Of a stretch of 64,000 nt of DNA, positions 1 through 64,000 are shown in pieces. Numbering within the stretch: the stretch's first letter is position 1; each line of letters opens with the position of its first letter. Under the pieces are notes generated by a model. That model worked only from the letters and a program-made list of their open reading frames with translations, was not told the origin of the DNA and ran no database searches. Made by a program: the position numbers and the translations under genes. Source of the stretch: Spirochaetia bacterium. Lineage in GTDB: Bacteria > Spirochaetota > Spirochaetia > UBA9216. The stretch spans positions 1,024,001 to 1,088,000 of the forward strand of contig OY776510.1 of NCBI GenBank assembly GCA_963675665.1. The letters run 5' to 3'.

Positions 1-2
1 AG

Positions 3-974
3 GTTGACCAGAGATGAAACAATAAAACCGACCAAAAGCGGTTTTTTAATGTCGTTGCCGGACATTGTCTTAAAGCCGGTTCTGTCGAGAAAATTCCTGA
101 CCTGGTTTTCCAGACCTGTTTTATCGTTAAGTTCGTTTCTTTTCAGATCCTGCTTGATTATAAAATGCTGGCTGTAGGGAAAGATTGCAGCGCTTTCCGG
201 TTTTTCTGTTTCGATAATGCTGTCCAGGTATGAATTAGTTGTAATTTCAATCTTGTCAACGGGAATATTCAGCGCTTCTTTCATCAAAACAGGATCAAAT
301 ATCAGGCTGAAATTTTTGGAAGATTCGTCCCTGAGTTCGCCGCCGTAATCTACGGACATGTTTCCTTCAACCCAAAGCGCTTCGTCCAGCTGATCGAAGC
401 TGCCGCTGCCCAAATCGATTTTTACCGAGAACTCCCGGTTTTTTTTGCTGTTTTTAAAATTTACCAGCAATTCACCGTACGGCGTTGTTGTGAATACGGT
501 CGGATCGCTTGTGTAGCCGCAGAAGCCGTTTTTGGGATCATGGCTGTTAGTGTTGGTTTCATAATCGGATATAATCCAGGAAACCAGACCTGTTTCCCTG
601 TTTCGGGCAATAATATAAAACTCAAGCCGGGTGCCGATGAACGCCGAGGTCCGGGCTGAAAATGCGCTGAAAATGACCATCGGATATTTTTCTTCGTTAC
701 TGAAAAAGGAAGCCTCCGCCAGCTCGTATCCGTCGGGAAGCATTGCCTGTGCGGCGGCTGTGTCTTTTATTCTGTAAGAGAGAAAAAAGCAGTATGGATC
801 AACAATAAATCCCATATAGGGAATCTTTCTGCTTCCCTTTTCCATGATTTTATGCTGTGCTTTTTTTGACAGCAGTTTGTTAAAGTCGCCGAGAAAGCTA
901 ATCGCCGTAACATCCTGAGGTTTAACCAGTGATTCTGTTTTGTGAATAAAATCTCTGTTTTCTTCTCTATTCAT
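3..974 (-). CDS. Hypothetical protein, paralogue of 987..1991; possible acetoacetate-decarboxylase-like fold with C-terminal membrane anchor; 3' end runs off the window
   Basis: Not in the ORF track because it is open at the edge. Hand translation from ATG 974: MNREENRDFIHKTESLVKPQDV...KIPYMGFIVDPYCFFLSYRIKDTAAAQAMLPDGYEL...GTRLEFYIIARNRETGLVSWII...LWVEGN...LIFDP...FPYSQHFI, colinear with the neighbouring gene. Confidence 0.85.
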   Translation of the reverse strand, partial: MNREENRDFIHKTESLVKPQDVTAISFLGDFNKLLSKKAQHKIMEKGSRKIPYMGFIVDPYCFFLSYRIKDTAAAQAMLPDGYELAEASFFSNEEKYPMVIFSAFSARTSAFIGTRLEFYIIARNRETGLVSWIISDYETNTNSHDPKNGFCGYTSDPTVFTTTPYGELLVNFKNSKKNREFSVKIDLGSGSFDQLDEALWVEGNMSVDYGGELRDESSKNFSLIFDPVLMKEALNIPVDKIEITTNSYLDSIIETEKPESAAIFPYSQHFIIKQDLKRNELNDKTGLENQVRNFLDRTGFKTMSGNDIKKPLLVGFIVSSLVN

Positions 975-986
975 TTCAACCCGCCG

Positions 987-1991
987 TTAAATATTAAGAA
1001 TTAATAATATTAAAAGCAATAGTGATATTATGGGAGATATAAGAATACCGGCAAGAAAAAGTCTTTTAATTGATTTGGTGGAAAAGGTTTTTATCCCAGC
1101 CATCTCCGTCATTTTATTGTAATTTTTTATCAGATCACCGGTATTTTTTATATATGTTCGGCAGCCGGGGCTGTCCGCAATATAGTGTTGGGTAAACGGA
1201 AAACAGGCGACTTTTGCAAGGTCCTGCTCCGCGAAATCGGGAACCAGCGTGTTTTTTGTTATATTAAAATCCCCGGGAGGGATGTCCATGGCCCTTGAGA
1301 CTTCGGAAGGATCAAATATAACGGCAAAAGGGTCGTCGCCGTAATCGGAAATAGCTTTGATGTGTCCTATTGAGGTATTGCCGTTTACCCAAAGGGGCTG
1401 ATCGGGTCTCCGGATTATTCCGTTATTAATATTGCCTTTTAACACAAGCTGCCGGTCTGAGTTATCATCTTTTATATCGAGATAGATATCTCCTTTGGAG
1501 CTGGTCGTGAATATTGCGTTTTTACTGTTCGGATCAGCAATGCCCTCGGACGGCAATGCAATTATCGTGTTGCTCAGAATATCGAAGAATATCCAGGATA
1601 TAAGACCCGTCTGCCTGTCTCTTGCAATAAGGTAAGATTCCAGCCTTATTCCCCAGAACGTGCTTCCGCGTGTATTTAAATTTCCTATGCCGAAATAATA
1701 ATCGGGCTCATCCTCTTCAAACACCCTGGCCTTTACAAGCTCAAAACGGTCGGGAAGCAATGATTTTGCTTTTTCAATATCCTTAAGTTTGAAAAACAGA
1801 AACAGGCTGTAGGGCTCTATTACAAATCCCATATACGGGGTTTTTTTTGAAGTTTTAATCAGTAATTTCTTGAACAGGGCCTGCGGCATAAGCTTTCTGA
1901 AACCCTGGAAAAAGAAAAGATTGCAGACCTCCGCCGGATCAATTAATTCTTCTACTGTTCTGATAAACTTTTCTTCATTTTTTATCTGCAT
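987..1991 (-). CDS. Hypothetical protein with C-terminal TM helix; possible acetoacetate-decarboxylase-like fold
   Basis: 339-aa ORF. The likely start is ATG 1991 (MQIKNEEKF), preceded by GGAGAG. Motifs PYMGFVIEPY, KSLLPDRFEL, RLESYLIARD, FPFTQHY; hydrophobic C-terminus. Confidence 0.8.
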   Translation of the reverse strand: MQIKNEEKFIRTVEELIDPAEVCNLFFFQGFRKLMPQALFKKLLIKTSKKTPYMGFVIEPYSLFLFFKLKDIEKAKSLLPDRFELVKARVFEEDEPDYYFGIGNLNTRGSTFWGIRLESYLIARDRQTGLISWIFFDILSNTIIALPSEGIADPNSKNAIFTTSSKGDIYLDIKDDNSDRQLVLKGNINNGIIRRPDQPLWVNGNTSIGHIKAISDYGDDPFAVIFDPSEVSRAMDIPPGDFNITKNTLVPDFAEQDLAKVACFPFTQHYIADSPGCRTYIKNTGDLIKNYNKMTEMAGIKTFSTKSIKRLFLAGILISPIISLLLLILLILNI

Positions 1992-2080
1992 AAACAGGCT
2001 CTCCAAATAAAAATTTAGAAAATGAAGTCTATATATTACATAATTCTAATGCATTGCCGGAGCATTGTCAGCAATATATT

Positions 2081-2527
2081 CTAAAAAACTCCTGATGAAA
2101 ACAGGCTGATAAAAAGAGCCGCCAAAAAAACCAGAATAAATACAGTTATCATTATTAAAAGGGTTCTTGAATATCCTTCCGGAGTGATTGAATGCTGTTT
2201 GTCCATCTCGCGGATTGCCGGGTATAGCCGCCAGTAGAACGATGCAATCGACAAAATAAGCGCTGCGACTGCAAAGAACCTTGTATTCCGGCTGCCTGTA
2301 ATAAGCACGACAATCAGGAGGGCTATAAAAATCAGCTTGGTTCCTGCAACCCAGTTAATAAGATATTTTATAAATGTATGGATCTCCGGAAATTCCTTTG
2401 ATTTTTCATATGCATTGAAAATTCCGACCCCGTTTCCTTTTTTTGAACCGGGCGCAAAATAAAGCATAATAATATTCATTGTTTCGATAACTATGAATAG
2501 AATAATCACGACAGACAGTGCGTCCAT
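2081..2527 (-). CDS. Small integral membrane protein (about 4 TM), unknown function
   Basis: 148-aa ORF with four hydrophobic segments; GGAG upstream of the ATG. Confidence 0.8.
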   Translation of the reverse strand: MDALSVVIILFIVIETMNIIMLYFAPGSKKGNGVGIFNAYEKSKEFPEIHTFIKYLINWVAGTKLIFIALLIVVLITGSRNTRFFAVAALILSIASFYWRLYPAIREMDKQHSITPEGYSRTLLIMITVFILVFLAALFISLFSSGVF

Positions 2528-2627
2528 GCAGTTTCTCCGTATTAAAGATTGATAGTCAGTTTTCTCTTAATGTCATTAACTATTTTAATCTATATTTATC
2601 TGAATTATCTATGCTAAAATAGGCTTA

Positions 2628-3380
2628 ATGATAATAAAAAAGGTCCCTGCAATTATTATCCTGCAGCTGTTCTGTATTTCAATGTTACTGTCAGCCTATG
2701 ATTTAAATATATTATCCGAACAGTACCGGAATCTTCTTGAAAGGTGGATAAACAATGAGACAAGCCGTGAACAGGCTTTACTGGAGCTGTCGAATATTGA
2801 AACGGAGCTGTCCGGCGGCTCTTTAGACCGCGAAGTTCTTTACTGGAAATCAAAATTCTCCTTTTTCAGGGGTCAGATCCATTATGAGCTGGGCGATAAA
2901 GAGCTTTCCGTCGCAGAGTTGAAAAAATGTCTTGATTATGCTGAACAGGCGAATAAGATTATGGAAGATAGTGAAATTATAGGCATAATGGCGGAAGCAA
3001 ACAGCCTTCTGCTGCTGCAGATGGATTTTCTTTACAAAGCCGCGAATTATAATGTGACGATGAATCTTGTAAGCAGAGCGCTTAAGCTTGATCCGGCAAA
3101 CTCAAAAGCCGGGTTTGTGAAAGCCCAGTATCTTTGTAATGCTCCCCCGATTGCCGGCGGAGATCTCGAGGAGGGGATTCGCCTTTTTAAAACACTTGTT
3201 AACCGGTCTGATTTGGAAGATTTTGACAGATTCTATGTTCTGCAGGGTCTGGCCGAGGTGTATGAAAATGACGGCAGAATAAACGAAGCTGCGGATCTGT
3301 GCAGACAGGCTCTGATGCTGTTTCCCGGAAACAGGAAATGTAATTCTCTCCCAGTTAAAAACCCAGCTCCTCGCCTATGA
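2628..3380 (+). CDS. Exported tetratricopeptide-repeat protein
   Basis: Signal-peptide-like N-terminus; TPR-like helices (ALKLDPANSKA, LAEVYENDGRINEAADLCRQALMLFPGN). Confidence 0.75.
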   Translation: MIIKKVPAIIILQLFCISMLLSAYDLNILSEQYRNLLERWINNETSREQALLELSNIETELSGGSLDREVLYWKSKFSFFRGQIHYELGDKELSVAELKKCLDYAEQANKIMEDSEIIGIMAEANSLLLLQMDFLYKAANYNVTMNLVSRALKLDPANSKAGFVKAQYLCNAPPIAGGDLEEGIRLFKTLVNRSDLEDFDRFYVLQGLAEVYENDGRINEAADLCRQALMLFPGNRKCNSLPVKNPAPRL

Positions 3381-4095
3381 GCACAACATGAAAATCGGAA
3401 TCATCGGGTTTCCTGTGTATTATATTTGTAATATTGCAGTATCTTTGATCGGATCTGCAATCAAGACATTTTCCGCTTTTATTACAGGCCAGTTCATTAC
3501 CATATTTGATGTTGTTCATCTGTGCCGCCACAAAACGAATCCTTTCAAGCCCCGAGTCCAGGTCTTTTACAATCTTGTTGGCGCCGGCAATAACTATTAT
3601 TCTATCCGAGCCGTAAAGACTTCCGGCAATTCTGTTTCCGGTGCCGTCGATGTTTATTATCTGGCCGTCAATCGTTATCGCATTTGCTCCGAGCATGAAA
3701 ACATCAGCAACAAGGTATTGCATAAGAATCTCTCTCGTTTCCTCCTTGTTGCCCATGATTTTAAATCCCGGGGTCTTGTGTTCAAACGCATGGTTGTTTA
3801 CGGCACAGGTGTGGGGGATAACAACACAATTCTTTTTTTCCAGGTCGTCATCCAATTCAAGGGCGAAAACGGTATGCGAGTCTCCGCACCCGACAATTCC
3901 GTCCTCCGGAATTAAATCCAGAACAAGCTTTCCGGCTTCGGTTATTGAATCACAGTAATGCGCTGTAAAATTGTTTTTGATAAGGTTCTTTACAGTTATT
4001 TTGCATTGCTGTCTGAAGTAATCTTTTTTGATAGAGCTTCTGTTAAAAGCTTCACCCCTCAGTTTGGGTAATTTAAAATTATGTAAATCAAGCAT
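3355..4095 (-). CDS. LUD-domain (LutC/YkgG-like lactate utilisation family) protein with C-terminal Cys cluster
   Basis: GANAIT-DGQIINIDGTGNR, IAGANKIV and C-x5-C-x2-C-x6-C motifs typical of this family. Confidence 0.8.
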   Translation of the reverse strand: MLDLHNFKLPKLRGEAFNRSSIKKDYFRQQCKITVKNLIKNNFTAHYCDSITEAGKLVLDLIPEDGIVGCGDSHTVFALELDDDLEKKNCVVIPHTCAVNNHAFEHKTPGFKIMGNKEETREILMQYLVADVFMLGANAITIDGQIINIDGTGNRIAGSLYGSDRIIVIAGANKIVKDLDSGLERIRFVAAQMNNIKYGNELACNKSGKCLDCRSDQRYCNITNIIHRKPDDSDFHVVLIGEELGF

Positions 4096-4136
4096 ATGTT
4101 ATCTCCCTGTAATTGAAAAGTGGCGGATTATTGAAC

Positions 4137-4484
4137 TCAAATTGATTGCATTGCTTCTTCTATACTGTCATACATATCAATGACCTGATCAAGGCGGGTA
4201 AGCTTAAAAATATTTCCGGGAATCTCTGATAATCCTGCAAGTTTGAGCCATCCTTCTGCTTCGCGGGTACTTTTTAATGCAGAAACAAAAATTGCCAGTC
4301 CTGAACTGTCCAGGAAGGTGATGCCTGATAGATCAAAAACAAGTTCATTATATCCCTGACCGATGAGATCCTGCAGGTATTCTTTGATATCTCCTGAATT
4401 TGAAGCTGTGAGTCGGCCGGAAATTGTTATCAGGTTTCTGTTGCCGGTAATCTTCTCATTTTCTATAAGATGGTTCTCTTCCAT
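4137..4484 (-). CDS. STAS-domain anti-sigma-factor antagonist (RsbV/SpoIIAA family)
   Basis: SGRL...LVFDLSGITFLDSSGL with the conserved phosphoacceptor Ser; IFKLTRLD. Confidence 0.93.
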   Translation of the reverse strand: MEENHLIENEKITGNRNLITISGRLTASNSGDIKEYLQDLIGQGYNELVFDLSGITFLDSSGLAIFVSALKSTREAEGWLKLAGLSEIPGNIFKLTRLDQVIDMYDSIEEAMQSI

Positions 4485-4498
4485 ATTTCTCTCCTTGA

Positions 4499-6436
4499 TT
4501 ATTCATCTTTCTCATTCATTAATTCCGGATCCGGTTGGGGGTTCCAGTTTTCCGGAAGAGTGAATACAGCTGCTCTTACGATTGTGCTGAGATTAATACT
4601 ATTATACAAAGCCCAGAAAATATTTATTCCCAGTCCTAACGGAGCATATGCTGTTCCTGAAACAATTAAGATTATAGAGTATAAGGATGCTCCGCAGGAA
4701 ATCAGGATGATAAGTAATTGAATTCTAACAAGATGAAGGAATCTGCCGGACTGCCTTTCTTTCGGAGTTACAACGAACCGGGGTTTTCGTCCCAGAAGAA
4801 CACTGACAATAGCTTTAATCCAGACAGGAAATAATGCAAGAGAGTATTGTTCGCCCCTTCGAACACTGGTTCCGTGTGAAATATATTTGAACATCAGTCT
4901 GTTAAACAGTAAAAACGGAACAAGTCTCCAGAGGAATTCCGCGGAGTAGGTGGCCACCGGCGCTATACGTGTAGTAAGGTAAATTAACGGAGATATAATA
5001 AATATTAAACTTGCAAATCCGCTGAAATATGAGTAGATCGTTGTAAAATACTGAAGCCGTTGAAAGAACGAAAGCCCCTTTACCATCAACGGATTTTCTT
5101 TTAAAAGGACCTGGATTGTTCCCTGTGCCCATCGTAATCTTTGTGATAAAACCGAACCGAGATCTTCTGGCGCCAATCCCTGCGCAAGAATTTCGTTATG
5201 ATAAATACTCTTCCATCCGAGAGAATGCAACCGTATAGAGCTTGCCATATCTTCTGTTATACTGAATGTAGCGAGAGGAAGAATGGGTATCGCTTCATCA
5301 GGCCGGGTTATCTCGAGGGTTGCCAAAAGCTCATCTGAAAGTCCGGGGAGTTTTTCTCCGGGATTTTTAACAACAAATTCTGTTTTACTGATATCATTCC
5401 TGATTTTATCAAAAACCCTGGCAACGGGTTTTTCAGTTTTAAGCATTTCATTTGATTCATACAGTGTCTTTTTAAGGGTTGATGCAAATGATTTTTCCAG
5501 TGTATTTTTTGGCCGGTACCGGGCAAGTTCATGCTGCATAAGCAAAAGGTTTTTTTTCGCCTGTTGAATTACGGTTCTTGAATATTCAATAATTCCAAGC
5601 TGAAGCAGTGCTTCCCGGCGCAGCAGAGCGTTAGAACCGCAGAAAAAAGCGGAATTCCAGCCGTCTTTACCTTCAAGAATTGGACCGTAAAAAAGTTTTG
5701 CATCCGAACCGAAAGGGTCTCCGGGAGGTGTATTGTAGAAATGCTGAGGAGTCTGCACAAAAGCAACCTTCTCGTCACTGAAGTATCCTATGGTTTTTCT
5801 AACTATCTGCGGCGATGGTATCTGATCTGCATCAAGCATCAAAATAAAATCACCCGATGTTTGAAGTAGCGCATTATTTACATTCCCGGCCTTGGCATGC
5901 ATGGGTTTCCCTTTCCAGTTTTCGCCGCGGGTTATAACCTTACAGTCATATTTTTCGGCCAGAGTTTTTATAGCTGGTCTGTTTCCGTCATCAAGAACAT
6001 ATATTATTTTTTCGGGCCAGAGGATTTTCTGTGCGGCTTGCATTGTCAAAGCGACAAGTTCCGGGGGTTCGTTGTATGTGGTGATGAAAACATCCACAGA
6101 GGCGGAAGCCGGCGGTTCCGGTGGTTTTCGGTTTACAGGTTTCCACATCATCAGCGCAAATAATATGGAATCAAAGTAGGAATATGTTTCAGCTGCTACA
6201 AGGGGAATAGCAAACCATAGAGCATTAAGGTTTAAGCTGTATCGGTAACGCCAGTAAAGATAATATGTGGCAAGGATAACCGTACAGCAAGCTAATATGC
6301 GAAAGCCTGCCGTTTTTTTCTTTACCTGATCCTTGTATTTTATAAGCCTTGTAATAATCAGGGCAACCAGAAATAGTGTAATGATTATACCTGTTATCAG
6401 GATTGTTTTATATTCAGGCAGTAAAAGAGTTTTCAT
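4499..6436 (-). CDS. bcsA: Processive GT2 beta-glucan synthase, cellulose synthase BcsA/CesA-like, lacking PilZ and carrying a ~100-aa insertion before TED
   Basis: VDVFITTYNE, LDDG, HAKAGN, LDADQ, VQTPQ, FFCGS, TED, QRLRW and FVVTPK motifs; N- and C-terminal TM helices; no RxxxR PilZ tail. Confidence 0.88.
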   Translation of the reverse strand: MKTLLLPEYKTILITGIIITLFLVALIITRLIKYKDQVKKKTAGFRILACCTVILATYYLYWRYRYSLNLNALWFAIPLVAAETYSYFDSILFALMMWKPVNRKPPEPPASASVDVFITTYNEPPELVALTMQAAQKILWPEKIIYVLDDGNRPAIKTLAEKYDCKVITRGENWKGKPMHAKAGNVNNALLQTSGDFILMLDADQIPSPQIVRKTIGYFSDEKVAFVQTPQHFYNTPPGDPFGSDAKLFYGPILEGKDGWNSAFFCGSNALLRREALLQLGIIEYSRTVIQQAKKNLLLMQHELARYRPKNTLEKSFASTLKKTLYESNEMLKTEKPVARVFDKIRNDISKTEFVVKNPGEKLPGLSDELLATLEITRPDEAIPILPLATFSITEDMASSIRLHSLGWKSIYHNEILAQGLAPEDLGSVLSQRLRWAQGTIQVLLKENPLMVKGLSFFQRLQYFTTIYSYFSGFASLIFIISPLIYLTTRIAPVATYSAEFLWRLVPFLLFNRLMFKYISHGTSVRRGEQYSLALFPVWIKAIVSVLLGRKPRFVVTPKERQSGRFLHLVRIQLLIILISCGASLYSIILIVSGTAYAPLGLGINIFWALYNSINLSTIVRAAVFTLPENWNPQPDPELMNEKDE

Positions 6437-6437
6437 A

Positions 6438-8312
6438 TCATCTCCTTTTTACGATATGCCAATGGTTACCTTGCGGTTCGACAGCGGTATGGGTAAATTC
6501 ATCGGAAAGGTTCTGTATTATTCTTAGCCCATGACCTCCCTCTTTTAGAAGATCCTCAGCCTTTGCCGGTTGAAGATCACTTGTAAATACAGGAGCAGTA
6601 TCGTAAAGATCAAGTTCCGCCTTGTCGGTATTAAGAGAGAGTTTAAGTGATACACAACCGTCAAAATTCTTGTGTGAATGCATTATTACGTTTGTAAATA
6701 GCTCGGAAGCGGAAAGTTCCATTGCATAAGAAAATTCCTGTCCATATGCCGAACAGCCGTTACGGACAATCGTGTTCATCGCCTCAAGATTTTCAAGTTT
6801 TGCTTCAAAAGAGTATTGTAAAGTTCGGGGTTTTGCAATAAAAGTAATCAGTGAGATATCGTCTGAAAGAGGTGTTTCTTTCCTGAAATCCGATACAGCT
6901 TTAATAATAGATTGGAGCCTGTCTTCTGCATTCGGAAAAGACGATGTCGTGATTGTTTCAATTAATCTGTCCATCCCGAAGAGTTCCCATTGTTCATTAT
7001 GAGCTTCCGTAATACCGTCGCTGTAAAGAATAAAAGTATCTCCCGGTGCCAGACAGGCGCTTGTTTCTGAATATTCAACCTCATCCAGGACTCCCAGAGG
7101 GATTCCTGTCGGAGACAGTAACTCAATTGAATTTTCATAAAAGCGCAACAGTATAGCCTGAGTATGTCCTGCACTGGAATAAATGAGTTCGGAAGTGTCC
7201 GGGTTAAACACAGCTGTAAAAAAAGTTACGAACTTCTCTGCCTGGCTAAGCTGGTTGTACAATTTATGATTAATCTCATGGAGAAATGAAGCCGGAGTCT
7301 CTGCGGGAGTTACTCCGGATTGTATCAGTGTTTTAATGGAGGAGGCCAGCATCGCTGCCGGAACACCTTTGCCGGAAATATCGGCCATGGCAAAAAAGCA
7401 CTTATTATCCGGCTGCAGGAAGCAGTCGTAAAGATCTCCGCTGACATATCTTGCGGGTATCGCAAGTGCGGATATATCAAATCCGTCTAATTCAGGAAGG
7501 ACTGTTGGCAGAAGGCTTGTTTGAACTTTTCCTGCCAAATCTATATCCCTGTGAAGTAAGGCAAGGTGTTCCTGAATCATTTTTTCCGTCTTTTTCCTGT
7601 CGCTTATGTCCTGCATTATAGCAACAAAGTAAGACAATTCACCCTGAGGGTTGTATACCGGAGCAATGGTTTGTTCAACAGTATACAAGGTTCCTTCGGG
7701 TTTCCGGTTTACAACTTCTCCGGTCCATACCATTCCGGAGTTTAAGGTATCTATTATGGATGTAAAAAAATTCTCACTGTGTACTCCGGAGCTTAGAATC
7801 TTTGGCGTTCTGCCTTCTATCTCTTTTCTTGTAAATCCGGAAATTTTTAAAAATGAAGAATTGACCCAGGTTACTACTTTATTTTTATTCATCAGGTAAA
7901 TTCCGTTTGCAGCCGCTTCCATGGCGGTATAACTGACCCGAAGCTGCTCTTCCTGTTCTTTCAGAAGAGTGATATCCCTTCCGGCTGCATAGAACAGGTT
8001 TTTCCACTTGTGAGGAATTATGTTCCACTGTATCCAGCGGAATTCATTTGCCTGATCTATATATTGTGTATCAAATGTAAAACTCTTTTTTTCATGTCTT
8101 GCTTTTTTTAATTGAATTTTAAAATCATTTTTATATTCACCCGGAAAAAAATCGTAAAGCGGAAGCCCTAAAGGCTTAATCCCGTTATTTGGGAATGTTT
8201 TACAGAACGAAGTATTAATTTTCTTCAGACGGCCGTCGTCCCTGATTATTGCAGAAGGGTCTGCAGAGAATGTGAAGAACCTGTTTATATTATTAAATTC
8301 CGGCAATGCCAT
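6438..8312 (-). CDS. PAS-PAS-SpoIIE/PP2C phosphatase-RsbW-like Ser kinase fusion
   Basis: Two PAS/PAC units (ending RDIT and QDIS); PP2C motifs SGDLYD, ADISGKGVPAA, YSDGITEA, SDDIS; C-terminal HATPase (ELFTNVIMH, YDTAPVF, EGGHGL). Confidence 0.9.
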   Translation of the reverse strand: MALPEFNNINRFFTFSADPSAIIRDDGRLKKINTSFCKTFPNNGIKPLGLPLYDFFPGEYKNDFKIQLKKARHEKKSFTFDTQYIDQANEFRWIQWNIIPHKWKNLFYAAGRDITLLKEQEEQLRVSYTAMEAAANGIYLMNKNKVVTWVNSSFLKISGFTRKEIEGRTPKILSSGVHSENFFTSIIDTLNSGMVWTGEVVNRKPEGTLYTVEQTIAPVYNPQGELSYFVAIMQDISDRKKTEKMIQEHLALLHRDIDLAGKVQTSLLPTVLPELDGFDISALAIPARYVSGDLYDCFLQPDNKCFFAMADISGKGVPAAMLASSIKTLIQSGVTPAETPASFLHEINHKLYNQLSQAEKFVTFFTAVFNPDTSELIYSSAGHTQAILLRFYENSIELLSPTGIPLGVLDEVEYSETSACLAPGDTFILYSDGITEAHNEQWELFGMDRLIETITTSSFPNAEDRLQSIIKAVSDFRKETPLSDDISLITFIAKPRTLQYSFEAKLENLEAMNTIVRNGCSAYGQEFSYAMELSASELFTNVIMHSHKNFDGCVSLKLSLNTDKAELDLYDTAPVFTSDLQPAKAEDLLKEGGHGLRIIQNLSDEFTHTAVEPQGNHWHIVKRR

Positions 8313-8376
8313 TTATCTAAATATATCATGGTTACTTCTATTGACTCTAATAAAATTTCCGTCAATAAATTAATAT

Positions 8377-8961
8377 ATGGAATTATTGTCAATTATCGCA
8401 ATAGCTGTGGGACTTTCTTTGGATGCTTTTGCAGTTTCCGTTACAAATAGTACCGTAATCAAGGATCTTGAGTTAAAGCATGGACTGAGAATGTCATTAT
8501 TTTTTGGTTTCTTCCAGATGATAATGCCTATATTGGGCTGGGCGGCGGGTTTAACATTCAACAGTTATATTCAAAGATTTGATCACTGGATTGCCTTCGG
8601 GTTGCTCTTTTTTGTAGGGGGCAGAATGATCCTTTCTGAAATAACTTCCGGAAAAAATGACGATGAAAATGGTTGCAGGGAAGAAAGCAGTCAGGATTGC
8701 CGAAACCTTCCTACATTATTTTTATTGTCGATTGCTACAAGTATTGATGCACTGGCTGTCGGTTTGAGCTTTGCTATGATTAATATTGCTATTGTCGGCC
8801 CGGCGGTAATTATCGGTGTAATCACTTTTTTAATTTCATTTTTCGGATATTTTCTTGGAAATCGTATAGGACATAAAATTAATTTTTCCCTTGATGTAAC
8901 AGGAGGTATTATTCTTATTGCGATAGGGGTAAAAATATTAATAGAGCATATATTTTTTTAG
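8377..8961 (+). CDS. mntP: Manganese efflux pump MntP
   Basis: GLSLDAFAVS, FGFFQMIMP-LGW, DHWIAFGLL and ATSIDALAVG are MntP/YebN signature motifs. Confidence 0.93.
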   Translation: MELLSIIAIAVGLSLDAFAVSVTNSTVIKDLELKHGLRMSLFFGFFQMIMPILGWAAGLTFNSYIQRFDHWIAFGLLFFVGGRMILSEITSGKNDDENGCREESSQDCRNLPTLFLLSIATSIDALAVGLSFAMINIAIVGPAVIIGVITFLISFFGYFLGNRIGHKINFSLDVTGGIILIAIGVKILIEHIFF

Positions 8962-9076
8962 TATTAAAAACTGCTTTAGATGCGAACTTTCATACATTAT
9001 TATTAAAACAGTAATAACCATTTCATGTTTTTTGTATGGTATAATCTACGGATTATCAGGTTTAACGGGAGGGAAT

Positions 9077-10498
9077 ATGTCTTTTAACTGGAATTTTTAT
9101 ATTCATGCAGGTATTATTGCGGCCGGGTTGATAATTGCAGTCTTTTTACGATCCAGGATAAAATTCTTCCAGAGATTCCTGATTCCCAATTCTATAATTG
9201 CCGGGTTCCTTTTAATGCCGTTTTATAATTTTGTTTTTCCCAAAGTCGGATTCAGCCAGGAATATCTCGGCGAGATTGCCTACCATCTGTTGAGCATATC
9301 GTTTGTTGCGCTCTCCATGCGTACTATAAAAAAATCCAGCAGAGCAAACCGAAATCGTCAGGGGAATGCTGTAATTCTTCTGAGCCAGTACGGTGTTCAG
9401 GCTTTTATTGGAATTATTATCACGTGGCTATTTCTTAAAACCATAAAACCGGATCTTTTTCATAGTTTCGGTTTTCTATTCCCGCTTGGATTTGCTCTTG
9501 GTCCTGGCCAGGCTTTTGCCATTGGCGAGGGCTGGAAAGTTTTCGGTATTGAAGACGCCGGAACTGTAGGTCTTACGTTTGCCGCTTTGGGCTTTATTGT
9601 GGCCAGTTTCGGCGGAGTTTTTCTGATTCATTACGGTATTAAACACAACTGGATAAGTTCCGATTATATGAAAAAGATTAGAAAAACAGATGTCAGAACA
9701 GGAGTTTTTCCGAGAGGAGCAAAACGTCCGGTAGGAGCATATCAGACAACCCAGTCGGAAGCAATCGATTCTTTTACCGCCAATATGATTTTTATTCTTC
9801 TAAGTTACCTTTTAAGTTATCTGCTGCTGAAAGGTTTGGGCTGGCTGCTGGCTTTTGCCGGGGCCATGGGAACTGAACTTGCGACCAATCTGTGGGGAAT
9901 CAGTTTTATTTTTGCGGCTCTGGTCGGGTTGCTTGTTCGAAGGGTAATGACGGGACTCCGGGTTGATCACATTCTGGATGACAGTACCCTGGGCCGTATT
10001 TCAGGTATTTCGGTGGACATTATGGTTACAAGCTCCATCGCTGCAATCAGTCTGGTAATTGCTTTCAAATACTGGCTTCCGATACTGGTAACTACTGTAG
10101 CCGGTACTGTCTTAATTCTTGTGCTTGTACCATGGATGGCTTCGCGGGTGTTCAGCAATAACAGGTTTCTGCGGACAATTATTCTTTTCGGCGCTGTAAC
10201 GGGGACTCTGACTACGGGGCTTGCTCTGCTCAGGGTTCTGGATCCGGAGTTTGAAACTCCTGTGGCCTCGGATTACAGTTACGCGTCGGGGATAACATTT
10301 GTAGCTGCCATACCTTTTATCCTTGCGATCAATTTCCCGGCAAAAGCCTACCAGACGGGTGACATGAGGTGGTTTGTCGCGGGAATTGCGGTAGCGGCCG
10401 GGTATATAGTTATTACGCTTTTATGGTATATGTTGCTTGCAAAAAAGAAATCATTCGCACGCGGTTCACAAATTTGGGCGCTGGAACGGCGGAAATAA
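9077..10498 (+). CDS. gltS: Sodium/glutamate symporter (GltS/ESS family)
   Basis: FQRFLIPNSIIAG, GFALGPGQA, GLTFAALG, FGAVTGT-TTGLALLRVLDP. ATG 9077 after GGAGGG is preferred over TTG 9032. Confidence 0.8.
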   Translation: MSFNWNFYIHAGIIAAGLIIAVFLRSRIKFFQRFLIPNSIIAGFLLMPFYNFVFPKVGFSQEYLGEIAYHLLSISFVALSMRTIKKSSRANRNRQGNAVILLSQYGVQAFIGIIITWLFLKTIKPDLFHSFGFLFPLGFALGPGQAFAIGEGWKVFGIEDAGTVGLTFAALGFIVASFGGVFLIHYGIKHNWISSDYMKKIRKTDVRTGVFPRGAKRPVGAYQTTQSEAIDSFTANMIFILLSYLLSYLLLKGLGWLLAFAGAMGTELATNLWGISFIFAALVGLLVRRVMTGLRVDHILDDSTLGRISGISVDIMVTSSIAAISLVIAFKYWLPILVTTVAGTVLILVLVPWMASRVFSNNRFLRTIILFGAVTGTLTTGLALLRVLDPEFETPVASDYSYASGITFVAAIPFILAINFPAKAYQTGDMRWFVAGIAVAAGYIVITLLWYMLLAKKKSFARGSQIWALERRK

Positions 10499-10531
10499 AA
10501 CGGAACAATCGGGATAATAGAATGTATTATA

Positions 10532-10572
10532 TGTAAAGTAAACTTGACAAATAGGAAAGTTTGCGCTACATT
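10532..10572 (+). promoter_or_regulatory. Sigma70 promoter with overlapping imperfect palindromic operator; probably leaderless transcript
   Basis: TTGACA (10544-49), 17 bp, TACATT (10567-72). TGTAAAG-TAAA-CTTGACA (10532-49) overlaps the -35. ATG 10580 lies 7 nt after the -10 and has no SD. Confidence 0.65.
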
Positions 10573-10579
10573 TAAACTC

Positions 10580-11116
10580 ATGAAACGTCAAAAATCCTTT
10601 ATAAGGAAACTTTTATGTTTATTTGTTCTGCTGGTTATCTGCCTGTCGGCAGTTTCAGCAGAAGCATCCCGAAGTGAGCGTCCAATCGATTTTTATGCCG
10701 AGTTTTCCAGAATGCTGTCTCTGCAGCTCGGTATGGAATACTATTTTAACGATTACTTAGGTATTAAAGGGAGCCTGGGTGCTTCACCCTTCATGATAAC
10801 AACATGGACTTATAATCTGCTGGGTGTTTACCATTTCAACCTTCCGGCGGAGCATTTTCAGCTTGATTTTGAAGCGGGGCTTCCGCTGGCATACCTGGAT
10901 CTGTTTGAAGGCCGTGTAACCGATTGGGACCCGCAGATCGAAAGTCCTTTTATGGGTTTTCTGCCGGGAGTCGCTGTTCTGGCTTCATACAGGTTCAATG
11001 AAGAACATGCATTAGGGGTTCGTTTAGGCGGATCGGTTCAGTTTGAATACCGGTTTAACGGCAGCTGGCAGCAGCCGGGGTTTATCCCCGTTTTTGCGCT
11101 TGTTTACAATTTCTGA
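10580..11116 (+). CDS. Exported, probable small outer-membrane beta-barrel protein
   Basis: Signal peptide (MKRQK...SAVSA), alternating hydrophobic strands, C-terminal aromatic (VYNF). The track's TTG 10544 is the -35 box, so ATG 10580 is preferred. Confidence 0.65.
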   Translation: MKRQKSFIRKLLCLFVLLVICLSAVSAEASRSERPIDFYAEFSRMLSLQLGMEYYFNDYLGIKGSLGASPFMITTWTYNLLGVYHFNLPAEHFQLDFEAGLPLAYLDLFEGRVTDWDPQIESPFMGFLPGVAVLASYRFNEEHALGVRLGGSVQFEYRFNGSWQQPGFIPVFALVYNF

Positions 11117-11124
11117 AGGCGGCG

Positions 11125-11328
11125 GTGAAGAACAATATAGGTTTATTCAGGTATCAGAAAGGCAGAATCTCACAGGCAAAGCTGGCTGAACTGACAGGCG
11201 TCAGCAGGCAGAGTATCAACGCTATTGAAACCGGCCGTTTCAATCCGTCGGTTGAACTTGCAATGAAGATAGCCGCCGTTCTTGACTGCCGGGTTGAGGA
11301 CCTTTTTATCCTGGAGGATGATAAATGA
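11125..11328 (+). CDS. XRE-family helix-turn-helix transcriptional regulator
   Basis: SQAKLAELTGVSRQSINAIETGRFNPSVELAMKIA...VEDLF is a canonical HTH_3. Confidence 0.93.
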   Translation: MKNNIGLFRYQKGRISQAKLAELTGVSRQSINAIETGRFNPSVELAMKIAAVLDCRVEDLFILEDDK

Positions 11329-12002
11329 AAAAGATACCGTTTGACAGGCTTAAAAAAATCAGGAAAACGAGTGTTATAGAATTCTCCGGCGGGCTTGCCG
11401 GGGCTGTGCTGGGAATGGTCGTCAGTCCGTGGTTTTATCTGCTGACGGCCGCCGCTCTTTATGTTCCTCCAGTGTTGAGGGTTTTCGGGGTGCAGAAAGA
11501 TGTTGATGAGTTTGAGCTTGATTCAATTAAATGGGGCGCACTTGCAAGTTTTGTTGTTACCGGCTGTTTTCTGTTCGCATACCTGATTTTTTCTGTCGTT
11601 AAGGAAGACCCGGATGATTTTTCCGGAATAATGTATTTTCTGATAATTGTCCAGGCATTCTCGTATTTCATGTTCCGTTACTATCGTTTCTGGATGAGCC
11701 GCAGGGCGGGACGGCTGATCATAGGAATCGAATTGCTGTTCTGGGGTCTGTTTACGGTGCTGAGCGCCGAATCTGTCGGCGGATTTCTCATGCAGTCGCT
11801 TGCGACAATAGTTCCACCGGCTGCAATCATTGTTTTGTCGCTGTTTCGACCGCGAATCAGCGGAGTAATATGCGCGGCATTCAGCATCTTCACAATGTTT
11901 TTCTTCGGCGTGCTGGATAATATGTTTGTGTTCATTCTGCTGTCGGTGCCGCTGATGCTCGCAAGTATTGCGCTGTTTATAAGCCCCAATGACAGTAGAT
12001 GA
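11325..12002 (+). CDS. Integral membrane protein, XRE-associated
   Basis: About 7 hydrophobic segments and a 'DEFE' cytoplasmic motif; start and stop junction with the XRE gene is abutting or overlapping. Confidence 0.75.
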   Translation: MKKIPFDRLKKIRKTSVIEFSGGLAGAVLGMVVSPWFYLLTAAALYVPPVLRVFGVQKDVDEFELDSIKWGALASFVVTGCFLFAYLIFSVVKEDPDDFSGIMYFLIIVQAFSYFMFRYYRFWMSRRAGRLIIGIELLFWGLFTVLSAESVGGFLMQSLATIVPPAAIIVLSLFRPRISGVICAAFSIFTMFFFGVLDNMFVFILLSVPLMLASIALFISPNDSR

Positions 12003-12010
12003 AATATTTT

Positions 12011-12408
12011 CTATCTGGTAATCTTTCGGATCATCTTTCCGACAAGTTTTGAAGTCTTTTTTGTCACTTCCCTGCCTGCTTCCCGTGCAATCTGGTTTTT
12101 GACGGCCCCGAACAGTTTTTCCGGGGAAATATCGCCCTTTATAGCTCCTTTCAGATCGAACGGTTTTTGTCGGTCCGAATCGGGCGCGGCCCCGGTTTCG
12201 GGGATATCGTCAATAGTCCATGCGGTTAGTGTTTTCCATTCACCGGAACCAGCCAGCCAGGCGGTAAATATCCTTTCCGTTGTTTCGACTGATAATCCGG
12301 GACCGCTGCTGTAATGTCCGGAAGCGTCCTGGTACTCGGCAATAAATCCCGTTTCGGAATACGCGCACTGGATATAGTCTTCTCCGTTTGAAAGAATCAG
12401 AAAATCGT
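12011..12408 (-). pseudogene. 5'-truncated duplicate of the hypothetical gene at 22859..23344
   Basis: Identical in protein to residues DFLILSNG...RKITR of the 161-aa gene except for one G/E change. The track's N-terminus (12409-12478) is unrelated sequence. Confidence 0.85.
12012..12408. repeat. 397-bp direct repeat, copy 1 (copy 2 at 22860..23256)
   Basis: Base-by-base comparison shows 5 substitutions and no indels. Confidence 0.95.
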
Positions 12409-12595
12409 AGATGATTTCCAAGCAGGAAAAAGAGATAGTGCAGAGTTCTGGATTCAAATGGATGGTGAATTTATCCACATCCGGTATTTCCCGTTATTTG
12501 AAGGGGCAAGCTATAAAGACGTTATCGAAGTAAGCCAGGAAATATCTTACAGGAGAAGTCTTGAAAAAGAAAAACGTCTGCTGGATGAAGAATGA
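12398..12595 (+). pseudogene. 3' fragment of a DUF438/PAS_10-type protein
   Basis: Hand translation QKIVDDFQAGKRDSAEFWIQMDGEFIHIRYFPLFEGASYKDVIEVSQEISYRRSLEKEKRLLDEE* resembles the C-terminal PAS of DUF438/hemerythrin proteins. It has no start or 5' part. Confidence 0.7.
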
Positions 12596-12607
12596 CTCAC
12601 TACCGTG

Positions 12608-14557
12608 TTATCCTTTTAATGAGTAGTATTTATTTAGATATTCTATTCCTGAAGGTAAATTAAGTTTCAGGTTATATTCAATAACATTGTCTTCTTTAAA
12701 TAAAATATCCAATTCGCCGGTCATTGCTTTAATAATTTTATTTGCGATTGCAATACTAAGATCTACACCGGTTTTAAAGAAAGTATTTTCTTTGGTATTT
12801 ATTGCGTTAACAATTGATTCCTTTTTTAATTCGGAAAAAATAATGCCCTGAACAATTATTTTAAAAACAGCTTTAAAATTGCTGTACTTAACAGTAATAT
12901 CAATATCGCTGTCCAATGCATTCATAACAACTGTATTTATAAGAAGAATTGTCACATGTAAAAGACGGGCTTCATCACCAAAAACAATTTTTGGGATCTC
13001 GGAATGAATTCTGAAATTTATTGTTGAATTGGTTGGATGGTTCTTTTTTACAATAGTTTTAATTCTGTTAAGGAAATTTAATAAATTAAATGCAGCTATC
13101 TGGAATTTCATTTCGCCGCTTTGAAACTCAATAAAATTAATAATATCTTTAGTCAGTATCGTAATATAATTGCACTCAAAGAAAAGTTTATCAAATGATG
13201 AATCCTTGTCGTTTATTTCCTGGATATTCTTTAAAAGTTGATTTTCTATTCTTGTCATTGAATTCAGATATTCATTTGTCATGGTCAACAAGAATTGAGT
13301 TTTTTGCTCATTTGCTATTCGTTCTTCTTCCTTCCTTTTTTCCATTTCCTGTTTTGCCAGAATTCGTTGAGTAATATCACGGCTGATACCCAGTAAACCT
13401 ATTACGTTGTTATCTGAATCAAAGAATGGAGCTTTATAAACCTCAAAACGTCTTTTCTCACCATCAGGGTAAGACATCCACTCTTCGTTTTTAAATGGTT
13501 TATTATTTTTATATACTATCCTGTCGTGTTCCAGAAAGAACTCAGCCATATGATAGGGATGAATTTCGAAGTCAGAAGATCCGATTATTTTTTCTTTTGG
13601 TAAACCTACAATTTTTGCAAATGCATTATTACATCCCATTAAAATTCCGTTTACATCCTTGTAAAAAATCAAATCAGGAGATGCGTCGATTATCTTTTGT
13701 AATAATGTATATGCTTCTGTTAATTCCTGTTCTGATTTTTTTTGACGAGCTTCCAGTGAATAAATATAGTGTTTGCGGTAATGGCCGGGCGTTGTGGACT
13801 GATGCATTTTAAATGTACGGTTGAAATGAGATTCGCTTGAAAAGTGTAGAGCTTCAGAGATCTCGGCGATAGTCATTTTTGTTTCAATCAGTAATTGTGC
13901 CGCTTCCTGGGTTTTCAGAAAATTATAATATTTCATTGGAGGCTGGTTCATGTATGATTTAAAAATACGAATGAAGTAGGATTCGGTCAGGTTTAAAGAA
14001 TTACAAATGTCATTTAAATTAATTGTTTTGTATAAATTCTCTTTCATAAATTCGCAGGCGGAATCTATATAGGATATCATTTCCGGGGCGACTTCTTTTG
14101 ATTCATATTCATTCGGCAATCTGTATAAAATAGATTTTAATAAACTTGCGGCTGAATGTAAGGAAAAATCCTTTTTTATATTATACAGATTTTCTATATC
14201 ATAAATATACGAAATTAACTTTTTGTTTGAAGAATTATATTTTTGTGTTGAAAAAAAGTTATTAATAAAAGAGAGAAATTCTGAAGAAGACTCATCAAGT
14301 TTGAAATCTATGCGGTAATAAATAACCGGTTTCGAATGCGGCATGTAATTGATAGAATAATTTTTCCTGGGAAAAGTTAAAAAGAATGTGTAATCATTTA
14401 TTTCAAATTTATCATTTTCAATTCTAAAAAAACCGTCGCCGCTAAAAAAACAGTGAAATCTGTATTCCTGTTTTTGTTGTAAAACATATTGCGGTTCTTC
14501 GGAATTAAATTCCATTGGTGATTTATTAATTCTGTTAAAGATGTTAATAATTTTCAT
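12608..14557 (-). CDS. AraC-family regulator fused to PAS and a degenerate histidine kinase module
   Basis: AraC double HTH (LNLTESYFIRIFK...ISEALHFSSESHFNRTFK...TPGHYR); PAS (IIDASPDLIFYKD...GISRDIT); H-box lacking His (FLLTMTNEY); GDEARLLHV; degenerate G2 box (TGVDLSIA). Confidence 0.85.
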   Translation of the reverse strand: MKIINIFNRINKSPMEFNSEEPQYVLQQKQEYRFHCFFSGDGFFRIENDKFEINDYTFFLTFPRKNYSINYMPHSKPVIYYRIDFKLDESSSEFLSFINNFFSTQKYNSSNKKLISYIYDIENLYNIKKDFSLHSAASLLKSILYRLPNEYESKEVAPEMISYIDSACEFMKENLYKTINLNDICNSLNLTESYFIRIFKSYMNQPPMKYYNFLKTQEAAQLLIETKMTIAEISEALHFSSESHFNRTFKMHQSTTPGHYRKHYIYSLEARQKKSEQELTEAYTLLQKIIDASPDLIFYKDVNGILMGCNNAFAKIVGLPKEKIIGSSDFEIHPYHMAEFFLEHDRIVYKNNKPFKNEEWMSYPDGEKRRFEVYKAPFFDSDNNVIGLLGISRDITQRILAKQEMEKRKEEERIANEQKTQFLLTMTNEYLNSMTRIENQLLKNIQEINDKDSSFDKLFFECNYITILTKDIINFIEFQSGEMKFQIAAFNLLNFLNRIKTIVKKNHPTNSTINFRIHSEIPKIVFGDEARLLHVTILLINTVVMNALDSDIDITVKYSNFKAVFKIIVQGIIFSELKKESIVNAINTKENTFFKTGVDLSIAIANKIIKAMTGELDILFKEDNVIEYNLKLNLPSGIEYLNKYYSLKG

Positions 14558-14789
14558 CTATTATCCTATTATTGCATAAAATTGAACAGGTAAAATGTTC
14601 CAGGTATGCTTATGCGCTTATCAGATTTTTTTTCTAATCAAAAAATCGATGTAAATTGTATAAAATCATCCTGAACTATTACCAGTTAGTGGATTATATC
14701 ACAGGAATTTGAAATAACCAGAAAATATTGGATATTGTTTTCAGCCGCCACGAGACTATACTTCAGACAACATTGTTGCGGAGGAAAAT

Positions 14790-15923
14790 ATGAGTTCAGT
14801 TTATCCGAAAAAAAATAAAGTGAGAGTTGGTGTTGTCGGATTAGGGTTTGGAAAAGAATTCCTGCCAATCTATAAAGAATATGAAAATTGTGAAGTTACA
14901 GCGATATGCAAGAGAAACAAAAATGAGCTTGAAGAATTCGGGCGGCAGTTTGAAATTGATAAATTATATACTTCATACCAGGACATGCTTAATGATGACG
15001 ATATTGACGCTATACATATAGTAACGCCAATTTTCGATCACGCCGGAATGACAATAGATGCATTAAAAGCCGGAAAGCATTGTGCTTCAACAGTTCCAAT
15101 GGCAACTACAATAGATGAACTAAAAGAGATTGTAAGATTAAAAAATGATTCAAATAAAATCTATATGATGATGGAAACCGCTGTATATACACGCGAGTTC
15201 TTTTATGTGAAAAACCTTATTGATACCGGCAGATTAGGAAAAATTCAATTTCTGCGCGGGTCTCATCAACAGGACATGGGGCTGGAAGGGTGGCCGGGCT
15301 ATTGGCTTGGATTACCTCCAATGTGGTATGGAACACATGCAATAGGCCCTTTGCTTTGTATTGCCGGAAGCAGAGCTGAAAGTGTTGTATGTCATGGTTC
15401 CGGAAAACTTAGCCCTGATTTATCTGAAAAATATAATTCTCCGTTTTCAATCGAAACGGCTACTTTTAAACTTGAGCATTCGCCGATTGCTGTAGAAGCA
15501 ACAAGATCTTTATATGAATGTACGAGGCAGTATAGAGAAAGTTTTGATGTATATGGCGAGAAAATGTCCTGCGAATGGGAACAGATAGCCGACGAAGGTT
15601 TTGTTGTTTTTGAAGGCGGTGAAAACGCAAGGCGTATTAATGTGCCGGACACAGACAAGTTATTACCAAAAAGTATTTCCCAGTTCAGTTTAAGAGAGCA
15701 AATCCTTGATGAAGATCATGTGTCGTTTATTCAGGGCGCCGGACATGGAGGATCACACCCGCATCTGGTAAGAGAATTTATCGATTCAATCATGGAAAAC
15801 CGTGAACCAAGAGAGGGTGTTATTACGTCAGCCGACTGGACTGCGGCAGGAATTTGTGCTCATGAATCAGCGATGAAGAACGGAGAGCGAATATATCTTC
15901 CAGATTTTAGAGATATTAAATAA
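14790..15923 (+). CDS. Gfo/Idh/MocA family NAD(P)-dependent oxidoreductase
   Basis: VGVVGLGFG Rossmann motif, DAIHIVTP, ALKAGKH; GGAGG RBS. Confidence 0.9.
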   Translation: MSSVYPKKNKVRVGVVGLGFGKEFLPIYKEYENCEVTAICKRNKNELEEFGRQFEIDKLYTSYQDMLNDDDIDAIHIVTPIFDHAGMTIDALKAGKHCASTVPMATTIDELKEIVRLKNDSNKIYMMMETAVYTREFFYVKNLIDTGRLGKIQFLRGSHQQDMGLEGWPGYWLGLPPMWYGTHAIGPLLCIAGSRAESVVCHGSGKLSPDLSEKYNSPFSIETATFKLEHSPIAVEATRSLYECTRQYRESFDVYGEKMSCEWEQIADEGFVVFEGGENARRINVPDTDKLLPKSISQFSLREQILDEDHVSFIQGAGHGGSHPHLVREFIDSIMENREPREGVITSADWTAAGICAHESAMKNGERIYLPDFRDIK

Positions 15924-15936
15924 TGGAGGTTGCGGC

Positions 15937-16761
15937 ATGAAATTTGATATAGATCAGTTATGTATAAATACAACTACGTTAGGAGAAGGTTTAATTCAGG
16001 ATAAAATTAAACTGCTGTCGGAGAGCAGGATAAATAAAATTGCTCTTTGGTATGATGATGTTAAAGAACAGAACATAGATGAAATTAAAGAACTATTATC
16101 AGTAAATAATATAAAACCGGTGTTGTTGTCATTTCTAGGGCCTTTTAACCAGGTTACAGCAGAAGAGCGCAAACAACAAAGAGATGAAGACATCAAGAAG
16201 ATTAATATAGCGCAGCAGCTAGGTATATCCACTGTTCTGGCGCTCAGCGGTCCAAGAAAAGCAATATCTGAAAAGGATGCTTTTTATAATCTGAAATCTG
16301 CTTTGTCTGAACTATCAGGATTGTGCGCAGATTCAGATATTCGAATTGCATTTGAACCTATTCACTATATGTACCAGGACGACTGGACCTTTATTTATAC
16401 ACTGGAAGAAACATTGAAACTTGTTTCCGGGCTGGACTGTTCCAATTTGGGAGTGATGCTTGACCTGTACCATCTCTGGATGGAACCGGGACTGAGCGAG
16501 ACAATTAAATCAGCAGCGGGAAAAATATTCGGCGCGCAGTTGTCGGATTGGAAACCAATCACTGAATCGAAATATGATCGGGGACTTCCCGGTGAAGGTT
16601 GCATTCCGTTACCCGAACTGATTAACAGTATCATGGCTGCAGGATGGGAAGAATGGTTTGATATTGAGATATTCTCAAATGATCTATGGAAAAAGAGCCC
16701 AAAAGAAATAGTCAAAGAGTGTCAAAAGTCTTTTGAAAAACTGGCGGAACAGATCAACTAA
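15937..16761 (+). CDS. Sugar-phosphate isomerase/epimerase (xylose-isomerase-like TIM barrel)
   Basis: IAFEPIH, LDLYH, QLSD, RGLPGEG and EIFS metal-ligand pattern. Confidence 0.88.
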   Translation: MKFDIDQLCINTTTLGEGLIQDKIKLLSESRINKIALWYDDVKEQNIDEIKELLSVNNIKPVLLSFLGPFNQVTAEERKQQRDEDIKKINIAQQLGISTVLALSGPRKAISEKDAFYNLKSALSELSGLCADSDIRIAFEPIHYMYQDDWTFIYTLEETLKLVSGLDCSNLGVMLDLYHLWMEPGLSETIKSAAGKIFGAQLSDWKPITESKYDRGLPGEGCIPLPELINSIMAAGWEEWFDIEIFSNDLWKKSPKEIVKECQKSFEKLAEQIN

Positions 16762-16814
16762 AGTCAAGATCTTGCGTATGTAAGATTAATATATAATTTT
16801 TTTAGGAGAGTTGT

Positions 16815-17891
16815 ATGAAGAAAATTCTTGTTTTGGCATGTGTGCTGATGGTAGTCTTTTTATCAATCACAGCGGCCGAAGGCTCACAGGAAGGGAATGG
16901 GAAGGATATCTCTAACGGTGGTTATGATATTGCTTTTTCTAATGGTCTGGTTACTCACAGCTGGCGCAGTCAAATGGTTGCCGGAATACAGGAAGCTGTA
17001 GCTTTCTACAAGGGTAAGGGGCTAATAAACGAATTTTATCTGGAACATGCAGGTTTCGACGTCGATTTACAGATTCAGCATATGCGTAATTTTATAATCA
17101 TGGGTGTTGATGCAATAATTGTTGATGCGCTTTCTGTCTCTGCCTTGAACCCTGTTATGGAAGAAGCAATGGAAGAAGGTATCCTTGTTGTAGCTTGCGA
17201 TATGCCGGTTACATCGGAGGCCGTCTGGCAGGTACGACCGGATCATGTTAAATGGATAGAAAGCATGGCCAGATATGTTTTTGAAAACATGAACGGCGAA
17301 GGAAAGCTTGTGTATCTCAGCGGGATTGACGGTGCACCTGTAAGTGATATGCGTGATGAAGGTTTCGATTTAGCTCTTTCAGAATATCCGGATATCCAAC
17401 TACTGGCAAAATCATACGGTAATTGGGATCCTTCACAGGCTATGCAGGCTATGGGTGATATTATTGCGGCATATCCAGATATAAACGGGTTTGTTTCACA
17501 GGATGGTCAGTGTATTTCTGTGGTCAGAGCCTTTGAAGCAGCCGGAAGGCCTCTTCCTGTAATGAATGGAGAATATTCAAAAGATTTCTGTGAATATTGG
17601 GCGGATCATCTCGATGAAGGGTTTACAAGTTATGCTATAGTTCATGGACCAAGCCAGGTTGTAACTGCAGCGCTTGCTGTAACAATGAATCTGCTTCAGG
17701 GAAAAGACTTAAAAACAAAATTACCGGAAGGTGTCAGGCTTGACGGCAAAGCGATAATATTTGACTGGCGGCAGGAAATAACAGACGACAATGTTGAAGA
17801 ACTTCTTTCTGAACATATACGTACACGCGGAATAGATGATTATATTGATGCAGTCTGGAACTACGATGAAGTAAGTGCTTGGTTTAAATAG
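16815..17891 (+). CDS. Sugar ABC transporter substrate-binding protein (RbsB-like fold)
   Basis: Signal peptide ending AAEGSQE; SWR, GVDAIIV, R-x2-GF and GNWD motifs. Confidence 0.9.
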   Translation: MKKILVLACVLMVVFLSITAAEGSQEGNGKDISNGGYDIAFSNGLVTHSWRSQMVAGIQEAVAFYKGKGLINEFYLEHAGFDVDLQIQHMRNFIIMGVDAIIVDALSVSALNPVMEEAMEEGILVVACDMPVTSEAVWQVRPDHVKWIESMARYVFENMNGEGKLVYLSGIDGAPVSDMRDEGFDLALSEYPDIQLLAKSYGNWDPSQAMQAMGDIIAAYPDINGFVSQDGQCISVVRAFEAAGRPLPVMNGEYSKDFCEYWADHLDEGFTSYAIVHGPSQVVTAALAVTMNLLQGKDLKTKLPEGVRLDGKAIIFDWRQEITDDNVEELLSEHIRTRGIDDYIDAVWNYDEVSAWFK

Positions 17892-17910
17892 GGAATAAGT
17901 TTTCAATCAA

Positions 17911-17941
17911 CTGATGTTAGGATAAAACATCCTAACATCAG
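17911..17941 (+). terminator. Intercistronic stem-loop after the SBP gene (mRNA stabiliser or partial terminator)
   Basis: Perfect 13-bp stem CTGATGTTAGGAT-aaaac-ATCCTAACATCAG. Confidence 0.65.
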
Positions 17942-17974
17942 GTAAATTTTGTTAATTAGGTAGAGCAGGTTGAG

Positions 17975-19498
17975 ATGAAGGATTTTAAAGCATTAGGATT
18001 GCAGAAAAGATTTGACGGTGTTGTAGCACTTAAAACAGTAGATGTCGAATTTGAGGGCCCGAAGATTTGCGGACTGGTAGGTGCAAACGGTTCAGGCAAA
18101 ACAACATTCGCACGATTATGCTGCGGTTTTTATCATGCCGATTGCGGAGAAATATTTGTTAATGGAGAAAGGGTAGATATTAAAAAACCTGAAGATGCTC
18201 TCCGTTACAGAATTGTTTTGGCGCATCAGAATTTAAGTTTAATACCTGATCTTTCAGTTTGGGAAAATATTAAATTAGGCAGAGAAGCAAGAAAAGGTTT
18301 CTGGCTGGATGATAAATTCGATAAGGAGCATGCAAAAGAGATCCTTAATGAATTAGCGCCCGGTGAAATTGCCATAGAGATGAAAATCAGAGATTTGATC
18401 CCTGCTCATAAACAAATCGTTGAAATAGCAAAGGCGCTATCTCAGGATCCTGAGCTTTTGATTCTGGATGAACCGACAGCGGCGCTTGAGATCACACATG
18501 TTAAATTATTATTTAGAAAAATAAAAAAGCTTAAAGAAAATGATACATCAGTGATATTTGTATCCCATAGATTATGGGAAATCACAGAGATTTGTGATGT
18601 TGTATTTGCGTTCAGAAACGGAGAATATGTCGGGTCCCTTGATTTTGCAAAACAGCCCCGTGATGAGGAACTTATAATCCCTTTTGTAACCGGTCAGAAT
18701 GTTAAATATGAAAAGAAGACCAGAAAAAATGATTATTTGAATGAAGGGCCTGATGGTAGAGACTATTTAATACTGGAAAATGTGAATTACGGAAACAAGG
18801 TAAAGAACATCTCCCTGTCTGTGAAGAAAGGCGAGATTATAGGTATCGGAGGATTAAGCGGGCAGGGGCAGGAAGAATTGATAATGTTGCTTGCGGGCGC
18901 TTTAAAGAATACCGGGGGTCTGATAAAAATGGGTGGTGAAGTCCTGAAAATGAATCATCCGGTACATGCTGTAAAGAGAGGAATTTTCCTGGTTCCCGGA
19001 GATAGAAATGTGGATGGTTTATTTAATTCGCATGATGTCTTTACTAACGGGATATTTCCAAGATTTTCATTGAACAAAGAAAAGTTTCTTTTAAATTTCA
19101 GAAAATTATACGACATCATAAATGAAATTATTATTAAAGTAGAATTAAAACCGCAAAACAGTAAAAATGTTGTGAAAAAGCTCAGCGGTGGAAATCAGCA
19201 AAAAATAGTATTCGGCAGATGGCTGCAATTTAAACCGGCAGTGCTGCTTTTAAACGATCCTGCAAAAGGAATAGATATTCAGGCAAAAGATTCGCTTTAT
19301 ACATTGGCAAGAGGTTTGTCGAATGATGGTACTATTGTCGTATTATATTCCAGCAGTAATGAAGAATTAATTGAAAATTGCGATCGCGTGTTTGTTATGT
19401 TTGAAGGGGAGATCGTAGACGAATTTGAAAATCAGAATCTGTCAGATGATAATTTAATAAAATCCTCTTTACGTGTTAAGGGAGATATGAATGAATAA
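17975..19498 (+). CDS. Sugar ABC transporter ATP-binding protein (two NBDs)
   Basis: GANGSGKT, LILDEPT, SHRL, LSGGNQQK. Confidence 0.93.
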   Translation: MKDFKALGLQKRFDGVVALKTVDVEFEGPKICGLVGANGSGKTTFARLCCGFYHADCGEIFVNGERVDIKKPEDALRYRIVLAHQNLSLIPDLSVWENIKLGREARKGFWLDDKFDKEHAKEILNELAPGEIAIEMKIRDLIPAHKQIVEIAKALSQDPELLILDEPTAALEITHVKLLFRKIKKLKENDTSVIFVSHRLWEITEICDVVFAFRNGEYVGSLDFAKQPRDEELIIPFVTGQNVKYEKKTRKNDYLNEGPDGRDYLILENVNYGNKVKNISLSVKKGEIIGIGGLSGQGQEELIMLLAGALKNTGGLIKMGGEVLKMNHPVHAVKRGIFLVPGDRNVDGLFNSHDVFTNGIFPRFSLNKEKFLLNFRKLYDIINEIIIKVELKPQNSKNVVKKLSGGNQQKIVFGRWLQFKPAVLLLNDPAKGIDIQAKDSLYTLARGLSNDGTIVVLYSSSNEELIENCDRVFVMFEGEIVDEFENQNLSDDNLIKSSLRVKGDMNE

Positions 19499-20477
19499 AA
19501 TAAAAAGAATATCGGCTGATTTGATCAGGCGGCCGTCATTTACCAGTTTCCTCATATTAGTAGTTTTAGTTATTGTAAATGCGATAATTCAGCCCAACTT
19601 TTTTTCGTATCGATCATTAAAATCAAATTTCATGAGCTACACTCCGCTAATATTTGCGGCGGTAGCACAGGGAATGATAATACTCTCCGGTTCCATAGAT
19701 CTGTCGCTTGGAAGTACCATAGCATTGCTCAATTGTCTGACGGCTTCAATGCTGTCCGATTCAAATGTATTCAAGGTAATGATGTTTGGTCTTTTTATAA
19801 CACTTGTCGTCAGCGGTGTTATTAATGGATTATTAATCGGTAAATTAAATCTGTCTCCGTTGATTACTACATTTGCAACCTCGGCAATATATTTAGGAAT
19901 TGCGATGATTATCCTGCCTAAAGCAGGCGGGTATGTCCCGAGGTTTTTATATAATTATTATAAGGGCAGTTTTCTGGGAATTATACCTAATGCCTTTCTA
20001 TTGTTGATTTTAGGTTTGGCTTTATGGTTAATATTCAGCAGAACTTCCGCATATAGATATATCTATGCTGTAGGCAGCAATGAAGACGGCGCTTTTGCCT
20101 CCGGAATTTCAATTTTAAAAACCCGCCTTTTTGCACATCTTTTTTCCGGGTTTTTTATTTTTCTTGCGGGAGTATGTGTTATTATGTTTACTTCAACCGG
20201 AGACTATCGAACGGGAAGCAGCTATACAATGAATTCAATTGCCGCTGTTGTTATCGGAGGAATCTCTCTTTCCGGAGGAAAAGGTTCGATGGCAGGCGCC
20301 GTATGGGGCGCTTTGATATTAGGAGTCCTGAATAATATAATATTCTATTCACATGCCTCTTCATATTTCCAGGTGTTGGCAAAGGGTCTGATTATTGTTG
20401 CTGCATTATGTATCGGAATTATTCCGGCGCTGATTAATAATTCAAGAATGAAAAAAATCGGGGGAAATCTTAAATGA
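19491..20477 (+). CDS. Sugar ABC transporter permease
   Basis: IDLSLG, YAVGSNEDGAFASGI, IAAVVIGGISLSGGKG. Confidence 0.93.
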   Translation: MNKIKRISADLIRRPSFTSFLILVVLVIVNAIIQPNFFSYRSLKSNFMSYTPLIFAAVAQGMIILSGSIDLSLGSTIALLNCLTASMLSDSNVFKVMMFGLFITLVVSGVINGLLIGKLNLSPLITTFATSAIYLGIAMIILPKAGGYVPRFLYNYYKGSFLGIIPNAFLLLILGLALWLIFSRTSAYRYIYAVGSNEDGAFASGISILKTRLFAHLFSGFFIFLAGVCVIMFTSTGDYRTGSSYTMNSIAAVVIGGISLSGGKGSMAGAVWGALILGVLNNIIFYSHASSYFQVLAKGLIIVAALCIGIIPALINNSRMKKIGGNLK

Positions 20478-21490
20478 GTGAAATGGCATGTTCGGATAAA
20501 AATGACAGAGGTTCATCAGGAATTTTATTGCGAATAATCAATAACAGGGTTCTTTTTGCATTTATTTTGGTACTGTTTCTTTTTATATTCGGTGAGATAA
20601 TAGTTCCCGGATTTATCAAGTTTAACCATATTATGTCAGTGCTGCAGGCTTCATTCTTTCTGGGAATTATAAGTCTTGGTCAGACAATTGTTGTGATTTC
20701 AGGTGATGATGGTGTAGATCTTTCTGTAGGGGCTGTTTTAACCCTGGGCGTAGTAATTGGAGCTGCAGTTATTAATGGCGATAATGGGCGCGTACTGTAT
20801 GCAATACTTGCTGCTGTCAGTGCAGGTTTTATTGTCGGAATGGTTAACGGTATAGGAGTCTCGATATTGAAAATTTCTCCGTTGATAATGACTATGTCCT
20901 GGGGAATAGTCATTGAAGGAGGGATATTGTTTGCGATAAAAGGACATATGTATGGAACCGGGTCATCTTTCCTGGACATGATTGGAAACGGACATTTTAC
21001 AATTCCTGCATCCTCCGGAGGAAGTTTTACAATTCCATATGTCCTGTTTATTTGGGTTGTTTTAATTTTATTAGCAGTTTTTATTCTGAAAAGAACACGA
21101 GTGGGTTTTATCCTGTATGCTATTGGAGAAAACGATAATGCAGCACGTTTGCAGGGGATAAGAACCGGACTTGTCCGTATTCTGGTATATGGCATTAGCG
21201 GCTTACTGTCATGCCTGACCGGCATACTCCTTTTAGGCTATGTAGGAAGTGCGCATTTGAATTTAGGTAATCGATATATTCTTCCTTCTATTGTTGCAGT
21301 TGTTATTGGGGGTACGAATTTCGGCGGCGGCGCAGGCAGTTATATTGGAACGGTCGGCGGCGCAATATTCTTAACAACATTACAGAGTATATTGGTAACT
21401 CAGGAGATGTCTGAAGGCAGTAAACAGGTAGTTACCGGTTTAGTATTGTTGCTTTTATTAATTTTGTATAACAGAAAAAAGCAAAGATAA
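20474..21490 (+). CDS. Sugar ABC transporter permease
   Basis: VDLSVG, YAIGENDNAARLQGI, VAVVIGGT. Confidence 0.93.
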   Translation: MSEMACSDKNDRGSSGILLRIINNRVLFAFILVLFLFIFGEIIVPGFIKFNHIMSVLQASFFLGIISLGQTIVVISGDDGVDLSVGAVLTLGVVIGAAVINGDNGRVLYAILAAVSAGFIVGMVNGIGVSILKISPLIMTMSWGIVIEGGILFAIKGHMYGTGSSFLDMIGNGHFTIPASSGGSFTIPYVLFIWVVLILLAVFILKRTRVGFILYAIGENDNAARLQGIRTGLVRILVYGISGLLSCLTGILLLGYVGSAHLNLGNRYILPSIVAVVIGGTNFGGGAGSYIGTVGGAIFLTTLQSILVTQEMSEGSKQVVTGLVLLLLLILYNRKKQR

Positions 21491-21514
21491 ATATTCATAC
21501 ATAAGGAGATTATA

Positions 21515-22771
21515 ATGGAAGCGGATGTTAAGGAATTATACGATAATAGATTAAAAAGGGTAAAAGATGCTATAGCACTGAAAGAGCCGGATCAGATACC
21601 TATTGTCAGTCCTGTTCAGAAATTTGTTTACGATCATGCCGGAATCACTATGCGTGAGGCTATGTATGAATATGATAAAACCAAATTTGCATGTAAGAAA
21701 TTTGCAGAAGAATTCACGCCTGATATGGATTTTGGGCCCTGGTTTGCACTGCCCGGAAAGGTTTTGGATATTACCAAATTAAACTGGCTTCGCTGGCCGG
21801 GCGGCGGACTGGAAGATGACAATAATATGTATCAATTTATTGAAGATGAATATATGAAAGAAGATGAATACGATGAATTCAATTTTGATATGACTCATTT
21901 TCTTTTAACAAAATGGCTGCCCCGCTCGGTTGGAAATGCAGAAGGATTAAAAAACTTCCCGGTAATAAGAAACGCCATGTGGTTCGGGTGGTTTCCGGCT
22001 TGTCTGCCGTTTGCTTCAGATGAGCTGATCAAGGCTTTTGATACACTGAAAAGAGCAGGCGAAGAATTAGGTAATTATTATAGTTTCGTAGGGCAATACT
22101 TTGACGAAGTAAAGAGTGAATTCGGAATGCCCGCTGCTGCAGGATCCTTTGCCTGGGCGCCCTTTGATTTAATTGGAGATACTCTTCGCGGAACCGAAGG
22201 CGTTCTGATGGATATGTATGATCGACCTGAAAAACTCGAAGAAGCAATAGACAGAATGGTGCCGATCGGTATTGATATGGGTGTTCAGGGATTAAAAAAC
22301 AATCAGAACCCATTCTGCTGGATCTGGCTTCATAAAGGAATGGATTCGTTCATGTCTGATGAATATTTCTCCAGGTTCTACTGGAAAAGCTTCCTCAAGA
22401 TGATAGAGGGAATGGTTGAAGAAGGAGTAATTCCGATGATTTACGGAGAGGGTTCCTTAAATTCCAGACTTAAATATTTTGCCGAATTGCCTAAAGGCAA
22501 GTGTATGCTCCATCTTGAAAATGCCGAAATTGAGGAAATGCGAACCGCCAAAGAAACTCTTAAAGATGTAGTATGTCTTTCTGGAAATGTTCCGAATATT
22601 TTATTCTCGCACGGTTCTGTTGATGAAATAAAAGACTATACAAAAAAACTGATAGATATTTGCGGTAAAGACGGAGGATATATAATGGATACCTCTGCGT
22701 TATTGGATGAGGCAAAGCCCGAGAATGTCAGAGCCTGGTTCGACACGACCCGTGAATACGGCCGTTATTAA
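21515..22771 (+). CDS. Uroporphyrinogen decarboxylase / MtaA-CmuA-like TIM-barrel family protein
   Basis: EPDQIP, APFD-IGD-LRG, DMYDRPE, CLSGNVP, GGYIMD and KPENV pattern. Confidence 0.8.
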   Translation: MEADVKELYDNRLKRVKDAIALKEPDQIPIVSPVQKFVYDHAGITMREAMYEYDKTKFACKKFAEEFTPDMDFGPWFALPGKVLDITKLNWLRWPGGGLEDDNNMYQFIEDEYMKEDEYDEFNFDMTHFLLTKWLPRSVGNAEGLKNFPVIRNAMWFGWFPACLPFASDELIKAFDTLKRAGEELGNYYSFVGQYFDEVKSEFGMPAAAGSFAWAPFDLIGDTLRGTEGVLMDMYDRPEKLEEAIDRMVPIGIDMGVQGLKNNQNPFCWIWLHKGMDSFMSDEYFSRFYWKSFLKMIEGMVEEGVIPMIYGEGSLNSRLKYFAELPKGKCMLHLENAEIEEMRTAKETLKDVVCLSGNVPNILFSHGSVDEIKDYTKKLIDICGKDGGYIMDTSALLDEAKPENVRAWFDTTREYGRY

Positions 22772-22858
22772 AAACTGATTTTAAACTGATGTCTGGGCGG
22801 AAGTGCCGGGCGGAGATGTTCCACGAACTTTTACCCAGACCTGATGAAAGTGATCAGT

Positions 22859-23344
22859 TTATCTGGTAATTTTTCGGATCATCTTTCCGACAAGTTTTGA
22901 AGTCTTTTTTGTCACTTCCCTGCCTGCTTCCCGTGCAATCTGGTTTTTGACGGCCTCGAACAGTTTTTCCGGGGAAATATCGCCCTTTATAGCTCCTTTC
23001 AGATCGAACGGTTTTTGTCGGTCCGAATCGGGCGCGGCCCCGGTTTCGGGGATATCGTCAATAGTCCATGCGGTTAGTGTTTTCCATTCACCGGAACCAG
23101 CCAGCCAGGCGGTAAATATCCTTTCCGTTGTTTCGACTGATAACCCCGGGCCGCTGCTGTAATGTCCGGAAGCGTCCTGGTACTCGGCAATAAATCCCGT
23201 TTCGGAATACGCGCACTGGATATAGTCTTCTCCGTTTGAAAGAATCAGAAAATCGTTATCGCTGTTAAGTTTTGAGATGTTGTTTTTTAACTGTTCCGCA
23301 GTTACGTTTTCTGCGCTGTAACCGGAAGCCGTCTCTATATTCAT
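22859..23344 (-). CDS. Hypothetical protein (intact copy; island insertion target)
   Basis: 161-aa ORF with AGGAGG RBS upstream of ATG 23344. Confidence 0.8.
   Translation of the reverse strand: MNIETASGYSAENVTAEQLKNNISKLNSDNDFLILSNGEDYIQCAYSETGFIAEYQDASGHYSSGPGLSVETTERIFTAWLAGSGEWKTLTAWTIDDIPETGAAPDSDRQKPFDLKGAIKGDISPEKLFEAVKNQIAREAGREVTKKTSKLVGKMIRKITR
22860..23256. repeat. 397-bp direct repeat, copy 2
   Basis: Matches 12012..12408 with 5 substitutions. Confidence 0.95.
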
Positions 23345-23519
23345 TCTTTTCCTCCTGATAAAAAAACATTATAACACGGAAAATGCCGGAAATCGGGTAT
23401 TAACAGCAATAAGGGGCGGCAAAGTCTGTTAAACAGTGCAAAGACCCTCGACAAATTAAGGTATCGGGTTTAAATTTGTAGATGTCAGGTTATCACAAAA
23501 AAAACAAGGAGGCAAAACT

Positions 23520-24641
23520 GTGAAATATCTAATCACAGTCATCTTCCTGCTGTTGCTTGTTGCATATTCGCTGTCCGGAGAACCCCTTACAACCGGGGTG
23601 GTCGAATTTGAAGAAAAAAATGATATCGGGCTGGATAATGCCGGGATAATTATTCCCGAAGTTCTTGTTTCACACTTGAAAAATATCGGCAAATATAAAT
23701 TTACGGAACGTATACTGTTAAAAAAGGTGCTCGAAGAACAGGCCCTGCAGATGAGCGGAATAATTGATGAAGATACAGCGGGAGAAGTGGGAAAACTTTT
23801 CGGTCTTGAGGCGGTAATCACCGGTTCGGCAATGAAGATCGGCGATGAAATCACAATCAGCGGAAGGGTCATAAAAACCGAGACTGCGGAGATTATAGCA
23901 TCCGGAACGATAGAATTCACGGAAATCGACAGGCTGAAAGAAAACCTGGAAAAACTGGCTTATCTTCTGTCGGGTTATTCGGAAGACGATTATCAGAATA
24001 TAAAGGTTTCCTATGAAATCTCCAAGAACAACTACGGTTTAAGGCTCGGTTCGGGATATGCCCGGAATTCAAACGATAACGGGTTTTCGGGCCTGCTTAT
24101 AGGCCTGTTCTACCAGGGAGAGAAAATCAGCGCAGAGTTTAACGGTATTCCTCCTGTTCTTGCCAATGTCGCCCTGATAAACCCAGCGGTCAGTTATTTT
24201 CCGTTTACCCATGTCGGATTCGGAGCAAGCTTCATCTTCTGCAGCGATGAACTGAGCAAGGCTGATAAAAATGTAACAGGCGAGGACCATTGGCACGGGG
24301 AATACATGTCGGTTCTTCTTGGAATTAATCTGAGAGCTTCCGAAGCACTAAGGGGTTCCGTATACATGGGGCCGACAATTGACACGGCCATAATGTATCA
24401 GGATGAACAGAATGAAGAGAGGCATTATTCCGGCGGATTTCAGTTCGGGTTTCCTCCTCCGGCAATAACCGTTGAAGCTGAATACTGGTTTCCCAATAAT
24501 ATGTCCTTACGGTTTTTGTTTATAATGGACGGCGGCGACGGCGTATTTGAAGGTGCGGAGACTGATACCGATGGCATGAGCACAATGTTTATAACTCTGT
24601 CGTTGGGATATAAATTTTCAATAAAATCCAGTGATAAATAG
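23520..24641 (+). CDS. Exported protein with CsgG/FlgO-like N-terminal domain and probable C-terminal beta-barrel
   Basis: AGGAGG + GTG start; ER-x-L-x2-VLEEQALQMSG...EVGKLFG...VITGS...RVIKTETAEI; glycine/aromatic strands ending LGYKF. Confidence 0.75.
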   Translation: MKYLITVIFLLLLVAYSLSGEPLTTGVVEFEEKNDIGLDNAGIIIPEVLVSHLKNIGKYKFTERILLKKVLEEQALQMSGIIDEDTAGEVGKLFGLEAVITGSAMKIGDEITISGRVIKTETAEIIASGTIEFTEIDRLKENLEKLAYLLSGYSEDDYQNIKVSYEISKNNYGLRLGSGYARNSNDNGFSGLLIGLFYQGEKISAEFNGIPPVLANVALINPAVSYFPFTHVGFGASFIFCSDELSKADKNVTGEDHWHGEYMSVLLGINLRASEALRGSVYMGPTIDTAIMYQDEQNEERHYSGGFQFGFPPPAITVEAEYWFPNNMSLRFLFIMDGGDGVFEGAETDTDGMSTMFITLSLGYKFSIKSSDK

Positions 24642-24693
24642 AGAAAACATCTGTTTGTCCGGGGTTAAAGCCCTTTAACCGTTTGGTAGATTT

Positions 24694-26517
24694 TTATTTC
24701 AAATTAAATCTAATCGTAAAAATGCAACCGCTTGGTTTTTTGTTTGAATAGTTTATTGTTCCGTTATATTTATTAATAATGTTGTAGACTACCGACAACC
24801 CCAGTCCCATATTGTTGCCGGTGTTTTCCTTTGTTGAAAAGAATGGAGAAAACACCTTCTCTATGTATTTTTTATTTATTCCCGGACCATTGTCGCTTAC
24901 TTTAATTTCTACCTCTCTGGAATTTTCTTTAACATCAAGAGAAGTGACAATTTCAATTTCTCCGCCGTCGTTCATTGCTTCAAAACTGTTTCGGATCAGG
25001 TTTAAAAGAATTTGCTTGAATTCAATCGGGTTTATTATAAGCCAGATATCTTCGCGTGATTTGGTAAAATATATTTTTATGTTCTGGTATTGGGCGTTGA
25101 AATTCAAAAGGTTAATTGTTTCCTGCACCAATGAGTTAATTTCAACCTTATCGGTCCAGTCTACAGGTTTGTTTGCGAAGGTCATCAGGTTGCTGGTAAT
25201 ATGGGCGATTGTATTTATTTCGCTGCACAAATTATCTACAGTTTCTTTAAGTGCTGTGTCATCTAATTTCAGGTTAAGGTATTCCAGGTAATTATAAACT
25301 GCAGTCAAAGGATTATTTATCTCATGAGCAACTCCGGCGGCAAGCAGTCCGGTAGACGCAAGCCGTTCCGACAAAATAACCTTTTCACGAAGTTCTTCTC
25401 TTTGGGTTATATCTTCAAGAATTATAATTGAACCGATAAGAAATGAACCGTCATATATCGGATGTGTTTTTATATTTACTCTAAGCTTATCTGATTTTGT
25501 CGTAAAGTTTAAATTAAAATAATTTTTTTCATTTGATTTTAATAAACCGTCTTTTATTAAAGTAAAGATGTCAGGATTTTCTTCAAATAAGTATTCAATA
25601 TTCTTTCCGAGAAATTTATCTGTTTTTGAAAAAAAGCTTTTTGCCTGGTGATTGATTAGTTTTATATTGTTATGACGATCAAGCGCCAGCAGTATAACCG
25701 GAAGTTTCTCCAGAATGGCTTTGTTGTATTTTAACAGTTGATAAAATTCTTCTTTTTCGGAATCAATCATGTCTTCCGACATTATCTGCGTATAAGCCAG
25801 TTTTATCAGGTTGATTTTGTCAATATTTTTTACTCTGTCGGTAATAATTAGCTCGCCGTTTCTTATTATAGTAACCTTGTCGGCGAATTCATAAATGTCG
25901 TCTATACGATGCGTAACATAAAGAATGGTTGTGCCTTCTTCTCTCAATTTTTTGAGAATGTTGATTATTTTTGTAAAATTTATCTGCGACAGTTTCTGAA
26001 GGGCTTCATCAAGAATAAGCAAAGAAGGTTGAGTATAGATATGCTTAATTATTTCAATCAGAATCCTGTCTGAAAGTTTAAGGTTTCGTATTTTAATATT
26101 AGGATCAATATTGAAACCGTACTGTTGTATTATTTTTCTTGCGTTCTCTGTAATTTTTGTTTTATTTTTTCTGAAATATCCGGTCTTGTTTTTTATATGG
26201 GAAAACAAATTGTCCGCAACTGAAAAATTATCAAGCATAGGAAATTGTTGAGTTATAATTTCTACTCCATTATCCATTGCGGTTTCGCGGCTGAAAAAGG
26301 AATGTCTCTTACCGTTGAAAATTATATCTCCGTTTATCGGTTTTTCTATTCCGCTGATGATATTGCATAAAGATGTTTTGCCTGCTCCGTGTTCGCCGAC
26401 TATTGCAATTATTTCTGATTTATTAACCGAATAGTTGATATTTTTCAGTACCTTAAAACCGTTATATGAAAGCTCTATGTTCTGTAATTCAAGCAGCTTA
26501 ATTTGTTCTGATTTCAT
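24694..26517 (-). CDS. Soluble sensor histidine kinase with N-terminal sugar-type ABC ATPase domain (ABC-NBD-PAS-HisKA-HATPase)
   Basis: Walker A GEHGAGKT, Q-loop, Walker B LLILDE, H-loop VTHR; PAS ending EDIT; H-box AHEINNPL; N box NLIRNS; G1 DNGPGI; F box FSPFFSTK; G2 GLGLS; no TM segments. Confidence 0.92.
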   Translation of the reverse strand: MKSEQIKLLELQNIELSYNGFKVLKNINYSVNKSEIIAIVGEHGAGKTSLCNIISGIEKPINGDIIFNGKRHSFFSRETAMDNGVEIITQQFPMLDNFSVADNLFSHIKNKTGYFRKNKTKITENARKIIQQYGFNIDPNIKIRNLKLSDRILIEIIKHIYTQPSLLILDEALQKLSQINFTKIINILKKLREEGTTILYVTHRIDDIYEFADKVTIIRNGELIITDRVKNIDKINLIKLAYTQIMSEDMIDSEKEEFYQLLKYNKAILEKLPVILLALDRHNNIKLINHQAKSFFSKTDKFLGKNIEYLFEENPDIFTLIKDGLLKSNEKNYFNLNFTTKSDKLRVNIKTHPIYDGSFLIGSIIILEDITQREELREKVILSERLASTGLLAAGVAHEINNPLTAVYNYLEYLNLKLDDTALKETVDNLCSEINTIAHITSNLMTFANKPVDWTDKVEINSLVQETINLLNFNAQYQNIKIYFTKSREDIWLIINPIEFKQILLNLIRNSFEAMNDGGEIEIVTSLDVKENSREVEIKVSDNGPGINKKYIEKVFSPFFSTKENTGNNMGLGLSVVYNIINKYNGTINYSNKKPSGCIFTIRFNLK

Positions 26518-27802
26518 AATGTTTCATCTTGTTATATAGAGTCTTTCTGCTTATACCGAGTAATTGCGCCGCCGCCGATTTATGATTATTTGTTGTTTTC
26601 AGCGCCTTGAGAATCAATTCTTCTTCATTATTTTTTTTTATGCTTAATGAATAAGGCGTTTCTTTAGTATTAAGATACGGCGGCAGATCGTTAATCCGGA
26701 TCTCGTCATTCCTGGCTAAAACCAGCGCATAATTAATAACATTCTCAAGCTCACGTATATTTCCGGGCCAGGAAAATGTTTTAAAAAGGAGAGTTGTTTC
26801 TTTGCTGAGGTGTTTATTGCTTCCTTTCTTTTTGATGAAAATTGCCGACAGGTGTTCAATATCTTCAATTCTGTCTCTGAGCGGCGGCAGTATTACTGTA
26901 GCCGTGTTCAGCCTGTAGTACAGATCCTTGCGAAAGGTTTTTTCCTTAATCATCTCGGGTAAGTCTTTATTTGTTGCTGCAATAAATCGTACATCAATAT
27001 TCAGATCTTCTTTTCCGCCGAGGCGGCGTATCTCCTTGTTCTGAATGGCTCTTAAAATTTTTGCCTGGAGCGACAGCGGCATGTCGCCAATCTCATCCAG
27101 AAAAAGGGTGGATTTATCTGCACGTTCAAAAACTCCTTTAAATAAATCTCCTGCGCCTGTGTAAGCGCCTTTTTCATGGCCGAACAGTTCATTTTCCAGA
27201 AGAGATTCGTTAAAAGACGAGCAGTTGATTTTAACAGCTTTTTTTCCCCTGTGCTGTGAGTTTTTATGAATGAAATCGGCAAGGACCTCTTTCCCGGTAC
27301 CGCTTTCGCCCTGTATCAGGATTGGAATGTCTGATGTTGCAAGGACTTTTACTTTCTCGATTATTTCCTGCATTTCCGAATTCAGAGAAAAGACGGAATC
27401 GTTGACATTCAGGACATTGCTGTTTTCTTCAGCTGTTTGAAGATGCTTCTCAATTATTGTGAAGAGCTTTTTAAAATTAATAGGTTTCTGTATATAGTTT
27501 TTTGCGCCGAACTGAATTGCCTGTACTGCAGTCTCGATTGTTCCGAAAGCGGTTATCATTATTATGGGAATATCCGTATTATATGAAAGCAGTTTTTTCA
27601 GTATAGACATGCCGTCTTCATCACCAAGCCTGATGTCCAGCAGGGTTAAATCCACCGATGAAGATGAATAATGCCTTGCCGCCTCTTCAAAATTTCCTGC
27701 ATAGAGACAATAAAAACCCTTTTCAAGCAGAAGTGGTGATAAACTTTTATAGATGCTGATATTGTCGTCAACCAGTAAAATTGTTTTTTCAAATGTCACC
27801 AT
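26498..27802 (-). CDS. Sigma54-dependent response regulator (NtrC/AtoC family)
   Basis: REC (LLVDD, LLDIRL, ITAFG, KP), AAA+ (GESGTGKE, ELFGHEKGAYTGA, FLDEIG), Fis HTH. ATG 27802 is preferred because upstream codons overlap the UAS. Confidence 0.93.
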   Translation of the reverse strand: MVTFEKTILLVDDNISIYKSLSPLLLEKGFYCLYAGNFEEAARHYSSSSVDLTLLDIRLGDEDGMSILKKLLSYNTDIPIIMITAFGTIETAVQAIQFGAKNYIQKPINFKKLFTIIEKHLQTAEENSNVLNVNDSVFSLNSEMQEIIEKVKVLATSDIPILIQGESGTGKEVLADFIHKNSQHRGKKAVKINCSSFNESLLENELFGHEKGAYTGAGDLFKGVFERADKSTLFLDEIGDMPLSLQAKILRAIQNKEIRRLGGKEDLNIDVRFIAATNKDLPEMIKEKTFRKDLYYRLNTATVILPPLRDRIEDIEHLSAIFIKKKGSNKHLSKETTLLFKTFSWPGNIRELENVINYALVLARNDEIRINDLPPYLNTKETPYSLSIKKNNEEELILKALKTTNNHKSAAAQLLGISRKTLYNKMKHYEIRTN

Positions 27803-27818
27803 ATTACCCAAAATATAC

Positions 27819-27845
27819 AAACATGGGTATACATTACCCATGTTT
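27819..27845. promoter_or_regulatory. Palindromic upstream activating sequence (probable binding site of the sigma54 activator)
   Basis: AAACATGGGTA-tacat-TACCCATGTTT, 11-bp perfect arms, about 115-140 bp upstream of the -24 box. An extra ATTACCCA half-site lies at 27803-27810. Confidence 0.7.
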
Positions 27846-27957
27846 GATTTAATCAAATAAGGAATTGTAAAAGCAAAATTTGTATTTGTCCAGAAAATAA
27901 TGTTTCAGAGGTTATTTCCTGATTCATTTTATCGATTTAAACGCTATTTCGTGTTGT

Positions 27958-27973
27958 TGGCATGGATGATGCT
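27958..27973 (+). promoter_or_regulatory. Sigma54 (-24/-12) promoter of the sugar ABC operon
   Basis: TGGCATGGATGATGCT, with GG (27959-60) and GC (27971-72) at canonical spacing. Confidence 0.8.
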
Positions 27974-28003
27974 TTATATAAGCAAATCTACAGGAGGTTT
28001 TTT

Positions 28004-28948
28004 ATGAAACTGTTAAAAACTTTACTAATTGTAATGGCCGTCGTTTTGATTGCAGCAGGCTCTTTGTCTGCAGCAGGTCAGCAGGAATCCGACGGAAAGC
28101 TGAAGATCGTGCTTGTTCCCAAATCGGTAGGACATCCGTTCTGGGCTGATCTGGAGAAGGGTATGGAAGATAAAGCGGAAGAAATGGGAGTAACAGCTTT
28201 TTTTCACGGCCCCCAGAGTGCAACCGCAAGCGGCCAGATATCAATAATTGAAGATTATCTTGCAATGGGAGTTGACGGAATTGCTATAGCGGCTAACGAC
28301 CCTGATGCAATCAAGAAGTATGTTGAAATGGGTCTTGAGCAGGGTGTCCAGATGGTTACGTTCGACACTGATGCTCCCGACAGCGGACGTCTTTTTTATG
28401 TCGGAACTGATAATGTAGCCGCAGGCAACCAGGGTGCGGAAGCACTGATAAAGATGATGAACGGAAAAGGCAAGGTTGCAATACTTACTGGCGGACTGAC
28501 AGCGCTTAATCTCAATCAGAGAATTGAAGGTTTCGAGAAAGCTGTTGCTGCGTATCCTGATATAGAAATTGTTGCCAAGGAATCTCATGGTGATTCTCTG
28601 GAACAGGGGATTCCTCTGATGGAAAACCTTTTAACTGAATATCCGGATATCGATGCGTTTTATTGTGTAAGCGGTCCCAATGTAGCAGCGGAAGGGTTGA
28701 AGTCTGCAGGATATGCACCCGGAGAAAAAATTGTCTTCGGCTTCGACATTTTCGATCCTGTTCCTGCTCTTATCAGAGAGGGGTATATACAGGGAACTGT
28801 TGCTCAGCTTCCGTATAAAGAAGGCCAGATAGTTGTAGAAAAACTTGTTGCCAAGATAAACGGTGAAAGTGTAGATGAAATCGTCGGCACAGGCACAAAT
28901 GTAGTTACATCAGAGAATATTGACGCATATCTCTCAGAGGTTCATTAA
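28004..28948 (+). CDS. Sugar ABC transporter substrate-binding protein (RbsB-like)
   Basis: AGGAGG + ATG 28004; signal ending SAAGQQE; VPKSVGHPFW, TFDTD, YVGTDN, NLNQRIEGF. Confidence 0.92.
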   Translation: MKLLKTLLIVMAVVLIAAGSLSAAGQQESDGKLKIVLVPKSVGHPFWADLEKGMEDKAEEMGVTAFFHGPQSATASGQISIIEDYLAMGVDGIAIAANDPDAIKKYVEMGLEQGVQMVTFDTDAPDSGRLFYVGTDNVAAGNQGAEALIKMMNGKGKVAILTGGLTALNLNQRIEGFEKAVAAYPDIEIVAKESHGDSLEQGIPLMENLLTEYPDIDAFYCVSGPNVAAEGLKSAGYAPGEKIVFGFDIFDPVPALIREGYIQGTVAQLPYKEGQIVVEKLVAKINGESVDEIVGTGTNVVTSENIDAYLSEVH

Positions 28949-28957
28949 GGATTTTTG

Positions 28958-28992
28958 CCGGGGCATAAGGTAAAACATTGCCCCGGGGTTTT
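28958..28992 (+). terminator. Intercistronic stem-loop after the SBP gene
   Basis: CCGGGGCA...TGCCCCGG followed by a short T run. Confidence 0.55.
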
Positions 28993-29006
28993 ATGAGGTA
29001 AATTGC

Positions 29007-30521
29007 ATGACTGATGTACTGCTTGATTTAAGATCTATTTCAAAAAAATTCCCCGGGGTTAAAGCTCTGGATAATGTTAATATTCAAATTAAAAAAGGTG
29101 AGGTTCATTCGATTCTGGGAGAAAACGGTGCAGGGAAATCTACACTGATGAAAATAATCAGCGGTGCGTTGAATAAAGATGAAGGTGAGATGATTTTTGA
29201 AGGCCGGACCGTCAGTTTCTCGAATACAATGGACTCTCAAAAAGCCGGAATAGCGATGATATATCAGGAGTTTAATCTTGCGCCGCATTTGACGGTTGAA
29301 GACAATGTCTTTATTGCAAACGAACCCTGTTCAAGGTTAAATATTGTTGATAGAAAAACTGTTCGCAAAAGAACATTCGAGCTGCTGGACAGTATAGACT
29401 TCAAACTGGATCCTTCAAAAAAAATAAAGAACCTGAATGTCTGTGAACAGCAGATTACGGAAATAATCAAAGCGCTTCGAAATGAATCAAAGCTAATCAT
29501 TATGGACGAGCCGACGTCTGCGTTAACCGAGAACGAAATCAGAAAATTCTTTAAATGTATTGATAAAATGAGAAGCGAAGGTCTCAGTATCTTATTCATA
29601 TCACATAACCTTGAAGAGGTTTTTGAGATCTCTGATACGATTACTGTTATGCGTGACGGAAAATCGGTCGGAACCTACCCGATTGATGAAATCACACCGA
29701 ATGATGCAGTCAGGCTGATGGTCGGAAGAGAAGTTGAAAATATCTACGACAGGAAGACTGTAGAAATTGGCGAAGAAGTTCTGAGAGTAAAGAATTTATC
29801 CAGTCCCGGCAAAATACACGATGTTTCGTTTACTCTCAGAGAAGGTGAGGTTCTCGGTATCTGCGGTCTGCTCGGCGCCGGGAAGACTGAAATTGTCCGC
29901 GGCATTTTCGGTGCGGATACGAAAGCGACGGGAGAAGTATTCATAAAGGGCAGAAAATTAAAAGTAGGCAATATTAATGATGTTATAGATGCGGGTATCG
30001 GATTAATACCTGAGGACAGAAAAAACCAGGGATTATTTCTGGACAAAAACATAAAAGAAAACCTGAGTGCAGCAAGTATTGAAGAGCTTTCAAAATGTAA
30101 GTTCCTTTCAAAAATGCGGGAGCAGGATCTTGCTTCTCAATATGTGGAGATTCTGCGCATAAAGACCTCCGGTTTGAAGCAGATTGTCAATAATTTGAGT
30201 GGCGGGAACCAGCAGAAAGTTGTAATCGGCAAATGGCTTGCTCTTTCTCCGAAAGTGCTGCTTATGGATGATCCGACAAGGGGTGTTGATATCGGCGCGA
30301 AACAGGCTATCTATAAACTTATCGGAGAGCTTGTGTCCTCCGGTGTCGGGGTGATTTTTATTTCTTCCGAGCTGCCGGAGGTTATAGGGATTTCGGATCG
30401 TCTGCTGGTGATTGCGGATGGAGAATTAAAAGCGGAATTTAGAAGTGATGATGCAACCCAGGAAAAAATCCTGACAGCGGCAACATTAAAAACAAAACTA
30501 AATTCAGAAAAGGCGGTATGA
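29007..30521 (+). CDS. rbsA: Sugar ABC transporter ATP-binding protein (RbsA/MglA-like)
   Basis: GENGAGKST, IIMDEPT, PEDRK, LSGGNQQKV. Confidence 0.9.
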   Translation: MTDVLLDLRSISKKFPGVKALDNVNIQIKKGEVHSILGENGAGKSTLMKIISGALNKDEGEMIFEGRTVSFSNTMDSQKAGIAMIYQEFNLAPHLTVEDNVFIANEPCSRLNIVDRKTVRKRTFELLDSIDFKLDPSKKIKNLNVCEQQITEIIKALRNESKLIIMDEPTSALTENEIRKFFKCIDKMRSEGLSILFISHNLEEVFEISDTITVMRDGKSVGTYPIDEITPNDAVRLMVGREVENIYDRKTVEIGEEVLRVKNLSSPGKIHDVSFTLREGEVLGICGLLGAGKTEIVRGIFGADTKATGEVFIKGRKLKVGNINDVIDAGIGLIPEDRKNQGLFLDKNIKENLSAASIEELSKCKFLSKMREQDLASQYVEILRIKTSGLKQIVNNLSGGNQQKVVIGKWLALSPKVLLMDDPTRGVDIGAKQAIYKLIGELVSSGVGVIFISSELPEVIGISDRLLVIADGELKAEFRSDDATQEKILTAATLKTKLNSEKAV

Positions 30522-31537
30522 ATATTATGAAATACACTGACACTGTAAACAAGGAAAAGGATGACATCGAAGAAAAACAGATTAATAAGTGTACGAATAT
30601 TCTGAAAAAAATATTTAACTTTCAGGAATCGGCGATTTTATTTGTATTTATTATTTTCTGTATTCTGCTGTCTATCGTTGCTCCGAGGTTTTTGCTTCCG
30701 CAAAACATATCAAATGTAATCAGACAGTTTTCAATGGTTGCTATAGTAGCAGTCGGAATGAGCTTTGTTATAATTTCCGGAGGAATTGATCTTTCAGTCG
30801 GCGGTATCGTCGCCTTTGTCGGCGTTTCAGTTGCCTGGATGATAGTAAATATGGGGATGCCTATCTGGCTGGCCATATTCATCGGCCTGATTCTCGGATC
30901 ATTTCTTGGTCTTCTTAATGCAATACTGATTGTTCGGGTCGGACTGCCTCCGTTCATTGCGACCCTTGGAACAATGCAGATTTCCAGAGGGCTGGTTCTG
31001 GCTTTAACCAGGGGGTACCCCATCAGACCGTTTCCCGAAGTCTTTCTGGCAATAGGTCACGGCAAAATAGGCGTTATCCCGGTTCCTATTGTAATCATGA
31101 TCATCGTAATTATTGTTGCTCATATATTTCTGAGTAAAACAACAACCGGCAGGTATATCTACTATACGGGCAGCAACCTTGATGCCGCGGTTCTGTCCGG
31201 AATAAAAACCAAACGGATTTTGTCGTCGGTCTATATAATTACAGGGTTTCTTTGCGCAGTAGCGGCGGTTTTGTTGACAGCCAGGCTGTCTTCGGCCCAG
31301 AGCAATATGGCTGAAGGCTGGGAGCTTGATGCTATTGCCGCTGTCGTAATAGGCGGGGCAAGCCTGTCGGGCGGTGAAGGATCAATTATCGGCACTCTCA
31401 TAGGTGCGGCAATTATGGGAGTCATCAGAAACGCTCTGGTACTTCTTCACGTTTCGGTTTACTGGCAGACCGTTGTTATCGGCTGTGTAATTATTGCGGC
31501 GGTTACCATAGATAAAGTCAGGCATAAGGATAATTAA
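30518..31537 (+). CDS. rbsC: Sugar ABC transporter permease (RbsC-like)
   Basis: GGIDLSVG, PPFIATLG, ELDAIAAVVIGGASLSGG. Confidence 0.9.
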   Translation: MNIMKYTDTVNKEKDDIEEKQINKCTNILKKIFNFQESAILFVFIIFCILLSIVAPRFLLPQNISNVIRQFSMVAIVAVGMSFVIISGGIDLSVGGIVAFVGVSVAWMIVNMGMPIWLAIFIGLILGSFLGLLNAILIVRVGLPPFIATLGTMQISRGLVLALTRGYPIRPFPEVFLAIGHGKIGVIPVPIVIMIIVIIVAHIFLSKTTTGRYIYYTGSNLDAAVLSGIKTKRILSSVYIITGFLCAVAAVLLTARLSSAQSNMAEGWELDAIAAVVIGGASLSGGEGSIIGTLIGAAIMGVIRNALVLLHVSVYWQTVVIGCVIIAAVTIDKVRHKDN

Positions 31538-31552
31538 AAGAAGGGGAATGAT

Positions 31553-32332
31553 ATGAGATTTAAATCACAGGCAGCATTACTTACAGGTGCAGCGAGAGGA
31601 ATAGGAAAGGCAGTGGCAAAGAAGCTGGCCTCGGAAGGTTGTTATGTTGAAATTACCGATATAGACGAAAATGCAATAGATGAAGCTGTCAGGGAAATAA
31701 ATAAAGAATTCCCGGGACTGGCGGGCGGATCAATTATGGATGTAACTGATAGTTCATCGATAAACCGGGTTGTAAAAAAACTGTTAAATGAAAAAAGCAG
31801 GATTGATATCCTCGTTAATAATGCGGGAGCAAACGGAAAGGGCTGGGTTGTGGATTTTGAGGAGAAATTATGGCAGACGATTATTCAAACTAATCTTACG
31901 GGGACATTTCTCTGTTCAAAAGCGGTTTTGCCGGGAATGATAAAAAAAGGAAAAGGCAGGATTATTAATATTGCTTCAATTGCCGGAAAACAGGGCGAAT
32001 CGGCGGGAAGCGCCTATTGTTCTTCAAAGTTTGGAGTTATTGGTTTTACCCAGTCGCTGGCGCTCGAAGTAGCGGACAAAAATATACTGGTAAATGCCGT
32101 TTGCCCCGGCCCTATTCAGACTGAACTTGGTGAACTTGGAATTAATCAGGACGCAGCCCTGAGAGGTCTTGATCCGGATGAGTTTCGACAATGGTTTATC
32201 GATCGAACCCCGTTTAAACGGCAGGGAACGGTGGAGCAGGTTGCGAATATGGTTGCATTTATTGCTTCCGACGAGTGTGACTTTACTACAGGCGCCGCAT
32301 TCAATGTGAACGGCGGAATAATAATGCATTAG
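31553..32332 (+). CDS. Short-chain dehydrogenase/reductase (polyol/sugar dehydrogenase-like)
   Basis: TGAARGIG, NNAG, YCSSK, NAVCPG. Confidence 0.92.
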   Translation: MRFKSQAALLTGAARGIGKAVAKKLASEGCYVEITDIDENAIDEAVREINKEFPGLAGGSIMDVTDSSSINRVVKKLLNEKSRIDILVNNAGANGKGWVVDFEEKLWQTIIQTNLTGTFLCSKAVLPGMIKKGKGRIINIASIAGKQGESAGSAYCSSKFGVIGFTQSLALEVADKNILVNAVCPGPIQTELGELGINQDAALRGLDPDEFRQWFIDRTPFKRQGTVEQVANMVAFIASDECDFTTGAAFNVNGGIIMH

Positions 32333-32341
32333 GGGTTTGAA

Positions 32342-33223
32342 ATGAAGCAAATAACCCAAAATGTCTATGCTGCGGATAATTATGCCGGAGATAATCCCGC
32401 ATATATTAAAACAGTAGAAGGAATTGTGATTATTGATCCGCCGCAGATGCCGTCGGTAGCCGTTGAGCTGTTAGATATTGTGGAATCTGAAGGCCCTCTG
32501 AAATGGATCATAAATACCGAACATCATCCCGACCATACCTTTGGTAATTATTATTTTAACAAAATGGCGCCGGTTGCTGCGCACAGGGAATTATATTCAA
32601 GATTTATGACGGCGCCCGGGCTTGATTGTTATCGTAAGAATTATGATGAAACAAAAGCCAATGATCCTGAAGGCTTAAAATATTATCCTGAAGAGGAAGA
32701 GTACTGGCGGAACTGTAACAAACCGGTCGTCCTGTTTGATGATTATTTGAAGATCACAGTCGGAGGGCATGATTTCGAATGTTACCATACCGGCGGACAC
32801 ACTATAGATCAAATTTGTGTTTACTGCCCCCAGGAAAGGGTCCTGTTTCCGGGCGATACAATCTTTAACAAGGTGCAGATTTTTTTCGCAGAAGCGGATC
32901 CTTTCATAATACTTGAAGCGCTGGATTTTATCGAACAATTTGATGCCGAATATATTGTCCCGGGGCACGGTGAAATCTGCACAAAAGATGCAATTAATCA
33001 GAACAAGGCCTTTGTTATGGACTGGATAGGGGCGGTGCAGAACGGGATAGCAAAAGGCTGGAGTAGAGATGAATGCAGGGAACGTATAAGCTTTGCGGAT
33101 TCGTATCCGATAGATATCGGGCTTGATGCCGTTTTGTATGAGCTGCAGAAAGGCAATTCAGGCAAACTTTATGATTACCTGACAAGTAAGGGCCGGGGAA
33201 GAGGATACACGTTAATTCCGTAA
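32342..33223 (+). CDS. MBL-fold metallo-hydrolase (cyclase-like subgroup)
   Basis: NTEHHPDHTFGN, GGHT, FPGD, VPGHG. Confidence 0.9.
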   Translation: MKQITQNVYAADNYAGDNPAYIKTVEGIVIIDPPQMPSVAVELLDIVESEGPLKWIINTEHHPDHTFGNYYFNKMAPVAAHRELYSRFMTAPGLDCYRKNYDETKANDPEGLKYYPEEEEYWRNCNKPVVLFDDYLKITVGGHDFECYHTGGHTIDQICVYCPQERVLFPGDTIFNKVQIFFAEADPFIILEALDFIEQFDAEYIVPGHGEICTKDAINQNKAFVMDWIGAVQNGIAKGWSRDECRERISFADSYPIDIGLDAVLYELQKGNSGKLYDYLTSKGRGRGYTLIP

Positions 33224-33237
33224 AAAAAGGAAAAATT

Positions 33238-33876
33238 ATGAAAATAGCAATAATAAATGAAGTCAGCGCTGCGCACAGGAACGCTGATATTGTAAACGCG
33301 CTTGACGGCAGGGGTTTTGAGATTCTGAATATAGGAATGAAAAGCCCTGATGAAGAAAATAAAATTTTTTATACACACACCGGGTTTTTAACAGGTCTTG
33401 TGCTTAACCTTGGAATAGCCGATTTTGTAGTCGGCGGGTGCGGAACGGGACAGGGATATCTTGATTCGGCAATGCAGTATCCGGGGGTTTTTTGCGGTCA
33501 TATTCTCAATTCAATGGATTCATGGCTGTTTGCGCAGATTAACTCCGGCAATGCAGTGTCGCTTGCCCTGAACCAGGGGTATGGGTGGGCTGCCGAGATT
33601 AATCTCAGGTTTATATTTGACAGGTTGTTTGAGGTAGAGCATGGCTCAGGGTATCCGAAAAACCGTACTGAACCGCAGGAAAAGATGAGAAAAATGCTTG
33701 GAAGGGTGTCGGTATCGACTCACAAATCGCTATCGGAGATAATCAGGGATCTTGATGATGATGTAATAGAGCCTGCTTTGAATTATCCCGGCATTATGGA
33801 ATTGCTTGATATTGATAATATTGACGATGAACAGATAAGAACAGTACTGACGCAGAGGAGCAAGAGGTTAAATTAA
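33238..33876 (+). CDS. RpiB/LacA/LacB-family sugar isomerase with C-terminal extension
   Basis: MKIAIINE, VGGCGTGQG, QINSGNA, GYGW, GSGYP. Confidence 0.85.
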   Translation: MKIAIINEVSAAHRNADIVNALDGRGFEILNIGMKSPDEENKIFYTHTGFLTGLVLNLGIADFVVGGCGTGQGYLDSAMQYPGVFCGHILNSMDSWLFAQINSGNAVSLALNQGYGWAAEINLRFIFDRLFEVEHGSGYPKNRTEPQEKMRKMLGRVSVSTHKSLSEIIRDLDDDVIEPALNYPGIMELLDIDNIDDEQIRTVLTQRSKRLN

Positions 33877-34724
33877 TGAAGGTGCATTTGGAAGAAACAA
33901 CATTGGAAGAGCTGAAAAAAAAGGCTCGGAGAATCAGGGAACTGATTCTTACTACAACGCACAGCGCGGGTTGCGGACATACCGGCGGATCACTTTCCGA
34001 GGTGGAAATATTAACAGCCCTGTTTTTTAATATTATGGATATAGATGAAAAAAACCCGAAGAAGGAGCCCCGAGACAGGTTCGTTTTATCGAAAGGACAT
34101 GCGACGCCGGGATATTATTCGACTCTTGCTCTCAGGGGTTTTTTCCCGGAAAAAGAACTGGCGGGTTTTGATTCGCTTGGAAGTTTTCTGCAGGCCCATC
34201 CCGATATGCATAAATGTCCCGGTGTTGATTTTTCAAGCGGGTCTCTCGGCCAGGGGCTTTCCATCGGTCTCGGAATGGCTCAGGGTCTTGCCGGGAAAGG
34301 AGAAAAAGGCGTTACTTTCGTGCTCATTGGGGACGGCGAAAGTCAGGAAGGCCAGATATGGGAAGCTGCGATGTATGCAGGTGCAAAAAATGTAAGAAAC
34401 ATCGTGTGCATTGTTGATTACAATAAGGTTCAGCTTGCATCCACAACAGAAGAAGCTGTTTCCCTTGAACCGCTTAAGGAAAAGTGGGAGGCTTTCAACT
34501 GGAATGTGATGGAATGTGATGGTCATGATATGAAAGATATTCTTTCTGCACTGACGGCGGCAAAAGAAGCAAGCGGCAATGGGCCGGTAGTTATACTTGC
34601 GCATACGGTAAAAGGAAAGGGTGTAAGTTTTATGGAAGGCCGTTATCAGTGGCACGGAAAAGCCCCCAATGATGAAGAGTTTCAGCAGGCAATAAACGAG
34701 ATATATGCCGGAGGAGAAATATGA
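33876..34724 (+). CDS. Transketolase, N-terminal (TPP-binding) subunit
   Basis: GHTGGSLS, DRFVLSKGH, GSLGQG, GDGESQEG...N, HTVKGKG, WHG. Confidence 0.95.
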   Translation: MKVHLEETTLEELKKKARRIRELILTTTHSAGCGHTGGSLSEVEILTALFFNIMDIDEKNPKKEPRDRFVLSKGHATPGYYSTLALRGFFPEKELAGFDSLGSFLQAHPDMHKCPGVDFSSGSLGQGLSIGLGMAQGLAGKGEKGVTFVLIGDGESQEGQIWEAAMYAGAKNVRNIVCIVDYNKVQLASTTEEAVSLEPLKEKWEAFNWNVMECDGHDMKDILSALTAAKEASGNGPVVILAHTVKGKGVSFMEGRYQWHGKAPNDEEFQQAINEIYAGGEI

Positions 34725-35662
34725 GAATAGGTGAAGCAATAGCTCCAAGGGTCGTCTTCGGTGAAACTCTTGTTGAACTTGGTAAGGAGTATGAAAAGCT
34801 GGTTGTTCTCGATGCGGATGTAGGAGCTTCTACGCAGACTGCACTGTTTAGAGATGAATACCCGGACAGGTTCTATCAATGCGGAATTGCCGAGGCAAAT
34901 ATGGTCGGAATGTCGGCGGGAATGGCTGCCGTCGGCATGATTCCCTTTGTTTCAACCTTTGCAATTTTTCTGACAAAACGCGCGGGAGATCAGATAAGAA
35001 ACTCTATAGGATATCCGGGGATGAATGTAAAATTAAACGGTGCATACGGAGGGCTTCCTACAGGCAAGGCCGGAGCCACCCATTCCGCAATTGAGGATAT
35101 TGCCGTTATGAGAGCAATTCCGGGAATGACAATTCTTGTTCCCTGCGATCCGGTTGAAACCCGGCTTGCAGTCAAACTGGCAATGGAAACCGAAGGTCCT
35201 GTTTATCTGAGAACTGTGCGTTGTCCGGTTGAAACAATTTTTGATGAAAGTCATAAGATGGAATTGGGTAAAGCGAAAGTTGTTCATGAAGGCGGCGATG
35301 CGGTCATTATATCCACCGGGATGATGACGCCGAAGGCCCTTCGGGCGGCAAAAGCGCTTGAATCAGAAGGTATCGATCTGAAGGTTATTCATATGGGTAC
35401 AATTAAACCGATAGACGAAGATGCAGTTGTTTCTGCAGCAATAGAGTTCGGTCATATTTTTACTTTGGAAAATCATAGCGTGATAGGCGGTTTAGGAAGC
35501 GCCGTTGCTGAAGTAACCGCAAAAAAAGCCCCCTGCAGGGTTAAAATGCTCGGTTTTCAGGATATTTTTCTGGAATCAGGTGATAATGAATTATTATTCT
35601 CAAAATATGGAATGAATGTGGATAATATTAAACAGGAAATCCGAAGGAAAGTATGTAAGTAA
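34721..35662 (+). CDS. Transketolase, C-terminal subunit
   Basis: LDADV, GIAEANM, GATH, GPVYLR, ENHSVIGGLGSAVAE. Confidence 0.95.
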   Translation: MRIGEAIAPRVVFGETLVELGKEYEKLVVLDADVGASTQTALFRDEYPDRFYQCGIAEANMVGMSAGMAAVGMIPFVSTFAIFLTKRAGDQIRNSIGYPGMNVKLNGAYGGLPTGKAGATHSAIEDIAVMRAIPGMTILVPCDPVETRLAVKLAMETEGPVYLRTVRCPVETIFDESHKMELGKAKVVHEGGDAVIISTGMMTPKALRAAKALESEGIDLKVIHMGTIKPIDEDAVVSAAIEFGHIFTLENHSVIGGLGSAVAEVTAKKAPCRVKMLGFQDIFLESGDNELLFSKYGMNVDNIKQEIRRKVCK

Positions 35663-35672
35663 TTTTATTATA

Positions 35673-35709
35673 ACAGCCGGCGGGTAAAAACGATTTTTCC
35701 GCCGGTTGT
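35673..35709. terminator. Hairpin between convergent genes (probable terminator)
   Basis: ACAGCCGGCGG...CCGCCGGTTGT. Confidence 0.65.
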
Positions 35710-36257
35710 CAGCTTTTCCGGTAATCCAGATGCAACAGCATCAGGTTAAGAATTTCAGATTTTGAATCTTTACAGTCATTTTTAAGCCATTTGGCAAAAA
35801 GGGAAATATAACCACCTGCGTAGAAGCTCAGCATATATTCTTTCTGAAGTTCATCTTTATATACCGAATGTATGAATTCCCTGTTAACAAGGTTGATTCC
35901 TTCGATCATGAAATCCATAAATACCCATTGTAATTCGGCATCGAAGATGGCTTTATAAAATTCCTTTTCGTTTTCTATCATGCTCAGATACCGGTAGCCG
36001 ATGTAGGTCTGATCGATATTTTTATTTTTACGTATTTGATGCAGGAAGACTTTCTGCTGGTCCTTCAAATACCTTACGAGGACGTCCTGTATGCTGTTGA
36101 AGTGCCTGTAGAATGCCATCCGTGAAACCCCGGCCTTTGTGCAGAGTTCGCTGATACTTATTTCTTTAAAAGGCTTGAGCTTCATCAGGATTATCATGGC
36201 CTCTTCTATACTCTGGATAGTCAGCCTTTTCTGGTTAAGATTGTATTGATTAGGCAT
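35709..36257 (-). CDS. TetR/AcrR family transcriptional regulator
   Basis: ISISELCTKAGVSRMAFYRHF HTH. Confidence 0.93.
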   Translation of the reverse strand: MPNQYNLNQKRLTIQSIEEAMIILMKLKPFKEISISELCTKAGVSRMAFYRHFNSIQDVLVRYLKDQQKVFLHQIRKNKNIDQTYIGYRYLSMIENEKEFYKAIFDAELQWVFMDFMIEGINLVNREFIHSVYKDELQKEYMLSFYAGGYISLFAKWLKNDCKDSKSEILNLMLLHLDYRKS

Positions 36258-36275
36258 TACACTTCTCTCCCTACT

Positions 36276-36352
36276 GTAACAACTGAAGCATTTTCATTTG
36301 CAATGACTGATAGTCGGATGTATCATTAAATTTAAGGTGTTTCAGATGTAAC
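36276..36352 (+). promoter_or_regulatory. Sigma70 promoter of the SDR-AOR operon flanked by an inverted pair of candidate TetR operators
   Basis: TTGCAA (36298-303), 17 bp, TATCAT (36321-26). GTAACAACTGAAGCA (36276-90) and TGTTTCAGATGTAAC (36338-52) match 12/15 as an inverted pair. Confidence 0.5.
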
Positions 36353-36380
36353 GTCAAGACGCCTTACGGAAGGAGCCATT

Positions 36381-37265
36381 ATGGAAAAGAAAAAAACCTC
36401 TTCAAAAACCGTACTGGTCACAGGTGCGGGTTCAGGTCTGGGGCAGGCGACAGCAATCATGCTTGCGGAAAAGGGCTGGAAGGTTTATGGCACGATCATT
36501 CCCAGTCAGAGTTCAGAAAAACTGGCGAAGTACGGAATCACTCCTCTGGTTGTAGATCTGGCGGACAATGAGTCGGTGGCGAAAGCGTACGGACAGATAG
36601 CTGTTGAAATCGGGGCCAGCGGCCTGGCTGCTCTTGTTAATGTTGCGGGTCTGGCTGAAGTTGCCGGCGGAATAATCGAGGGAGTGTCTGAAGATCGTGT
36701 CAGGGCCTTGTTTGAGGTCAATGTGTTCGGCACGTTGAGGGTTATCAAGACGTTCCTTCCGTTACTGCGGAAATACGGGCCCGCAAGGGTCGTTAATGTA
36801 TCGACCAGCGGGGTGCGGGTTCCCACTTCATTTTCCGGAATCTATGCGATATCAAAGTATGCTGTAGAAGGCATTACGAATGCATTCAGGTACGAACTTC
36901 CGATATTCGGAATCCAGCTGACCTCGATTGAACCGGGGGCCATGGACACGCCGATGACGGCCAACAGTGAAGAAAACATGAAAAAAACCTGGGAGAGAAT
37001 GCCTGATTTTGTCAGGGACCTGTATTATGAAAAACTCAGCGTTCCGCTGGGATATATGAACAGCATGCTGAAAAACAAAAACCAGCCGGAAGATGTAGCC
37101 AGGATAATAGTTAACGCATTATATGCAAAAAAAATGAAAATCCGTTACATGGGCGGCAGGGATGTTCGGATTATGCCGTTTCTGCAGAGATTTTTAGGGG
37201 AGAATCTGTTCGAGGCGATGATGCTTAAGGTACAGAAAATGCCGAAACCTGACTTTGACAGGTAA
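36381..37265 (+). CDS. SDR oxidoreductase (17beta-HSD/retinol dehydrogenase-like subgroup)
   Basis: TGAGSGLG, LVNVAG, FEVNVFG, YAISK, IEPGAMDT, C-terminal RYMGG. Confidence 0.88.
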   Translation: MEKKKTSSKTVLVTGAGSGLGQATAIMLAEKGWKVYGTIIPSQSSEKLAKYGITPLVVDLADNESVAKAYGQIAVEIGASGLAALVNVAGLAEVAGGIIEGVSEDRVRALFEVNVFGTLRVIKTFLPLLRKYGPARVVNVSTSGVRVPTSFSGIYAISKYAVEGITNAFRYELPIFGIQLTSIEPGAMDTPMTANSEENMKKTWERMPDFVRDLYYEKLSVPLGYMNSMLKNKNQPEDVARIIVNALYAKKMKIRYMGGRDVRIMPFLQRFLGENLFEAMMLKVQKMPKPDFDR

Positions 37266-37276
37266 GGGAGAAGATT

Positions 37277-39907
37277 ATGGTTACAGGACAGGATTCAATT
37301 GATTTTATGACCGGCGTTTTCAGCAGGGATGAAGCGCTTAAGATTAAAAAAAGGGTGGTTATAACCTATATTGTGGAAGGAGAAGACGGAGGGGCCTGGC
37401 AGCTGGTTGTTGACAACGGGACATTCGAGTTTACATCGGGCGACGGAATAACCCCGGTAACGGCAACCGTTACGTATAAAGATGCGGAGAGCTGTTACAA
37501 GCTGATTACGGGAGAGATGAGCGGGGTTAAAGGCTATGCCTCTGGCGCGATTAAATTCGAAGGCCCGGCCAATATTCTTGTCAGCCTTGGAAAGGTCTTT
37601 AATCCCAAAAACAAAGCCTCGTCGGCAAAGGGGCCGGTCCTGAAGGAAGGACCGGTGACCGGACAGGATTCCATCGATTTTATGACGGCAGTTTTCGACA
37701 GGGAGGAAGCGCTGAAACTGAAGAAAAAAGCGGTCCTAACTTACAGGGTTCCCGGAGAAACGGGCGGCTCCTGGCAGCTTCTAGTCGACAACGGCAGGTT
37801 TGAATTCCATAAAGGGGAAGATATCTCTCCGGTGAATGCCACGGTCGAATATAAAGACGTCGACAGCTTTTACAGGCTTGTTACAGGGCAGATGAGCGGC
37901 GTAAAGGGTTATGCTTCGGGTGCAATAAAGTTTGAAGGACCTGCGAACCTGCTGGTAAGCCTCGGGAAGGTTTTTCCACCGGAAAAGAAAAAGAAAGAGA
38001 AAAAAAAGAAAAAGGTCAAACACAGGAAAAAGGGAAAAGGCGGCCTCGGCGGTTACATGGGAAAAATCCTGAGAGTAGACCTGACTAACGAAGTCATCAC
38101 GGAAGAAAAGATAGACGAGAGTATTTTAAAATCCTATGTCGGCGGAACCGGGCTGGGCGTAAAGCTCCTTTATGACGAGGTCCCCGAAAGTGTTAACTGG
38201 GATGACCCTGCGAACCGTCTGATTTATACGACAGGGCCTTTTACCGGAACCAATGCGCCCGGATCAAGCGTATACACGGTATCCACGCGCGGGGCGCTTA
38301 CAAATATGTTTGTGGCATCTCATGCTAACGGGTTTTTTGGCGTCAAGCTTAAACAGGCCGGCGTGGACGGAATAATTTTTCAGGGTGTAGCCAAACGATG
38401 GGTGTACCTTTATATAAACGAAGGCAAGGCTGAACTTCGCGATGCAGAGCACCTTATCGGAAAGAATACCTGGGATACCGAGGACGCGCTTATGGAAGAG
38501 GTCGGTCAACCCAAAGCGGGTGTTTCATGTATCGGCCCTGCCGGTGAAAACGGCGTACGGTACGCCGGAATCTGTTCCGATAAAGGGCATATATGCTCCA
38601 CAAACGGCGTCGGCACGGTAATGGGTCAGAAAAAGGTCAAGGCCGTGGTAGCATACGGGAAACAGAAGGTCCCGATTTACGATGAAGAGCTGTTTAAGGA
38701 CCTAGTCAAGGAATGGTGGGAAGAAGCGTATGAAACCATGTGGGGGTTCATGATTCCGTCGCTGGGCACTAACGGACAGTACAAATCGTGTTACGAGGGC
38801 AGTTTTGTTCCGATTAAAAACCTTACCACTAACATCTTTCCCGATCACCCGAAGTTTGCCGGCGACGCCATGCGGGACTACTATAAAGGCAAACCCCGCC
38901 CGTGCGCAGCCTGCCGTTTTGCCCACATCCACACAATTGAACTCAAGTCCGGTCCGGGCAAGGGTCAGCTGGTCGAAGAAGCGGAATTCGAAGGCACCAA
39001 CGCCTTTGCGGGTCAGATATTTAACGGCGATGTCGATGCGTCGCAATGGCTGAACCATGTAAACGATATTCTCGGGATGGATGTCAAGGAACAGGCTTTT
39101 AATATCGGGCTGGTAATGGAGTGCTATGAAAAAGGCCTGCTGACGAAAAAAGACTGCAACGGGCTTGAGCTGAGCTGGGGCAACGTCGACGCGGTTGAGA
39201 AGCTTCTATACAAGATTGCAAACAGGGAAGAAGGCATCGGCGATCTGATGGCCGACGGGGTATACAAAGCGGCCCAAAAGATAGGCGGCGAGGCTCCGAA
39301 TTTTGCGGTGTATACGCATAAGGGAAACGCTCCGCATGTGCATGACGGACGAGGCATGTGGAGCATCGCATTTTCAATGGCTGTTTCCGATATGGGTTCC
39401 ATTCCTTCGGGAGATATGGGTGATGTAGGAGACCTGCTTGATACCATCGGCGCTGACGCCCTGGACCCGGAACAGGCTTTTTCCGGGGACTTGATTGCGA
39501 AAGGCCAGGCGATAACCGGCCGGCGCGGACATTTTATCGACTGCCTGGGAATTTGTATGTTTATTGCGGGAGTCCAGTTTACTACTATCGCAACAATGCT
39601 TAATACTATAACGGGCTGGGATTACGACTGGAGGAACTGTGTAACTGTCGGCGAGCGTGTAATGAATATGATGAGGTCTTACAATGTCCGCTGCGGCCAC
39701 ACAAGAGAGTATAATACACTTTCACCCAGGCTTCTGCAGGCGCCTGTTAACGGCGCGGCTGAGGGTATTTCAATCGCCCCGGAATTCGATAAAATGATCG
39801 ATATATACTACGACATGATGGGCTGGGACCCCGACGGTAAACCGCTGCCCGCGACCCTGAAAAAACTGGGTCTTAAGGACGTGGCCAAAGAACTGGCCCT
39901 GAAATAA
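37277..39907 (+). CDS. aor: Aldehyde:ferredoxin oxidoreductase (W/Mo AOR family) with two N-terminal SCP2 sterol-carrier domains
   Basis: Two ~110-aa repeats (GG-WQL-VDNG...L-TG-MSGVKGYASGAIKFEG), a Lys-rich linker, then GGYMGKILRVDL, IGPAGE, G-VMGQK, C-x2-C, DILGMD, DCLGICMF and YYDMMGWD. Confidence 0.9.
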   Translation: MVTGQDSIDFMTGVFSRDEALKIKKRVVITYIVEGEDGGAWQLVVDNGTFEFTSGDGITPVTATVTYKDAESCYKLITGEMSGVKGYASGAIKFEGPANILVSLGKVFNPKNKASSAKGPVLKEGPVTGQDSIDFMTAVFDREEALKLKKKAVLTYRVPGETGGSWQLLVDNGRFEFHKGEDISPVNATVEYKDVDSFYRLVTGQMSGVKGYASGAIKFEGPANLLVSLGKVFPPEKKKKEKKKKKVKHRKKGKGGLGGYMGKILRVDLTNEVITEEKIDESILKSYVGGTGLGVKLLYDEVPESVNWDDPANRLIYTTGPFTGTNAPGSSVYTVSTRGALTNMFVASHANGFFGVKLKQAGVDGIIFQGVAKRWVYLYINEGKAELRDAEHLIGKNTWDTEDALMEEVGQPKAGVSCIGPAGENGVRYAGICSDKGHICSTNGVGTVMGQKKVKAVVAYGKQKVPIYDEELFKDLVKEWWEEAYETMWGFMIPSLGTNGQYKSCYEGSFVPIKNLTTNIFPDHPKFAGDAMRDYYKGKPRPCAACRFAHIHTIELKSGPGKGQLVEEAEFEGTNAFAGQIFNGDVDASQWLNHVNDILGMDVKEQAFNIGLVMECYEKGLLTKKDCNGLELSWGNVDAVEKLLYKIANREEGIGDLMADGVYKAAQKIGGEAPNFAVYTHKGNAPHVHDGRGMWSIAFSMAVSDMGSIPSGDMGDVGDLLDTIGADALDPEQAFSGDLIAKGQAITGRRGHFIDCLGICMFIAGVQFTTIATMLNTITGWDYDWRNCVTVGERVMNMMRSYNVRCGHTREYNTLSPRLLQAPVNGAAEGISIAPEFDKMIDIYYDMMGWDPDGKPLPATLKKLGLKDVAKELALK
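37280..37976 (+). repeat. Intragenic tandem duplication encoding the two SCP2 domains
   Basis: VTGQDSIDFMT...LVSLGKVF occurs twice (about 37280-37600 and 37655-37976); ATGAGCGG-GT-AA-GG-TATGC-TC-GG is conserved at DNA level. Confidence 0.85.
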
Positions 39908-39921
39908 GCCGGTAATCACTT

Positions 39922-40218
39922 ATGGTGAAAATTGAACTGTATCCTCCCCTGTCTTTCAGGTTTACATCAAAAAAAGTCGGGACTTTTGTGCTGGATATAG
40001 AAATAAACAGGGGAGAGACTCTGTCCGATCTGCTGTTACGCCTGACCCGGGAGAACCGGGAGGCCTGGGAAAATCTGTTTAATATAAAAACGGGCAGAAT
40101 GAAGGGGCCCGTAAGAACTGTTGTAAACGGGACGGCGTTGCCGTCATCCGCGCTTGAGGAAACAAAACTGTCAGATAATGATCATATAGTTTTTATGATC
40201 ATTATCGGCGGAGGATAA
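39922..40218 (+). CDS. MoaD/ThiS family sulfur-carrier protein
   Basis: Ubiquitin-like size, VNG motif, C-terminal GG; next to AOR. Confidence 0.88.
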   Translation: MVKIELYPPLSFRFTSKKVGTFVLDIEINRGETLSDLLLRLTRENREAWENLFNIKTGRMKGPVRTVVNGTALPSSALEETKLSDNDHIVFMIIIGGG

Positions 40219-41400
40219 GTGGTCAGAAGAAAAGCTGCAGATATGATGAAAGGAAAACATGCCTCCCCTCCGGAATTGACCCTACGGAAGCTATATATAG
40301 AACCGACAAACAGATGTAATCTGAACTGCCGCACCTGTATCCGTAACGACTGGAATGAAGCCGCCGGGACAATGTCTGAAGCTGTTTTTGACAGAATAAT
40401 CGGGGGGCTTTCATCCTTTACTCCCGGGCCTACTGTTTTTTTCGGTGGTTTCGGCGAACCGCTGAGCCACCCTGATATTGTCGGAATGATTAAACGGGCA
40501 AAGGACCAGGGTTCCCGGGTTGAAATGATCTCCAACGGGACCCTGCTGACGACAGACATGTCCCGAAAACTGATTGCCGCCGGCTTGGATCTGCTGTGGA
40601 TTTCCATTGACGGCGCGTCCGCCGAGAGCTACGCTGATATTCGCCTGGGAGCGGAACTGCCGGGAGTAGTCGAAAACGTTAAAGCCTTCTTCGGCATACT
40701 GGAAAGTCAGTTTGCCGTTAATACCTGCGGTGCTGTCCCTCTTGCTGTAACGGAGATAGGTATTGCTTTTGTGGCAATGAAACGTAATATTGCGGATTTG
40801 CCTGCGGTGATGGAGATAGCAAGGGGAATTGGGGCGGCTCATTTTCTTGTTACGAATCTTCTGCCGTATACGGCCGGGATGTGCGATGAAATATTATACA
40901 ATAAAACCCTGTCCCTGGCTCTGAACCCGGAGCCCCGTCCCGTTTTGAGAATACCGATGATGGATATAACCGAAACTACCCGCGGCCCTCTGGTTTCAGC
41001 CCTAAACTACGGCCGCTCAATCCGGGTAAGCGGGTATAATCTTGATGCTGCGAAGAATAGATGTCAGTTTATAGAGGACGGCGTCGGGGCTTTCGGCTGG
41101 AACGGGGATTTCAGCCCCTGCCTTCCGCTTATGCATGATCATGACAGCTATTATCAGGAACGAAAACGAAGGTCACGCCGCTGGGTTATTGGAAATATCA
41201 GGGATACATGTCTGAAGGATCTCTGGAATTCCGGCGAACACCTGGCTTTCCGTAAAAAAGTCCATGAATTTGATTTTGCCCCCTGCGTATACTGCGGGGG
41301 CTGTGACCTGGCCGATGAAAACGAGGAAGACTGTGAAGGTAATGTTTTTCCGACATGCGGCGGGTGTTTATGGGCACAGGGTGTTATACAATGTCCATAG
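40219..41400 (+). CDS. Radical SAM/SPASM protein, tungsten-cofactor oxidoreductase maturase-like
   Basis: CNLNCRTC, GGFGEPL, C-terminal CVYCGGC...C...CGGCLWA; downstream of aor-moaD. Confidence 0.85.
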   Translation: MVRRKAADMMKGKHASPPELTLRKLYIEPTNRCNLNCRTCIRNDWNEAAGTMSEAVFDRIIGGLSSFTPGPTVFFGGFGEPLSHPDIVGMIKRAKDQGSRVEMISNGTLLTTDMSRKLIAAGLDLLWISIDGASAESYADIRLGAELPGVVENVKAFFGILESQFAVNTCGAVPLAVTEIGIAFVAMKRNIADLPAVMEIARGIGAAHFLVTNLLPYTAGMCDEILYNKTLSLALNPEPRPVLRIPMMDITETTRGPLVSALNYGRSIRVSGYNLDAAKNRCQFIEDGVGAFGWNGDFSPCLPLMHDHDSYYQERKRRSRRWVIGNIRDTCLKDLWNSGEHLAFRKKVHEFDFAPCVYCGGCDLADENEEDCEGNVFPTCGGCLWAQGVIQCP

Positions 41401-41429
41401 TAATTCAGGGTATGAAACAGAAAATTTTG

Positions 41430-42149
41430 TCAGCGTCCTTCCGGATGAAAAACATATCCTCTTGACCTGACATTTACAAAGTAAACAGGTTTCGACGGTT
41501 CCGGTTCAAAGTACTTTCTTAACCTCATTATAAAATTATCTACGGTTCGCGTATCTGTTTCCGAATTAACTTGCCACACCTGGTTAAGAAGCTCTTCTCT
41601 TGTGATAACCTGATCGCTATTGTCTACAAAATATTTAAGAAGCGCGCCTTCAAGGGGAGTCAGTCTGGATAAGCCTTTTCCGGACTCGCAGGTAAGATTT
41701 TTAAAATTTATGTGATTGCCGTTGAAACTGTATTCGGATTGAGCAAGAAGACTCTTCCTGTACCAGGCTTTTCTTTTCAGCATACCCTTAACCCTGAGAA
41801 GCAATTCTTCAAGATGAAAGGGCTTTGTCAGGTAATCATCTGCCCCAAAAGCAAGGCCTTTAATCTTGTCCTGAGGCGCGGTTCTGGCAGAAAGAAAAAG
41901 CACAGGAAGGGTCGGGGTACGGGTCCTGATATCTTTTATAACTTCAAATCCGTTTAAAAACGGCAGCATTATATCAAGAATGACCAGATCAACCTCTGCC
42001 CTGCCCAACAGTTCCAGGGCTTTTCTTCCGTTCTCTGCACGCAGGACCCTATACCCTTCTTCTTCAAGATTATATTCAAGACCTGCTGCAAGGCTTTCTT
42101 CATCTTCAACAAGGAGAATATTATAACAAGGATTATTATTTTTATCCAA
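41430..42149 (-). CDS. OmpR/PhoB family response regulator
   Basis: LLVEDE, ILDIMLP, GADDYLTKPF, RTVDNFI-RLRK, VRSRGY. TTG 42149 after AGGAGG is preferred over 42179. Confidence 0.93.
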   Translation of the reverse strand: MDKNNNPCYNILLVEDEESLAAGLEYNLEEEGYRVLRAENGRKALELLGRAEVDLVILDIMLPFLNGFEVIKDIRTRTPTLPVLFLSARTAPQDKIKGLAFGADDYLTKPFHLEELLLRVKGMLKRKAWYRKSLLAQSEYSFNGNHINFKNLTCESGKGLSRLTPLEGALLKYFVDNSDQVITREELLNQVWQVNSETDTRTVDNFIMRLRKYFEPEPSKPVYFVNVRSRGYVFHPEGR

Positions 42150-43137
42150 AGTTTTGCAACCCTCCTGCTGATAATCCACTCAGCTTCTTTTCCGCCGGCA
42201 GTTCTATTTTAAAGCTTGTTCCGCTGGTTTGTGGTTTTTTTTGAATGGAAATTTTTCCGTTATGAATTTTCAATATTTCGCGGCACCAGTAAAGGCCCAG
42301 GCCGGTTCCTTTTACTGACGGACTGTCAGGTCTTTTTATCCGTGTAAATTTATTAAAAACGGCTTTTCTTTCCTTATCAGATATGCCTATCCCTTCATCA
42401 GAGAATATAATAATAAACTTTTTTTTATTATGTTCCAGTTTGATGTTTATTCTGACCGGGGGGTCCGAATACTTGATGGAATTGTCCGTTAAATTATTTA
42501 AAACGGTTGCCAATCCCGAAGGATCTATTTTTATATGGCATTCTGTGCAACCTTCTATGGCTATATTATTTTCATTTAATCTGAACTGGTTATAGATCTC
42601 TTTGACAAGATTTCTTACAGTGTCGTCTGCAGGCAGGAGTTCAGGTTCAAAAAAATCGCCTTTATTGTCAAGGATCGAAATTTCCAGAATTGATCCAATC
42701 AGTTTATTCAATCGTTGTGTATCGTCGGCAAGACGTGAAAGGAACTCGATGTACTTTTCTTTCGTAAGCTGATGCCGCTGTAAGGTTTCGATTCCCAGCT
42801 GAATGGAAGCTAACGGTGATTTTAGTTCATGTGTAACATTGGCAATAAATCCGTCGTAGATTCGATTTACAGCAGTCTGACGTATTAACCGGACAAAAAT
42901 GAAAATTAATCCTGTAGATATCAGCAGGATAAGGAGAAGTCCGTAAATGAAAAGGTCGGTTCCATTATTGCGAAGCATAAGATCAGGATTAATCAGATTG
43001 GCGAGGTTGGTGTAGATGACATCATTCGATACGAACCAGAAAATCCAGAAACCAAGTAGTGCAAAACATGAAAGCTGGACAATTGTAAAGAGGGCAATCG
43101 AGTATTTGAGATAGATTTTTCCCTTCATTATTTCCAT
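42142..43137 (-). CDS. Membrane sensor histidine kinase (2 TM, short extracytoplasmic loop)
   Basis: THELKSPL, NLTDNSIKYS, DEGIG, GTGLGL. Confidence 0.93.
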   Translation of the reverse strand: MEIMKGKIYLKYSIALFTIVQLSCFALLGFWIFWFVSNDVIYTNLANLINPDLMLRNNGTDLFIYGLLLILLISTGLIFIFVRLIRQTAVNRIYDGFIANVTHELKSPLASIQLGIETLQRHQLTKEKYIEFLSRLADDTQRLNKLIGSILEISILDNKGDFFEPELLPADDTVRNLVKEIYNQFRLNENNIAIEGCTECHIKIDPSGLATVLNNLTDNSIKYSDPPVRINIKLEHNKKKFIIIFSDEGIGISDKERKAVFNKFTRIKRPDSPSVKGTGLGLYWCREILKIHNGKISIQKKPQTSGTSFKIELPAEKKLSGLSAGGLQNFG

Positions 43138-43140
43138 AGC

Positions 43141-43187
43141 TCTTTTACACTTCTTTTACACTGCCTTTTTATCAACAGGGTTATAAT
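43141..43187 (+). promoter_or_regulatory. OmpR-type tandem binding site and -10 box of the radical SAM gene
   Basis: TCTTTTACAC repeated with 11-bp period (43141-50, 43152-61), followed by TATAAT (43182-87). Confidence 0.65.
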
Positions 43188-43224
43188 TTAAATATAACAC
43201 ATAACAGACAGGGAGAATCATTAA

Positions 43225-44706
43225 ATGAAAGTATTGTTAATATATCCGGAATTTCCACCGACATTCTGGAGTTTTAAATATGTGCTTCAATTTATTGCAA
43301 AAAAGGCATCCGAGCCGCCGTTGGGATTGTTAACAGTTGCGGCTATGCTTCCGGAAGCGTGGGAGAAAAAACTGGTTAATCTGAACACAGGAAAACTCAC
43401 TAAAACTGATATTCAATGGGCGGACCTTGTTTTTATAAGCGGAATGGATATTCAGAGAAAATCTTTCGAAAGAGCAATAGAAAAGTGTAATGAATCAGGA
43501 GTAAAAGTAGCTGCAGGCGGCCCCATGGTAACCGAGGATCATGAAAGCTTCTCCGGAGTTGATTACTTTATTCTGAATGAAGCAGAGCTGACCTTGAGCC
43601 GGTTTATTGAAGACCTGCAGAACGGCTGTCCCTCAAAAGTTTATGCAAGCAGTGAGTTTGCGGATCTTTCAAAAACACCATCGCCGGACTGGAGTCTTCT
43701 TAAAATGAAAAATTATGCCAGTATGGATATTCAGTATTCCAGGGGATGCCCCTTTAATTGCGATTTTTGCAGTATAACGGCGCTTTTTGGTCATAAGCCG
43801 CGGGTAAAAGAGACTTCCCAGTTTATAAATGAGCTGGATTCCTTGTATGAGTCAGGCTGGCGCGGATCTGTTTTTATAGTGGATGACAATTTTATTGGAA
43901 ATAAAAAACGACTGAAAGAAGATATGCTGCCTGCTCTGATAGCCTGGCAGAAAGCTGCCAAATATCCGTTTACTTTTACAACAGAGGTTTCTATTAATTT
44001 ATCCGATGATGAAATGCTTATGGATTTAATGACACAGGCAGGGTTTCATTCCTGTTTTGTCGGAATTGAATCGCCCGAGGATCAGAGCCTTAATGAATGC
44101 GGCAAGATCCAGAATCAGAAAAGAGACCTGGTTGAATCAGTTAAAACCATGCAGAGAAATGGTTTTAACGTCATGGGTGGGTTCATTGTAGGTTTTGACA
44201 GTGATCCGGATGATATATTTGAAAAACAGGCGAATTTTATCAAAAAAAGCGGAATCGTAACAGCCATGGTCGGTTTGCTGAATGCTCCGCTCGGTACAAG
44301 ACTCTATCGCCGGCTTGAAGCGGATAATCGGATTCTCAATGAATTCACCGGGGACAACACCGACGGAAGTTTAAACTTTATTCCCAGAATGAATGTTAAC
44401 CGGCTTAAGGACGGTTATAAAAATCTAGTTAATACAATCTATTCTCCTAAGGTTTATTTTGAAAGAATTAAAATGTTCTTGTTTGAATACCGGACACCGG
44501 AAGTTCCGGTGAATAACACGTCGTTTTATGATCTCAGGACGCTGTTCCTGACGGTTTTCCGCCTGGGGGTTTTTCGAAAAAACGGAAAAAGATATTTTTG
44601 GAAGCTTTTTGGACATACATTGCGGAATTATCCTAATAAAATCGGAATTGCACTAACTATGGCTGTTTACGGATATCATTTCCAGAAGGTTGCTGATTCT
44701 ATTTGA
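43225..44706 (+). CDS. B12-binding radical SAM protein with DUF4070-like C-terminus
   Basis: PPLGLLTVAAMLP, GGP, RGCPFNCDFC, VDDNFIGN, GFIVGFD. Confidence 0.9.
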   Translation: MKVLLIYPEFPPTFWSFKYVLQFIAKKASEPPLGLLTVAAMLPEAWEKKLVNLNTGKLTKTDIQWADLVFISGMDIQRKSFERAIEKCNESGVKVAAGGPMVTEDHESFSGVDYFILNEAELTLSRFIEDLQNGCPSKVYASSEFADLSKTPSPDWSLLKMKNYASMDIQYSRGCPFNCDFCSITALFGHKPRVKETSQFINELDSLYESGWRGSVFIVDDNFIGNKKRLKEDMLPALIAWQKAAKYPFTFTTEVSINLSDDEMLMDLMTQAGFHSCFVGIESPEDQSLNECGKIQNQKRDLVESVKTMQRNGFNVMGGFIVGFDSDPDDIFEKQANFIKKSGIVTAMVGLLNAPLGTRLYRRLEADNRILNEFTGDNTDGSLNFIPRMNVNRLKDGYKNLVNTIYSPKVYFERIKMFLFEYRTPEVPVNNTSFYDLRTLFLTVFRLGVFRKNGKRYFWKLFGHTLRNYPNKIGIALTMAVYGYHFQKVADSI

Positions 44707-44806
44707 GGTGTCAGTAAAAGCAATCTTCCGCTACATAATCGGGAATTCATTATCGGGTTAGTTTTTATTTGAGAATTTCTGATTGGGATTTATGATATAA
44801 TGAATT

Positions 44807-45610
44807 ATGAAAGAGGCCGTGGTTTATTATTTCTCGGGTTCCGGAAATTCTTATTATATCGCTAAAGAAATAGCCGGAAAAATTAATGCGGAAATCTATC
44901 CGGTAAGGCTTCTGGAAAATCCTGATAAAATTAAAATCGACTGTACGACAGTCGGATTTGTTTTTCCTGTTTATGATTTTAAACCGCCGGCATATGTAAT
45001 AGAATGTATAAAAAATATTATGATTAAAGACAATACATTTCTGTTTTGCGTTGCAAACTACGGTTTATCTGCCGGCAAGACAATTGAATTCTTTAAGAAA
45101 AGTATCGAATCAGACAATATTAATCTGTCGGCCGGATATACGGTAGCAATGCCTCATAACGGAATATGTTCCAGCCTGGTTGCAGAAAAGCATAGACAGA
45201 AGGTTCTGAATACTTCAGAAGCGAAAATAAAAGAGATCAGCGATAAAATTAATAGAAAAGAGCAAAATTTTAAATATAAACATTTCTTACCGGCAGATGT
45301 CTTTAAAGCGGGAATAATAAGAATGTTTCCCGGTCTGTTGAAGTTTATTTTTATATTGATCACAAAAGGTATTGATGTGCTGGCTTTCAGGGTTGAAGAT
45401 TCCTGTAACGGTTGCGGTATATGCAGTTGTGTTTGTCCTGTAAACAATATTAAAATAGTAGAAAATGTGCCTGTCTGGAGCGACAGATGCGCCGGCTGTT
45501 TCGGGTGTCTTCACTGGTGTCCCGAAAAAGCAATTACCCCGGGAGGTTATGAGATGAACATAAAACACTATCATCATCCCGGGGTTAAGGCCAAAGAATT
45601 GTCCCTGTAA
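44807..45610 (+). CDS. EFR1-family flavodoxin/ferredoxin protein
   Basis: YFSGSGNS, FPVY, two CxxCxxCxxxCP motifs, HYHHP tail. Confidence 0.88.
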   Translation: MKEAVVYYFSGSGNSYYIAKEIAGKINAEIYPVRLLENPDKIKIDCTTVGFVFPVYDFKPPAYVIECIKNIMIKDNTFLFCVANYGLSAGKTIEFFKKSIESDNINLSAGYTVAMPHNGICSSLVAEKHRQKVLNTSEAKIKEISDKINRKEQNFKYKHFLPADVFKAGIIRMFPGLLKFIFILITKGIDVLAFRVEDSCNGCGICSCVCPVNNIKIVENVPVWSDRCAGCFGCLHWCPEKAITPGGYEMNIKHYHHPGVKAKELSL

Positions 45611-45687
45611 CAGTGTCAGGTTCAGTTTGTGTTTTTATGGCTTCTGGAAATATTCCCGGAGCTTTAACATGTATTAAGGGGTGGTCT

Positions 45688-46944
45688 TTGCAAAAACTAA
45701 ATATTAAACATCTTTCTGTTTATACTGTAATACTGGCAATTGCTGTATTGTTTTCAGGTCTTGATTTATCGGCATTCGGGTATGAAAATTTTATTCGGAT
45801 ATTTAAAAAAATCACTTTTATAGTTCCATTGTTGTTTATAATTTCAGCTTTTCTTGCTTTCAAGATCTCGGAAACCAGAATTGTTCTGATTTCGCTATCC
45901 TTTCTTGTTCTGTCGCTTTCTGAACAGCTTATTCCGATTCTGTCGAATATTGCTGTTACGGGACGTTTTGCTGCCCTTGATAAGCTGGTTGCTCCTGAAC
46001 TGCTGCGGGAGTTCTTTGCCTTGCTTCCCTTATTATTCCCGTTTACCATAAGCCTGGTTTTTCTGGTTCCTGACAGGATTGCAGGAAAATCAACAATCAT
46101 TTTAAGGATTTTTCTGGCGATCTTGCCGGTGGTCCTGTTTATGCTTCAGAATCATTTTGAATATCAGTTTTTTGATAAATTCCGTTTCGGCGGGTATATG
46201 CTGCCGTGGCCGGGAATAGTTACTGCTCTTCTGCCGGTCGCCGTCGCCGGTTTATACAAAGACAGACGTTTTAAAACATTTTCAGCTGCGCTGACATATG
46301 CACTGATTATTATCATGATGCCGGGTATTTTTTTACGAAGCGGATTTCCGGCAGAACTGAGTGTGCTTTTAGCGGGGATGATTCTTCTTCATGCGCTGTA
46401 CAGGGTATACTGGGAAAATTCATATATTGATGAGTTAACCGGATTGCATAACCGGAGGGCCCTGGATGAAAAGCTTGGAAGGCTGAGAAGCAGGTATGTT
46501 TTGTCTATGGTTGATGTTGATCATTTCAAGAACTTTAACGACACATACGGACATGAGGAGGGAGACAATGTATTGAGGCTTGTCTCAAGAATTCTGTTTC
46601 TTAATTTTGGAAATTGTGCCTACAGATATGGTGGAGAGGAGTTTTGTGTTGTTTTTTCAGGGACAAATGTTGAAACAGCCGCGGAAAAGATGAATCGGGC
46701 CAGGGCGGATATAGAGGAACACAAGTTTTCTATAAGAAGTAAAACAAAAAAGAGAAAAAAAGCAGATCGTAAAACCACCGGAAAAAGGGTCAGGAAGGTA
46801 AGTTTAACCGTAAGCGCCGGAGTTGCGGTGCCTGTAAAATCAACCCGTGATGCAGCTGAAGTCCTGAAAAATGCCGATAAGGCCCTGTATAAAGCGAAAG
46901 AGAACGGACGAAACTGTGTAGTTATTAATAAAAGCAGGACATAA
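45688..46944 (+). CDS. Membrane-bound diguanylate cyclase (GGDEF domain)
   Basis: About 8 TM; DELTGLHNRR, DVDHFKNFNDTYGH, RYGGEEF, ADKALYKAKENGRN. TTG 45688 after AAGGGG is preferred. Confidence 0.9.
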   Translation: MQKLNIKHLSVYTVILAIAVLFSGLDLSAFGYENFIRIFKKITFIVPLLFIISAFLAFKISETRIVLISLSFLVLSLSEQLIPILSNIAVTGRFAALDKLVAPELLREFFALLPLLFPFTISLVFLVPDRIAGKSTIILRIFLAILPVVLFMLQNHFEYQFFDKFRFGGYMLPWPGIVTALLPVAVAGLYKDRRFKTFSAALTYALIIIMMPGIFLRSGFPAELSVLLAGMILLHALYRVYWENSYIDELTGLHNRRALDEKLGRLRSRYVLSMVDVDHFKNFNDTYGHEEGDNVLRLVSRILFLNFGNCAYRYGGEEFCVVFSGTNVETAAEKMNRARADIEEHKFSIRSKTKKRKKADRKTTGKRVRKVSLTVSAGVAVPVKSTRDAAEVLKNADKALYKAKENGRNCVVINKSRT

Positions 46945-47023
46945 ACCGCAATTACCCGGTTGCAATGATGCTGCAAACATGATATTTTATACAATATCCA
47001 ATAACCAATAAAGAGAGCAAATT

Positions 47024-47746
47024 ATGGATGTTTCTTTTTCAAACGATTATGACTATTTGATGGATAATCATAAAACCTTATCCGTTAAAGTTTATGATAT
47101 GATTCTGAATCTCATTATCGAAGGGAAGTTGAAGGTTGATGAAAGAATCAATTCCGATTTAATAGCAAAATCCTTTAGTGTGAGCAGAACCCCGGTTAGA
47201 GAAGCATTAAAATCATTGGAAAAGACAGGACTTGTTCATTTTAAATCGTATTCAGGCGCCTATGTAAAAAAACTGACTGTAGAGGAAATCGAAGAGATTT
47301 ACAGTATCAGAAAAATTCTGGAGTCGTTTGCATTGAAAGAAGCTATTGATAATGTTTGTGAAAATGATATCAGCAGATTATATAAAATTCAGAATAAAAT
47401 AGAAGTCCTGATCGAAAACGAACCGGTGGACGTCAAAAAAGTTTATGATTTGAATGCATTATTTCATATGACGTTATATAAAATTTCCAAGATGCCGAAA
47501 CTCTGCGAAATGATAGAAACCTTATGGATCAACCTGTCTCTTTACCGGTTTCTTTTAGCCAGCAAGGAAAGTTATTCTGATACAATAAAAACCGAGCACC
47601 AGGATTATATTGATTGTCTCAAAAATAAGGATAAGGATAAAATAATTTCAATTATTCAGAGAAATCTTGATAATCATCTAAAAAAAGTCCCGGCGCTTGT
47701 GAATGATTATTATTTATCTCTTGAAAAAGGCACAGTTCTTCTTTGA
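47024..47746 (+). CDS. GntR family regulator (FCD effector domain)
   Basis: VSRTPVREAL wHTH; FH...H...H FCD pattern. Confidence 0.92.
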   Translation: MDVSFSNDYDYLMDNHKTLSVKVYDMILNLIIEGKLKVDERINSDLIAKSFSVSRTPVREALKSLEKTGLVHFKSYSGAYVKKLTVEEIEEIYSIRKILESFALKEAIDNVCENDISRLYKIQNKIEVLIENEPVDVKKVYDLNALFHMTLYKISKMPKLCEMIETLWINLSLYRFLLASKESYSDTIKTEHQDYIDCLKNKDKDKIISIIQRNLDNHLKKVPALVNDYYLSLEKGTVLL

Positions 47747-47815
47747 TTTTGAATATTCTATATAAACAAATATATATAAAACGAAAATCCATGTAACAAG
47801 TATTTTTAAAATTTC

Positions 47816-47880
47816 TTGACAATCCTTTGTCAGTGGTTTATAGTATTGTATCCAATACACAATATCCACTATATTGGATA
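47816..47880 (+). promoter_or_regulatory. Sigma70 promoter of the TRAP operon with downstream palindromic GntR-type operators
   Basis: TTGACA (47816-21), 17 bp, TATAGT (47839-44). Palindromes TATTGTATCCAATA (47844-57) and TATCCA-ctatat-TGGATA (47863-80). ACAATATCCA also occurs upstream of gntR (46991-47000). Confidence 0.65.
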
Positions 47881-47992
47881 ATATAAAACCTTGTATAATT
47901 GCTTAATATACAATTAGGTAAAGAGCCATGTCCGGATGGAATTTTAAAGACGAATTCTGTTCGGTATGGATTAAAAAACTATCAGGAGGAAG

Positions 47993-49105
47993 ATGATGAA
48001 AAAAACTGGTTACAATAAGGCTGTGGTTATGATCATAAGCTTGTTGCTGACACTGTTTGTATTGGTCGGCTGCGAAAAAGGAGAGTCGGCACAAAAGGAA
48101 GATACAGGATCTGGAAAGAAGACCATTACTCTTCGAATAAGCGGGGGGCAGCCTGAATCTGCACCTATGGTTGAGTATGTCAGTAATTACTTCTGTGATG
48201 AGGTCGCCAGGCAGGTTGCTGAAAAGACTGATTATGAAATTGAATGGATGAAGGGCTGGGCCGGTTCCATGGTTAAGCTGGGAGAAGCATTGGAAGGTAT
48301 TGAAGCCGGTATAGTGGATATTGGTATTTCGGTTATTCCTCTTGAACCGGCAAAAGCCAAGCTATGGAATATGTTCTATTATATGCCGTTTGCCAGCTAT
48401 GATTCTACAATAGGCGTTAAGGTTGTAATGGAAATGATAGATAAATATCCTCAATTTTCCGGGCTTTTTGATGAATATAATATAAAATTTATAGGAGTCG
48501 GGCATACAGAACCTTACGGACTGTTCTCATCCTATAAAATTACTTCAGTGAAAGATCTAGACGGAGAAAAGGTTGGAGCCGCCGGTGCAAATCTTACCTG
48601 GGTTGAAGGATCTGGCGCAGCTTCTGTTCAATCTCCTCTGCCGGAAATGTATACAAGTATCCAAACCGGCGTTTATAAGGTAGGTATTCAGCCGGCTTCA
48701 ATGGCTATTAATGTACAGGCACATGAAGTTGCGCCGTTTATCGTAGACGGGTTTTCCTCCATTCCCTGTGATTTACTCCTTATGAATAAAGATTCTTTTG
48801 CAAAATTACCACCGGAAGTTCAGGAGATCTTTGTTTCTGTTGGAAAAAGTTATACAGCTACCGAGGCGCAATTTGTAATGGATTCTTATGCGGCATGTCG
48901 GGAAAGAGCAATTGAAGAAGGCGCAACAGTTCATTCACTTTCTTATGAAGAAAAGGTTGAATGGGCTAACCAGATTCCTAATTCTGTCGGCAAACTGGTA
49001 AAAGAACTGGAGGATATGGGATATCCAGCTGCAGAAATGGCTGATTTTTATTACAGCGAGTTAGCTAAGGCGGGAGTAAAGCAGGTTAGAAAGTGGGAAT
49101 ACTAG
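47993..49105 (+). CDS. dctP: TRAP transporter substrate-binding lipoprotein DctP
   Basis: Lipobox LVGC; DLDGEK, EMYTSIQTGV, MNKDSFAKLPPEVQ. Confidence 0.88.
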   Translation: MMKKTGYNKAVVMIISLLLTLFVLVGCEKGESAQKEDTGSGKKTITLRISGGQPESAPMVEYVSNYFCDEVARQVAEKTDYEIEWMKGWAGSMVKLGEALEGIEAGIVDIGISVIPLEPAKAKLWNMFYYMPFASYDSTIGVKVVMEMIDKYPQFSGLFDEYNIKFIGVGHTEPYGLFSSYKITSVKDLDGEKVGAAGANLTWVEGSGAASVQSPLPEMYTSIQTGVYKVGIQPASMAINVQAHEVAPFIVDGFSSIPCDLLLMNKDSFAKLPPEVQEIFVSVGKSYTATEAQFVMDSYAACRERAIEEGATVHSLSYEEKVEWANQIPNSVGKLVKELEDMGYPAAEMADFYYSELAKAGVKQVRKWEY

Positions 49106-49136
49106 AAGTCAGGTCAAACTGATACTGATTTGGTTC

Positions 49137-49169
49137 AATGAGAGATAAGACTTGTTCTTATCTCTCATT
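49137..49169 (+). terminator. Intercistronic stem-loop after dctP
   Basis: Perfect 14-bp stem AATGAGAGATAAGA-cttgt-TCTTATCTCTCATT. Confidence 0.65.
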
Positions 49170-49231
49170 ATCTGAAACGGCTGTATTCGGATTGTAAGTC
49201 ATATTGAAGATATTATGGGGGTGGTAATGTT

Positions 49232-49774
49232 ATGATAGATACATTTTTACATATAGATAGGGTTAAAACCAGGGGACTGGAAATCATGAACACAATCGCC
49301 TGTTTCTGGATTTTTATTCTGATGATTTTAATTGCTATAGATGTGTTGGGCAGGGTTTTATTCAATACCCCATTTAAGGGAACGCCCGAACTTGTAAGTA
49401 ATTCAATTCTTGCTATTACTTTTCTTGAAATCCCATATGTACTTCATCGTGGAAATCATGTAAAGAGCACATTGCTGCTGGACAGGATGAAACCGATGCC
49501 GAAGTTTATTTTTGAAACGGCAGCTTTCATAATCGGAATAGTAATGATGATATTTTTAATAAAATCAAGCTGGCCGGCATTTATTAAAGCCGTTCAGATT
49601 GGAGAATACGAAGGAGAAGGGGCTTTGAGAGTTCCAACTTCTCCAACAAGAGGCATCATAATATTCGGATCAGTTTTGATGATTGTGGAATATCTTTTTC
49701 TGGTGATTAAGCGGATTCTGATATTTACAGAAAAAATTGATGAATCAAATATCATTGAAGAAGGGAGCCACTAA
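49232..49774 (+). CDS. dctQ: TRAP transporter small permease DctQ
   Basis: DVLGR-LFN-P-G-PEL, HV motif, 4 TM. Confidence 0.9.
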   Translation: MIDTFLHIDRVKTRGLEIMNTIACFWIFILMILIAIDVLGRVLFNTPFKGTPELVSNSILAITFLEIPYVLHRGNHVKSTLLLDRMKPMPKFIFETAAFIIGIVMMIFLIKSSWPAFIKAVQIGEYEGEGALRVPTSPTRGIIIFGSVLMIVEYLFLVIKRILIFTEKIDESNIIEEGSH

Positions 49775-49776
49775 AA

Positions 49777-51099
49777 ATGAGTATTGGGTTAATAATATTA
49801 ATTACACTGGTTTTATTATTTTTACTTGTTATAAGCGGCGTTCATCTGGCCATTTCTCTGATGTTGACATCAATTGTAACAATGTATCTTTCGTTTGGAG
49901 ACCTGGGATTAGCAATTAAGCTTTTGGGAACTACAACATTCAGCTCTATTCGCGAATATACGTTTGGAGTTATCCCTTTATTTGTACTTATGGGGCTGTT
50001 TGCCAACCTGTCGGGAGCCAGCAGGGAATTATATGATTCTGCCGGTTTGCTGTTGAAACGGGTAAGAGGCGGCGTCGGAATAGGAACAATTATCGCCAAT
50101 GCAATTTTTGCGGCAATTACCGGCGTATCGATTGCATCTGCAGCAGTCTTTACAAAAATTGCCATACCGCAGATGTCGAGGCTGGGCTATGATAAAAAAT
50201 TTGCAGTAGGGACTGTCACGGGAAGTTCCATTCTAGGTATGCTTATTCCTCCCAGCATCTTAATGATTGTGTACGGCTCCGTATCTGAGGTTTCAATAGG
50301 CTCTTTATTTGTAGCCGGTGTTATTCCCGGGCTGATTATGTCTCTTGCTTTTGTTGTTGTAGTGATTGCCGTAAGCAGAATAAAAAAAGATGCAATTCCT
50401 CCGGTTATCCCTCTGACGGATTATGAGAAAGATAATTTTTGGAAGATTGTTTCAAAGCCCTGGGCCATTACCATTTTAATAATGATTTCTCTGGGCGGAA
50501 TCTGGCTGGGCTTTTTTACACCTACTGAAGCTGGCGGAATAGGTGCATTAGGCGCCCTTATAATTGCAGTAATTAAAAGAAAAGCTAATATTAAAAATAT
50601 CTGGGAAACATTGCTGTCTGCCGGAGCTACTACGGGAAGTGTGCTGATACTTCTGGTTACTGCCCAGATGTATTCAAAAGCACTGGCGTTGAGCGGAGCT
50701 TTGAATCTGATTCATGTTTTTATAATCGGGTTAAATGTACCGCCGTTGATAATCATTTTTATATTCATGCTTATTCTGGTAGCACTCGGATGTATTCTTG
50801 ATCCGACTTCAATCATCCTGCTGACAATGCCGGTTATGGTTCCTATTGTCAATTCATTTGAAATGAGCCTGGTATGGTTCGGTATTGTGGGAATTATAGC
50901 GACGGAAACCGGATTGCTCACGCCTCCGTTCGGAATATCCGTTTATACGGTTAAATCCGCTCTTAATGGTATTCCCGAGGCCGAAGGGCTTACCGTCGAA
51001 GATATTTTTTCGGGTTCGTTCCCGTTTCTTTTGGCAATGTTTGCTGTGCTGATTCTTCTGGTGGTTGTACCTGACTTGGTTACGATTCTTCTTGGATGA
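49777..51099 (+). CDS. dctM: TRAP transporter large permease DctM
   Basis: IPLFVLMG, FAAITGVS, LGMLIPPS, FTPTEAG, LTPPFG. Confidence 0.93.
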   Translation: MSIGLIILITLVLLFLLVISGVHLAISLMLTSIVTMYLSFGDLGLAIKLLGTTTFSSIREYTFGVIPLFVLMGLFANLSGASRELYDSAGLLLKRVRGGVGIGTIIANAIFAAITGVSIASAAVFTKIAIPQMSRLGYDKKFAVGTVTGSSILGMLIPPSILMIVYGSVSEVSIGSLFVAGVIPGLIMSLAFVVVVIAVSRIKKDAIPPVIPLTDYEKDNFWKIVSKPWAITILIMISLGGIWLGFFTPTEAGGIGALGALIIAVIKRKANIKNIWETLLSAGATTGSVLILLVTAQMYSKALALSGALNLIHVFIIGLNVPPLIIIFIFMLILVALGCILDPTSIILLTMPVMVPIVNSFEMSLVWFGIVGIIATETGLLTPPFGISVYTVKSALNGIPEAEGLTVEDIFSGSFPFLLAMFAVLILLVVVPDLVTILLG

Positions 51100-51152
51100 T
51101 GCGGAAAAACAACGATTTTAAAACCTGGTTTGATATTTGAGGAGAATAAAAT

Positions 51153-51959
51153 ATGACTAAATTAACTGTGAGACCTATAAACACAGGTTATGTCACTTCA
51201 ATAAAAACACAATACTGGTATCACCATTCGGTAATAAAATATTATCCTGATGCAACGGATGAAAGAATTGATATGCCGTGTTTCACTTTCCTGATTGAGG
51301 GCGGGGACAAGCTGTTGCTGGTTGATACCGGAATGGCCTGGAGCGAGCGGGCAAGCAATTATCATCATCCGGGCTCCAGGCAGCCTGAGGGAATGGCAAT
51401 CTATGAACAGCTTGAAAAAATAGGTTACAAGCCGGAAGACATAGAGATTGTCATTTTTACTCATTTGCATTGGGACCATTGCTATTATGCTGATAAATTT
51501 ACAAATGCAGAATTTTATGTTCATAAAAAAGAATATGAAACAGCCTTTAACCCGATTCCCCTTTACTATAAATCTTATGAACATCCTGAAACAGGAATTG
51601 AAAAAAGGCAGTTTGAGGATTTGGATTTCATTATAATAACAGGAGAACGCGAAATTATTGATGGTGTAAGAGTCTTTGAAACGCCGGGCCATTCTCCGGG
51701 GCATATATCGGTAGAGGTTGATACAGCCAATGGTTTATATATATGCGCAGGTGATTCGGTTTTTGTTCCTGATAATATGAAGCCGGTACCGGAAATGCAT
51801 TATAATCTTACTCCTCCGGGAAGGTTTTATAATATTATTGAGACCTGGAACAGTATAGAACTGCAGAAAGAACGTACACAGGATAATAGTTTTATACTTT
51901 GCTGTCATGATATTTCACTTGAGGAAGTTGTTAAAAAGACACCTGTGTTAGGACTATAA
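51153..51959 (+). CDS. MBL-fold lactonase (AiiA/AttM, N-acyl-homoserine lactonase family)
   Basis: LVDTG, THLHWDH, TPGHSPGH, AGD, CHD. Confidence 0.88.
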   Translation: MTKLTVRPINTGYVTSIKTQYWYHHSVIKYYPDATDERIDMPCFTFLIEGGDKLLLVDTGMAWSERASNYHHPGSRQPEGMAIYEQLEKIGYKPEDIEIVIFTHLHWDHCYYADKFTNAEFYVHKKEYETAFNPIPLYYKSYEHPETGIEKRQFEDLDFIIITGEREIIDGVRVFETPGHSPGHISVEVDTANGLYICAGDSVFVPDNMKPVPEMHYNLTPPGRFYNIIETWNSIELQKERTQDNSFILCCHDISLEEVVKKTPVLGL

Positions 51960-51995
51960 TATAATCATAAACTCGATTTGGGAGTGGATAACTTA

Positions 51996-53240
51996 ATGAA
52001 AACCTTAGTTGTTGTCGGATCCATGGACACCAAGGAATCTGAACTTTCTTATGTATGCAACGAAATCAGGCAGAGGGGCTACCGATCTCTTCTGCTTGAC
52101 GTTAGCACCAGCAAGGGCCATTTAAGCAAGGCGGATTACACCAGGGAGATGGTTGCTCTGGAAGGGGGAACTGTCTGGGAGCAGACTGTTGGAATGGAAA
52201 AGCATGAGCTGCTGAATGTTATGTGCGTCGGACTAAAGGTGCTGACTGCAAAATTATACAGTGAAGGCAATCTGGACGGTATTATTGCATTGGGAGGACT
52301 GCAGAACACGACAATGGGATCCTCAGCAATGTTTGGTTTGCCAATCGGTGTTCCAAAATTAATTGTATCAACTGTAGCTACCGGAAAAAGAACCTTCGAC
52401 AGGATTGTCGGATCTAAAGATATTACAGTAATGCCGTCGCCGTCGGATTTTACCGGTGTAAATTCAATCAGCAAGGTTGTTCTTGATAATGCTGTTGCGG
52501 CAATCCTGGGAATGGCCGAATTCGCCGGTCGTGAAATTCCCGCCTCGAACAAGATGAGAATCGGAACTACCCTTATGGGGGCAACCAATGACGGAATTAC
52601 AAATGCTGTAGATATTATGCAGAATAAAGGCTATGAGGTGGTTAGTTTCCACTCGACCGGCACCGGTGGAAGGGTGATGGAGGAATTGATTCAGGCGGAT
52701 GTTATTAATGCCGTAATGGATTTAACTCTGCATGAAGTGGTTTATGAGTATTTCGGTTACGGATTCGGTTATGGGGCAAACGGCCGGCTGATCACAGGAG
52801 CTGAAAAAGGTATTCCGATGCTTGTCTGTCCTGCCGGGATTGATTTTATGTGTCAGTGGCCTAATGAACTTTTTGAAGATATTGATCAAAGAAAATACAT
52901 CTGGCATAATCCGGCCCTCGCGCATGTCAAGCTTAACAAGAAAGAAGTTGTTGAAATATCTAAAATTATTGTTCAGCGGCTTAACCAGGCAAAGGGGAAG
53001 GTTATAGTTGTTATTCCGACGAAAGGGTTTCGATCTTTTTCCCAGCCGGGAGAAGCTTTGTACGATCCGGAAGTTGATCAGGCAATTATAGATGTGTTTA
53101 AAAATGAACTGAGAAGCAATATTCCGATAAAGTATGTTGATGCAAATCTGATGGATTTGAAATTTTCCGAATTTGTTGTCGGTGAAATGATTGATTTGTT
53201 GAAGAATGTGCAGAGGGAACAAAGAAATGAAAACGATTGA
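51996..53240 (+). CDS. Tm-1-like ATP-binding domain protein (UPF0261)
   Basis: GSMDTK-SE, LPIGVPKLIVST, FHSTGTGG, DLTLHE; ATG 51996. Confidence 0.88.
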   Translation: MKTLVVVGSMDTKESELSYVCNEIRQRGYRSLLLDVSTSKGHLSKADYTREMVALEGGTVWEQTVGMEKHELLNVMCVGLKVLTAKLYSEGNLDGIIALGGLQNTTMGSSAMFGLPIGVPKLIVSTVATGKRTFDRIVGSKDITVMPSPSDFTGVNSISKVVLDNAVAAILGMAEFAGREIPASNKMRIGTTLMGATNDGITNAVDIMQNKGYEVVSFHSTGTGGRVMEELIQADVINAVMDLTLHEVVYEYFGYGFGYGANGRLITGAEKGIPMLVCPAGIDFMCQWPNELFEDIDQRKYIWHNPALAHVKLNKKEVVEISKIIVQRLNQAKGKVIVVIPTKGFRSFSQPGEALYDPEVDQAIIDVFKNELRSNIPIKYVDANLMDLKFSEFVVGEMIDLLKNVQREQRNEND

Positions 53241-53841
53241 AGAAATAAAAGATAATATGGTCTTTATCGCGAGACGATGCAGCGCCCGAAATGCTCAAAC
53301 GGGAAACGGCGGGAATATCAGTGTAAAAACAGGTAAAAACGAAATGCTGATAATGGCCAGTCATGCTTCTTTTGCCGACTGCACTACTTCCAGTTTCGTT
53401 ACAGTAGATTTTGACGGTTCATTGATTGAAGGGGACTTGCCGCCTTCCCGGGAGTGTTTTCTTCATTCGGCGATTTACAAAAAATTCGGCCATGTTAATG
53501 CGATTGTTCATTGCCATCTTCCTTATGCAACAGCCTGGGCGTCCACAATGGTTCCGTTGCCGTTTTCTACCTACCATGCTGAAAAAAAGCTGGAGAGGAA
53601 ACTGAAAGTTTTTGATACCGGAAGCTATATTGTAACAAAAGAAAATATTGACAGAATTATGGATCAATTGGATGAAAGTCCGGAAACAAAAGGCTTTTTG
53701 TTGAAAAAACATGGAGCATTTGCCTTCGGCGTTGATGTTTTTGAAGCAAATTATATGTCGGAATTGATAGAGGAAACAGCGCAGATACAAATTCTTAGCG
53801 GGTTGATTCCTGAAAGAGCGCGAATAACGACAATGGGGTAA
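53227..53841 (+). CDS. Class II aldolase/adducin family protein
   Basis: GGNISV, PSRE-FLH, VHCH, KHG, EETA; ATG 53227. Confidence 0.88.
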   Translation: MKTIEEIKDNMVFIARRCSARNAQTGNGGNISVKTGKNEMLIMASHASFADCTTSSFVTVDFDGSLIEGDLPPSRECFLHSAIYKKFGHVNAIVHCHLPYATAWASTMVPLPFSTYHAEKKLERKLKVFDTGSYIVTKENIDRIMDQLDESPETKGFLLKKHGAFAFGVDVFEANYMSELIEETAQIQILSGLIPERARITTMG

Positions 53842-53843
53842 TT

Positions 53844-54140
53844 ATGGATTTTAATATGGAAGAATGCGGGGGGTGCCAGACTTGCGAGATTGCATGTTCC
53901 TTTAAGCTGACCGGCGAATTTAATCCTTTGGTGTCGAGTATGGAAATTATCGAACTTGATGGAATGCCGGGCTATAAGGTCAGAATTTACGAAGACAATG
54001 ACGGGAACAGAATCGGTTGCGACGGATGTCTCAATGTTGATGGAGATCCGTACTGTGTTCAGTACTGTCACAAGCCTGTTGAATTGAAGGAAATTATTTA
54101 CAGATACAGAACCATGAAAAATATAAAGAGTAATGATTGA
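53844..54140 (+). CDS. 4Fe-4S ferredoxin-like AOR partner subunit
   Basis: CGGCQTCEIACS and CDGC...PYCVQYC. Confidence 0.85.
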   Translation: MDFNMEECGGCQTCEIACSFKLTGEFNPLVSSMEIIELDGMPGYKVRIYEDNDGNRIGCDGCLNVDGDPYCVQYCHKPVELKEIIYRYRTMKNIKSND

Positions 54141-54151
54141 GAGATTGTAAT

Positions 54152-56083
54152 ATGGAAGAATGCTATGGATTTACGGGAAAAACATTAAGGATAAACCTTT
54201 CGAATAAGGAAATCACGGTTGAAGATAATTCAAAATATTTCAGGGAGTGGCTGAATGCAAGCGGATATGCAGCAAAAATTATCTATGATGAACTTAAAGA
54301 ATGGGTTACCCCGTTTGACCCTGCCAATAAAGTTATTTTTTCCGCCGGTACATTGATCGGAACATTGGCACCCGGAGCATGTAAAATGAATATAAGCACA
54401 ATCGGGCCCATGACCGGCGGATGGGCTACATCTTTCAGCGACAGCTATGTTGCAATGGAATTAAAACACGCCGGGTATGATTCGGTAATAGTTGAAGGAA
54501 AATCACATTATCCCTGCTATTTATGGATAACCGACGAGGTCGTAGAAATTCGTGATGCGTCGGCTTTATGGGGGAAGGATACCTGGGAAACTCTTGAAGC
54601 AGTGCGTAAAGAATTAAATGATAAAAAATTACATGCTGTTTCTATCGGGCCTGCCGGAGAAAACCTTGTAAGGGGAGCTTCCGTTATACACGACAGAAAC
54701 CGGGGCTTTGGCCGCTGCGGGATCGGGGCCGTAATGGGTTCTAAAAATCTCAAGGCCCTGGTTTGTAAAGGGAAATTACCGGTAAAAGTGGCGGATAAGG
54801 AGCGGTTCATAAAAAAAGCAGGTGAATGCCGCAAGCGTATTCTTGCAGCGGCAAATACCGAACGATTTGCAAAATACAGTACGCTTGGAATTTTCCAGAA
54901 GAAACAGGAAATGGGTGCAATATCGTATAAAAACTGCCAGGAAAGCGTCTTTCCGGAAGATACCGATATTTCGATGGATCCTGCTCTGGTTGTCGATAAA
55001 TATTCCGTTGCAAAACAGAATTTCCCTGGCTGTCCCATCGGCTGTTCGCGTTATATGGAAATAACGGACGGCCCCTATAAGGGCCTGGTAACCGAAGGTA
55101 ATCATTGGGAACCCTTCGGGACAATAGTTGCGCGGTGCGGATGCAAGGAACCGACTTTTATGGTAAAGGTCAGCGCATACTGTAATCAGATGGGTGTAGA
55201 TTTTAACCTGGCAGGCAACACCATTGCCTGGGCTATGGAATGTTACCAGAGAGGAATTCTTACCGAAAAAGACACCGACGGTATGACCCTGGAATGGGGA
55301 GACGAACCTGTAATACTCGAATTAATCAGAAAAATATCCTACAGAGAAGGGTTCGGGAATATTCTGGCCGAAGGGGTTAAAAGGGCTTCGGATCTTGTCG
55401 GCCGCGGCAGTTCATATTATGCAATGCATTTAAAGGGGCAGGATTTATATGAGTCTCTAAGGGGCTCAAATGCCTGGGCCCTGGGTGCGGCTGTGTCTAC
55501 CAGGGGAGGCGGTCATACAACCGGCACCTGCGGCTTCGAACAGATGTTGAAAGTGGATAATGAAAAGGCCTACGAGATTCTCGGCGTCAGAAACGTGGAT
55601 GATCCGCTGACTTACGACGGGAAGGCTGAAGTGACCTATCTTTATGAAGTTTTGCACAGAATCAACAACTGTACGGGAATCTGTCATCAGAACACGGTTT
55701 ATAATAATCTGGATTATATAAATATTGATGATCTGGCAAAATTGCTTTCTGCCGCAACAGGTATTGAATTTACTGTCGACGATCTTGAAGATTGCGCCAT
55801 GAGGCAGTTGAACCTGGAAAAAGCGATAAATGCGCGATTCACTCAATTCGGAAGGGAAGATGATTTACCTACATTGCGCGAACAAAATGAACCTTTGAGA
55901 AAAGGAAAAATGGACGGCTGGAAGCTTGATATGGACAAGTGGAATGAAATGCTGGACAGATATTATGATCTTCACGGATGGGACAGGGAAACCTCTTATC
56001 CGACACGAAGCATCCTGGAAAAATACAGTCTCGGGTATGTTGCCGATGAGCTTGAAGCAATAGGGAAACTCGGCAAAGAATAA
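54152..56083 (+). CDS. aor: Aldehyde:ferredoxin oxidoreductase (W/Mo AOR family)
   Basis: YGFTGKTLRINLS, IGPAGENLV, GRCGIGAVMGSKNLKA, CPIGC, MECYQRG, YYDLHGWD. ATG 54152 (alternative TTG 54137). Confidence 0.92.
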   Translation: MEECYGFTGKTLRINLSNKEITVEDNSKYFREWLNASGYAAKIIYDELKEWVTPFDPANKVIFSAGTLIGTLAPGACKMNISTIGPMTGGWATSFSDSYVAMELKHAGYDSVIVEGKSHYPCYLWITDEVVEIRDASALWGKDTWETLEAVRKELNDKKLHAVSIGPAGENLVRGASVIHDRNRGFGRCGIGAVMGSKNLKALVCKGKLPVKVADKERFIKKAGECRKRILAAANTERFAKYSTLGIFQKKQEMGAISYKNCQESVFPEDTDISMDPALVVDKYSVAKQNFPGCPIGCSRYMEITDGPYKGLVTEGNHWEPFGTIVARCGCKEPTFMVKVSAYCNQMGVDFNLAGNTIAWAMECYQRGILTEKDTDGMTLEWGDEPVILELIRKISYREGFGNILAEGVKRASDLVGRGSSYYAMHLKGQDLYESLRGSNAWALGAAVSTRGGGHTTGTCGFEQMLKVDNEKAYEILGVRNVDDPLTYDGKAEVTYLYEVLHRINNCTGICHQNTVYNNLDYINIDDLAKLLSAATGIEFTVDDLEDCAMRQLNLEKAINARFTQFGREDDLPTLREQNEPLRKGKMDGWKLDMDKWNEMLDRYYDLHGWDRETSYPTRSILEKYSLGYVADELEAIGKLGKE

Positions 56084-56111
56084 AAAAAGGAGCGTCGCCG
56101 CTCCTTTTTTT
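56082..56111. terminator. Bidirectional rho-independent terminator
   Basis: AAAAAAAGGAGCG-tcgc-CGCTCCTTTTTTT between convergent operons. Confidence 0.9.
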
Positions 56112-56124
56112 GTTACCGGACAAA

Positions 56125-57069
56125 TTATAGATATTTCTTTTTTTGAATATTTGCCGAGTCGATGATGATGATAAGAATCAACAACAGACCCCTGATTATT
56201 TCCTGAACAAAAGGGGATATTTTCATTATTACCATTGCATTATTCATAATCCCGAGAAGAATTATACCCTGAAAAGCCTTTACAATACTTCCTTCCCCGC
56301 CGTCCATGCTTATTCCGCCGAGCAGAACGGCTGTGATAACCAGTACGTTGGAATATTGGCCTATATTTCCCGACGCAATATTCAGTTTTGCGGCCAGCAT
56401 AACCCCGGCAAAGCCCGAAAGAATGCCGGTTATTACAAAGCAGAGAATCCTTATTTTATCTACCTTGATTCCGAAAAAACGGCTTGCCGTCGGGTTTCCT
56501 CCTACCGCAAAAATGCTTCTGCCGAAAAAGGTCTTCTGCAGAATGATTTCGAATATAATTACAAGCGCGATAAACAGAATTACCGGAAGAGGAATATTCA
56601 TGATTTTGGTCTGCGACAGCACGGCAAAAGCCTCATTGGTTCCGGTAAGGGTATGCTCCTTTGTCAGAGCGAAAACAATACCTTTCAGTAAAATCATTAT
56701 TCCGAGCGTAACCGCTATGGAGGGCAGTTTCAGTTTCGTTACAAACAGGCCGTTTATCAGTCCGAAGACAAGTCCGCCGATAATGCCCGCCAGCAGGCCG
56801 GGAAAGACACCGAAAGGCTGAAAAATTATCGCCAGAACGGAGCCGAAGGCCATTATGGAACCGACCGAGAGGTCAATTTCTCCAAGAATAATTAATAAAG
56901 CCATTCCTATAGCTATCATTCCTTCATACGACATTGCCAGAAATATATTCGTTATATTCTGAAAGGTGAGAAAATATCTGGAGCGGAACGACAGATATAA
57001 TCCTATAGCTATAATAATTAATACTATTTTTTGATCTATAACAAAATTCTTTATCTTATCAGTTTTCAC
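56125..57069 (-). CDS. Sugar ABC transporter permease
   Basis: EIDLSVG, FAVGGNPTASRFFGI, TAVLLGG. Confidence 0.92.
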   Translation of the reverse strand: MKTDKIKNFVIDQKIVLIIIAIGLYLSFRSRYFLTFQNITNIFLAMSYEGMIAIGMALLIILGEIDLSVGSIMAFGSVLAIIFQPFGVFPGLLAGIIGGLVFGLINGLFVTKLKLPSIAVTLGIMILLKGIVFALTKEHTLTGTNEAFAVLSQTKIMNIPLPVILFIALVIIFEIILQKTFFGRSIFAVGGNPTASRFFGIKVDKIRILCFVITGILSGFAGVMLAAKLNIASGNIGQYSNVLVITAVLLGGISMDGGEGSIVKAFQGIILLGIMNNAMVIMKISPFVQEIIRGLLLILIIIIDSANIQKKKYL

Positions 57070-58009
57070 TACTTTTCCTTGCTCTGCCGTCTATACATAT
57101 TGCGGTTATTATTAAAATGCCCTTCGTAATACTCTGATATGCAAACGGGATATTATATAAAGTCAGAATGTTAATAATGGTTGCAAGCAGCAGTACTCCC
57201 ACGATTGTCTTGAATATACTTCCCTTGCCTCCGGCAAGGCTTGTTCCTCCGATTACAACCGCCGTTATTGCATCGAATTCATAACCGACTCCCATAATCG
57301 GACTTGCCGTGGTCATTCTTGAAGCGTAGATAAGAACGGCTATTGCAACCGAAAGACTGGACATCATAAATGCGGTTATAACCACCCGGTCTGATCTGAT
57401 TCCGGCAATCTCTGCTGCCGAGTGGTTTGTTCCGACGTACTTTATTTTTCTGCCGAAAGTTGTACTGCCCAGAATAATATGGAGTATGATTGCGACTATA
57501 AACAATACATAAACATGGTTGGGGATACCGAAAAGCTTGCCGCGACCAACTATTCCGAACCAGGTTCCTGTTCTGCCGGATATTATTGATCCGTTTGTAA
57601 TAAGCAGAGCTATTCCGGAGTAAAGCGAAAGCGAGCCCAGGGTTGCTATAATGGAATTAACTTTGAATTTTGTGACAACAAAACCGTTAAGAAACCCGAT
57701 TATCAGGGCCACTATCACCGGAAATATTATTCCCAGAAGGTTATTGTTCTGCTGGAACAGAATGGAAATAAGACCAAGAAGAGAAAAGACCGAACCGACG
57801 GACAGATCAAGATTTCCCGTTATTATTACCATGGTCATTCCGCAGCTTATTACCCCTATTACCGTTATCTGCTTAAGCAGGTTGATGAAATTCCCCGTAG
57901 ATCTGAAATTGGGGGATAGAATTGAGAATACTACAACCAGCGCGAGTAAGATTAAGATCTGTGACTGCTCTTTTAAAATATCTGTAAGAATCTTTTTATC
58001 AGTTTTCAT
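57059..58009 (-). CDS. Sugar ABC transporter permease
   Basis: NLDLSVG, YEFDAITAVVIGGTSLAGG. Confidence 0.92.
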   Translation of the reverse strand: MKTDKKILTDILKEQSQILILLALVVVFSILSPNFRSTGNFINLLKQITVIGVISCGMTMVIITGNLDLSVGSVFSLLGLISILFQQNNNLLGIIFPVIVALIIGFLNGFVVTKFKVNSIIATLGSLSLYSGIALLITNGSIISGRTGTWFGIVGRGKLFGIPNHVYVLFIVAIILHIILGSTTFGRKIKYVGTNHSAAEIAGIRSDRVVITAFMMSSLSVAIAVLIYASRMTTASPIMGVGYEFDAITAVVIGGTSLAGGKGSIFKTIVGVLLLATIINILTLYNIPFAYQSITKGILIITAICIDGRARKSSEN

Positions 58010-59490
58010 TATACTCTCGTAACTGCCTTTATTATGTTTTCCTGCGTAATATCCTGATCCGAGAATTCCGCCCGAATCTCGCCTTTTGACAAAACGATTA
58101 CGCTGTTTGATAATCGTGTGATTTCAGGAATTTCTGATGAAAGAAGAAGAATCGACACCCCCTGTGATGCCAGCTCCTTAATTATGCCGTAAATTTCTTC
58201 CTTGCTTCCGACATCTATACCGCGGGTCGGATCATTAAGAATCATCATCTTCGGTTTTACAGCCAGAAGCCTTGAAAAGATGGCTTTCTGCTGATTGCCT
58301 CCGCTGAGACTCACAATAGGCGTTTGAATTCCGGGGGTTTTAATTTTCAGTTTGTCAACATAGGTTTCCGAAAGTTCGGCTTCCTTTCTTCGGTTTATAA
58401 AAGTGTTTTCCTCAATATTGAAAAGCCATAAAGGTGAAATGTTATAATTTACGCTCATATCCAGAAAAAGTGACTGAAGCTTTCTTTCTTCGGGAAGATA
58501 GATAATATTTTGCTTTATGGCATCGGCAGGATGACTGATTGTAATTTTTTCATTTTCAAAAACAAGTTCTTTCGCCTGCGCCGGCCACAACCCGACTATG
58601 CTTTTAACAAGCTCATCCTTGCCGGAACCCATCAGGCCCGCGATTCCGAGAATCTCTCCTTTGTGAAGTTTAAGCCTGAAATCCGTTATCTTGTTCCTGA
58701 TTTCCATTTTCTTAATTTCAAAGATAACCTCTTTCCTTTCGGAAATATTTTTCCCTGTTTCTTCAAGTTCATGACCGATCATCATTGAAATTATACTCTC
58801 GGTATCGAAATCGCCGCGTTTGAAAACTCCCTGTCGTTTGCCGTCCCTGAAAACACTGACCCTGTCGGCAATCTCGGCGACTTCATCCAGTCTGTGTGAA
58901 ATATAAATAACGCTTATTCCCTTGCTTTTCAGTTCCCGTATGATGGTGAATAATTTTTCAACCTCTTTGTTTGTAAGAGAAGATGTAGGTTCGTCCATGA
59001 TAATAACCCTGGCGTTTTTAATTGTGATAGCCTTGATTATTTCAATAAACTGCTGTTCGGCAGTTGTTATTTTTGACAATTTAACAGTCGGATTTATATT
59101 GATGTCAAACTCATTGAGGGCTTCACTGGTGTCTTCCATCAATTTTCTGAAATTGACAAACCCCGGAACTTTTCCTTTCGGCAGTTTTCCAAGATAAATA
59201 TTTTCCGCAACTGTAAGTTTCTGAATATTTTCCAGTTCCTGGTAAATCATGCTTATTCCGAAATCCCTTGATGTATCAACGTTTCCAAGATCCTGTTCTT
59301 TTCCATCGATCAGAATTTTGCCTGAATCTTTTGTATAAACACCGGATATTATTTTCATCAATGTTGATTTTCCGGCACCGTTCTCACCTACTATTGCATG
59401 AACTTCTCCCGCCTCCAGTTCAAAATCAACCTGATTCAGAGCTATGGTTCCGGGGAATTTTTTTACCACTTTTTTTACTTCAAGCAACAC
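58009..59490 (-). CDS. Sugar ABC transporter ATP-binding protein
   Basis: GENGAGKST, IMDEPT, SHRL, LSGGNQQK. Confidence 0.93.
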   Translation of the reverse strand: MLLEVKKVVKKFPGTIALNQVDFELEAGEVHAIVGENGAGKSTLMKIISGVYTKDSGKILIDGKEQDLGNVDTSRDFGISMIYQELENIQKLTVAENIYLGKLPKGKVPGFVNFRKLMEDTSEALNEFDININPTVKLSKITTAEQQFIEIIKAITIKNARVIIMDEPTSSLTNKEVEKLFTIIRELKSKGISVIYISHRLDEVAEIADRVSVFRDGKRQGVFKRGDFDTESIISMMIGHELEETGKNISERKEVIFEIKKMEIRNKITDFRLKLHKGEILGIAGLMGSGKDELVKSIVGLWPAQAKELVFENEKITISHPADAIKQNIIYLPEERKLQSLFLDMSVNYNISPLWLFNIEENTFINRRKEAELSETYVDKLKIKTPGIQTPIVSLSGGNQQKAIFSRLLAVKPKMMILNDPTRGIDVGSKEEIYGIIKELASQGVSILLLSSEIPEITRLSNSVIVLSKGEIRAEFSDQDITQENIIKAVTRV

Positions 59491-59545
59491 AGCCGCACCT
59501 GCCTTTTGTAAATTTTGTTGTTCCCATTCTCAATCCTCATTCAAT

Positions 59546-60691
59546 CTAATAGTTGCTGATATAATCATTTCTTAAAAATAGAGCTACACCGGTTATCGAG
59601 GCATCTTCTAACAGTTTTGAAGTTATAATTTTATTTTCTTTATTAAAGACATTTGATTTTGATTGTGCAAACCTCTTTAGGATTTCCGGAATTAAAGTAG
59701 GGGAGAAATGGGCAATTTCACCTCCGATGACGGTGATCTCCGGATCTATGGTTACCAGTAGATTTTTTAATGTGAAAGCAAAATCTTCAATATATTCTTC
59801 CCATATTTCTATGGCAGTTTCTTGCTCTCTCTCTTTGTAATACATGAATTCCTCAATGCTGTTGATCTTCTTCTTTGATTTTTTATTATATTCATTGAGG
59901 ATAGAATCAATTGAAATATATTCGTTAAGGCATCCAAGTTCCCCACAGGTGCACTTTCTGCCTTCAGGTTTTATTACTATGTGCCCTATCTCTCCTGCTT
60001 TGTAACAGGAACCGTGGTAAAGTCTGTTGTTCATGATAATTCCGCCGCCGACCCCCTTCATTATTGATAGGTAGAGAACGTTTGAGCAGCCTTTTGCGGC
60101 TCCTATCTGCCATTCTGCATAAGCGGCAGCGTTTGCTTCATTTTCAAAATAGACCGGACAGCCGAGAATTTCGTTATATTTTTGAAAGTGGGTATCAGCA
60201 ATATGTAGATTAGGTGCTACTTCAATATTTTTTACATCTTCGTTAACAATGCCTGGTATGGAAATTCCTATCCCCAATAGATTGGGGATTGTAATATTGT
60301 TGGCAAGCAGCATGTCTTTAATTATGTGTATGAGTTTCTCCATCACTTCATCAAAGTTGAGAAACCTGCTTGTGGTTATTTCTTCAACTGCAATTTCTTC
60401 CATTTTAAAATTGAACATCATTACTTTTACAGTATCTACCAGGAAGTCAATTCCGATAGTGTACTTGCTGTTCGGTTTCAAATTTACAATAACAGGTTTT
60501 CTGCCGCCTCGCGAATCGCCGACACCACCAATCTCCAATAGTCCTTCTTGTACAAGTTCTTTTACATTTGTTATGACAGTTGGGAGAGATGCTTTAATTT
60601 CACCTGCTATATCAACCTGATTGATTGTTTCACGTTCGCATAATAATTTAATTATTTTCTGTTGAGTAATGTGAAGGTTTTTATAATCCAA
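59546..60691 (-). CDS. ROK family transcriptional repressor (XylR/NagC-like)
   Basis: N-terminal wHTH, GGRKP, ENEANAAAYAE, GEIGH, CTCG-GCL. Confidence 0.93.
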   Translation of the reverse strand: MDYKNLHITQQKIIKLLCERETINQVDIAGEIKASLPTVITNVKELVQEGLLEIGGVGDSRGGRKPVIVNLKPNSKYTIGIDFLVDTVKVMMFNFKMEEIAVEEITTSRFLNFDEVMEKLIHIIKDMLLANNITIPNLLGIGISIPGIVNEDVKNIEVAPNLHIADTHFQKYNEILGCPVYFENEANAAAYAEWQIGAAKGCSNVLYLSIMKGVGGGIIMNNRLYHGSCYKAGEIGHIVIKPEGRKCTCGELGCLNEYISIDSILNEYNKKSKKKINSIEEFMYYKEREQETAIEIWEEYIEDFAFTLKNLLVTIDPEITVIGGEIAHFSPTLIPEILKRFAQSKSNVFNKENKIITSKLLEDASITGVALFLRNDYISNY

Positions 60692-60713
60692 AACATATTC
60701 CTTATAGTTTGCT

Positions 60714-60748
60714 CTTTATAAAGTAGCCTAATAATGTTTGGTTGTCAA
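60714..60748 (-). promoter_or_regulatory. Promoter of the ROK gene overlapped by a candidate ROK operator
   Basis: Minus-strand TTGACA (60748-43), 17 bp, TACTTT (60725-20). TAAAGTAGCCTAATAA resembles TAAAGTATCTTAATAA in both duplicated promoters. Confidence 0.55.
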
Positions 60749-60825
60749 TCGTAAATGTTTCGTTAATATTTTTTTGATTTTGAAATAGTAATATATTGGG
60801 AATGTTCTGGTCAATTCGGAGGTAA

Positions 60826-61026
60826 TTTTTCAAAAATAGGATATTTTTTCAATATTTAAAGGGTGGATCAGTAACTTTGTATTAAAAGGGATTAAATTGC
60901 TTAAAAGTAAAGTATCTTAATAAAGCCGATTGACAAATAAAGAATCATGATTTAAAATTATTAATTGTAAAAAGGGAGACTGTTTAAAAGTGTAATTAGT
61001 AAACAAATCCTTTTTAATATCTTTAT
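60826..61026 (+). repeat. Duplicated ~200-bp promoter/leader, copy 1
   Basis: Shares AAAAGTAAAGTATCTTAATAAAGC, TTGACA (60930-35)-17-TAAAAT (60953-58) and the leader hairpin with 62772..62972. Confidence 0.85.
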
Positions 61027-61199
61027 GTAATATAAATAAATGTCCGTTGAGAGTTTACAGGAAACAAGCTCATAGGGGATATTTAATTTCATGGATTTCT
61101 ATGCTTATTTTAGCAGTGTACTGGAAAAATTGATTGATAGAGATTATTGAAATTTTTATCATTTGACAAAATAGATAAATTTACATCAAGGGGAATAAA

Positions 61200-62363
61200 A
61201 TGGAGAAAGAAGTCATCAAAGTTGGCGTTATCGGTTGTGGTGTTATATCTGAAATATATATGAAAAACGCACAAAAATTTGAAGCTGTAGAATTTGTAGC
61301 TTGTGCCGATTTAATTGCAGAAAAAGCAGAAAAAAGAGCTAAGCAGTTTAACATTAAAGCAGTAACGGACGAAGAATTACTGGCAGATCCGGAAATAGAA
61401 TTAGTACTGAATATTACTGAACCATATAATCATTTAGAAGTAAGTCTAATGATTCTAAATGCTGGAAAAAACCTATACACAGAAAAACCTTTAGCTGTTA
61501 ATATTGAGGAAGGGAAACAAATTGTAGATCTTGCCAAAGAAAAAGGTTTGCGGGTCGGGGTTGCGCCTGATTTGTTTTTAGGGGGAAGATTACAAACATT
61601 TAGAAAGCTTATTGACGATGGATGGATAGGAGATGTTTTAGGGGCTTCTTGTTCTATGGTATGTCATGGACATGAAGTATGGCATCCAAATCCGGAGTTT
61701 TACTATAAAAGAGGTGGTGGACCATTATTTGATATGGGACCATATTATGTATCTGCATTATTATCATTAATGGGACCAGTTAAAAGAGTTTCCGGAGCTA
61801 AAAATATTACTTTTAATCAAAGAACAATAACAAGTGAACCATTAAATGGTCAAGTTATAGGCGTTGATGTACCAACTCATGTTTCTGGTACAATTGAATT
61901 TGAAAGTGGAGCTATTGCAGGTCTTACAACAAGTTTTGATGTGTGGAATTCAAAAACCCCACGTTTTGAGATTTACGGAACTAGAGGTACTTTATGCATG
62001 GAAGATGCTGATCCAATGGGAGGACCTAATTTATTTGGCGGTGAGACTTTATTAAAAACACATAAAGATATTGACTGGTGGCATCATGACCTTATAGACA
62101 ATAAAGAAACACCATGGCATAAAATACCAACATTGTATGATTATAATACTGACAGCAGATGTCTAGGACTTTCTGATATGGCAACAGCTTTAATATCCGG
62201 AAGAGAACATAGAGCGAGTTTAGAAATGGGCTTTCATGCACTGGAAGTTATGGATGGAATTTATAAATCTGCTGATTCAGGGAAATATTATAACCTTGAA
62301 GGAACATTTACAAGACCTGAACCATTACCATTAGGATTAACTAAGTATGTATTAGATAAATAA
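61200..62363 (+). CDS. Gfo/Idh/MocA family oxidoreductase
   Basis: [42 protein letters not shown]. Confidence 0.92.
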   Translation: [387 protein letters not shown]

Positions 62364-62367
62364 GCTT

Positions 62368-62625
62368 GGGAGTGTCAGGAATTCTGTGTTTTTTTGTGAG
62401 CCTCTTAAAGCTCATATTGCTTTAGATGTTCGCTGAAATGAATCATGAACTGGGATTATATCGAACCCCGGTTCATGATTTTCTGAAACCATTTCGTTTC
62501 AAGCCATTCAGTTGTAATGCAGAAAAGCTTGACCAACGAATCTTCATTCGGAAAGATCGCAATCGAATTTGTTGTATAAATAAGCTTCGAAGGTCTTTTA
62601 AATATTTGAAAAATGTTGAGAGTTC
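62368..62625 (-). mobile_element. IS256-family remnant: degraded transposase C-terminus plus terminal inverted repeat
   Basis: Minus-strand hand translation ELSTFFKY..DLR/(frameshift)KLIYTTNSI-(deletion)-AIFPNEDSLVKL...KW...I*SQFMIHF; IS256-like end GGGAGTGTCAGGAATTCTGTGT at 62368-62389. Confidence 0.8.
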
Positions 62626-62771
62626 ACATATTGCAAATCATTTTTCTTGTAGCTTAGTCTTTATAAAGCATCCTAATAATGTTGGGTTGTTAATCTTAAT
62701 GTCTTGTACCAAACATTTTTAGCTTTCAAATAGCTATGCTCTTGGATTTTTCTGGTTTTATTTAGAATCAG

Positions 62772-62972
62772 TTTTTTAAAAATATGATATTTTTCAATAT
62801 TAAAAGTGGTAATCATTAACCATTTAGAAGAAGAATTTAAAATGTATAAAAGTAAAGTATCTTAATAAAGCAGCTTGACAAATGAAAAGTCATGACTTAA
62901 AATTATTTATTACTAAAAGGGAGGCTGTTTGAAAGTGTAATTGGTAAACAAATCCTTTTAAATATCTTTATA
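62772..62972 (+). repeat. Duplicated ~200-bp promoter/leader, copy 2
   Basis: TTGACA (62875-80)-17-TAAAAT (62898-903); same operator-like box and leader as copy 1. Confidence 0.85.
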
Positions 62973-62985
62973 TATGGAGAAGAAA

Positions 62986-63729
62986 ATGGCAAAAAAGGCA
63001 TTAATCGTCAGAGGCGGCTGGGTAGGCCATAATCCTGTGGAGTTTTCAGAGTTTTATCGAGATTTTCTGGTAAAAGAAGGTTATGAAGTAGAAGTCTCGG
63101 ATACACTTGAGATACTGGAGGATGAAAAAATGATGATGGGGCTGGATTTATTCCTGCCTCACTGGACAAACGACACAATCACGCAGAAACAGTATGGACC
63201 TGTAGTCAAGGCGGTAATTAATGGTTGTGGAATTGCAGGAGTTCATGGTGGTATGTGTGATTCTTTTCACGACTGCATGGACTGGCAGTTTATGACCGGA
63301 GGACAGTGGGTATCGCACCCCGGCGGACAGAAGGTGAAGTATACAGTTAATATTAAGAGAGGCAGCCATGACATCGTAAAGGATTTACCGGATTTTGATA
63401 TGGAATCTGAGCAGTACTATATGCATATTGATCCGGCTGCCAATGTGCTTGCTACTACAAGAGTACCTGTTGGTGTAGGTCCTTTTGTTCCCGACATGAA
63501 CTCTGATATTGAACCGGTAAGCGGATACGGAGTATGGAATTTTGAGCCTGAAACTGCAGCATCAGGACCTCATGTTTTGAATGGACCTGTCGACATGCCT
63601 GTTGCATGGACTAAATATTTCGGACTTGGAAGAGTTTTCTTTACCTCCTGCCCGCATATTTTCTCTGATATGAAGGAGCCGACTCTGACGGAGATGATTA
63701 AACGCGGAATACTATGGGCATCAAAATAG
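62986..63729 (+). CDS. ThuA-like domain protein (class I glutamine amidotransferase-like fold)
   Basis: ALIVRGGWVGH-P, HGGMCDSF, GGQWVSHPG, SEQYYMH-DP, MPVAWTK-FG-GRVF. ATG 62986 after GGAGA (alternative 62974). Confidence 0.88.
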   Translation: MAKKALIVRGGWVGHNPVEFSEFYRDFLVKEGYEVEVSDTLEILEDEKMMMGLDLFLPHWTNDTITQKQYGPVVKAVINGCGIAGVHGGMCDSFHDCMDWQFMTGGQWVSHPGGQKVKYTVNIKRGSHDIVKDLPDFDMESEQYYMHIDPAANVLATTRVPVGVGPFVPDMNSDIEPVSGYGVWNFEPETAASGPHVLNGPVDMPVAWTKYFGLGRVFFTSCPHIFSDMKEPTLTEMIKRGILWASK

Positions 63730-63751
63730 TAAATAACAGGAGGAAATAATA

Positions 63752-64000
63752 ATGGCAGATAAAGTAAAGGTAGGCTTAATTGGATGCGGAGTCATTTCAG
63801 CTATCTATATTGAGAATGCACAGAATTTTAAATCGTATGAAATTGTGGCCTGCTCTGATCTAATTAATGAAAGAGCAGTTGATCGAGCTGAAAAATATGG
63901 TATTCCCCGGGTATGTACAAATCAGGATATATATGATGATCCTGAGATTGAAGTGGTATTGGACCTCACAAATCCGCAGTCTCATGCAGAAGTAAATTTA
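63752..64000 (+). CDS. Gfo/Idh/MocA oxidoreductase, 5' part (paralogue of 61200..62363); runs off the window
   Basis: AGGAGG + ATG 63752; MADKVKVGLIGCGVISAIYIENAQ...DPEIEVVLDLTNPQSH. Confidence 0.88.
   Translation, partial: MADKVKVGLIGCGVISAIYIENAQNFKSYEIVACSDLINERAVDRAEKYGIPRVCTNQDIYDDPEIEVVLDLTNPQSHAEVNL

Follow-up and report, generated by a model that had tools for sequence, protein, structure and literature searches.

In a 64,000-nucleotide stretch of DNA from a Spirochaetia bacterium (the window), three adjacent genes encode a sensor-phosphatase-kinase fusion (P0001), a BcsA-like synthase (P0002) and a free STAS protein (P0003), and on balance it is probable that the unphosphorylated STAS protein binds and modulates the synthase, presumably as an activator, while the PAS-regulated fusion sets its phosphorylation state and c-di-GMP takes no part. 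The reading of the initial annotation, in which the STAS protein's phosphorylation state gates the synthase directly, is supported as far as computation goes. Direct docking of STAS on the synthase, if true, would be an undescribed on/off switch for sugar-polymer production; no published account of a free STAS protein combined with a PilZ-less BcsA-like synthase and a kinase/phosphatase was found in the literature. The three ORFs are co-directional (Table 1), and the gaps of 1 nt (P0001/P0002) and 14 nt (P0002/P0003) on one strand bear out the tight coupling first annotated. An AAGGAG-type ribosome site can be read upstream of the P0003 gene.

Table 1. Positions of the cassette genes and their features in the window.
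Feature	Position	Strand	Basis
P0001, sensor-phosphatase-kinase fusion, 624 aa (PAS-like, PAS, PP2C/SpoIIE, RsbW-like HATPase_c_2)	6438..8312	-	ORF, translation, Pfam
P0001 N-terminal region, residues 1-125, possible second divergent PAS	7938..8312	-	PAS_4, sensory_box
P0001 PAS domain, residues about 130-240, confident sensor domain	7593..7925	-	Pfam PAS_9/PAS/PAS_4
P0001 serine phosphatase domain of PP2C/SpoIIE type, residues about 250-495	6828..7565	-	Pfam, alignments, motifs
P0001 RsbW/SpoIIAB-like GHKL serine-kinase domain, residues 502-618	6459..6809	-	Pfam HATPase_c_2, RsbW 6m36_A
P0002, BcsA-like processive GT2 synthase/translocase without PilZ, 645 aa	4499..6436	-	Pfam, BcsA alignment, AlphaFold2
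P0002 helical insertion specific to the family, residues about 282-388, lying between FFCGS and TED; predicted STAS docking site	5273..5593	-	
P0002 gating-loop motif FVVTPK, residues 554-559	4760..4777	-	Motif search
P0003, single-domain STAS protein, anti-sigma-antagonist type, 115 aa	4137..4484	-	Pfam, TIGR00377, alignments
P0003 Ser60 codon, predicted phosphorylation site (D59-S60-S61-G62)	4305..4307	-	RsbV and TM1442 alignment

P0002 retains the complete canonical BcsA set of D, DxD, TED, QxxRW and FxVTxK gating loop. The motifs of its catalytic region are LDDGN148, HAKAGN180, LDADQ201, QTPQ228, FFCGS264, TED394, QRLRW432 and FVVTPK554, among which FFCGS is the acceptor site and TED the catalytic base; F554, V556, T557 and K559 of the gating loop are invariant in 124 family members. 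In canonical BcsA, a C-terminal PilZ domain binds c-di-GMP, BcsB is an obligate partner and the product is a β-1,4-glucan. In P0002, Pfam gives no match to PilZ (PF07238), and the enzyme is rightly annotated as keeping D,D,D,QxxRW and the gating loop without PilZ: its C-terminus lies about 25 residues past the last helix, and its alignment with E. coli BcsA stops at about position 689 of the 887-residue chain, ahead of PilZ. The family of P0002 is large and PilZ-less, and PilZ is listed in none of its best 120 members. P0002 scores 350.5 bits against NCBIfam CelA (TIGR03030), below the equivalog cut-off of 699.1, and is also matched by the Pfam plant-type Cellulose_synt model; its product may be a β-glucan. 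The top structural matches of its AlphaFold2 model (pLDDT 86.9, pTM 0.85) are BcsA 9b8v_E and 4p00_A, with TM about 0.7. The GT domain is split by an insertion of about 105 aa (residues 283-388) that forms a gap in the BcsA alignment, with helices at residues 274-306, 312-333 and 338-350 (pLDDT 85-93), for which no Pfam or PDB relative was found. This insertion is absent from the initial annotation's account of the synthase.

P0003 is a STAS protein carrying DSSG, as had been annotated: it matches Pfam STAS (E 4.2e-18), reaches 63.3 bits against TIGR00377 (cut-off 53.45) and can be aligned with TM1442, RsbV and SpoIIAA. Since the DSSG motif starts at residue 59, the phosphorylatable serine is Ser60; its aligned counterpart in RsbV and TM1442 is the serine of their DSxG motif, and it is conserved at no less than 90% in 63 synthase-linked STAS proteins.

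In P0001, the PAS_9 match covers residues 136-238 (Pfam, E 2.2e-21), with weak NCBIfam matches to the PAS domains of NifL, YtvA and LOV-kinase, and weaker second stretches of PAS_4 (Pfam) and sensory_box (NCBIfam) fall in the N-terminal region. That is to say, of the PAS-PAS pair originally described, the domain at about 130-240 is confident, but the "first PAS" is weakly matched. The SpoIIE/PP2C match (residues 301-490, Pfam E 1.3e-45) contains SGDLYD291, DISGKG311, SDGITE431 and SDDIS483, and motifs and alignment place the metal-binding aspartates expected of such a phosphatase; the domain can be aligned with the RssB-type PP2C 3es2/3eq2 (E 1.3e-19), and also with SiaA-like 6k4e and Rv1364c 3ke6. 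The kinase domain matches Pfam HATPase_c_2 at residues 502-618 (E 1.5e-12, 48.1 bits against a cut-off of 27.4), and both its N-box at residue 536 (SELFTNVIMHSH) and its G2 box at residue 592 (GGHGL) are preserved and match those of RsbW 6m36 in the alignment. Its G1 box is D-T-A instead of the D-x-G of RsbW and of the related proteins, and because of this deviation kinase activity is not assured. Therefore, the claim that both catalytic motif sets are intact holds for the PP2C motifs, the N-box and the G2 box, but is not fully shown for the kinase.

The complex of P0002 and P0003 was predicted with a score of 0.78, and the best of three controls scored 0.00, so the model passes its controls. 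Of 157 solved complexes, 116 attain the mark for this score, as do 2 of 215 mismatched pairs, counts that hold only roughly because our own alignments were used. At least 98% of contacts agree between runs, and the partner pLDDT is at least 80. The predicted interface comprises residues 191-196, 274-290, 335-343, 375-378 and 384-385 of the synthase and residues 26-31, 59-61, 63-75, 79-80, 92, 95-104 and 114 of STAS, with Ser60 lying within it and contacting synthase residue 278. Interface residues of the insertion are better conserved than its remainder, with a mean entropy of 1.53 bits against 2.40 bits (Mann-Whitney p 8.6e-5), a conservation check that is not fully independent, because kinase binding also explains conservation of the STAS surface. 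Neither a solved structure nor a Pfam family related to the insertion was found, so it is unlikely that the prediction passed by reproducing a similar known complex. The modelling suggests that P0003 docks directly on the helical insertion of P0002 via its Ser60-bearing face.

The same association recurs in related loci, sampled as the best 80 of 598 confirmed matches from Spirochaetota, Actinomycetota, Chloroflexota and Cyanobacteriota, with phylum labels assigned by hand according to the record titles. Among these best 80 of 598, a STAS gene is present in 70 (directly after the synthase on the same strand in 55), a PP2C gene in 58, an RsbW-like kinase in 62 and all three together in 53; by phylum, STAS occurs in 4/4 Spirochaetota, 36/38 Actinomycetota, 3/5 Chloroflexota and 26/31 Cyanobacteriota. 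The trio is thus conserved across four phyla. With five STAS matches in the 5.15-Mb genome, about 0.01 would be expected per 12 kb, so STAS stands beside the synthase far above chance. The remaining 10 of these 80 loci have no STAS gene; in six of them the downstream flank extends for about 6 kb (named loci: L011, L045, L075, L076 and L080). What looked like fusions of STAS to the synthase proved to be frameshift artefacts. Cassette order and domain fusions vary by phylum, and the association of STAS, PP2C and RsbW with the synthase persists: Spirochaetota and a single Chloroflexota locus have the order PP2C-RsbW fusion, GT, STAS; Actinomycetota have PP2C, GT, STAS, RsbW; and Nostocales have GT, PIG-L, STAS, REC-PP2C (opposite strand), RsbW. 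The sensor domain also differs, being PAS in the window, GAF in L015 and REC in L038. The Nostocales synthases have PIG-L, DUF3131 and a GH26-like protein as neighbours, a setting compatible with more than one polymer. A P0002-type synthase occurs in 4 of 40 relatives of the genome and in none of five same-genus genomes; STAS lies directly downstream of it in all four synthase-bearing relatives, and the PP2C-RsbW fusion lies upstream in all three that could be assessed. The window and nine spirochaete or Chloroflexota loci have only the three cassette genes in common, and no other real gene family recurs in the 80 loci. The three genes thus travel together as one unit.

Alternatively, the RsbW-like kinase domain could be what contacts the enzyme, with the synthase in the role of a sigma factor: RsbW would bind the enzyme and keep it in one state, it would be displaced by unphosphorylated STAS, and PP2C would regenerate free STAS. 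This follows classical partner-switching logic, and six cyanobacterial loci carry an RsbW-like domain in frame inside the GT domain of the synthase (in L008, HATPase_c_2 at residues 213-338, Pfam E 2.3e-18), which shows that in this clade the kinase and the enzyme work in physical contact. Such nesting would agree just as well with the kinase domain, instead of STAS, as the enzyme-touching part; the predicted fold of such a synthase was too poor to read. No TED-proximal insertion is present in the cyanobacterial clade, where an insertion, sometimes the kinase, sits at another site, and the modelled docking mode cannot apply family-wide. In the window, however, the kinase is joined to the phosphatase and not to the enzyme, and the contact that was modelled with controls is that of STAS with the insertion. 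Kinase contact is considered unlikely here. The two models are compatible, neither excluding the other.

Slightly less likely still is an ordinary partner switch acting on a distant sigma factor or transcription regulator, with the co-transcribed synthase controlled through gene expression. RsbU/V/W-type modules canonically switch a sigma factor, the genome has 30 HATPase_c_2 matches, and the sequence leaves room for a sigma factor encoded at a distance. Against it, Pfam finds no match to the BcsB, GH8, BcsC or sigma-factor families among 13 ORFs around the locus (987 to 14557), in agreement with the annotated absence of adjacent bcsB, bcsZ, bcsC and sigma-factor genes, and no sigma factor is conserved beside the cassette in the 80 related loci or the nine spirochaete or Chloroflexota loci. 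Moreover, tight linkage to the synthase is retained in each of three different gene orders and despite two types of fusion, and the predicted STAS-synthase interface is specific.

The c-di-GMP network of the genome is rich (33 GGDEF and 11 PilZ matches), and for this reason the absence of PilZ is specific to P0002; BcsB (PF03170) was not found in the whole genome (96.4% complete). It is highly improbable that STAS acts via c-di-GMP (cf. BgrV on BgrR, HsbA on HsbD) on a synthase sensing it without PilZ: the GGDEF matches and a partner-switch route to a BcsA-like mixed-linkage glucan synthase, reported for Sinorhizobium as cited in PMC8457831 and PMC13438883, speak for it, but Pfam finds no GGDEF gene among the 13 ORFs, none is conserved in the related loci, and P0002 ends soon after its last helix.

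In the preferred reading, direct control by STAS, the cassette would be a self-contained partner switch that lacks a sigma factor and has the synthase itself as its output. The PAS region of P0001 may sense a signal and thereby set the phosphorylation state of Ser60, which the RsbW-like domain would phosphorylate and the PP2C domain dephosphorylate. Unphosphorylated P0003 is predicted to dock on the insertion (residues about 274-385) with the same face that it would offer to the kinase. Docking would change the activity of the synthase, most likely switching on polymerisation and translocation, and phosphorylation of Ser60 would break the contact, so that P0003 would switch partners between kinase and synthase. 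Activation rather than inhibition is suggested by analogy with All4160 and SypA.

Compared with known systems, P0002 has the same fold and membrane architecture as BcsA (Rhodobacter 4hg6/4p00, E. coli 9b8v; TM about 0.7), and both contain D,D,D, QxxRW, FFCGS, HAKAGN, TED and the FxVTxK gating loop; unlike BcsA, P0002 has no PilZ, no BcsB was found in its genome, and TED is preceded by a helical insertion about 105 aa long. In plant CesA, the insertions P-CR and CSR serve oligomerisation. We take the P0002 insertion, between the acceptor-site motif and TED, to be at the CSR position, and the kinase-holding cyanobacterial insertion, between the DDG and KAG motifs, to be at the P-CR position; the plant regions have no sequence similarity to either. 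With RsbU/RsbV/RsbW and SpoIIE/SpoIIAA/SpoIIAB, the cassette shares a single-domain DSxG STAS protein and a PP2C phosphatase, and differs in that the switched sigma factor is absent from the 13 ORFs and not conserved in related loci.

SypE of Vibrio fischeri is presumably regulated by a receiver domain, where P0001 has PAS instead. According to PMC8256260, SypE combines an RsbW-like kinase and PP2C in one protein with a single-domain STAS target, SypA, which is encoded in a polysaccharide locus and in its unphosphorylated form promotes polysaccharide and biofilm; the pathway is not known to involve a sigma factor and, unlike the window, does not comprise a BcsA-type synthase. The feature found here is of the same type: a kinase-phosphatase polypeptide and a STAS gene flanking a polysaccharide synthase. 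In Anabaena PCC 7120 (HenR/All4160/Alr3423), the phosphoserine of the All4160 STAS domain is governed by PP2C together with an RsbW-type kinase; the domain directly controls a polysaccharide-synthesis enzyme and is active in its non-phosphorylatable form. It is fused to a Bac_transf phosphoglycosyl transferase, and the arrangement is cyanobacteria-specific according to the authors (PMC13555669). The window has no STAS-Bac_transf fusion of the All4160/XssP type; instead, a free 115-aa STAS protein accompanies a processive BcsA-like GT2 synthase, in four phyla, and a single chain carries both kinase and phosphatase. As cited in PMC8457831 and PMC13438883, BgrSTUWV-BgrR-BgsA of Sinorhizobium meliloti is a partner switch governing a PilZ-less BcsA-like β-glucan synthase, in which BgrV (STAS) acts on the diguanylate cyclase BgrR and BgsA is still activated by c-di-GMP. 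The window has no linked cyclase, and STAS is predicted to touch the synthase. The original study of the Sinorhizobium system is reportedly that of Baena et al. 2019. HcyA-D of Nostoc punctiforme is a partner-switching system (PMC9127174), with STAS and RsbW on the plus strand and REC-PP2C and hybrid kinase on the minus strand in the sequence STAS, REC-PP2C, RsbW, hybrid kinase; a block with the same order, strands and annotations, a likeness of gene order and annotation only, comes after the genes for the synthase and PIG-L in L038 (Nostoc), whereas the N. punctiforme block does not adjoin the synthase. In summary, the published precedents (All4160, BgrV-BgrR-BgsA, SypA) are indirect or involve fused domains, and the cassette described here would fill the regulatory place held by c-di-GMP and PilZ in canonical BcsA.

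The cassette consists of three co-directional genes encoding P0001 (i.e., the sensor-PP2C-RsbW fusion), P0002 (i.e., the BcsA-like GT2 synthase) and P0003 (i.e., the STAS protein); the gaps between the ORFs are 1 and 14 nt, and a Shine-Dalgarno-like AAGGAG was read 5′ of the P0003 gene. The initial annotation had described tightly spaced genes, a synthase that keeps its catalytic motifs and gating loop and ends without PilZ, and a STAS protein with DSSG, all of which was borne out. P0002 retains all catalytic motifs and the FVVTPK gating loop, its C-terminus lies shortly after the last membrane helix, and PilZ was found neither by Pfam, nor in the BcsA alignment, nor in the model. P0003 is a single-domain STAS protein carrying D59-S60-S61-G62, and its Ser60 aligns with the RsbV-type phosphoserine position. 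P0001 had been read as a PAS-PAS-PP2C-RsbW fusion with both catalytic motif sets intact, which holds in part. The PAS, PP2C and RsbW domains were recovered by Pfam, while the other PAS signal, first in order at residues 1–125, is weak in Pfam and NCBIfam; the full set of PP2C metal-site motifs was found by motif search, and the kinase N-box and G2 box match those of B. subtilis RsbW (6m36) in alignment, while the G1 box deviates, reading D-T-A, not D-x-G. What the initial account did not contain is an insertion, that is, alignment to BcsA showed the GT domain of P0002 to be split by about 105 residues (283–388) between the FFCGS and TED motifs.

Coordinates of the cassette genes, their domains and the predicted STAS-synthase interface
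Feature	Position	Strand	Source
P0001, 624 aa	6438-8312	minus	ORF call
P0002, 645 aa	4499-6436	minus	ORF call
P0003, 115 aa	4137-4484	minus	ORF call
Confident PAS domain	P0001 residues 136-238		Pfam
SpoIIE/PP2C phosphatase	P0001 residues 301-490		Pfam, E 1.3e-45
RsbW-type HATPase_c_2	P0001 residues 502-618		Pfam, E 1.5e-12
Predicted interface, synthase side	P0002 residues 191-196, 274-290, 335-343, 375-378, 384-385		
Predicted interface, STAS side	P0003 residues 26-31, 59-61 (DSS motif), 63-75, 79-80, 92, 95-104, 114		

The PAS region of P0001 (window 7593–7925, residues 130–240) also gives weak NCBIfam matches to the PAS domains of NifL, YtvA and LOV kinases. Photoactive LOV domains carry the NCRFLQ cysteine motif, at the position of which P0001 reads TPKILS; blue light is probably not the signal sensed by this domain.

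Among the 13 ORFs neighbouring the cassette, Pfam found no BcsB, glucanase, BcsC or sigma factor, in agreement with the initial annotation; BcsB was not found in the host genome either (5.15 Mb, 96.4% complete), in which P0002 is the sole BcsA-like gene. The organism uses c-di-GMP, with 33 GGDEF and 11 PilZ matches in its genome. STAS matches number 5 in 5.15 Mb, i.e., about 0.01 expected per 12 kb. A promoter/terminator scan gave 12 promoter-like sites against 14.8 expected, and a DUF3131 search of the genome gave no match, with a control that was silent everywhere too. The best-scoring other STAS protein of the genome (183 aa, G000:C1:750526-751077, equal to L086:3026-3577) has an OmpR-type regulator and a sigma-54 activator as gene neighbours, and neither RsbW nor a sigma gene, and a 139-aa HATPase gene adjoins a receiver and a hydrogenase-like gene; no canonical RsbV-RsbW-sigma operon was seen at either locus, and neither locus bears on the cassette. 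In the window itself, a 649-aa protein (12608–14557, minus strand) combines an AraC-type HTH (residues 185–262) and a PAS domain (286–398) with a long C-terminal half free of Pfam domains, and six ORFs of 148–488 aa flanking the cassette (9032–12478 and 987–2527) have no Pfam or NCBIfam match and are not common to related loci.

The relatives of P0002, about 650 aa long, run into the thousands (4884 of 8000 scored sequences at E ≤ 1e-20), and a PilZ domain is listed for 0 of the 120 best. A scan with one genome per species confirmed 598 relatives; the ORFs of the best 80 loci were then searched with HMMs iterated from the STAS, PP2C and RsbW pieces of the window. In these best 80 of 598 loci, a STAS gene is present in 70 and lies on the same strand directly 3′ of the synthase in 55; PP2C is found in 58, an RsbW-like kinase in 62, and all three together in 53. 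The GT2+STAS+SpoIIE neighbourhood is thus conserved across four phyla, with STAS in 4/4 loci of Spirochaetota, 36/38 of Actinomycetota, 3/5 of Chloroflexota and 26/31 of Cyanobacteriota (1/2 elsewhere), the phyla being assigned by hand from record titles. As for the 10 loci without STAS, two (L022 and L078) stop at the synthase gene, and in six STAS is absent from nearly 6 kb of downstream flank.

The order of the window, i.e., sensor-PP2C-RsbW fusion, GT and STAS, is found in Spirochaetota and in one Chloroflexota locus; the order in Actinomycetota is PP2C, GT, STAS and RsbW, with overlapping stops and starts, and that in Nostocales is GT, PIG-L, STAS, REC-PP2C (on the other strand), RsbW and a hybrid kinase. 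The sensor part differs by locus (PAS in the window, GAF in L015, REC in L038), and the output side is constant. When the flanking ORFs were clustered all against all, no real gene family beyond the trio recurred across the loci, since the next clusters consist of clade-specific genes and of antisense shadow ORFs of the synthase gene. Among 40 relatives of the host genome, 4 carry the synthase, and among 5 congeneric genomes none does; STAS lies directly 3′ in all four synthase-bearing relatives, and the upstream PP2C-RsbW fusion is present in 3/3 whose contigs extend that far. When the window was compared with nine spirochaete/Chloroflexota loci, the trio was all that they had in common. Because the trio alone is common to these loci and co-occurs in relatives, the three genes behave as one self-contained cassette, acquired and lost together.

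Variants of the cassette were also seen. In an actinobacterial locus, from Microcella (L067:3719-8691), the usual downstream STAS and RsbW are supplemented 5′ of the synthase by another STAS gene and a fusion of RsbW with PP2C, so the switch is duplicated there. In the Nostocales locus L038, the genes ahead of the synthase (L038:314-5860) encode DUF3131 proteins of 928 and 486 aa and a protein with weak likeness to GH26, and a PIG-L deacetylase gene lies 3′ of the synthase; the polymer in Nostocales may be processed or contain amino sugars.

The AlphaFold2 model of P0002, built on a 124-sequence alignment, has a pLDDT of 86.9 and a pTM of 0.85, and the structures closest to it are those of E. 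coli and Rhodobacter BcsA (TM about 0.7), with plant CesA next. The insertion is modelled as a helical bundle (helices 274–306, 312–333 and 338–350; pLDDT 85–93) for which no Pfam family and no solved structural relative was found. In the complex prediction, P0002 with P0003 scored 0.78 (runs 0.78, 0.78 and 0.75), against 0.00 for the best of three controls, and the runs agreed in at least 98% of contacts with partner pLDDT of at least 80; the mark applied is reached by 116/157 solved complexes and 2/215 mismatched pairs, rates that are approximate here because our own alignments were used. The modelling supports binding of P0003 to P0002, in line with the idea of the initial annotation that the STAS protein acts on the synthase. 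Ser60 of P0003 lies in the predicted interface and contacts P0002 residue 278. Residues of the insertion that take part in the interface show stronger conservation than its other residues (mean column entropy 1.53 vs 2.40 bits, p 8.6e-5) and coincide with a conserved G-x-P-L turn and a D-E-A-x-P stretch. The interface of the STAS protein is likewise more conserved than its remainder (1.25 vs 1.94 bits, p 7e-4), which is expected from kinase binding alone.

Since the predicted docking face is the phosphoserine-holding, kinase-binding face of STAS, the simplest reading of the model is a true partner switch in which the enzyme is one of the partners. The domains, motifs, nested kinase and conservation of the cassette are direct observations and the STAS-synthase contact is modelled; we infer the effect of phosphorylation, the sign of control, the signal and the product. 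Unphosphorylated P0003 would sit on the insertion of P0002, which, lying between the acceptor-glucan motif (FFCGS) and the catalytic-base motif (TED), would be well suited to allosteric control. The RsbW-like domain of P0001 would phosphorylate Ser60 and so release P0003, the PP2C domain would restore the unphosphorylated form, and the PAS region would bias the balance between kinase and phosphatase. Activation of the synthase by bound P0003, rather than inhibition, is favoured by analogy, because STAS is active when not phosphorylated in both polysaccharide precedents, that is, in All4160 (PMC13555669) and in SypA of the sigma-less SypE/SypA switch, as described in PMC8256260.

It may be, however, that the kinase domain and not STAS touches the synthase, which is compatible with the partner switch described here and is favoured by six cyanobacterial loci (L008, L009, L062, L069, L070 and L080). 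In these, the GT domain contains a complete, in-frame RsbW-like domain, placed between DDG and HAKAGN and flanked on either side by GT motifs; in the L008 synthase (L008:5911-8331), HATPase_c_2 occupies residues 213–338 (Pfam, E 2.3e-18). A STAS gene lies 3′ of the synthase in 5/6 of these loci. At that point, other cyanobacterial synthases carry a shorter insertion resembling a coiled coil, and the TED-proximal insertion seen in the window's clade is missing from them. Since the kinase is built into the enzyme, this architecture shows that the switch works on the enzyme itself in the nested-kinase clade. In the fold of the L008 synthase (mean pLDDT 67, pTM 0.46), the kinase insert and the long helices flanking it are well folded and the rest is poor, so that the orientation of the kinase to the active site is not readable.

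The nested kinase is the sole genuine fusion found. A profile search presented P0124, P0127 and P0186 as STAS-synthase fusions (Cellulose_synt + STAS), but their sequences leave the frame and become rich in Arg and Pro in the C-terminal part of the synthase, ahead of the STAS part; they are artefacts of frameshifts or gene calling and show synthase-STAS adjacency only. P0006 (980 aa, PAS+SpoIIE+GT2) is a deletion chimera joining mid-PP2C to about residue 50 of the synthase, and a single-sequence search for longer synthase forms gave 317 candidates, 0 of them at E ≤ 1e-5. In P0129, P0128 and P0140, STAS domains closely resembling those found with the synthase are joined to enzymes of other kinds, namely a WecG/TagA-type glycosyltransferase, which has two STAS stretches, an OpgC-like acyltransferase and a PTA_PTB phosphotransacylase. 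Glycan and metabolic enzymes may be under direct STAS control more widely than has been reported.

The module may also act on a distant sigma factor, as partner switches do in the textbook case, but this is hard to square with its linkage to the synthase through three gene orders with no sigma gene. A route via a diguanylate cyclase, as in Sinorhizobium, may be conceived, but there is no linked cyclase and P0002 has no PilZ.

The proposed partner switch on the synthase suggests a target for sigma-less switches, i.e., Hcy and possibly Hmp and Syp; HmpUVW and HcyA-D are described as sigma-less partner switches, and HcyC, according to PMC9127174, does not bind SigC, SigF or SigJ. In the N. punctiforme expression table of PMC6495340, Npun_F1469 (annotated cellulose synthase) is followed by F1470 (LmbE/PIG-L), a pair paralleled in the gene block of Nostoc locus L038 (the whole block being L038:5950-13416). 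The L038 block after PIG-L, that is, STAS (+), REC-PP2C (−), RsbW (+) and hybrid kinase (−), equals hcyA-D (Npun_F1682 to R1685) in order, strands and annotations, by which alone they were compared. In the same table, hcyA-D lie about 210 genes from the F1469-F1470 pair, and hcyA does not adjoin the synthase, its neighbours being a hypothetical protein and an ArsR regulator; all six genes are hormogonium-induced (F1469 from 13 to 960, F1682 from 33 to 1172) and flat in the sigJ mutant (PMC6495340). From the common gene order and co-induction, the Npun_F1469 synthase is a candidate target of the Hcy partner switch.

A wider reading, which we offer tentatively as possible rather than probable, is that a free STAS phosphoprotein is a direct allosteric ligand of the whole PilZ-less cellulose-type synthase family. 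Reversible serine phosphorylation, not c-di-GMP, would then be the ancestral or main switch in Actinomycetota, Chloroflexota, Spirochaetota and Cyanobacteria, and the regulator would plug into two GT-domain insertion points later used by plant CesA for CSR and P-CR, with the STAS-docking helical bundle at one and the built-in RsbW kinase at the other. If so, the hormogonium-induced Npun_F1469 would be the missing target of orphan sigma-less switches such as HcyA-D of N. punctiforme.

In the textbook pairing, cellulose-type synthases are under c-di-GMP and partner switches act on sigma factors; the cassette joins both, and such a joining was not found in print, a full-text search (most subscription journals lying outside it) giving no paper in which a STAS protein is tied directly to a synthase of the BcsA type. 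What is proposed is a post-translational, c-di-GMP-free switch for polymer synthesis in an organism otherwise heavy on c-di-GMP, kept in four phyla that include Gram-positive soil actinobacteria and cyanobacteria. The predicted binding site (P0002 residues ~274–385) and Ser60 make the idea testable, and the switch is a possible simple phospho-controlled handle for engineering polysaccharide production. New here are the controlled test of the STAS-synthase complex, the finding that its predicted interface maps to the conserved part of the insertion, and the form that the cassette takes in spirochaetes.

With respect to known systems, the cassette is not a canonical Bcs system, because PilZ and BcsB are absent and the synthase falls below the equivalog score, and it is not a canonical Rsb system, because it has no sigma factor. 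Among the sigma-less switches, HsbA-HsbD and BgrV-BgrR are presented in PMC8457831 as STAS proteins regulating diguanylate cyclases, and BgrV-BgrR as activating the PilZ-less mixed-linkage glucan synthase BgsA via c-di-GMP. It has been reported since 2026 that HenR/Alr3423 act on the fused STAS domain of the phosphoglycosyl transferase All4160, which the authors regarded as a lineage-specific cyanobacterial strategy (PMC13555669). The cassette differs from these known switches in that its enzyme is a processive BcsA-like synthase/translocase, its STAS protein is free, its predicted docking site is a family-specific insertion, and its distribution spans four phyla.

Follow-up and report, generated by a model that had tools for sequence, protein, structure and literature searches.

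In the PstSCAB-PhoU-PhoR system, the state of the importer NBD reaches PhoR via a cytoplasmic PAS domain and PhoU, and MalT of the maltose system is held by idle MalK; in both, the NBD that does the sensing also powers the transporter itself and acts in trans. In the case of LevR-type sigma54 activators, PTS components phosphorylate the activator itself. The kinases of ChvE-VirA and XylFII-LytS span the membrane and meet a sugar-binding protein outside the cell, AtoS and ZraS are membrane proteins with a periplasmic or TM input, and intramembrane-sensing kinases of the BceS type contact the permease, the NBD (BceA) being a separate transport subunit. Kinases of this last type (BceS-BceAB), which need an ABC transporter as co-sensor, are among the systems described in PMC3023708.

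The locus analyzed here lies in a 64-kb window (the whole stretch of DNA examined). It resembles BceS-BceAB in idea, with transporter activity as the proposed kinase input, but here the additional NBD belongs to the same polypeptide as a soluble kinase, and the transporter is a binding-protein-dependent importer. As in PstSCAB-PhoU-PhoR and MalK-MalT, the regulator would respond to the state of the NBD of an ABC importer; here, however, PAS and the kinase are joined in cis to a dedicated NBD copy that, judging from its motifs, is catalytically altered. Sigma54-dependent sugar operons with an activator set by the transport machinery recall LevR, but the fusion system involves an ABC-type domain together with a histidine kinase. 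As in ChvE-VirA and XylFII-LytS, the two-component system would be fed by a periplasmic sugar-binding protein of the same fold class, whereas the fusion kinase is cytoplasmic, and an outside signal must therefore cross via the permease or by uptake. The PAS-HisKA-HATPase_c core is most like that of AtoS and ZraS (AtoS profile: E 8.9e-74, below curated cut-offs), and the partner (REC, sigma54 AAA+, HTH_8) and the -24/-12 promoter output are like those of AtoS-AtoC, ZraS-ZraR and NtrB-NtrC; unlike AtoS and ZraS, the fusion kinase has an ABC NBD as its input end and no TM helix. This NBD keeps the Walker A, Q-loop, Walker B Asp-Glu and H-loop of the N-half of the CUT2 ATPases RbsA, AraG, MglA and XylG, but it is single, with no C-half, and continues into a family-specific linker and the kinase.

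Structure of the fusion kinase

The fusion sensor kinase (607 aa) is encoded by a single uninterrupted ORF (24694..26517, minus strand). Domain boundaries taken from the AF2 model and Pfam place the NBD at residues 1-242 (nt 25792-26517), a conserved linker at 243-270 (nt 25708-25791), PAS at 271-370 (nt 25408-25707), DHp with His398 at 371-446 (nt 25180-25407) and the catalytic ATP-binding domain at 447-607 (nt 24697-25179), all on the minus strand. The Pfam matches were ABC_tran (residues 24-173, E 2.2e-21), PAS (266-372, under the Pfam cut-off), HisKA (391-448) and HATPase_c (497-606). NCBIfam profiles, all matched under their curated cut-offs, assigned residues 5-256 to only the first half of the ~500-position AraG, YtfR, MglA, XylG and RbsA models and residues 260-606 to AtoS. 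Since the highest 19-residue Kyte-Doolittle mean was 1.15, compared to 3.01 in the permease, the kinase has no TM helix; it is a soluble protein with the order NBD-linker-PAS-HisKA-HATPase_c. The ORF, Pfam and hydropathy data thus bear out the original prediction of a one-ORF, 607-aa fusion of NBD, PAS and kinase devoid of TM helices. The NBD motifs it had named (GEHGAGKT at 41, LILDE at 167, the H-loop in THR at 202, and the degenerate signature LKLSD at 146) were all found in place, together with ITQQ at 88 and, in the kinase core, HEINNPL at 398, DNGPGI at 542 and GLGL at 571.

Partner regulator and divergent sugar operon

The stop codon of an NtrC/AtoC-type sigma54-dependent response regulator gene (26498..27856, minus strand) overlaps the kinase start by 20 nt, confirming the suggestion that the kinase shares an operon with an NtrC-type activator. 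The regulator contains REC, Sigma54_activat, AAA_lid_14 and HTH_8 domains (Pfam) and the motifs GESGTGK and GAYTGA, and is closest to the AtoC and NtrC profiles (NCBIfam), below curated cut-offs. Its true start is more likely M19 (27802) or M6 (27841) than the TTG at 27856.

A sigma54-type -24/-12 promoter, TGGCATGGATGATGCT (27958..27973, plus strand), faces the ABC operon, and rpoN is present in the genome. TGGCATGGATGATGCT is the sole match to TGGCAYN6TGCW in the window; such matches occur by chance with a mean of 0.48 (at least one in 37 of 100 shuffles), and the site is not significant alone, its significance coming from the comparative cassette counts given below. A perfect 12-nt inverted repeat, CAAACATGGGTA-N5-TACCCATGTTTG (27818..27846, unstranded), centred ~126 nt upstream of the -24/-12 site, is a candidate UAS. 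A comparable repeat was found in only one of the six other own-genome cassettes scanned (own7). Because the regulator probably starts at 27802 or 27841, this repeat is intergenic or at the extreme 5′ end of the regulator gene. Both sequence elements foreseen for the divergent sugar ABC operon, the -24/-12 promoter and the palindrome proposed as its UAS, were located.

The operon encodes a periplasmic sugar-binding protein (SBP; 27962..28948, plus strand; Peripla_BP_4) with a signal-peptide-like N-terminus. Its annotated ATG at 27962 falls within the -24/-12 promoter, and the true start is likely to be the ATG at 28004, after AGGAGG at 27992-27997. Also present are a complete two-NBD CUT2 ATPase (29007..30521, plus strand), which matches the XylG, AraG and RbsA profiles end to end, below cut-offs, and carries GENGAGKST, LNVCEQQ and IIMDEPT in its N-half and GLLGAGKTE, LSGGNQQ and LLMDDPT in its C-half, and an RbsC-like CUT2 permease (30518..31537, plus strand; BPD_transp_2; Pfam, NCBIfam). 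Tightly spaced downstream genes (31553..35662, plus strand), encoding an SDR dehydrogenase, a metallo-beta-lactamase-fold protein, an RpiB/LacAB-like isomerase and the N and C subunits of a transketolase, probably belong to the ABC operon and suggest a sugar or polyol catabolic module.

Distribution of the fusion kinases

At least 120 full-length homologues have the same Pfam set, and among the best 120 listed all are 562-634 aa long with PF00005, HisKA and HATPase_c. Eight fusion paralogues, all intact, are encoded in the 5.15-Mb single-contig genome, and the fusion occurs in 14/401 genomes of the same phylum and 7/9 genomes of another phylum. A 59-aa linker query recovered 87 clusters at 50% identity among 1.84 billion representatives, aligning at residues ~215-290 in full-length cluster members. 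A 26.6-kb contig of run X1, which may be the source of the present DNA, spans 24600-27900 with 0 differences; a 626-nt contig of run X4 (a metagenome from another study) spans 25340-25965 with 32 differences and crosses the NBD-linker-PAS junction. An assembly chimera, a possibility raised with the original prediction, was rejected on the strength of the homologues, the paralogues and the junction-spanning contigs from two studies.

No curated family for the NBD-kinase fusion was found, nor any paper in the literature searched, which agrees with the earlier statement that no characterized ABC-NBD-HK fusion was known. The fusion kinases are a conserved, so far unstudied family, representing a real variant of the two-component system, apparently not described before, with a transporter motor domain as its input end.

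Genomic linkage to regulators, CUT2 transporters and sigma54 sites

An NtrC-type regulator gene lies directly upstream of the fusion in 55 of the 57 assessable copies from two phyla (35/37 and 20/20, the second set without L217), and a CUT2 gene lies within 8 kb in 47/51 copies (29/31 and 18/20); homologues thus do stay near sigma54 activators and CUT2 transporters, a check proposed at the outset. In the own genome, a CUT2 gene lies no more than 8 kb from 7/8 copies (chance rate per copy 0.227; P = 2e-4). None of the 54 BPD_transp_1 matches in this genome is located within 8 kb of a fusion (coordinates compared by eye). Oriented -24/-12 sites scoring 9-12 of 12 were detected in 7/8 own cassettes, against a background of 165 sites scoring ≥10 in the whole genome (both strands), and sites scoring ≥10 in 33/47 other cassettes (background 76 per 820 kb).

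At four loci (own3, L115, L219 and L220), CUT2 genes are absent within 8 kb. The targets at own3 are two Zn-dehydrogenases, a glycyl-radical enzyme and the activase of the latter, and downstream of L115 lie a LacI-type gene and araB/D/A-like genes. All of the linked transporters come with a complete two-NBD ATPase of their own.

Origin and conservation of the NBD

All 26 kinase NBDs analyzed form one clade (support 0.858), which groups with 69 CUT2 N-halves (0.846), apart from 69 C-halves (0.999). A single origin of the NBD, in the N-terminal half of a CUT2 transport ATPase, is strongly supported, and the RbsA/MglA-type origin originally assigned to it is upheld.

Comparison of 126 fusions with the 69 N-halves revealed that Walker A (GEHGAGK), Q90, LLILDE and H203 are retained in the fusions, as is the segment following the Q-loop (ftVAeNLf in fusions, ltvaENifl in N-halves). 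Within Walker A, His replaces the CUT2 Asn (GEHGAGK vs GENGAGK); the signature reads L.LSDR in fusions and LS.a.qQ in N-halves, and the D-loop region is altered (DEaLekL vs DEPT..L). The linker, NIDKINLIKxAYTQI...EFYQLLKYN, is almost invariant across the fusions. These motifs strongly support the view that the NBD keeps all that is needed for ATP binding and membrane-domain coupling and has lost the parts forming the canonical catalytic NBD-NBD sandwich (signature and D-loop).

Group-specific conserved positions (five clades of 5-54 sequences, set by identity) are densest in NBD residues 91-145, a region variable in all NBDs (mean score 1.63 vs 0.66-1.00 elsewhere), the top sites being 51, 89, 92, 93, 95 and 97. 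Residues 91-145 comprise the Q-loop flank and the helical subdomain, which form the docking cleft in ABC transporters generally, and the enrichment there counts in favor of docking.

Docking model and co-evolution

A complex model of two permeases with NBD residues 1-250 scored 0.58, compared to 0.26 for the best of three controls; the runs agreed in at least 56% of contacts, with a partner pLDDT of at least 78. The docking mark was reached by 116/157 solved complexes and 2/215 mismatched pairs, but at scores ≤0.60 by only 18/157 solved complexes and both passing mismatches. A sequence search found no solved structure of a CUT2 permease or ATPase, and the score of 0.58 may be due to likeness to other ABC complexes. 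The model weakly supports docking of the NBD on the permease.

Cognate ATPase N-halves were no closer to their own kinase NBD than other ATPases are: the cognates ranked 16, 37, 39, 19, 35, 46 and 32/11 of 69 over all columns, and 42, 20, 51, 37, 3, 4 and 51/17 over the presumed interface columns. Cassette-linked ATPases are scattered over the CUT2 tree of the genome (their common ancestor spans 59/69; weak clustering, p = 0.04), so that docking specificity would need repeated re-making. A partial Mantel correlation between NBD and transporter (r 0.22-0.31, n=25) disappeared on ranks when three near-duplicate and two doubtful cassettes were left out (r 0.05-0.09, p > 0.2, n=20).

Since the transporters own a two-NBD ATPase, the kinase NBD is dispensable for transport and would have to compete for the permease; moreover, a kinase homodimer would pair two degenerate signatures, which makes a canonical ATP sandwich doubtful. 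The original proposal that the paired kinase NBDs take the place of the ATPase on the RbsC-like permease has weak support from the model (0.58 vs 0.26); against it speak the lack of cognate resemblance at the presumed docking surface, the transporters' own ATPases, the four loci with no transporter within 8 kb and the degenerate signatures that would face each other.

Proposed mechanism and alternatives

The kinase family probably switches on neighboring sugar-uptake pumps, and possibly acts by reading the pump itself. In the reading that we tentatively prefer, the input module is the NBD, which docks on the permease and thereby reports on the state of the CUT2 transporter. A somewhat less likely alternative is that the signal is cytoplasmic, with PAS (or the variable helical subdomain of the NBD) sensing the sugar or its metabolite after uptake; the NBD would then be an ATP-dependent clamp on kinase-dimer geometry, making no transporter contact, and the CUT2 link would be regulatory only. 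This would suit a soluble kinase with PAS between NBD and DHp, the four loci with no transporter within 8 kb (two of which control catabolic enzymes), the absence of cognate mimicry at the docking surface, and the pairing of cassettes with unrelated CUT2 transporters that carry their own ATPase. It leaves unexplained, however, a near-invariant ATP-binding NBD with an intact Q-loop in more than 100 proteins, and the siting of the cassettes next to CUT2 systems rather than the genome's type I ABC permeases. Furthermore, PAS was matched only under the Pfam cut-off, with no ligand pocket identified, and PAS divergence does not track SBP divergence when the other domains are controlled (r -0.004, then r 0.05, in a weak test).

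An invariant Walker A, Walker B Asp-Glu and H-loop combined with loss of the signature and D-loop fits binding without canonical turnover, and could indicate that the NBD senses ATP/ADP or is a constitutive ATP-dependent dimerization domain. Costly ATP-driven sugar uptake would thereby be coupled to the energy state, with sugar specificity coming from elsewhere, and all targets are indeed ATP-driven importers or catabolic operons. Such a gate is nevertheless improbable: ATP levels in cells normally exceed NBD affinities by a wide margin, the eight paralogues of one genome lie by different transporters (7/8 near CUT2), pointing to cassette-specific signals, and the group-specific surface around the Q-loop suggests a variable partner. 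More improbable still, the NBD might pair with or act on the transport ATPase instead of the permease, either as an N-half mimic that meets a C-half with LSGGNQQ or with the signal reversed, the kinase modulating transport. It keeps exactly the N-half's share of one consensus ATP site (Walker A/B, Glu, His), and a C-half would supply the signature that it lacks; however, no free C-half is evident because the two halves of the transport ATPase are one chain, and no stand-alone C-half-like gene was found beside the own-genome cassettes. An artefact (assembly chimera, recent accidental fusion or functionless pseudogene) is almost inconceivable, as nothing was found in its favor and given the full-length homologues, the intact paralogues, the near-invariant linker, the occurrence in both phyla and the contigs of two studies crossing the junction.

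If the NBD does dock on the permease, the two NBDs of the kinase dimer would bind its coupling loops transiently, and binding of sugar-loaded SBP outside would alter their spacing or closure. The conserved linker and PAS would relay this change to the DHp helices, setting kinase versus phosphatase activity, with no prediction as to the sign of the response. In all likelihood, the phosphorylated activator binds DNA upstream of the divergent sigma54 promoter and turns on the CUT2 sugar-uptake and catabolism operon. Inhibition by the idle transporter, if this is the sign, would overcome the difficulty of starting up from a tight sigma54 promoter.

Domain organization of the fusion kinase and its genetic context

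The ORF at positions 24694–26517 of the window (minus strand, 607 codons) encodes a protein in which an ABC ATPase domain (NBD) precedes a linker, a PAS domain and a histidine kinase. Pfam searches located ABC_tran at residues 24–173, PAS at residues 266–372 (a match under the cut-off), HisKA at residues 391–448 (E 5.2e-10) and HATPase_c at residues 497–606 (E 2.5e-22). In NCBIfam (release 20.0, June 2026), residues 5–256 align only with the first half of the approximately 500-position profiles of the CUT2 (sugar importer) ATPases AraG, YtfR, MglA, XylG and RbsA, and residues 260–606 align with AtoS and ZraS. No model in this library was reached by the protein; since every match lies under its curated cut-off, no curated family covers it. 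Identity with AtoS (equivalog NF008468) was ruled out, the match scoring 248.9 bits, where the cut-off is 646, and being confined to residues 260–606.

All the motifs named in the original prediction were confirmed. The Walker A motif, GxxGxGK(S/T), is present as GEHGAGKT at position 41, and GEHGAGK is invariant in all 26 aligned homologues. The Q-loop Q90 and the Walker B D170 and E171 are likewise invariant, and the H-loop H203 is shared by 90% or more of these proteins. In the output part, H398 (HEINNPL), N506, D542/G544/G546, F556/F559 and G571-L572-G573 are identical in 26/26; by these H, N, G1, F and G2 boxes it is a predicted HisKA-class histidine kinase. The claim that the kinase lacks a membrane helix also holds, because its most hydrophobic 19-residue segment averages 1.15 (3.01 in the adjacent permease). 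An AF2 monomer model built with 26 homologues comprises the NBD (1–242), a linker of low confidence (243–264), the PAS domain (271–369), a long DHp hairpin (371–445) and the catalytic domain (456–605); with a mean pLDDT of 77.6 and a pTM of 0.43, it confirms the domain order and leaves the mutual packing of the domains undefined.

The kinase ORF overlaps by 20 nt the ORF of the regulator (26498–27856, minus strand, 452 codons), which contains REC, Sigma54_activat (E 1.5e-65), lid and HTH_8 domains (Pfam). Its GESGTGK (position 183) and GAYTGA (position 230) motifs, together with the REC domain and C-terminal HTH, place it in the NtrC family, defined by REC, an AAA+ domain with a GAFTGA loop and a C-terminal HTH. 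The region thus consists of two divergent units, regulator plus kinase on the minus strand and an ABC operon on the plus strand. According to the ORF calls, the latter begins with genes encoding a binding protein (SBP; 27962–28948; Peripla_BP_4), a two-NBD ATPase (29007–30521) and a permease (30518–31537; BPD_transp_2), a combination that identifies a CUT2 importer (Pfam/NCBIfam). The best NCBIfam matches of the SBP (RhaS, RbsB, AlsB and LsrB) all fall far under their curated cut-offs. Five closely spaced genes follow on the plus strand (up to 35662), encoding an SDR dehydrogenase, a metallo-beta-lactamase-fold protein, an RpiB/LacAB-like isomerase and the N and C subunits of a transketolase.

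Two other features of the vicinity were recorded. A 373-aa ORF (23520–24641, plus strand), convergent with the kinase gene and just 3′ of it, showed weak, partial similarity to CsgG (E 1.9e-08, residues 47–103). A second CUT2 operon (SBP, ATPase and two permeases), located just upstream in the window (16815–22771), ends with a URO-D-like (uroporphyrinogen-decarboxylase-like) gene (21515–22771); in another fusion locus, L002, the divergent ABC operon adjoining the fusion starts with a URO-D-like gene (7218–8474).

Distribution of the fusion family

The 120 best database matches are proteins of 562–634 aa that share 41–60% identity with the kinase over 91–100% of its length and have the same domains; the sources named among them are Spirochaetaceae, KSB3/Moduliflexus/Vecturithrix, Desulfomarina and Spartobacteria. 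The genome from which the window derives, G000 (5.15 Mb, one contig; the window is C1:1024001–1088000), contains eight intact fusion paralogues. Fusions were found in 14 of 401 sampled genomes of the same phylum (E <= 1e-90; three candidates scored per genome) and, with 2–6 copies each, in seven of nine genomes of the phylum to which locus L004 belongs. Among the matches listed from locus searches, fusions occur in at least 6 loci on genome contigs and at least 11 on metagenome contigs, most of the others being ordinary kinases or CUT2 ATPases. A 59-aa query limited to the linker retrieved at least 87 clusters (50% identity) from 1.84 billion representatives, and the matching segment has a constant position in the full-length cluster members.

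An assembly chimera, the artefact that might have produced such a gene, was excluded: contigs from two studies span the domain junction. The fusion represents a real, conserved and uncharacterised sensor family, occurring in at least two phyla and in up to eight copies per genome.

Contigs of two marine metagenome runs from another study (X4 and X5) match the kinase and regulator genes (within window positions 24600–27900) with approximately 95% identity in a 626-nt piece (32 differences) and 95–99% elsewhere; no insertions or deletions are listed in these matches. A putative related marine strain is suggested by these sequences. Depth peaks and joints at 26770–27290 fall within the conserved AAA+ region and derive from contigs of other organisms.

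Conservation of the gene neighbourhood

In G000, each of the eight kinase genes comes after an NtrC-type gene and overlaps it, and seven have a CUT2 operon, in most cases oriented divergently to the regulator, at a distance of 8 kb or less (P = 2e-4, given a chance proximity of 0.227 per gene). For other genomes and metagenomes, ORFs were called with a custom script and labelled by phmmer with five proteins of the window. The regulator adjoins the kinase in 35 of the 37 copies that could be assessed. Over-long ORF calls characterize both misses, L120 and L147; a regulator ORF was found in L120 (10797–12317), and none was seen in L147. Of the 31 copies for which the upstream sequence extends to 6 kb or more, 29 have a CUT2 ATPase or permease no more than 8 kb away. 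A further set of 20 loci (19 from a second phylum and a second copy from the genome containing L002) gave 21/21 for the regulator and 19/21 for CUT2 genes, or 20/20 and 18/20 once L217, a repeat of L004, is left out. The proposed association of homologues with CUT2 transporters (47/51 copies within 8 kb) and with sigma54 activators (35/37 and 20/20) was thus upheld, in counts that overstate independence because several loci represent close relatives or the same genome. None of the 54 BPD_transp_1 (type I permease) matches in G000 lies within 8 kb of a fusion.

The exceptions to CUT2 linkage include L115, after which come a LacI-type gene and araB/D/A-like genes, as well as L219 and L220, with no CUT2 gene within 8 kb. 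One of the G000 paralogues, own3 (L126, G000:C1:4312120–4320915), is an NBD-kinase without a linked transporter, there being no ABC transporter within 9 kb. A perfect sigma54 site at this locus, TGGCACGTCGATTGCT, faces genes for two Zn-dependent dehydrogenases, a PFL-like glycyl-radical enzyme and a radical-SAM activase.

Several variants of the cassette (regulator and kinase with the nearby operon) were observed. L075 (4962–11812) carries two complete regulator-kinase pairs back to back, with a separate CUT2 operon flanking each of them, and in L212 (9001–17029) a single CUT2 operon separates two such pairs. L212, L218, L221, L222, L223, L225 and L008 constitute a lower-scoring subfamily (about 230–310 bits to the query) in which the genes for regulator, kinase, ATPase, permease and SBP follow one another on one strand; five of these seven loci (L008, L212, L218, L221 and L222) have a -24/-12 site between the kinase and ATPase genes.

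The control region

The criteria for the -24/-12 promoter predicted for the ABC operon were a GG and a GC with a twelve-base spacing from first G to G, embedded in TGGCAC-N5-TTGCW, a fitting position and orientation, and a genome with rpoN. The element TGGCATGGATGATGCT (27958–27973, plus strand), which agrees with 10 of 12 consensus positions, is the sole strict match in the window; by itself it is not significant, at least one match being present in 37 of 100 shuffled sequences. It has the appropriate placement and orientation, G000 carries rpoN (C1:914059–914541), and such a site recurs across the cassettes, which supports the prediction. Oriented sites with scores of 9–12 of 12 are present in seven of the eight G000 cassettes (165 sites score at least 10 genome-wide), two of them belonging to the three perfect sites of the whole genome. 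Among 47 other cassettes, 33 have a site (background, 76 sites in 820 kb), 26 of these sites being divergent and 7 located just 3′ of the kinase in cassettes with co-directional genes.

The window element lies 19 nt ahead of AGGAGG (27992–27997), which is followed by an ATG at 28004. Since it opens a signal-peptide-like sequence, this ATG is the most likely start of the SBP, in place of 27962.

The palindrome noticed upstream of the promoter was verified as a perfect 12-nt inverted repeat (27818–27846), about 126 nt upstream of the -24/-12 site; with 27802 or 27841 as the probable start of the regulator, this repeat is placed in the shared control region. A palindromic UAS as a general feature of the cassettes was rejected, as it is clear only in own1 and own7 among the seven G000 cassettes scanned.

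Origin of the kinase NBD

A tree was constructed from 176 NBDs, including 26 kinase NBDs and the first (N-half) and second (C-half) NBDs of 69 CUT2 ATPases of G000. The kinase NBDs form one clade (support 0.858) which joins the 69 N-halves (0.846), the 69 C-halves being apart (0.999). This topology indicates one ancient recruitment of an N-half. Comparison of 126 fusions with the 69 N-halves revealed that the fusions (i) have kept Walker A (with His replacing the CUT2 Asn), the Q-loop Gln and the next segment, the Walker B Asp-Glu and the H-loop, (ii) have changed the signature (L.LSDR versus LS.a.qQ) and the D-loop region (DEaLekL versus DEPT..L), and (iii) have acquired a nearly invariant linker, NIDKINLIKxAYTQI...EFYQLLKYNEAIL. 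Degeneracy of the signature, reported earlier for the window protein (LKLSD), is therefore a family trait: neither LSGGQ nor the SALD D-loop is found, and the signature is already weak in the N-halves of G000.

Direct reading of the window transport ATPase showed a catalytic Walker B and a weak signature in its N-half, and LSGGNQQ without the catalytic Glu in its C-half. Given this division, the kinase NBD retains the N-half's share of the single consensus ATP site. Judged from these motifs, a kinase homodimer would pair two degenerate signatures.

Possible modes of sensing by the NBD

Input domains are the basis on which two-component kinases are classified; to our knowledge, an ABC transporter motor domain is absent from those characterised. 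No description of an ABC-NBD-kinase fusion was found in the full-text literature that could be searched, a corpus in which subscription journals are largely not represented. The output half is ordinary, consisting of an AtoS/NtrB-like kinase, an activator of the NtrC type and a sigma54 promoter; it is the input end that is unusual. The Bce, Pst-PhoU-PhoR, MalK-MalT and PTS-LevR systems couple transport to sensing in trans, whereas here a dedicated, altered NBD is fused in cis. The motor domain as kinase input defines a conserved family wired to the sigma54 promoters of sugar importers.

It was originally proposed that a pair of kinase NBDs docks on the RbsC-like permease. A complex model of two permeases with NBD residues 1–250 scored 0.58 (0.26 for the best of three controls), with at least 56% of contacts agreeing between runs and a partner pLDDT of at least 78. 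Of 157 solved complexes, 116 reach the mark applied, as do 2 of 215 mismatched pairs; with a score of 0.60 or lower, only 18 of the 157 reach it, together with both of those mismatches. General likeness to other ABC complexes could have produced the score of this model; a sequence search returned no solved CUT2 permease or ATPase structure. On the rating scale of the modelling tool, the result counts as weak support for docking. A docking code shared by the kinase NBD and its neighbouring ATPase was rejected, the cognate ATPase not ranking high among the 69 in N-halves or C-halves, whether all, variable or presumed interface columns or group-specific sites were compared. Partial Mantel tests gave an initial positive signal between the NBD and the permease, ATPase and SBP (n = 25), which was not robust with ranks on a reduced set (n = 20; without the near-duplicates L109, L111 and L120 and the doubtful L001 and L147), so NBD-transporter co-evolution was not sustained; the five complete cassettes left in G000 were too few for this test. 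Co-diversification of the cassettes with their transporters was likewise rejected, their ATPases being scattered in the CUT2 tree with weak clustering (p = 0.04).

Group-specific conserved positions concentrate round the Q-loop and helical subdomain (residues 91–145, plus 51 and 89), the surface that holds the coupling helix in ABC transporters. Within groups, residues 91–145 are conserved as elsewhere, and between groups their similarity is low; in this comparison of five clades, for a region that varies in all NBDs, such is the pattern of a surface that may meet a variable partner. Weaker group-specific sites (412, 426, 431, 435 and 436) occur in DHp, the expected place of kinase-regulator specificity. 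On balance, transport-coupled sensing by the NBD is our tentatively favoured account, because it best explains both a retained transporter domain with intact coupling apparatus and a family that stays with CUT2 systems. Sensing in the cytoplasm with the NBD as an ATP-driven clamp is considered somewhat less probable; such a clamp would be a new way to gate a kinase. If instead the NBD reads the transporter, the fusion would achieve transport-coupled sensing in a direct, covalent way, and an importer would be shown to double as a receptor.

As for the form that transport-coupled sensing might take, it is somewhat doubtful that the kinase NBD pair sits on the CUT2 permease dimer, replacing or exchanging with the transport ATPase, so that SBP and permease together form a receptor across the membrane. 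Such use of an ABC importer as a signalling receptor, by a covalently dedicated NBD, would exist in eight versions for different sugars within the same cell. A conformational signal from SBP and permease would then pass through the catalytically crippled NBD pair to the soluble histidine kinase. The system is compact, with a single soluble kinase and one each of activator, promoter and transporter. In a reassembly study of RbsABC (JBC, 2015), RbsA was reportedly released from RbsC in a nucleotide-dependent manner.

Searches of G000, a genome with an extreme abundance of CUT2 sugar importers, by phmmer with the window proteins yielded 70 two-NBD ATPases, 93 permeases, 22 NtrC-like activators and the 8 fusions. 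Eight parallel cassettes beside about 70 transporters of one family raise the question of insulation and cross-talk. In L116 (5698–7618) and L123 (2571–7710), a BPD_transp_2 permease has as its partner a single-NBD ATPase (262–281 aa) and not the usual fused two-NBD enzyme; a half-size ATPase could in principle share the permease with the kinase NBD.
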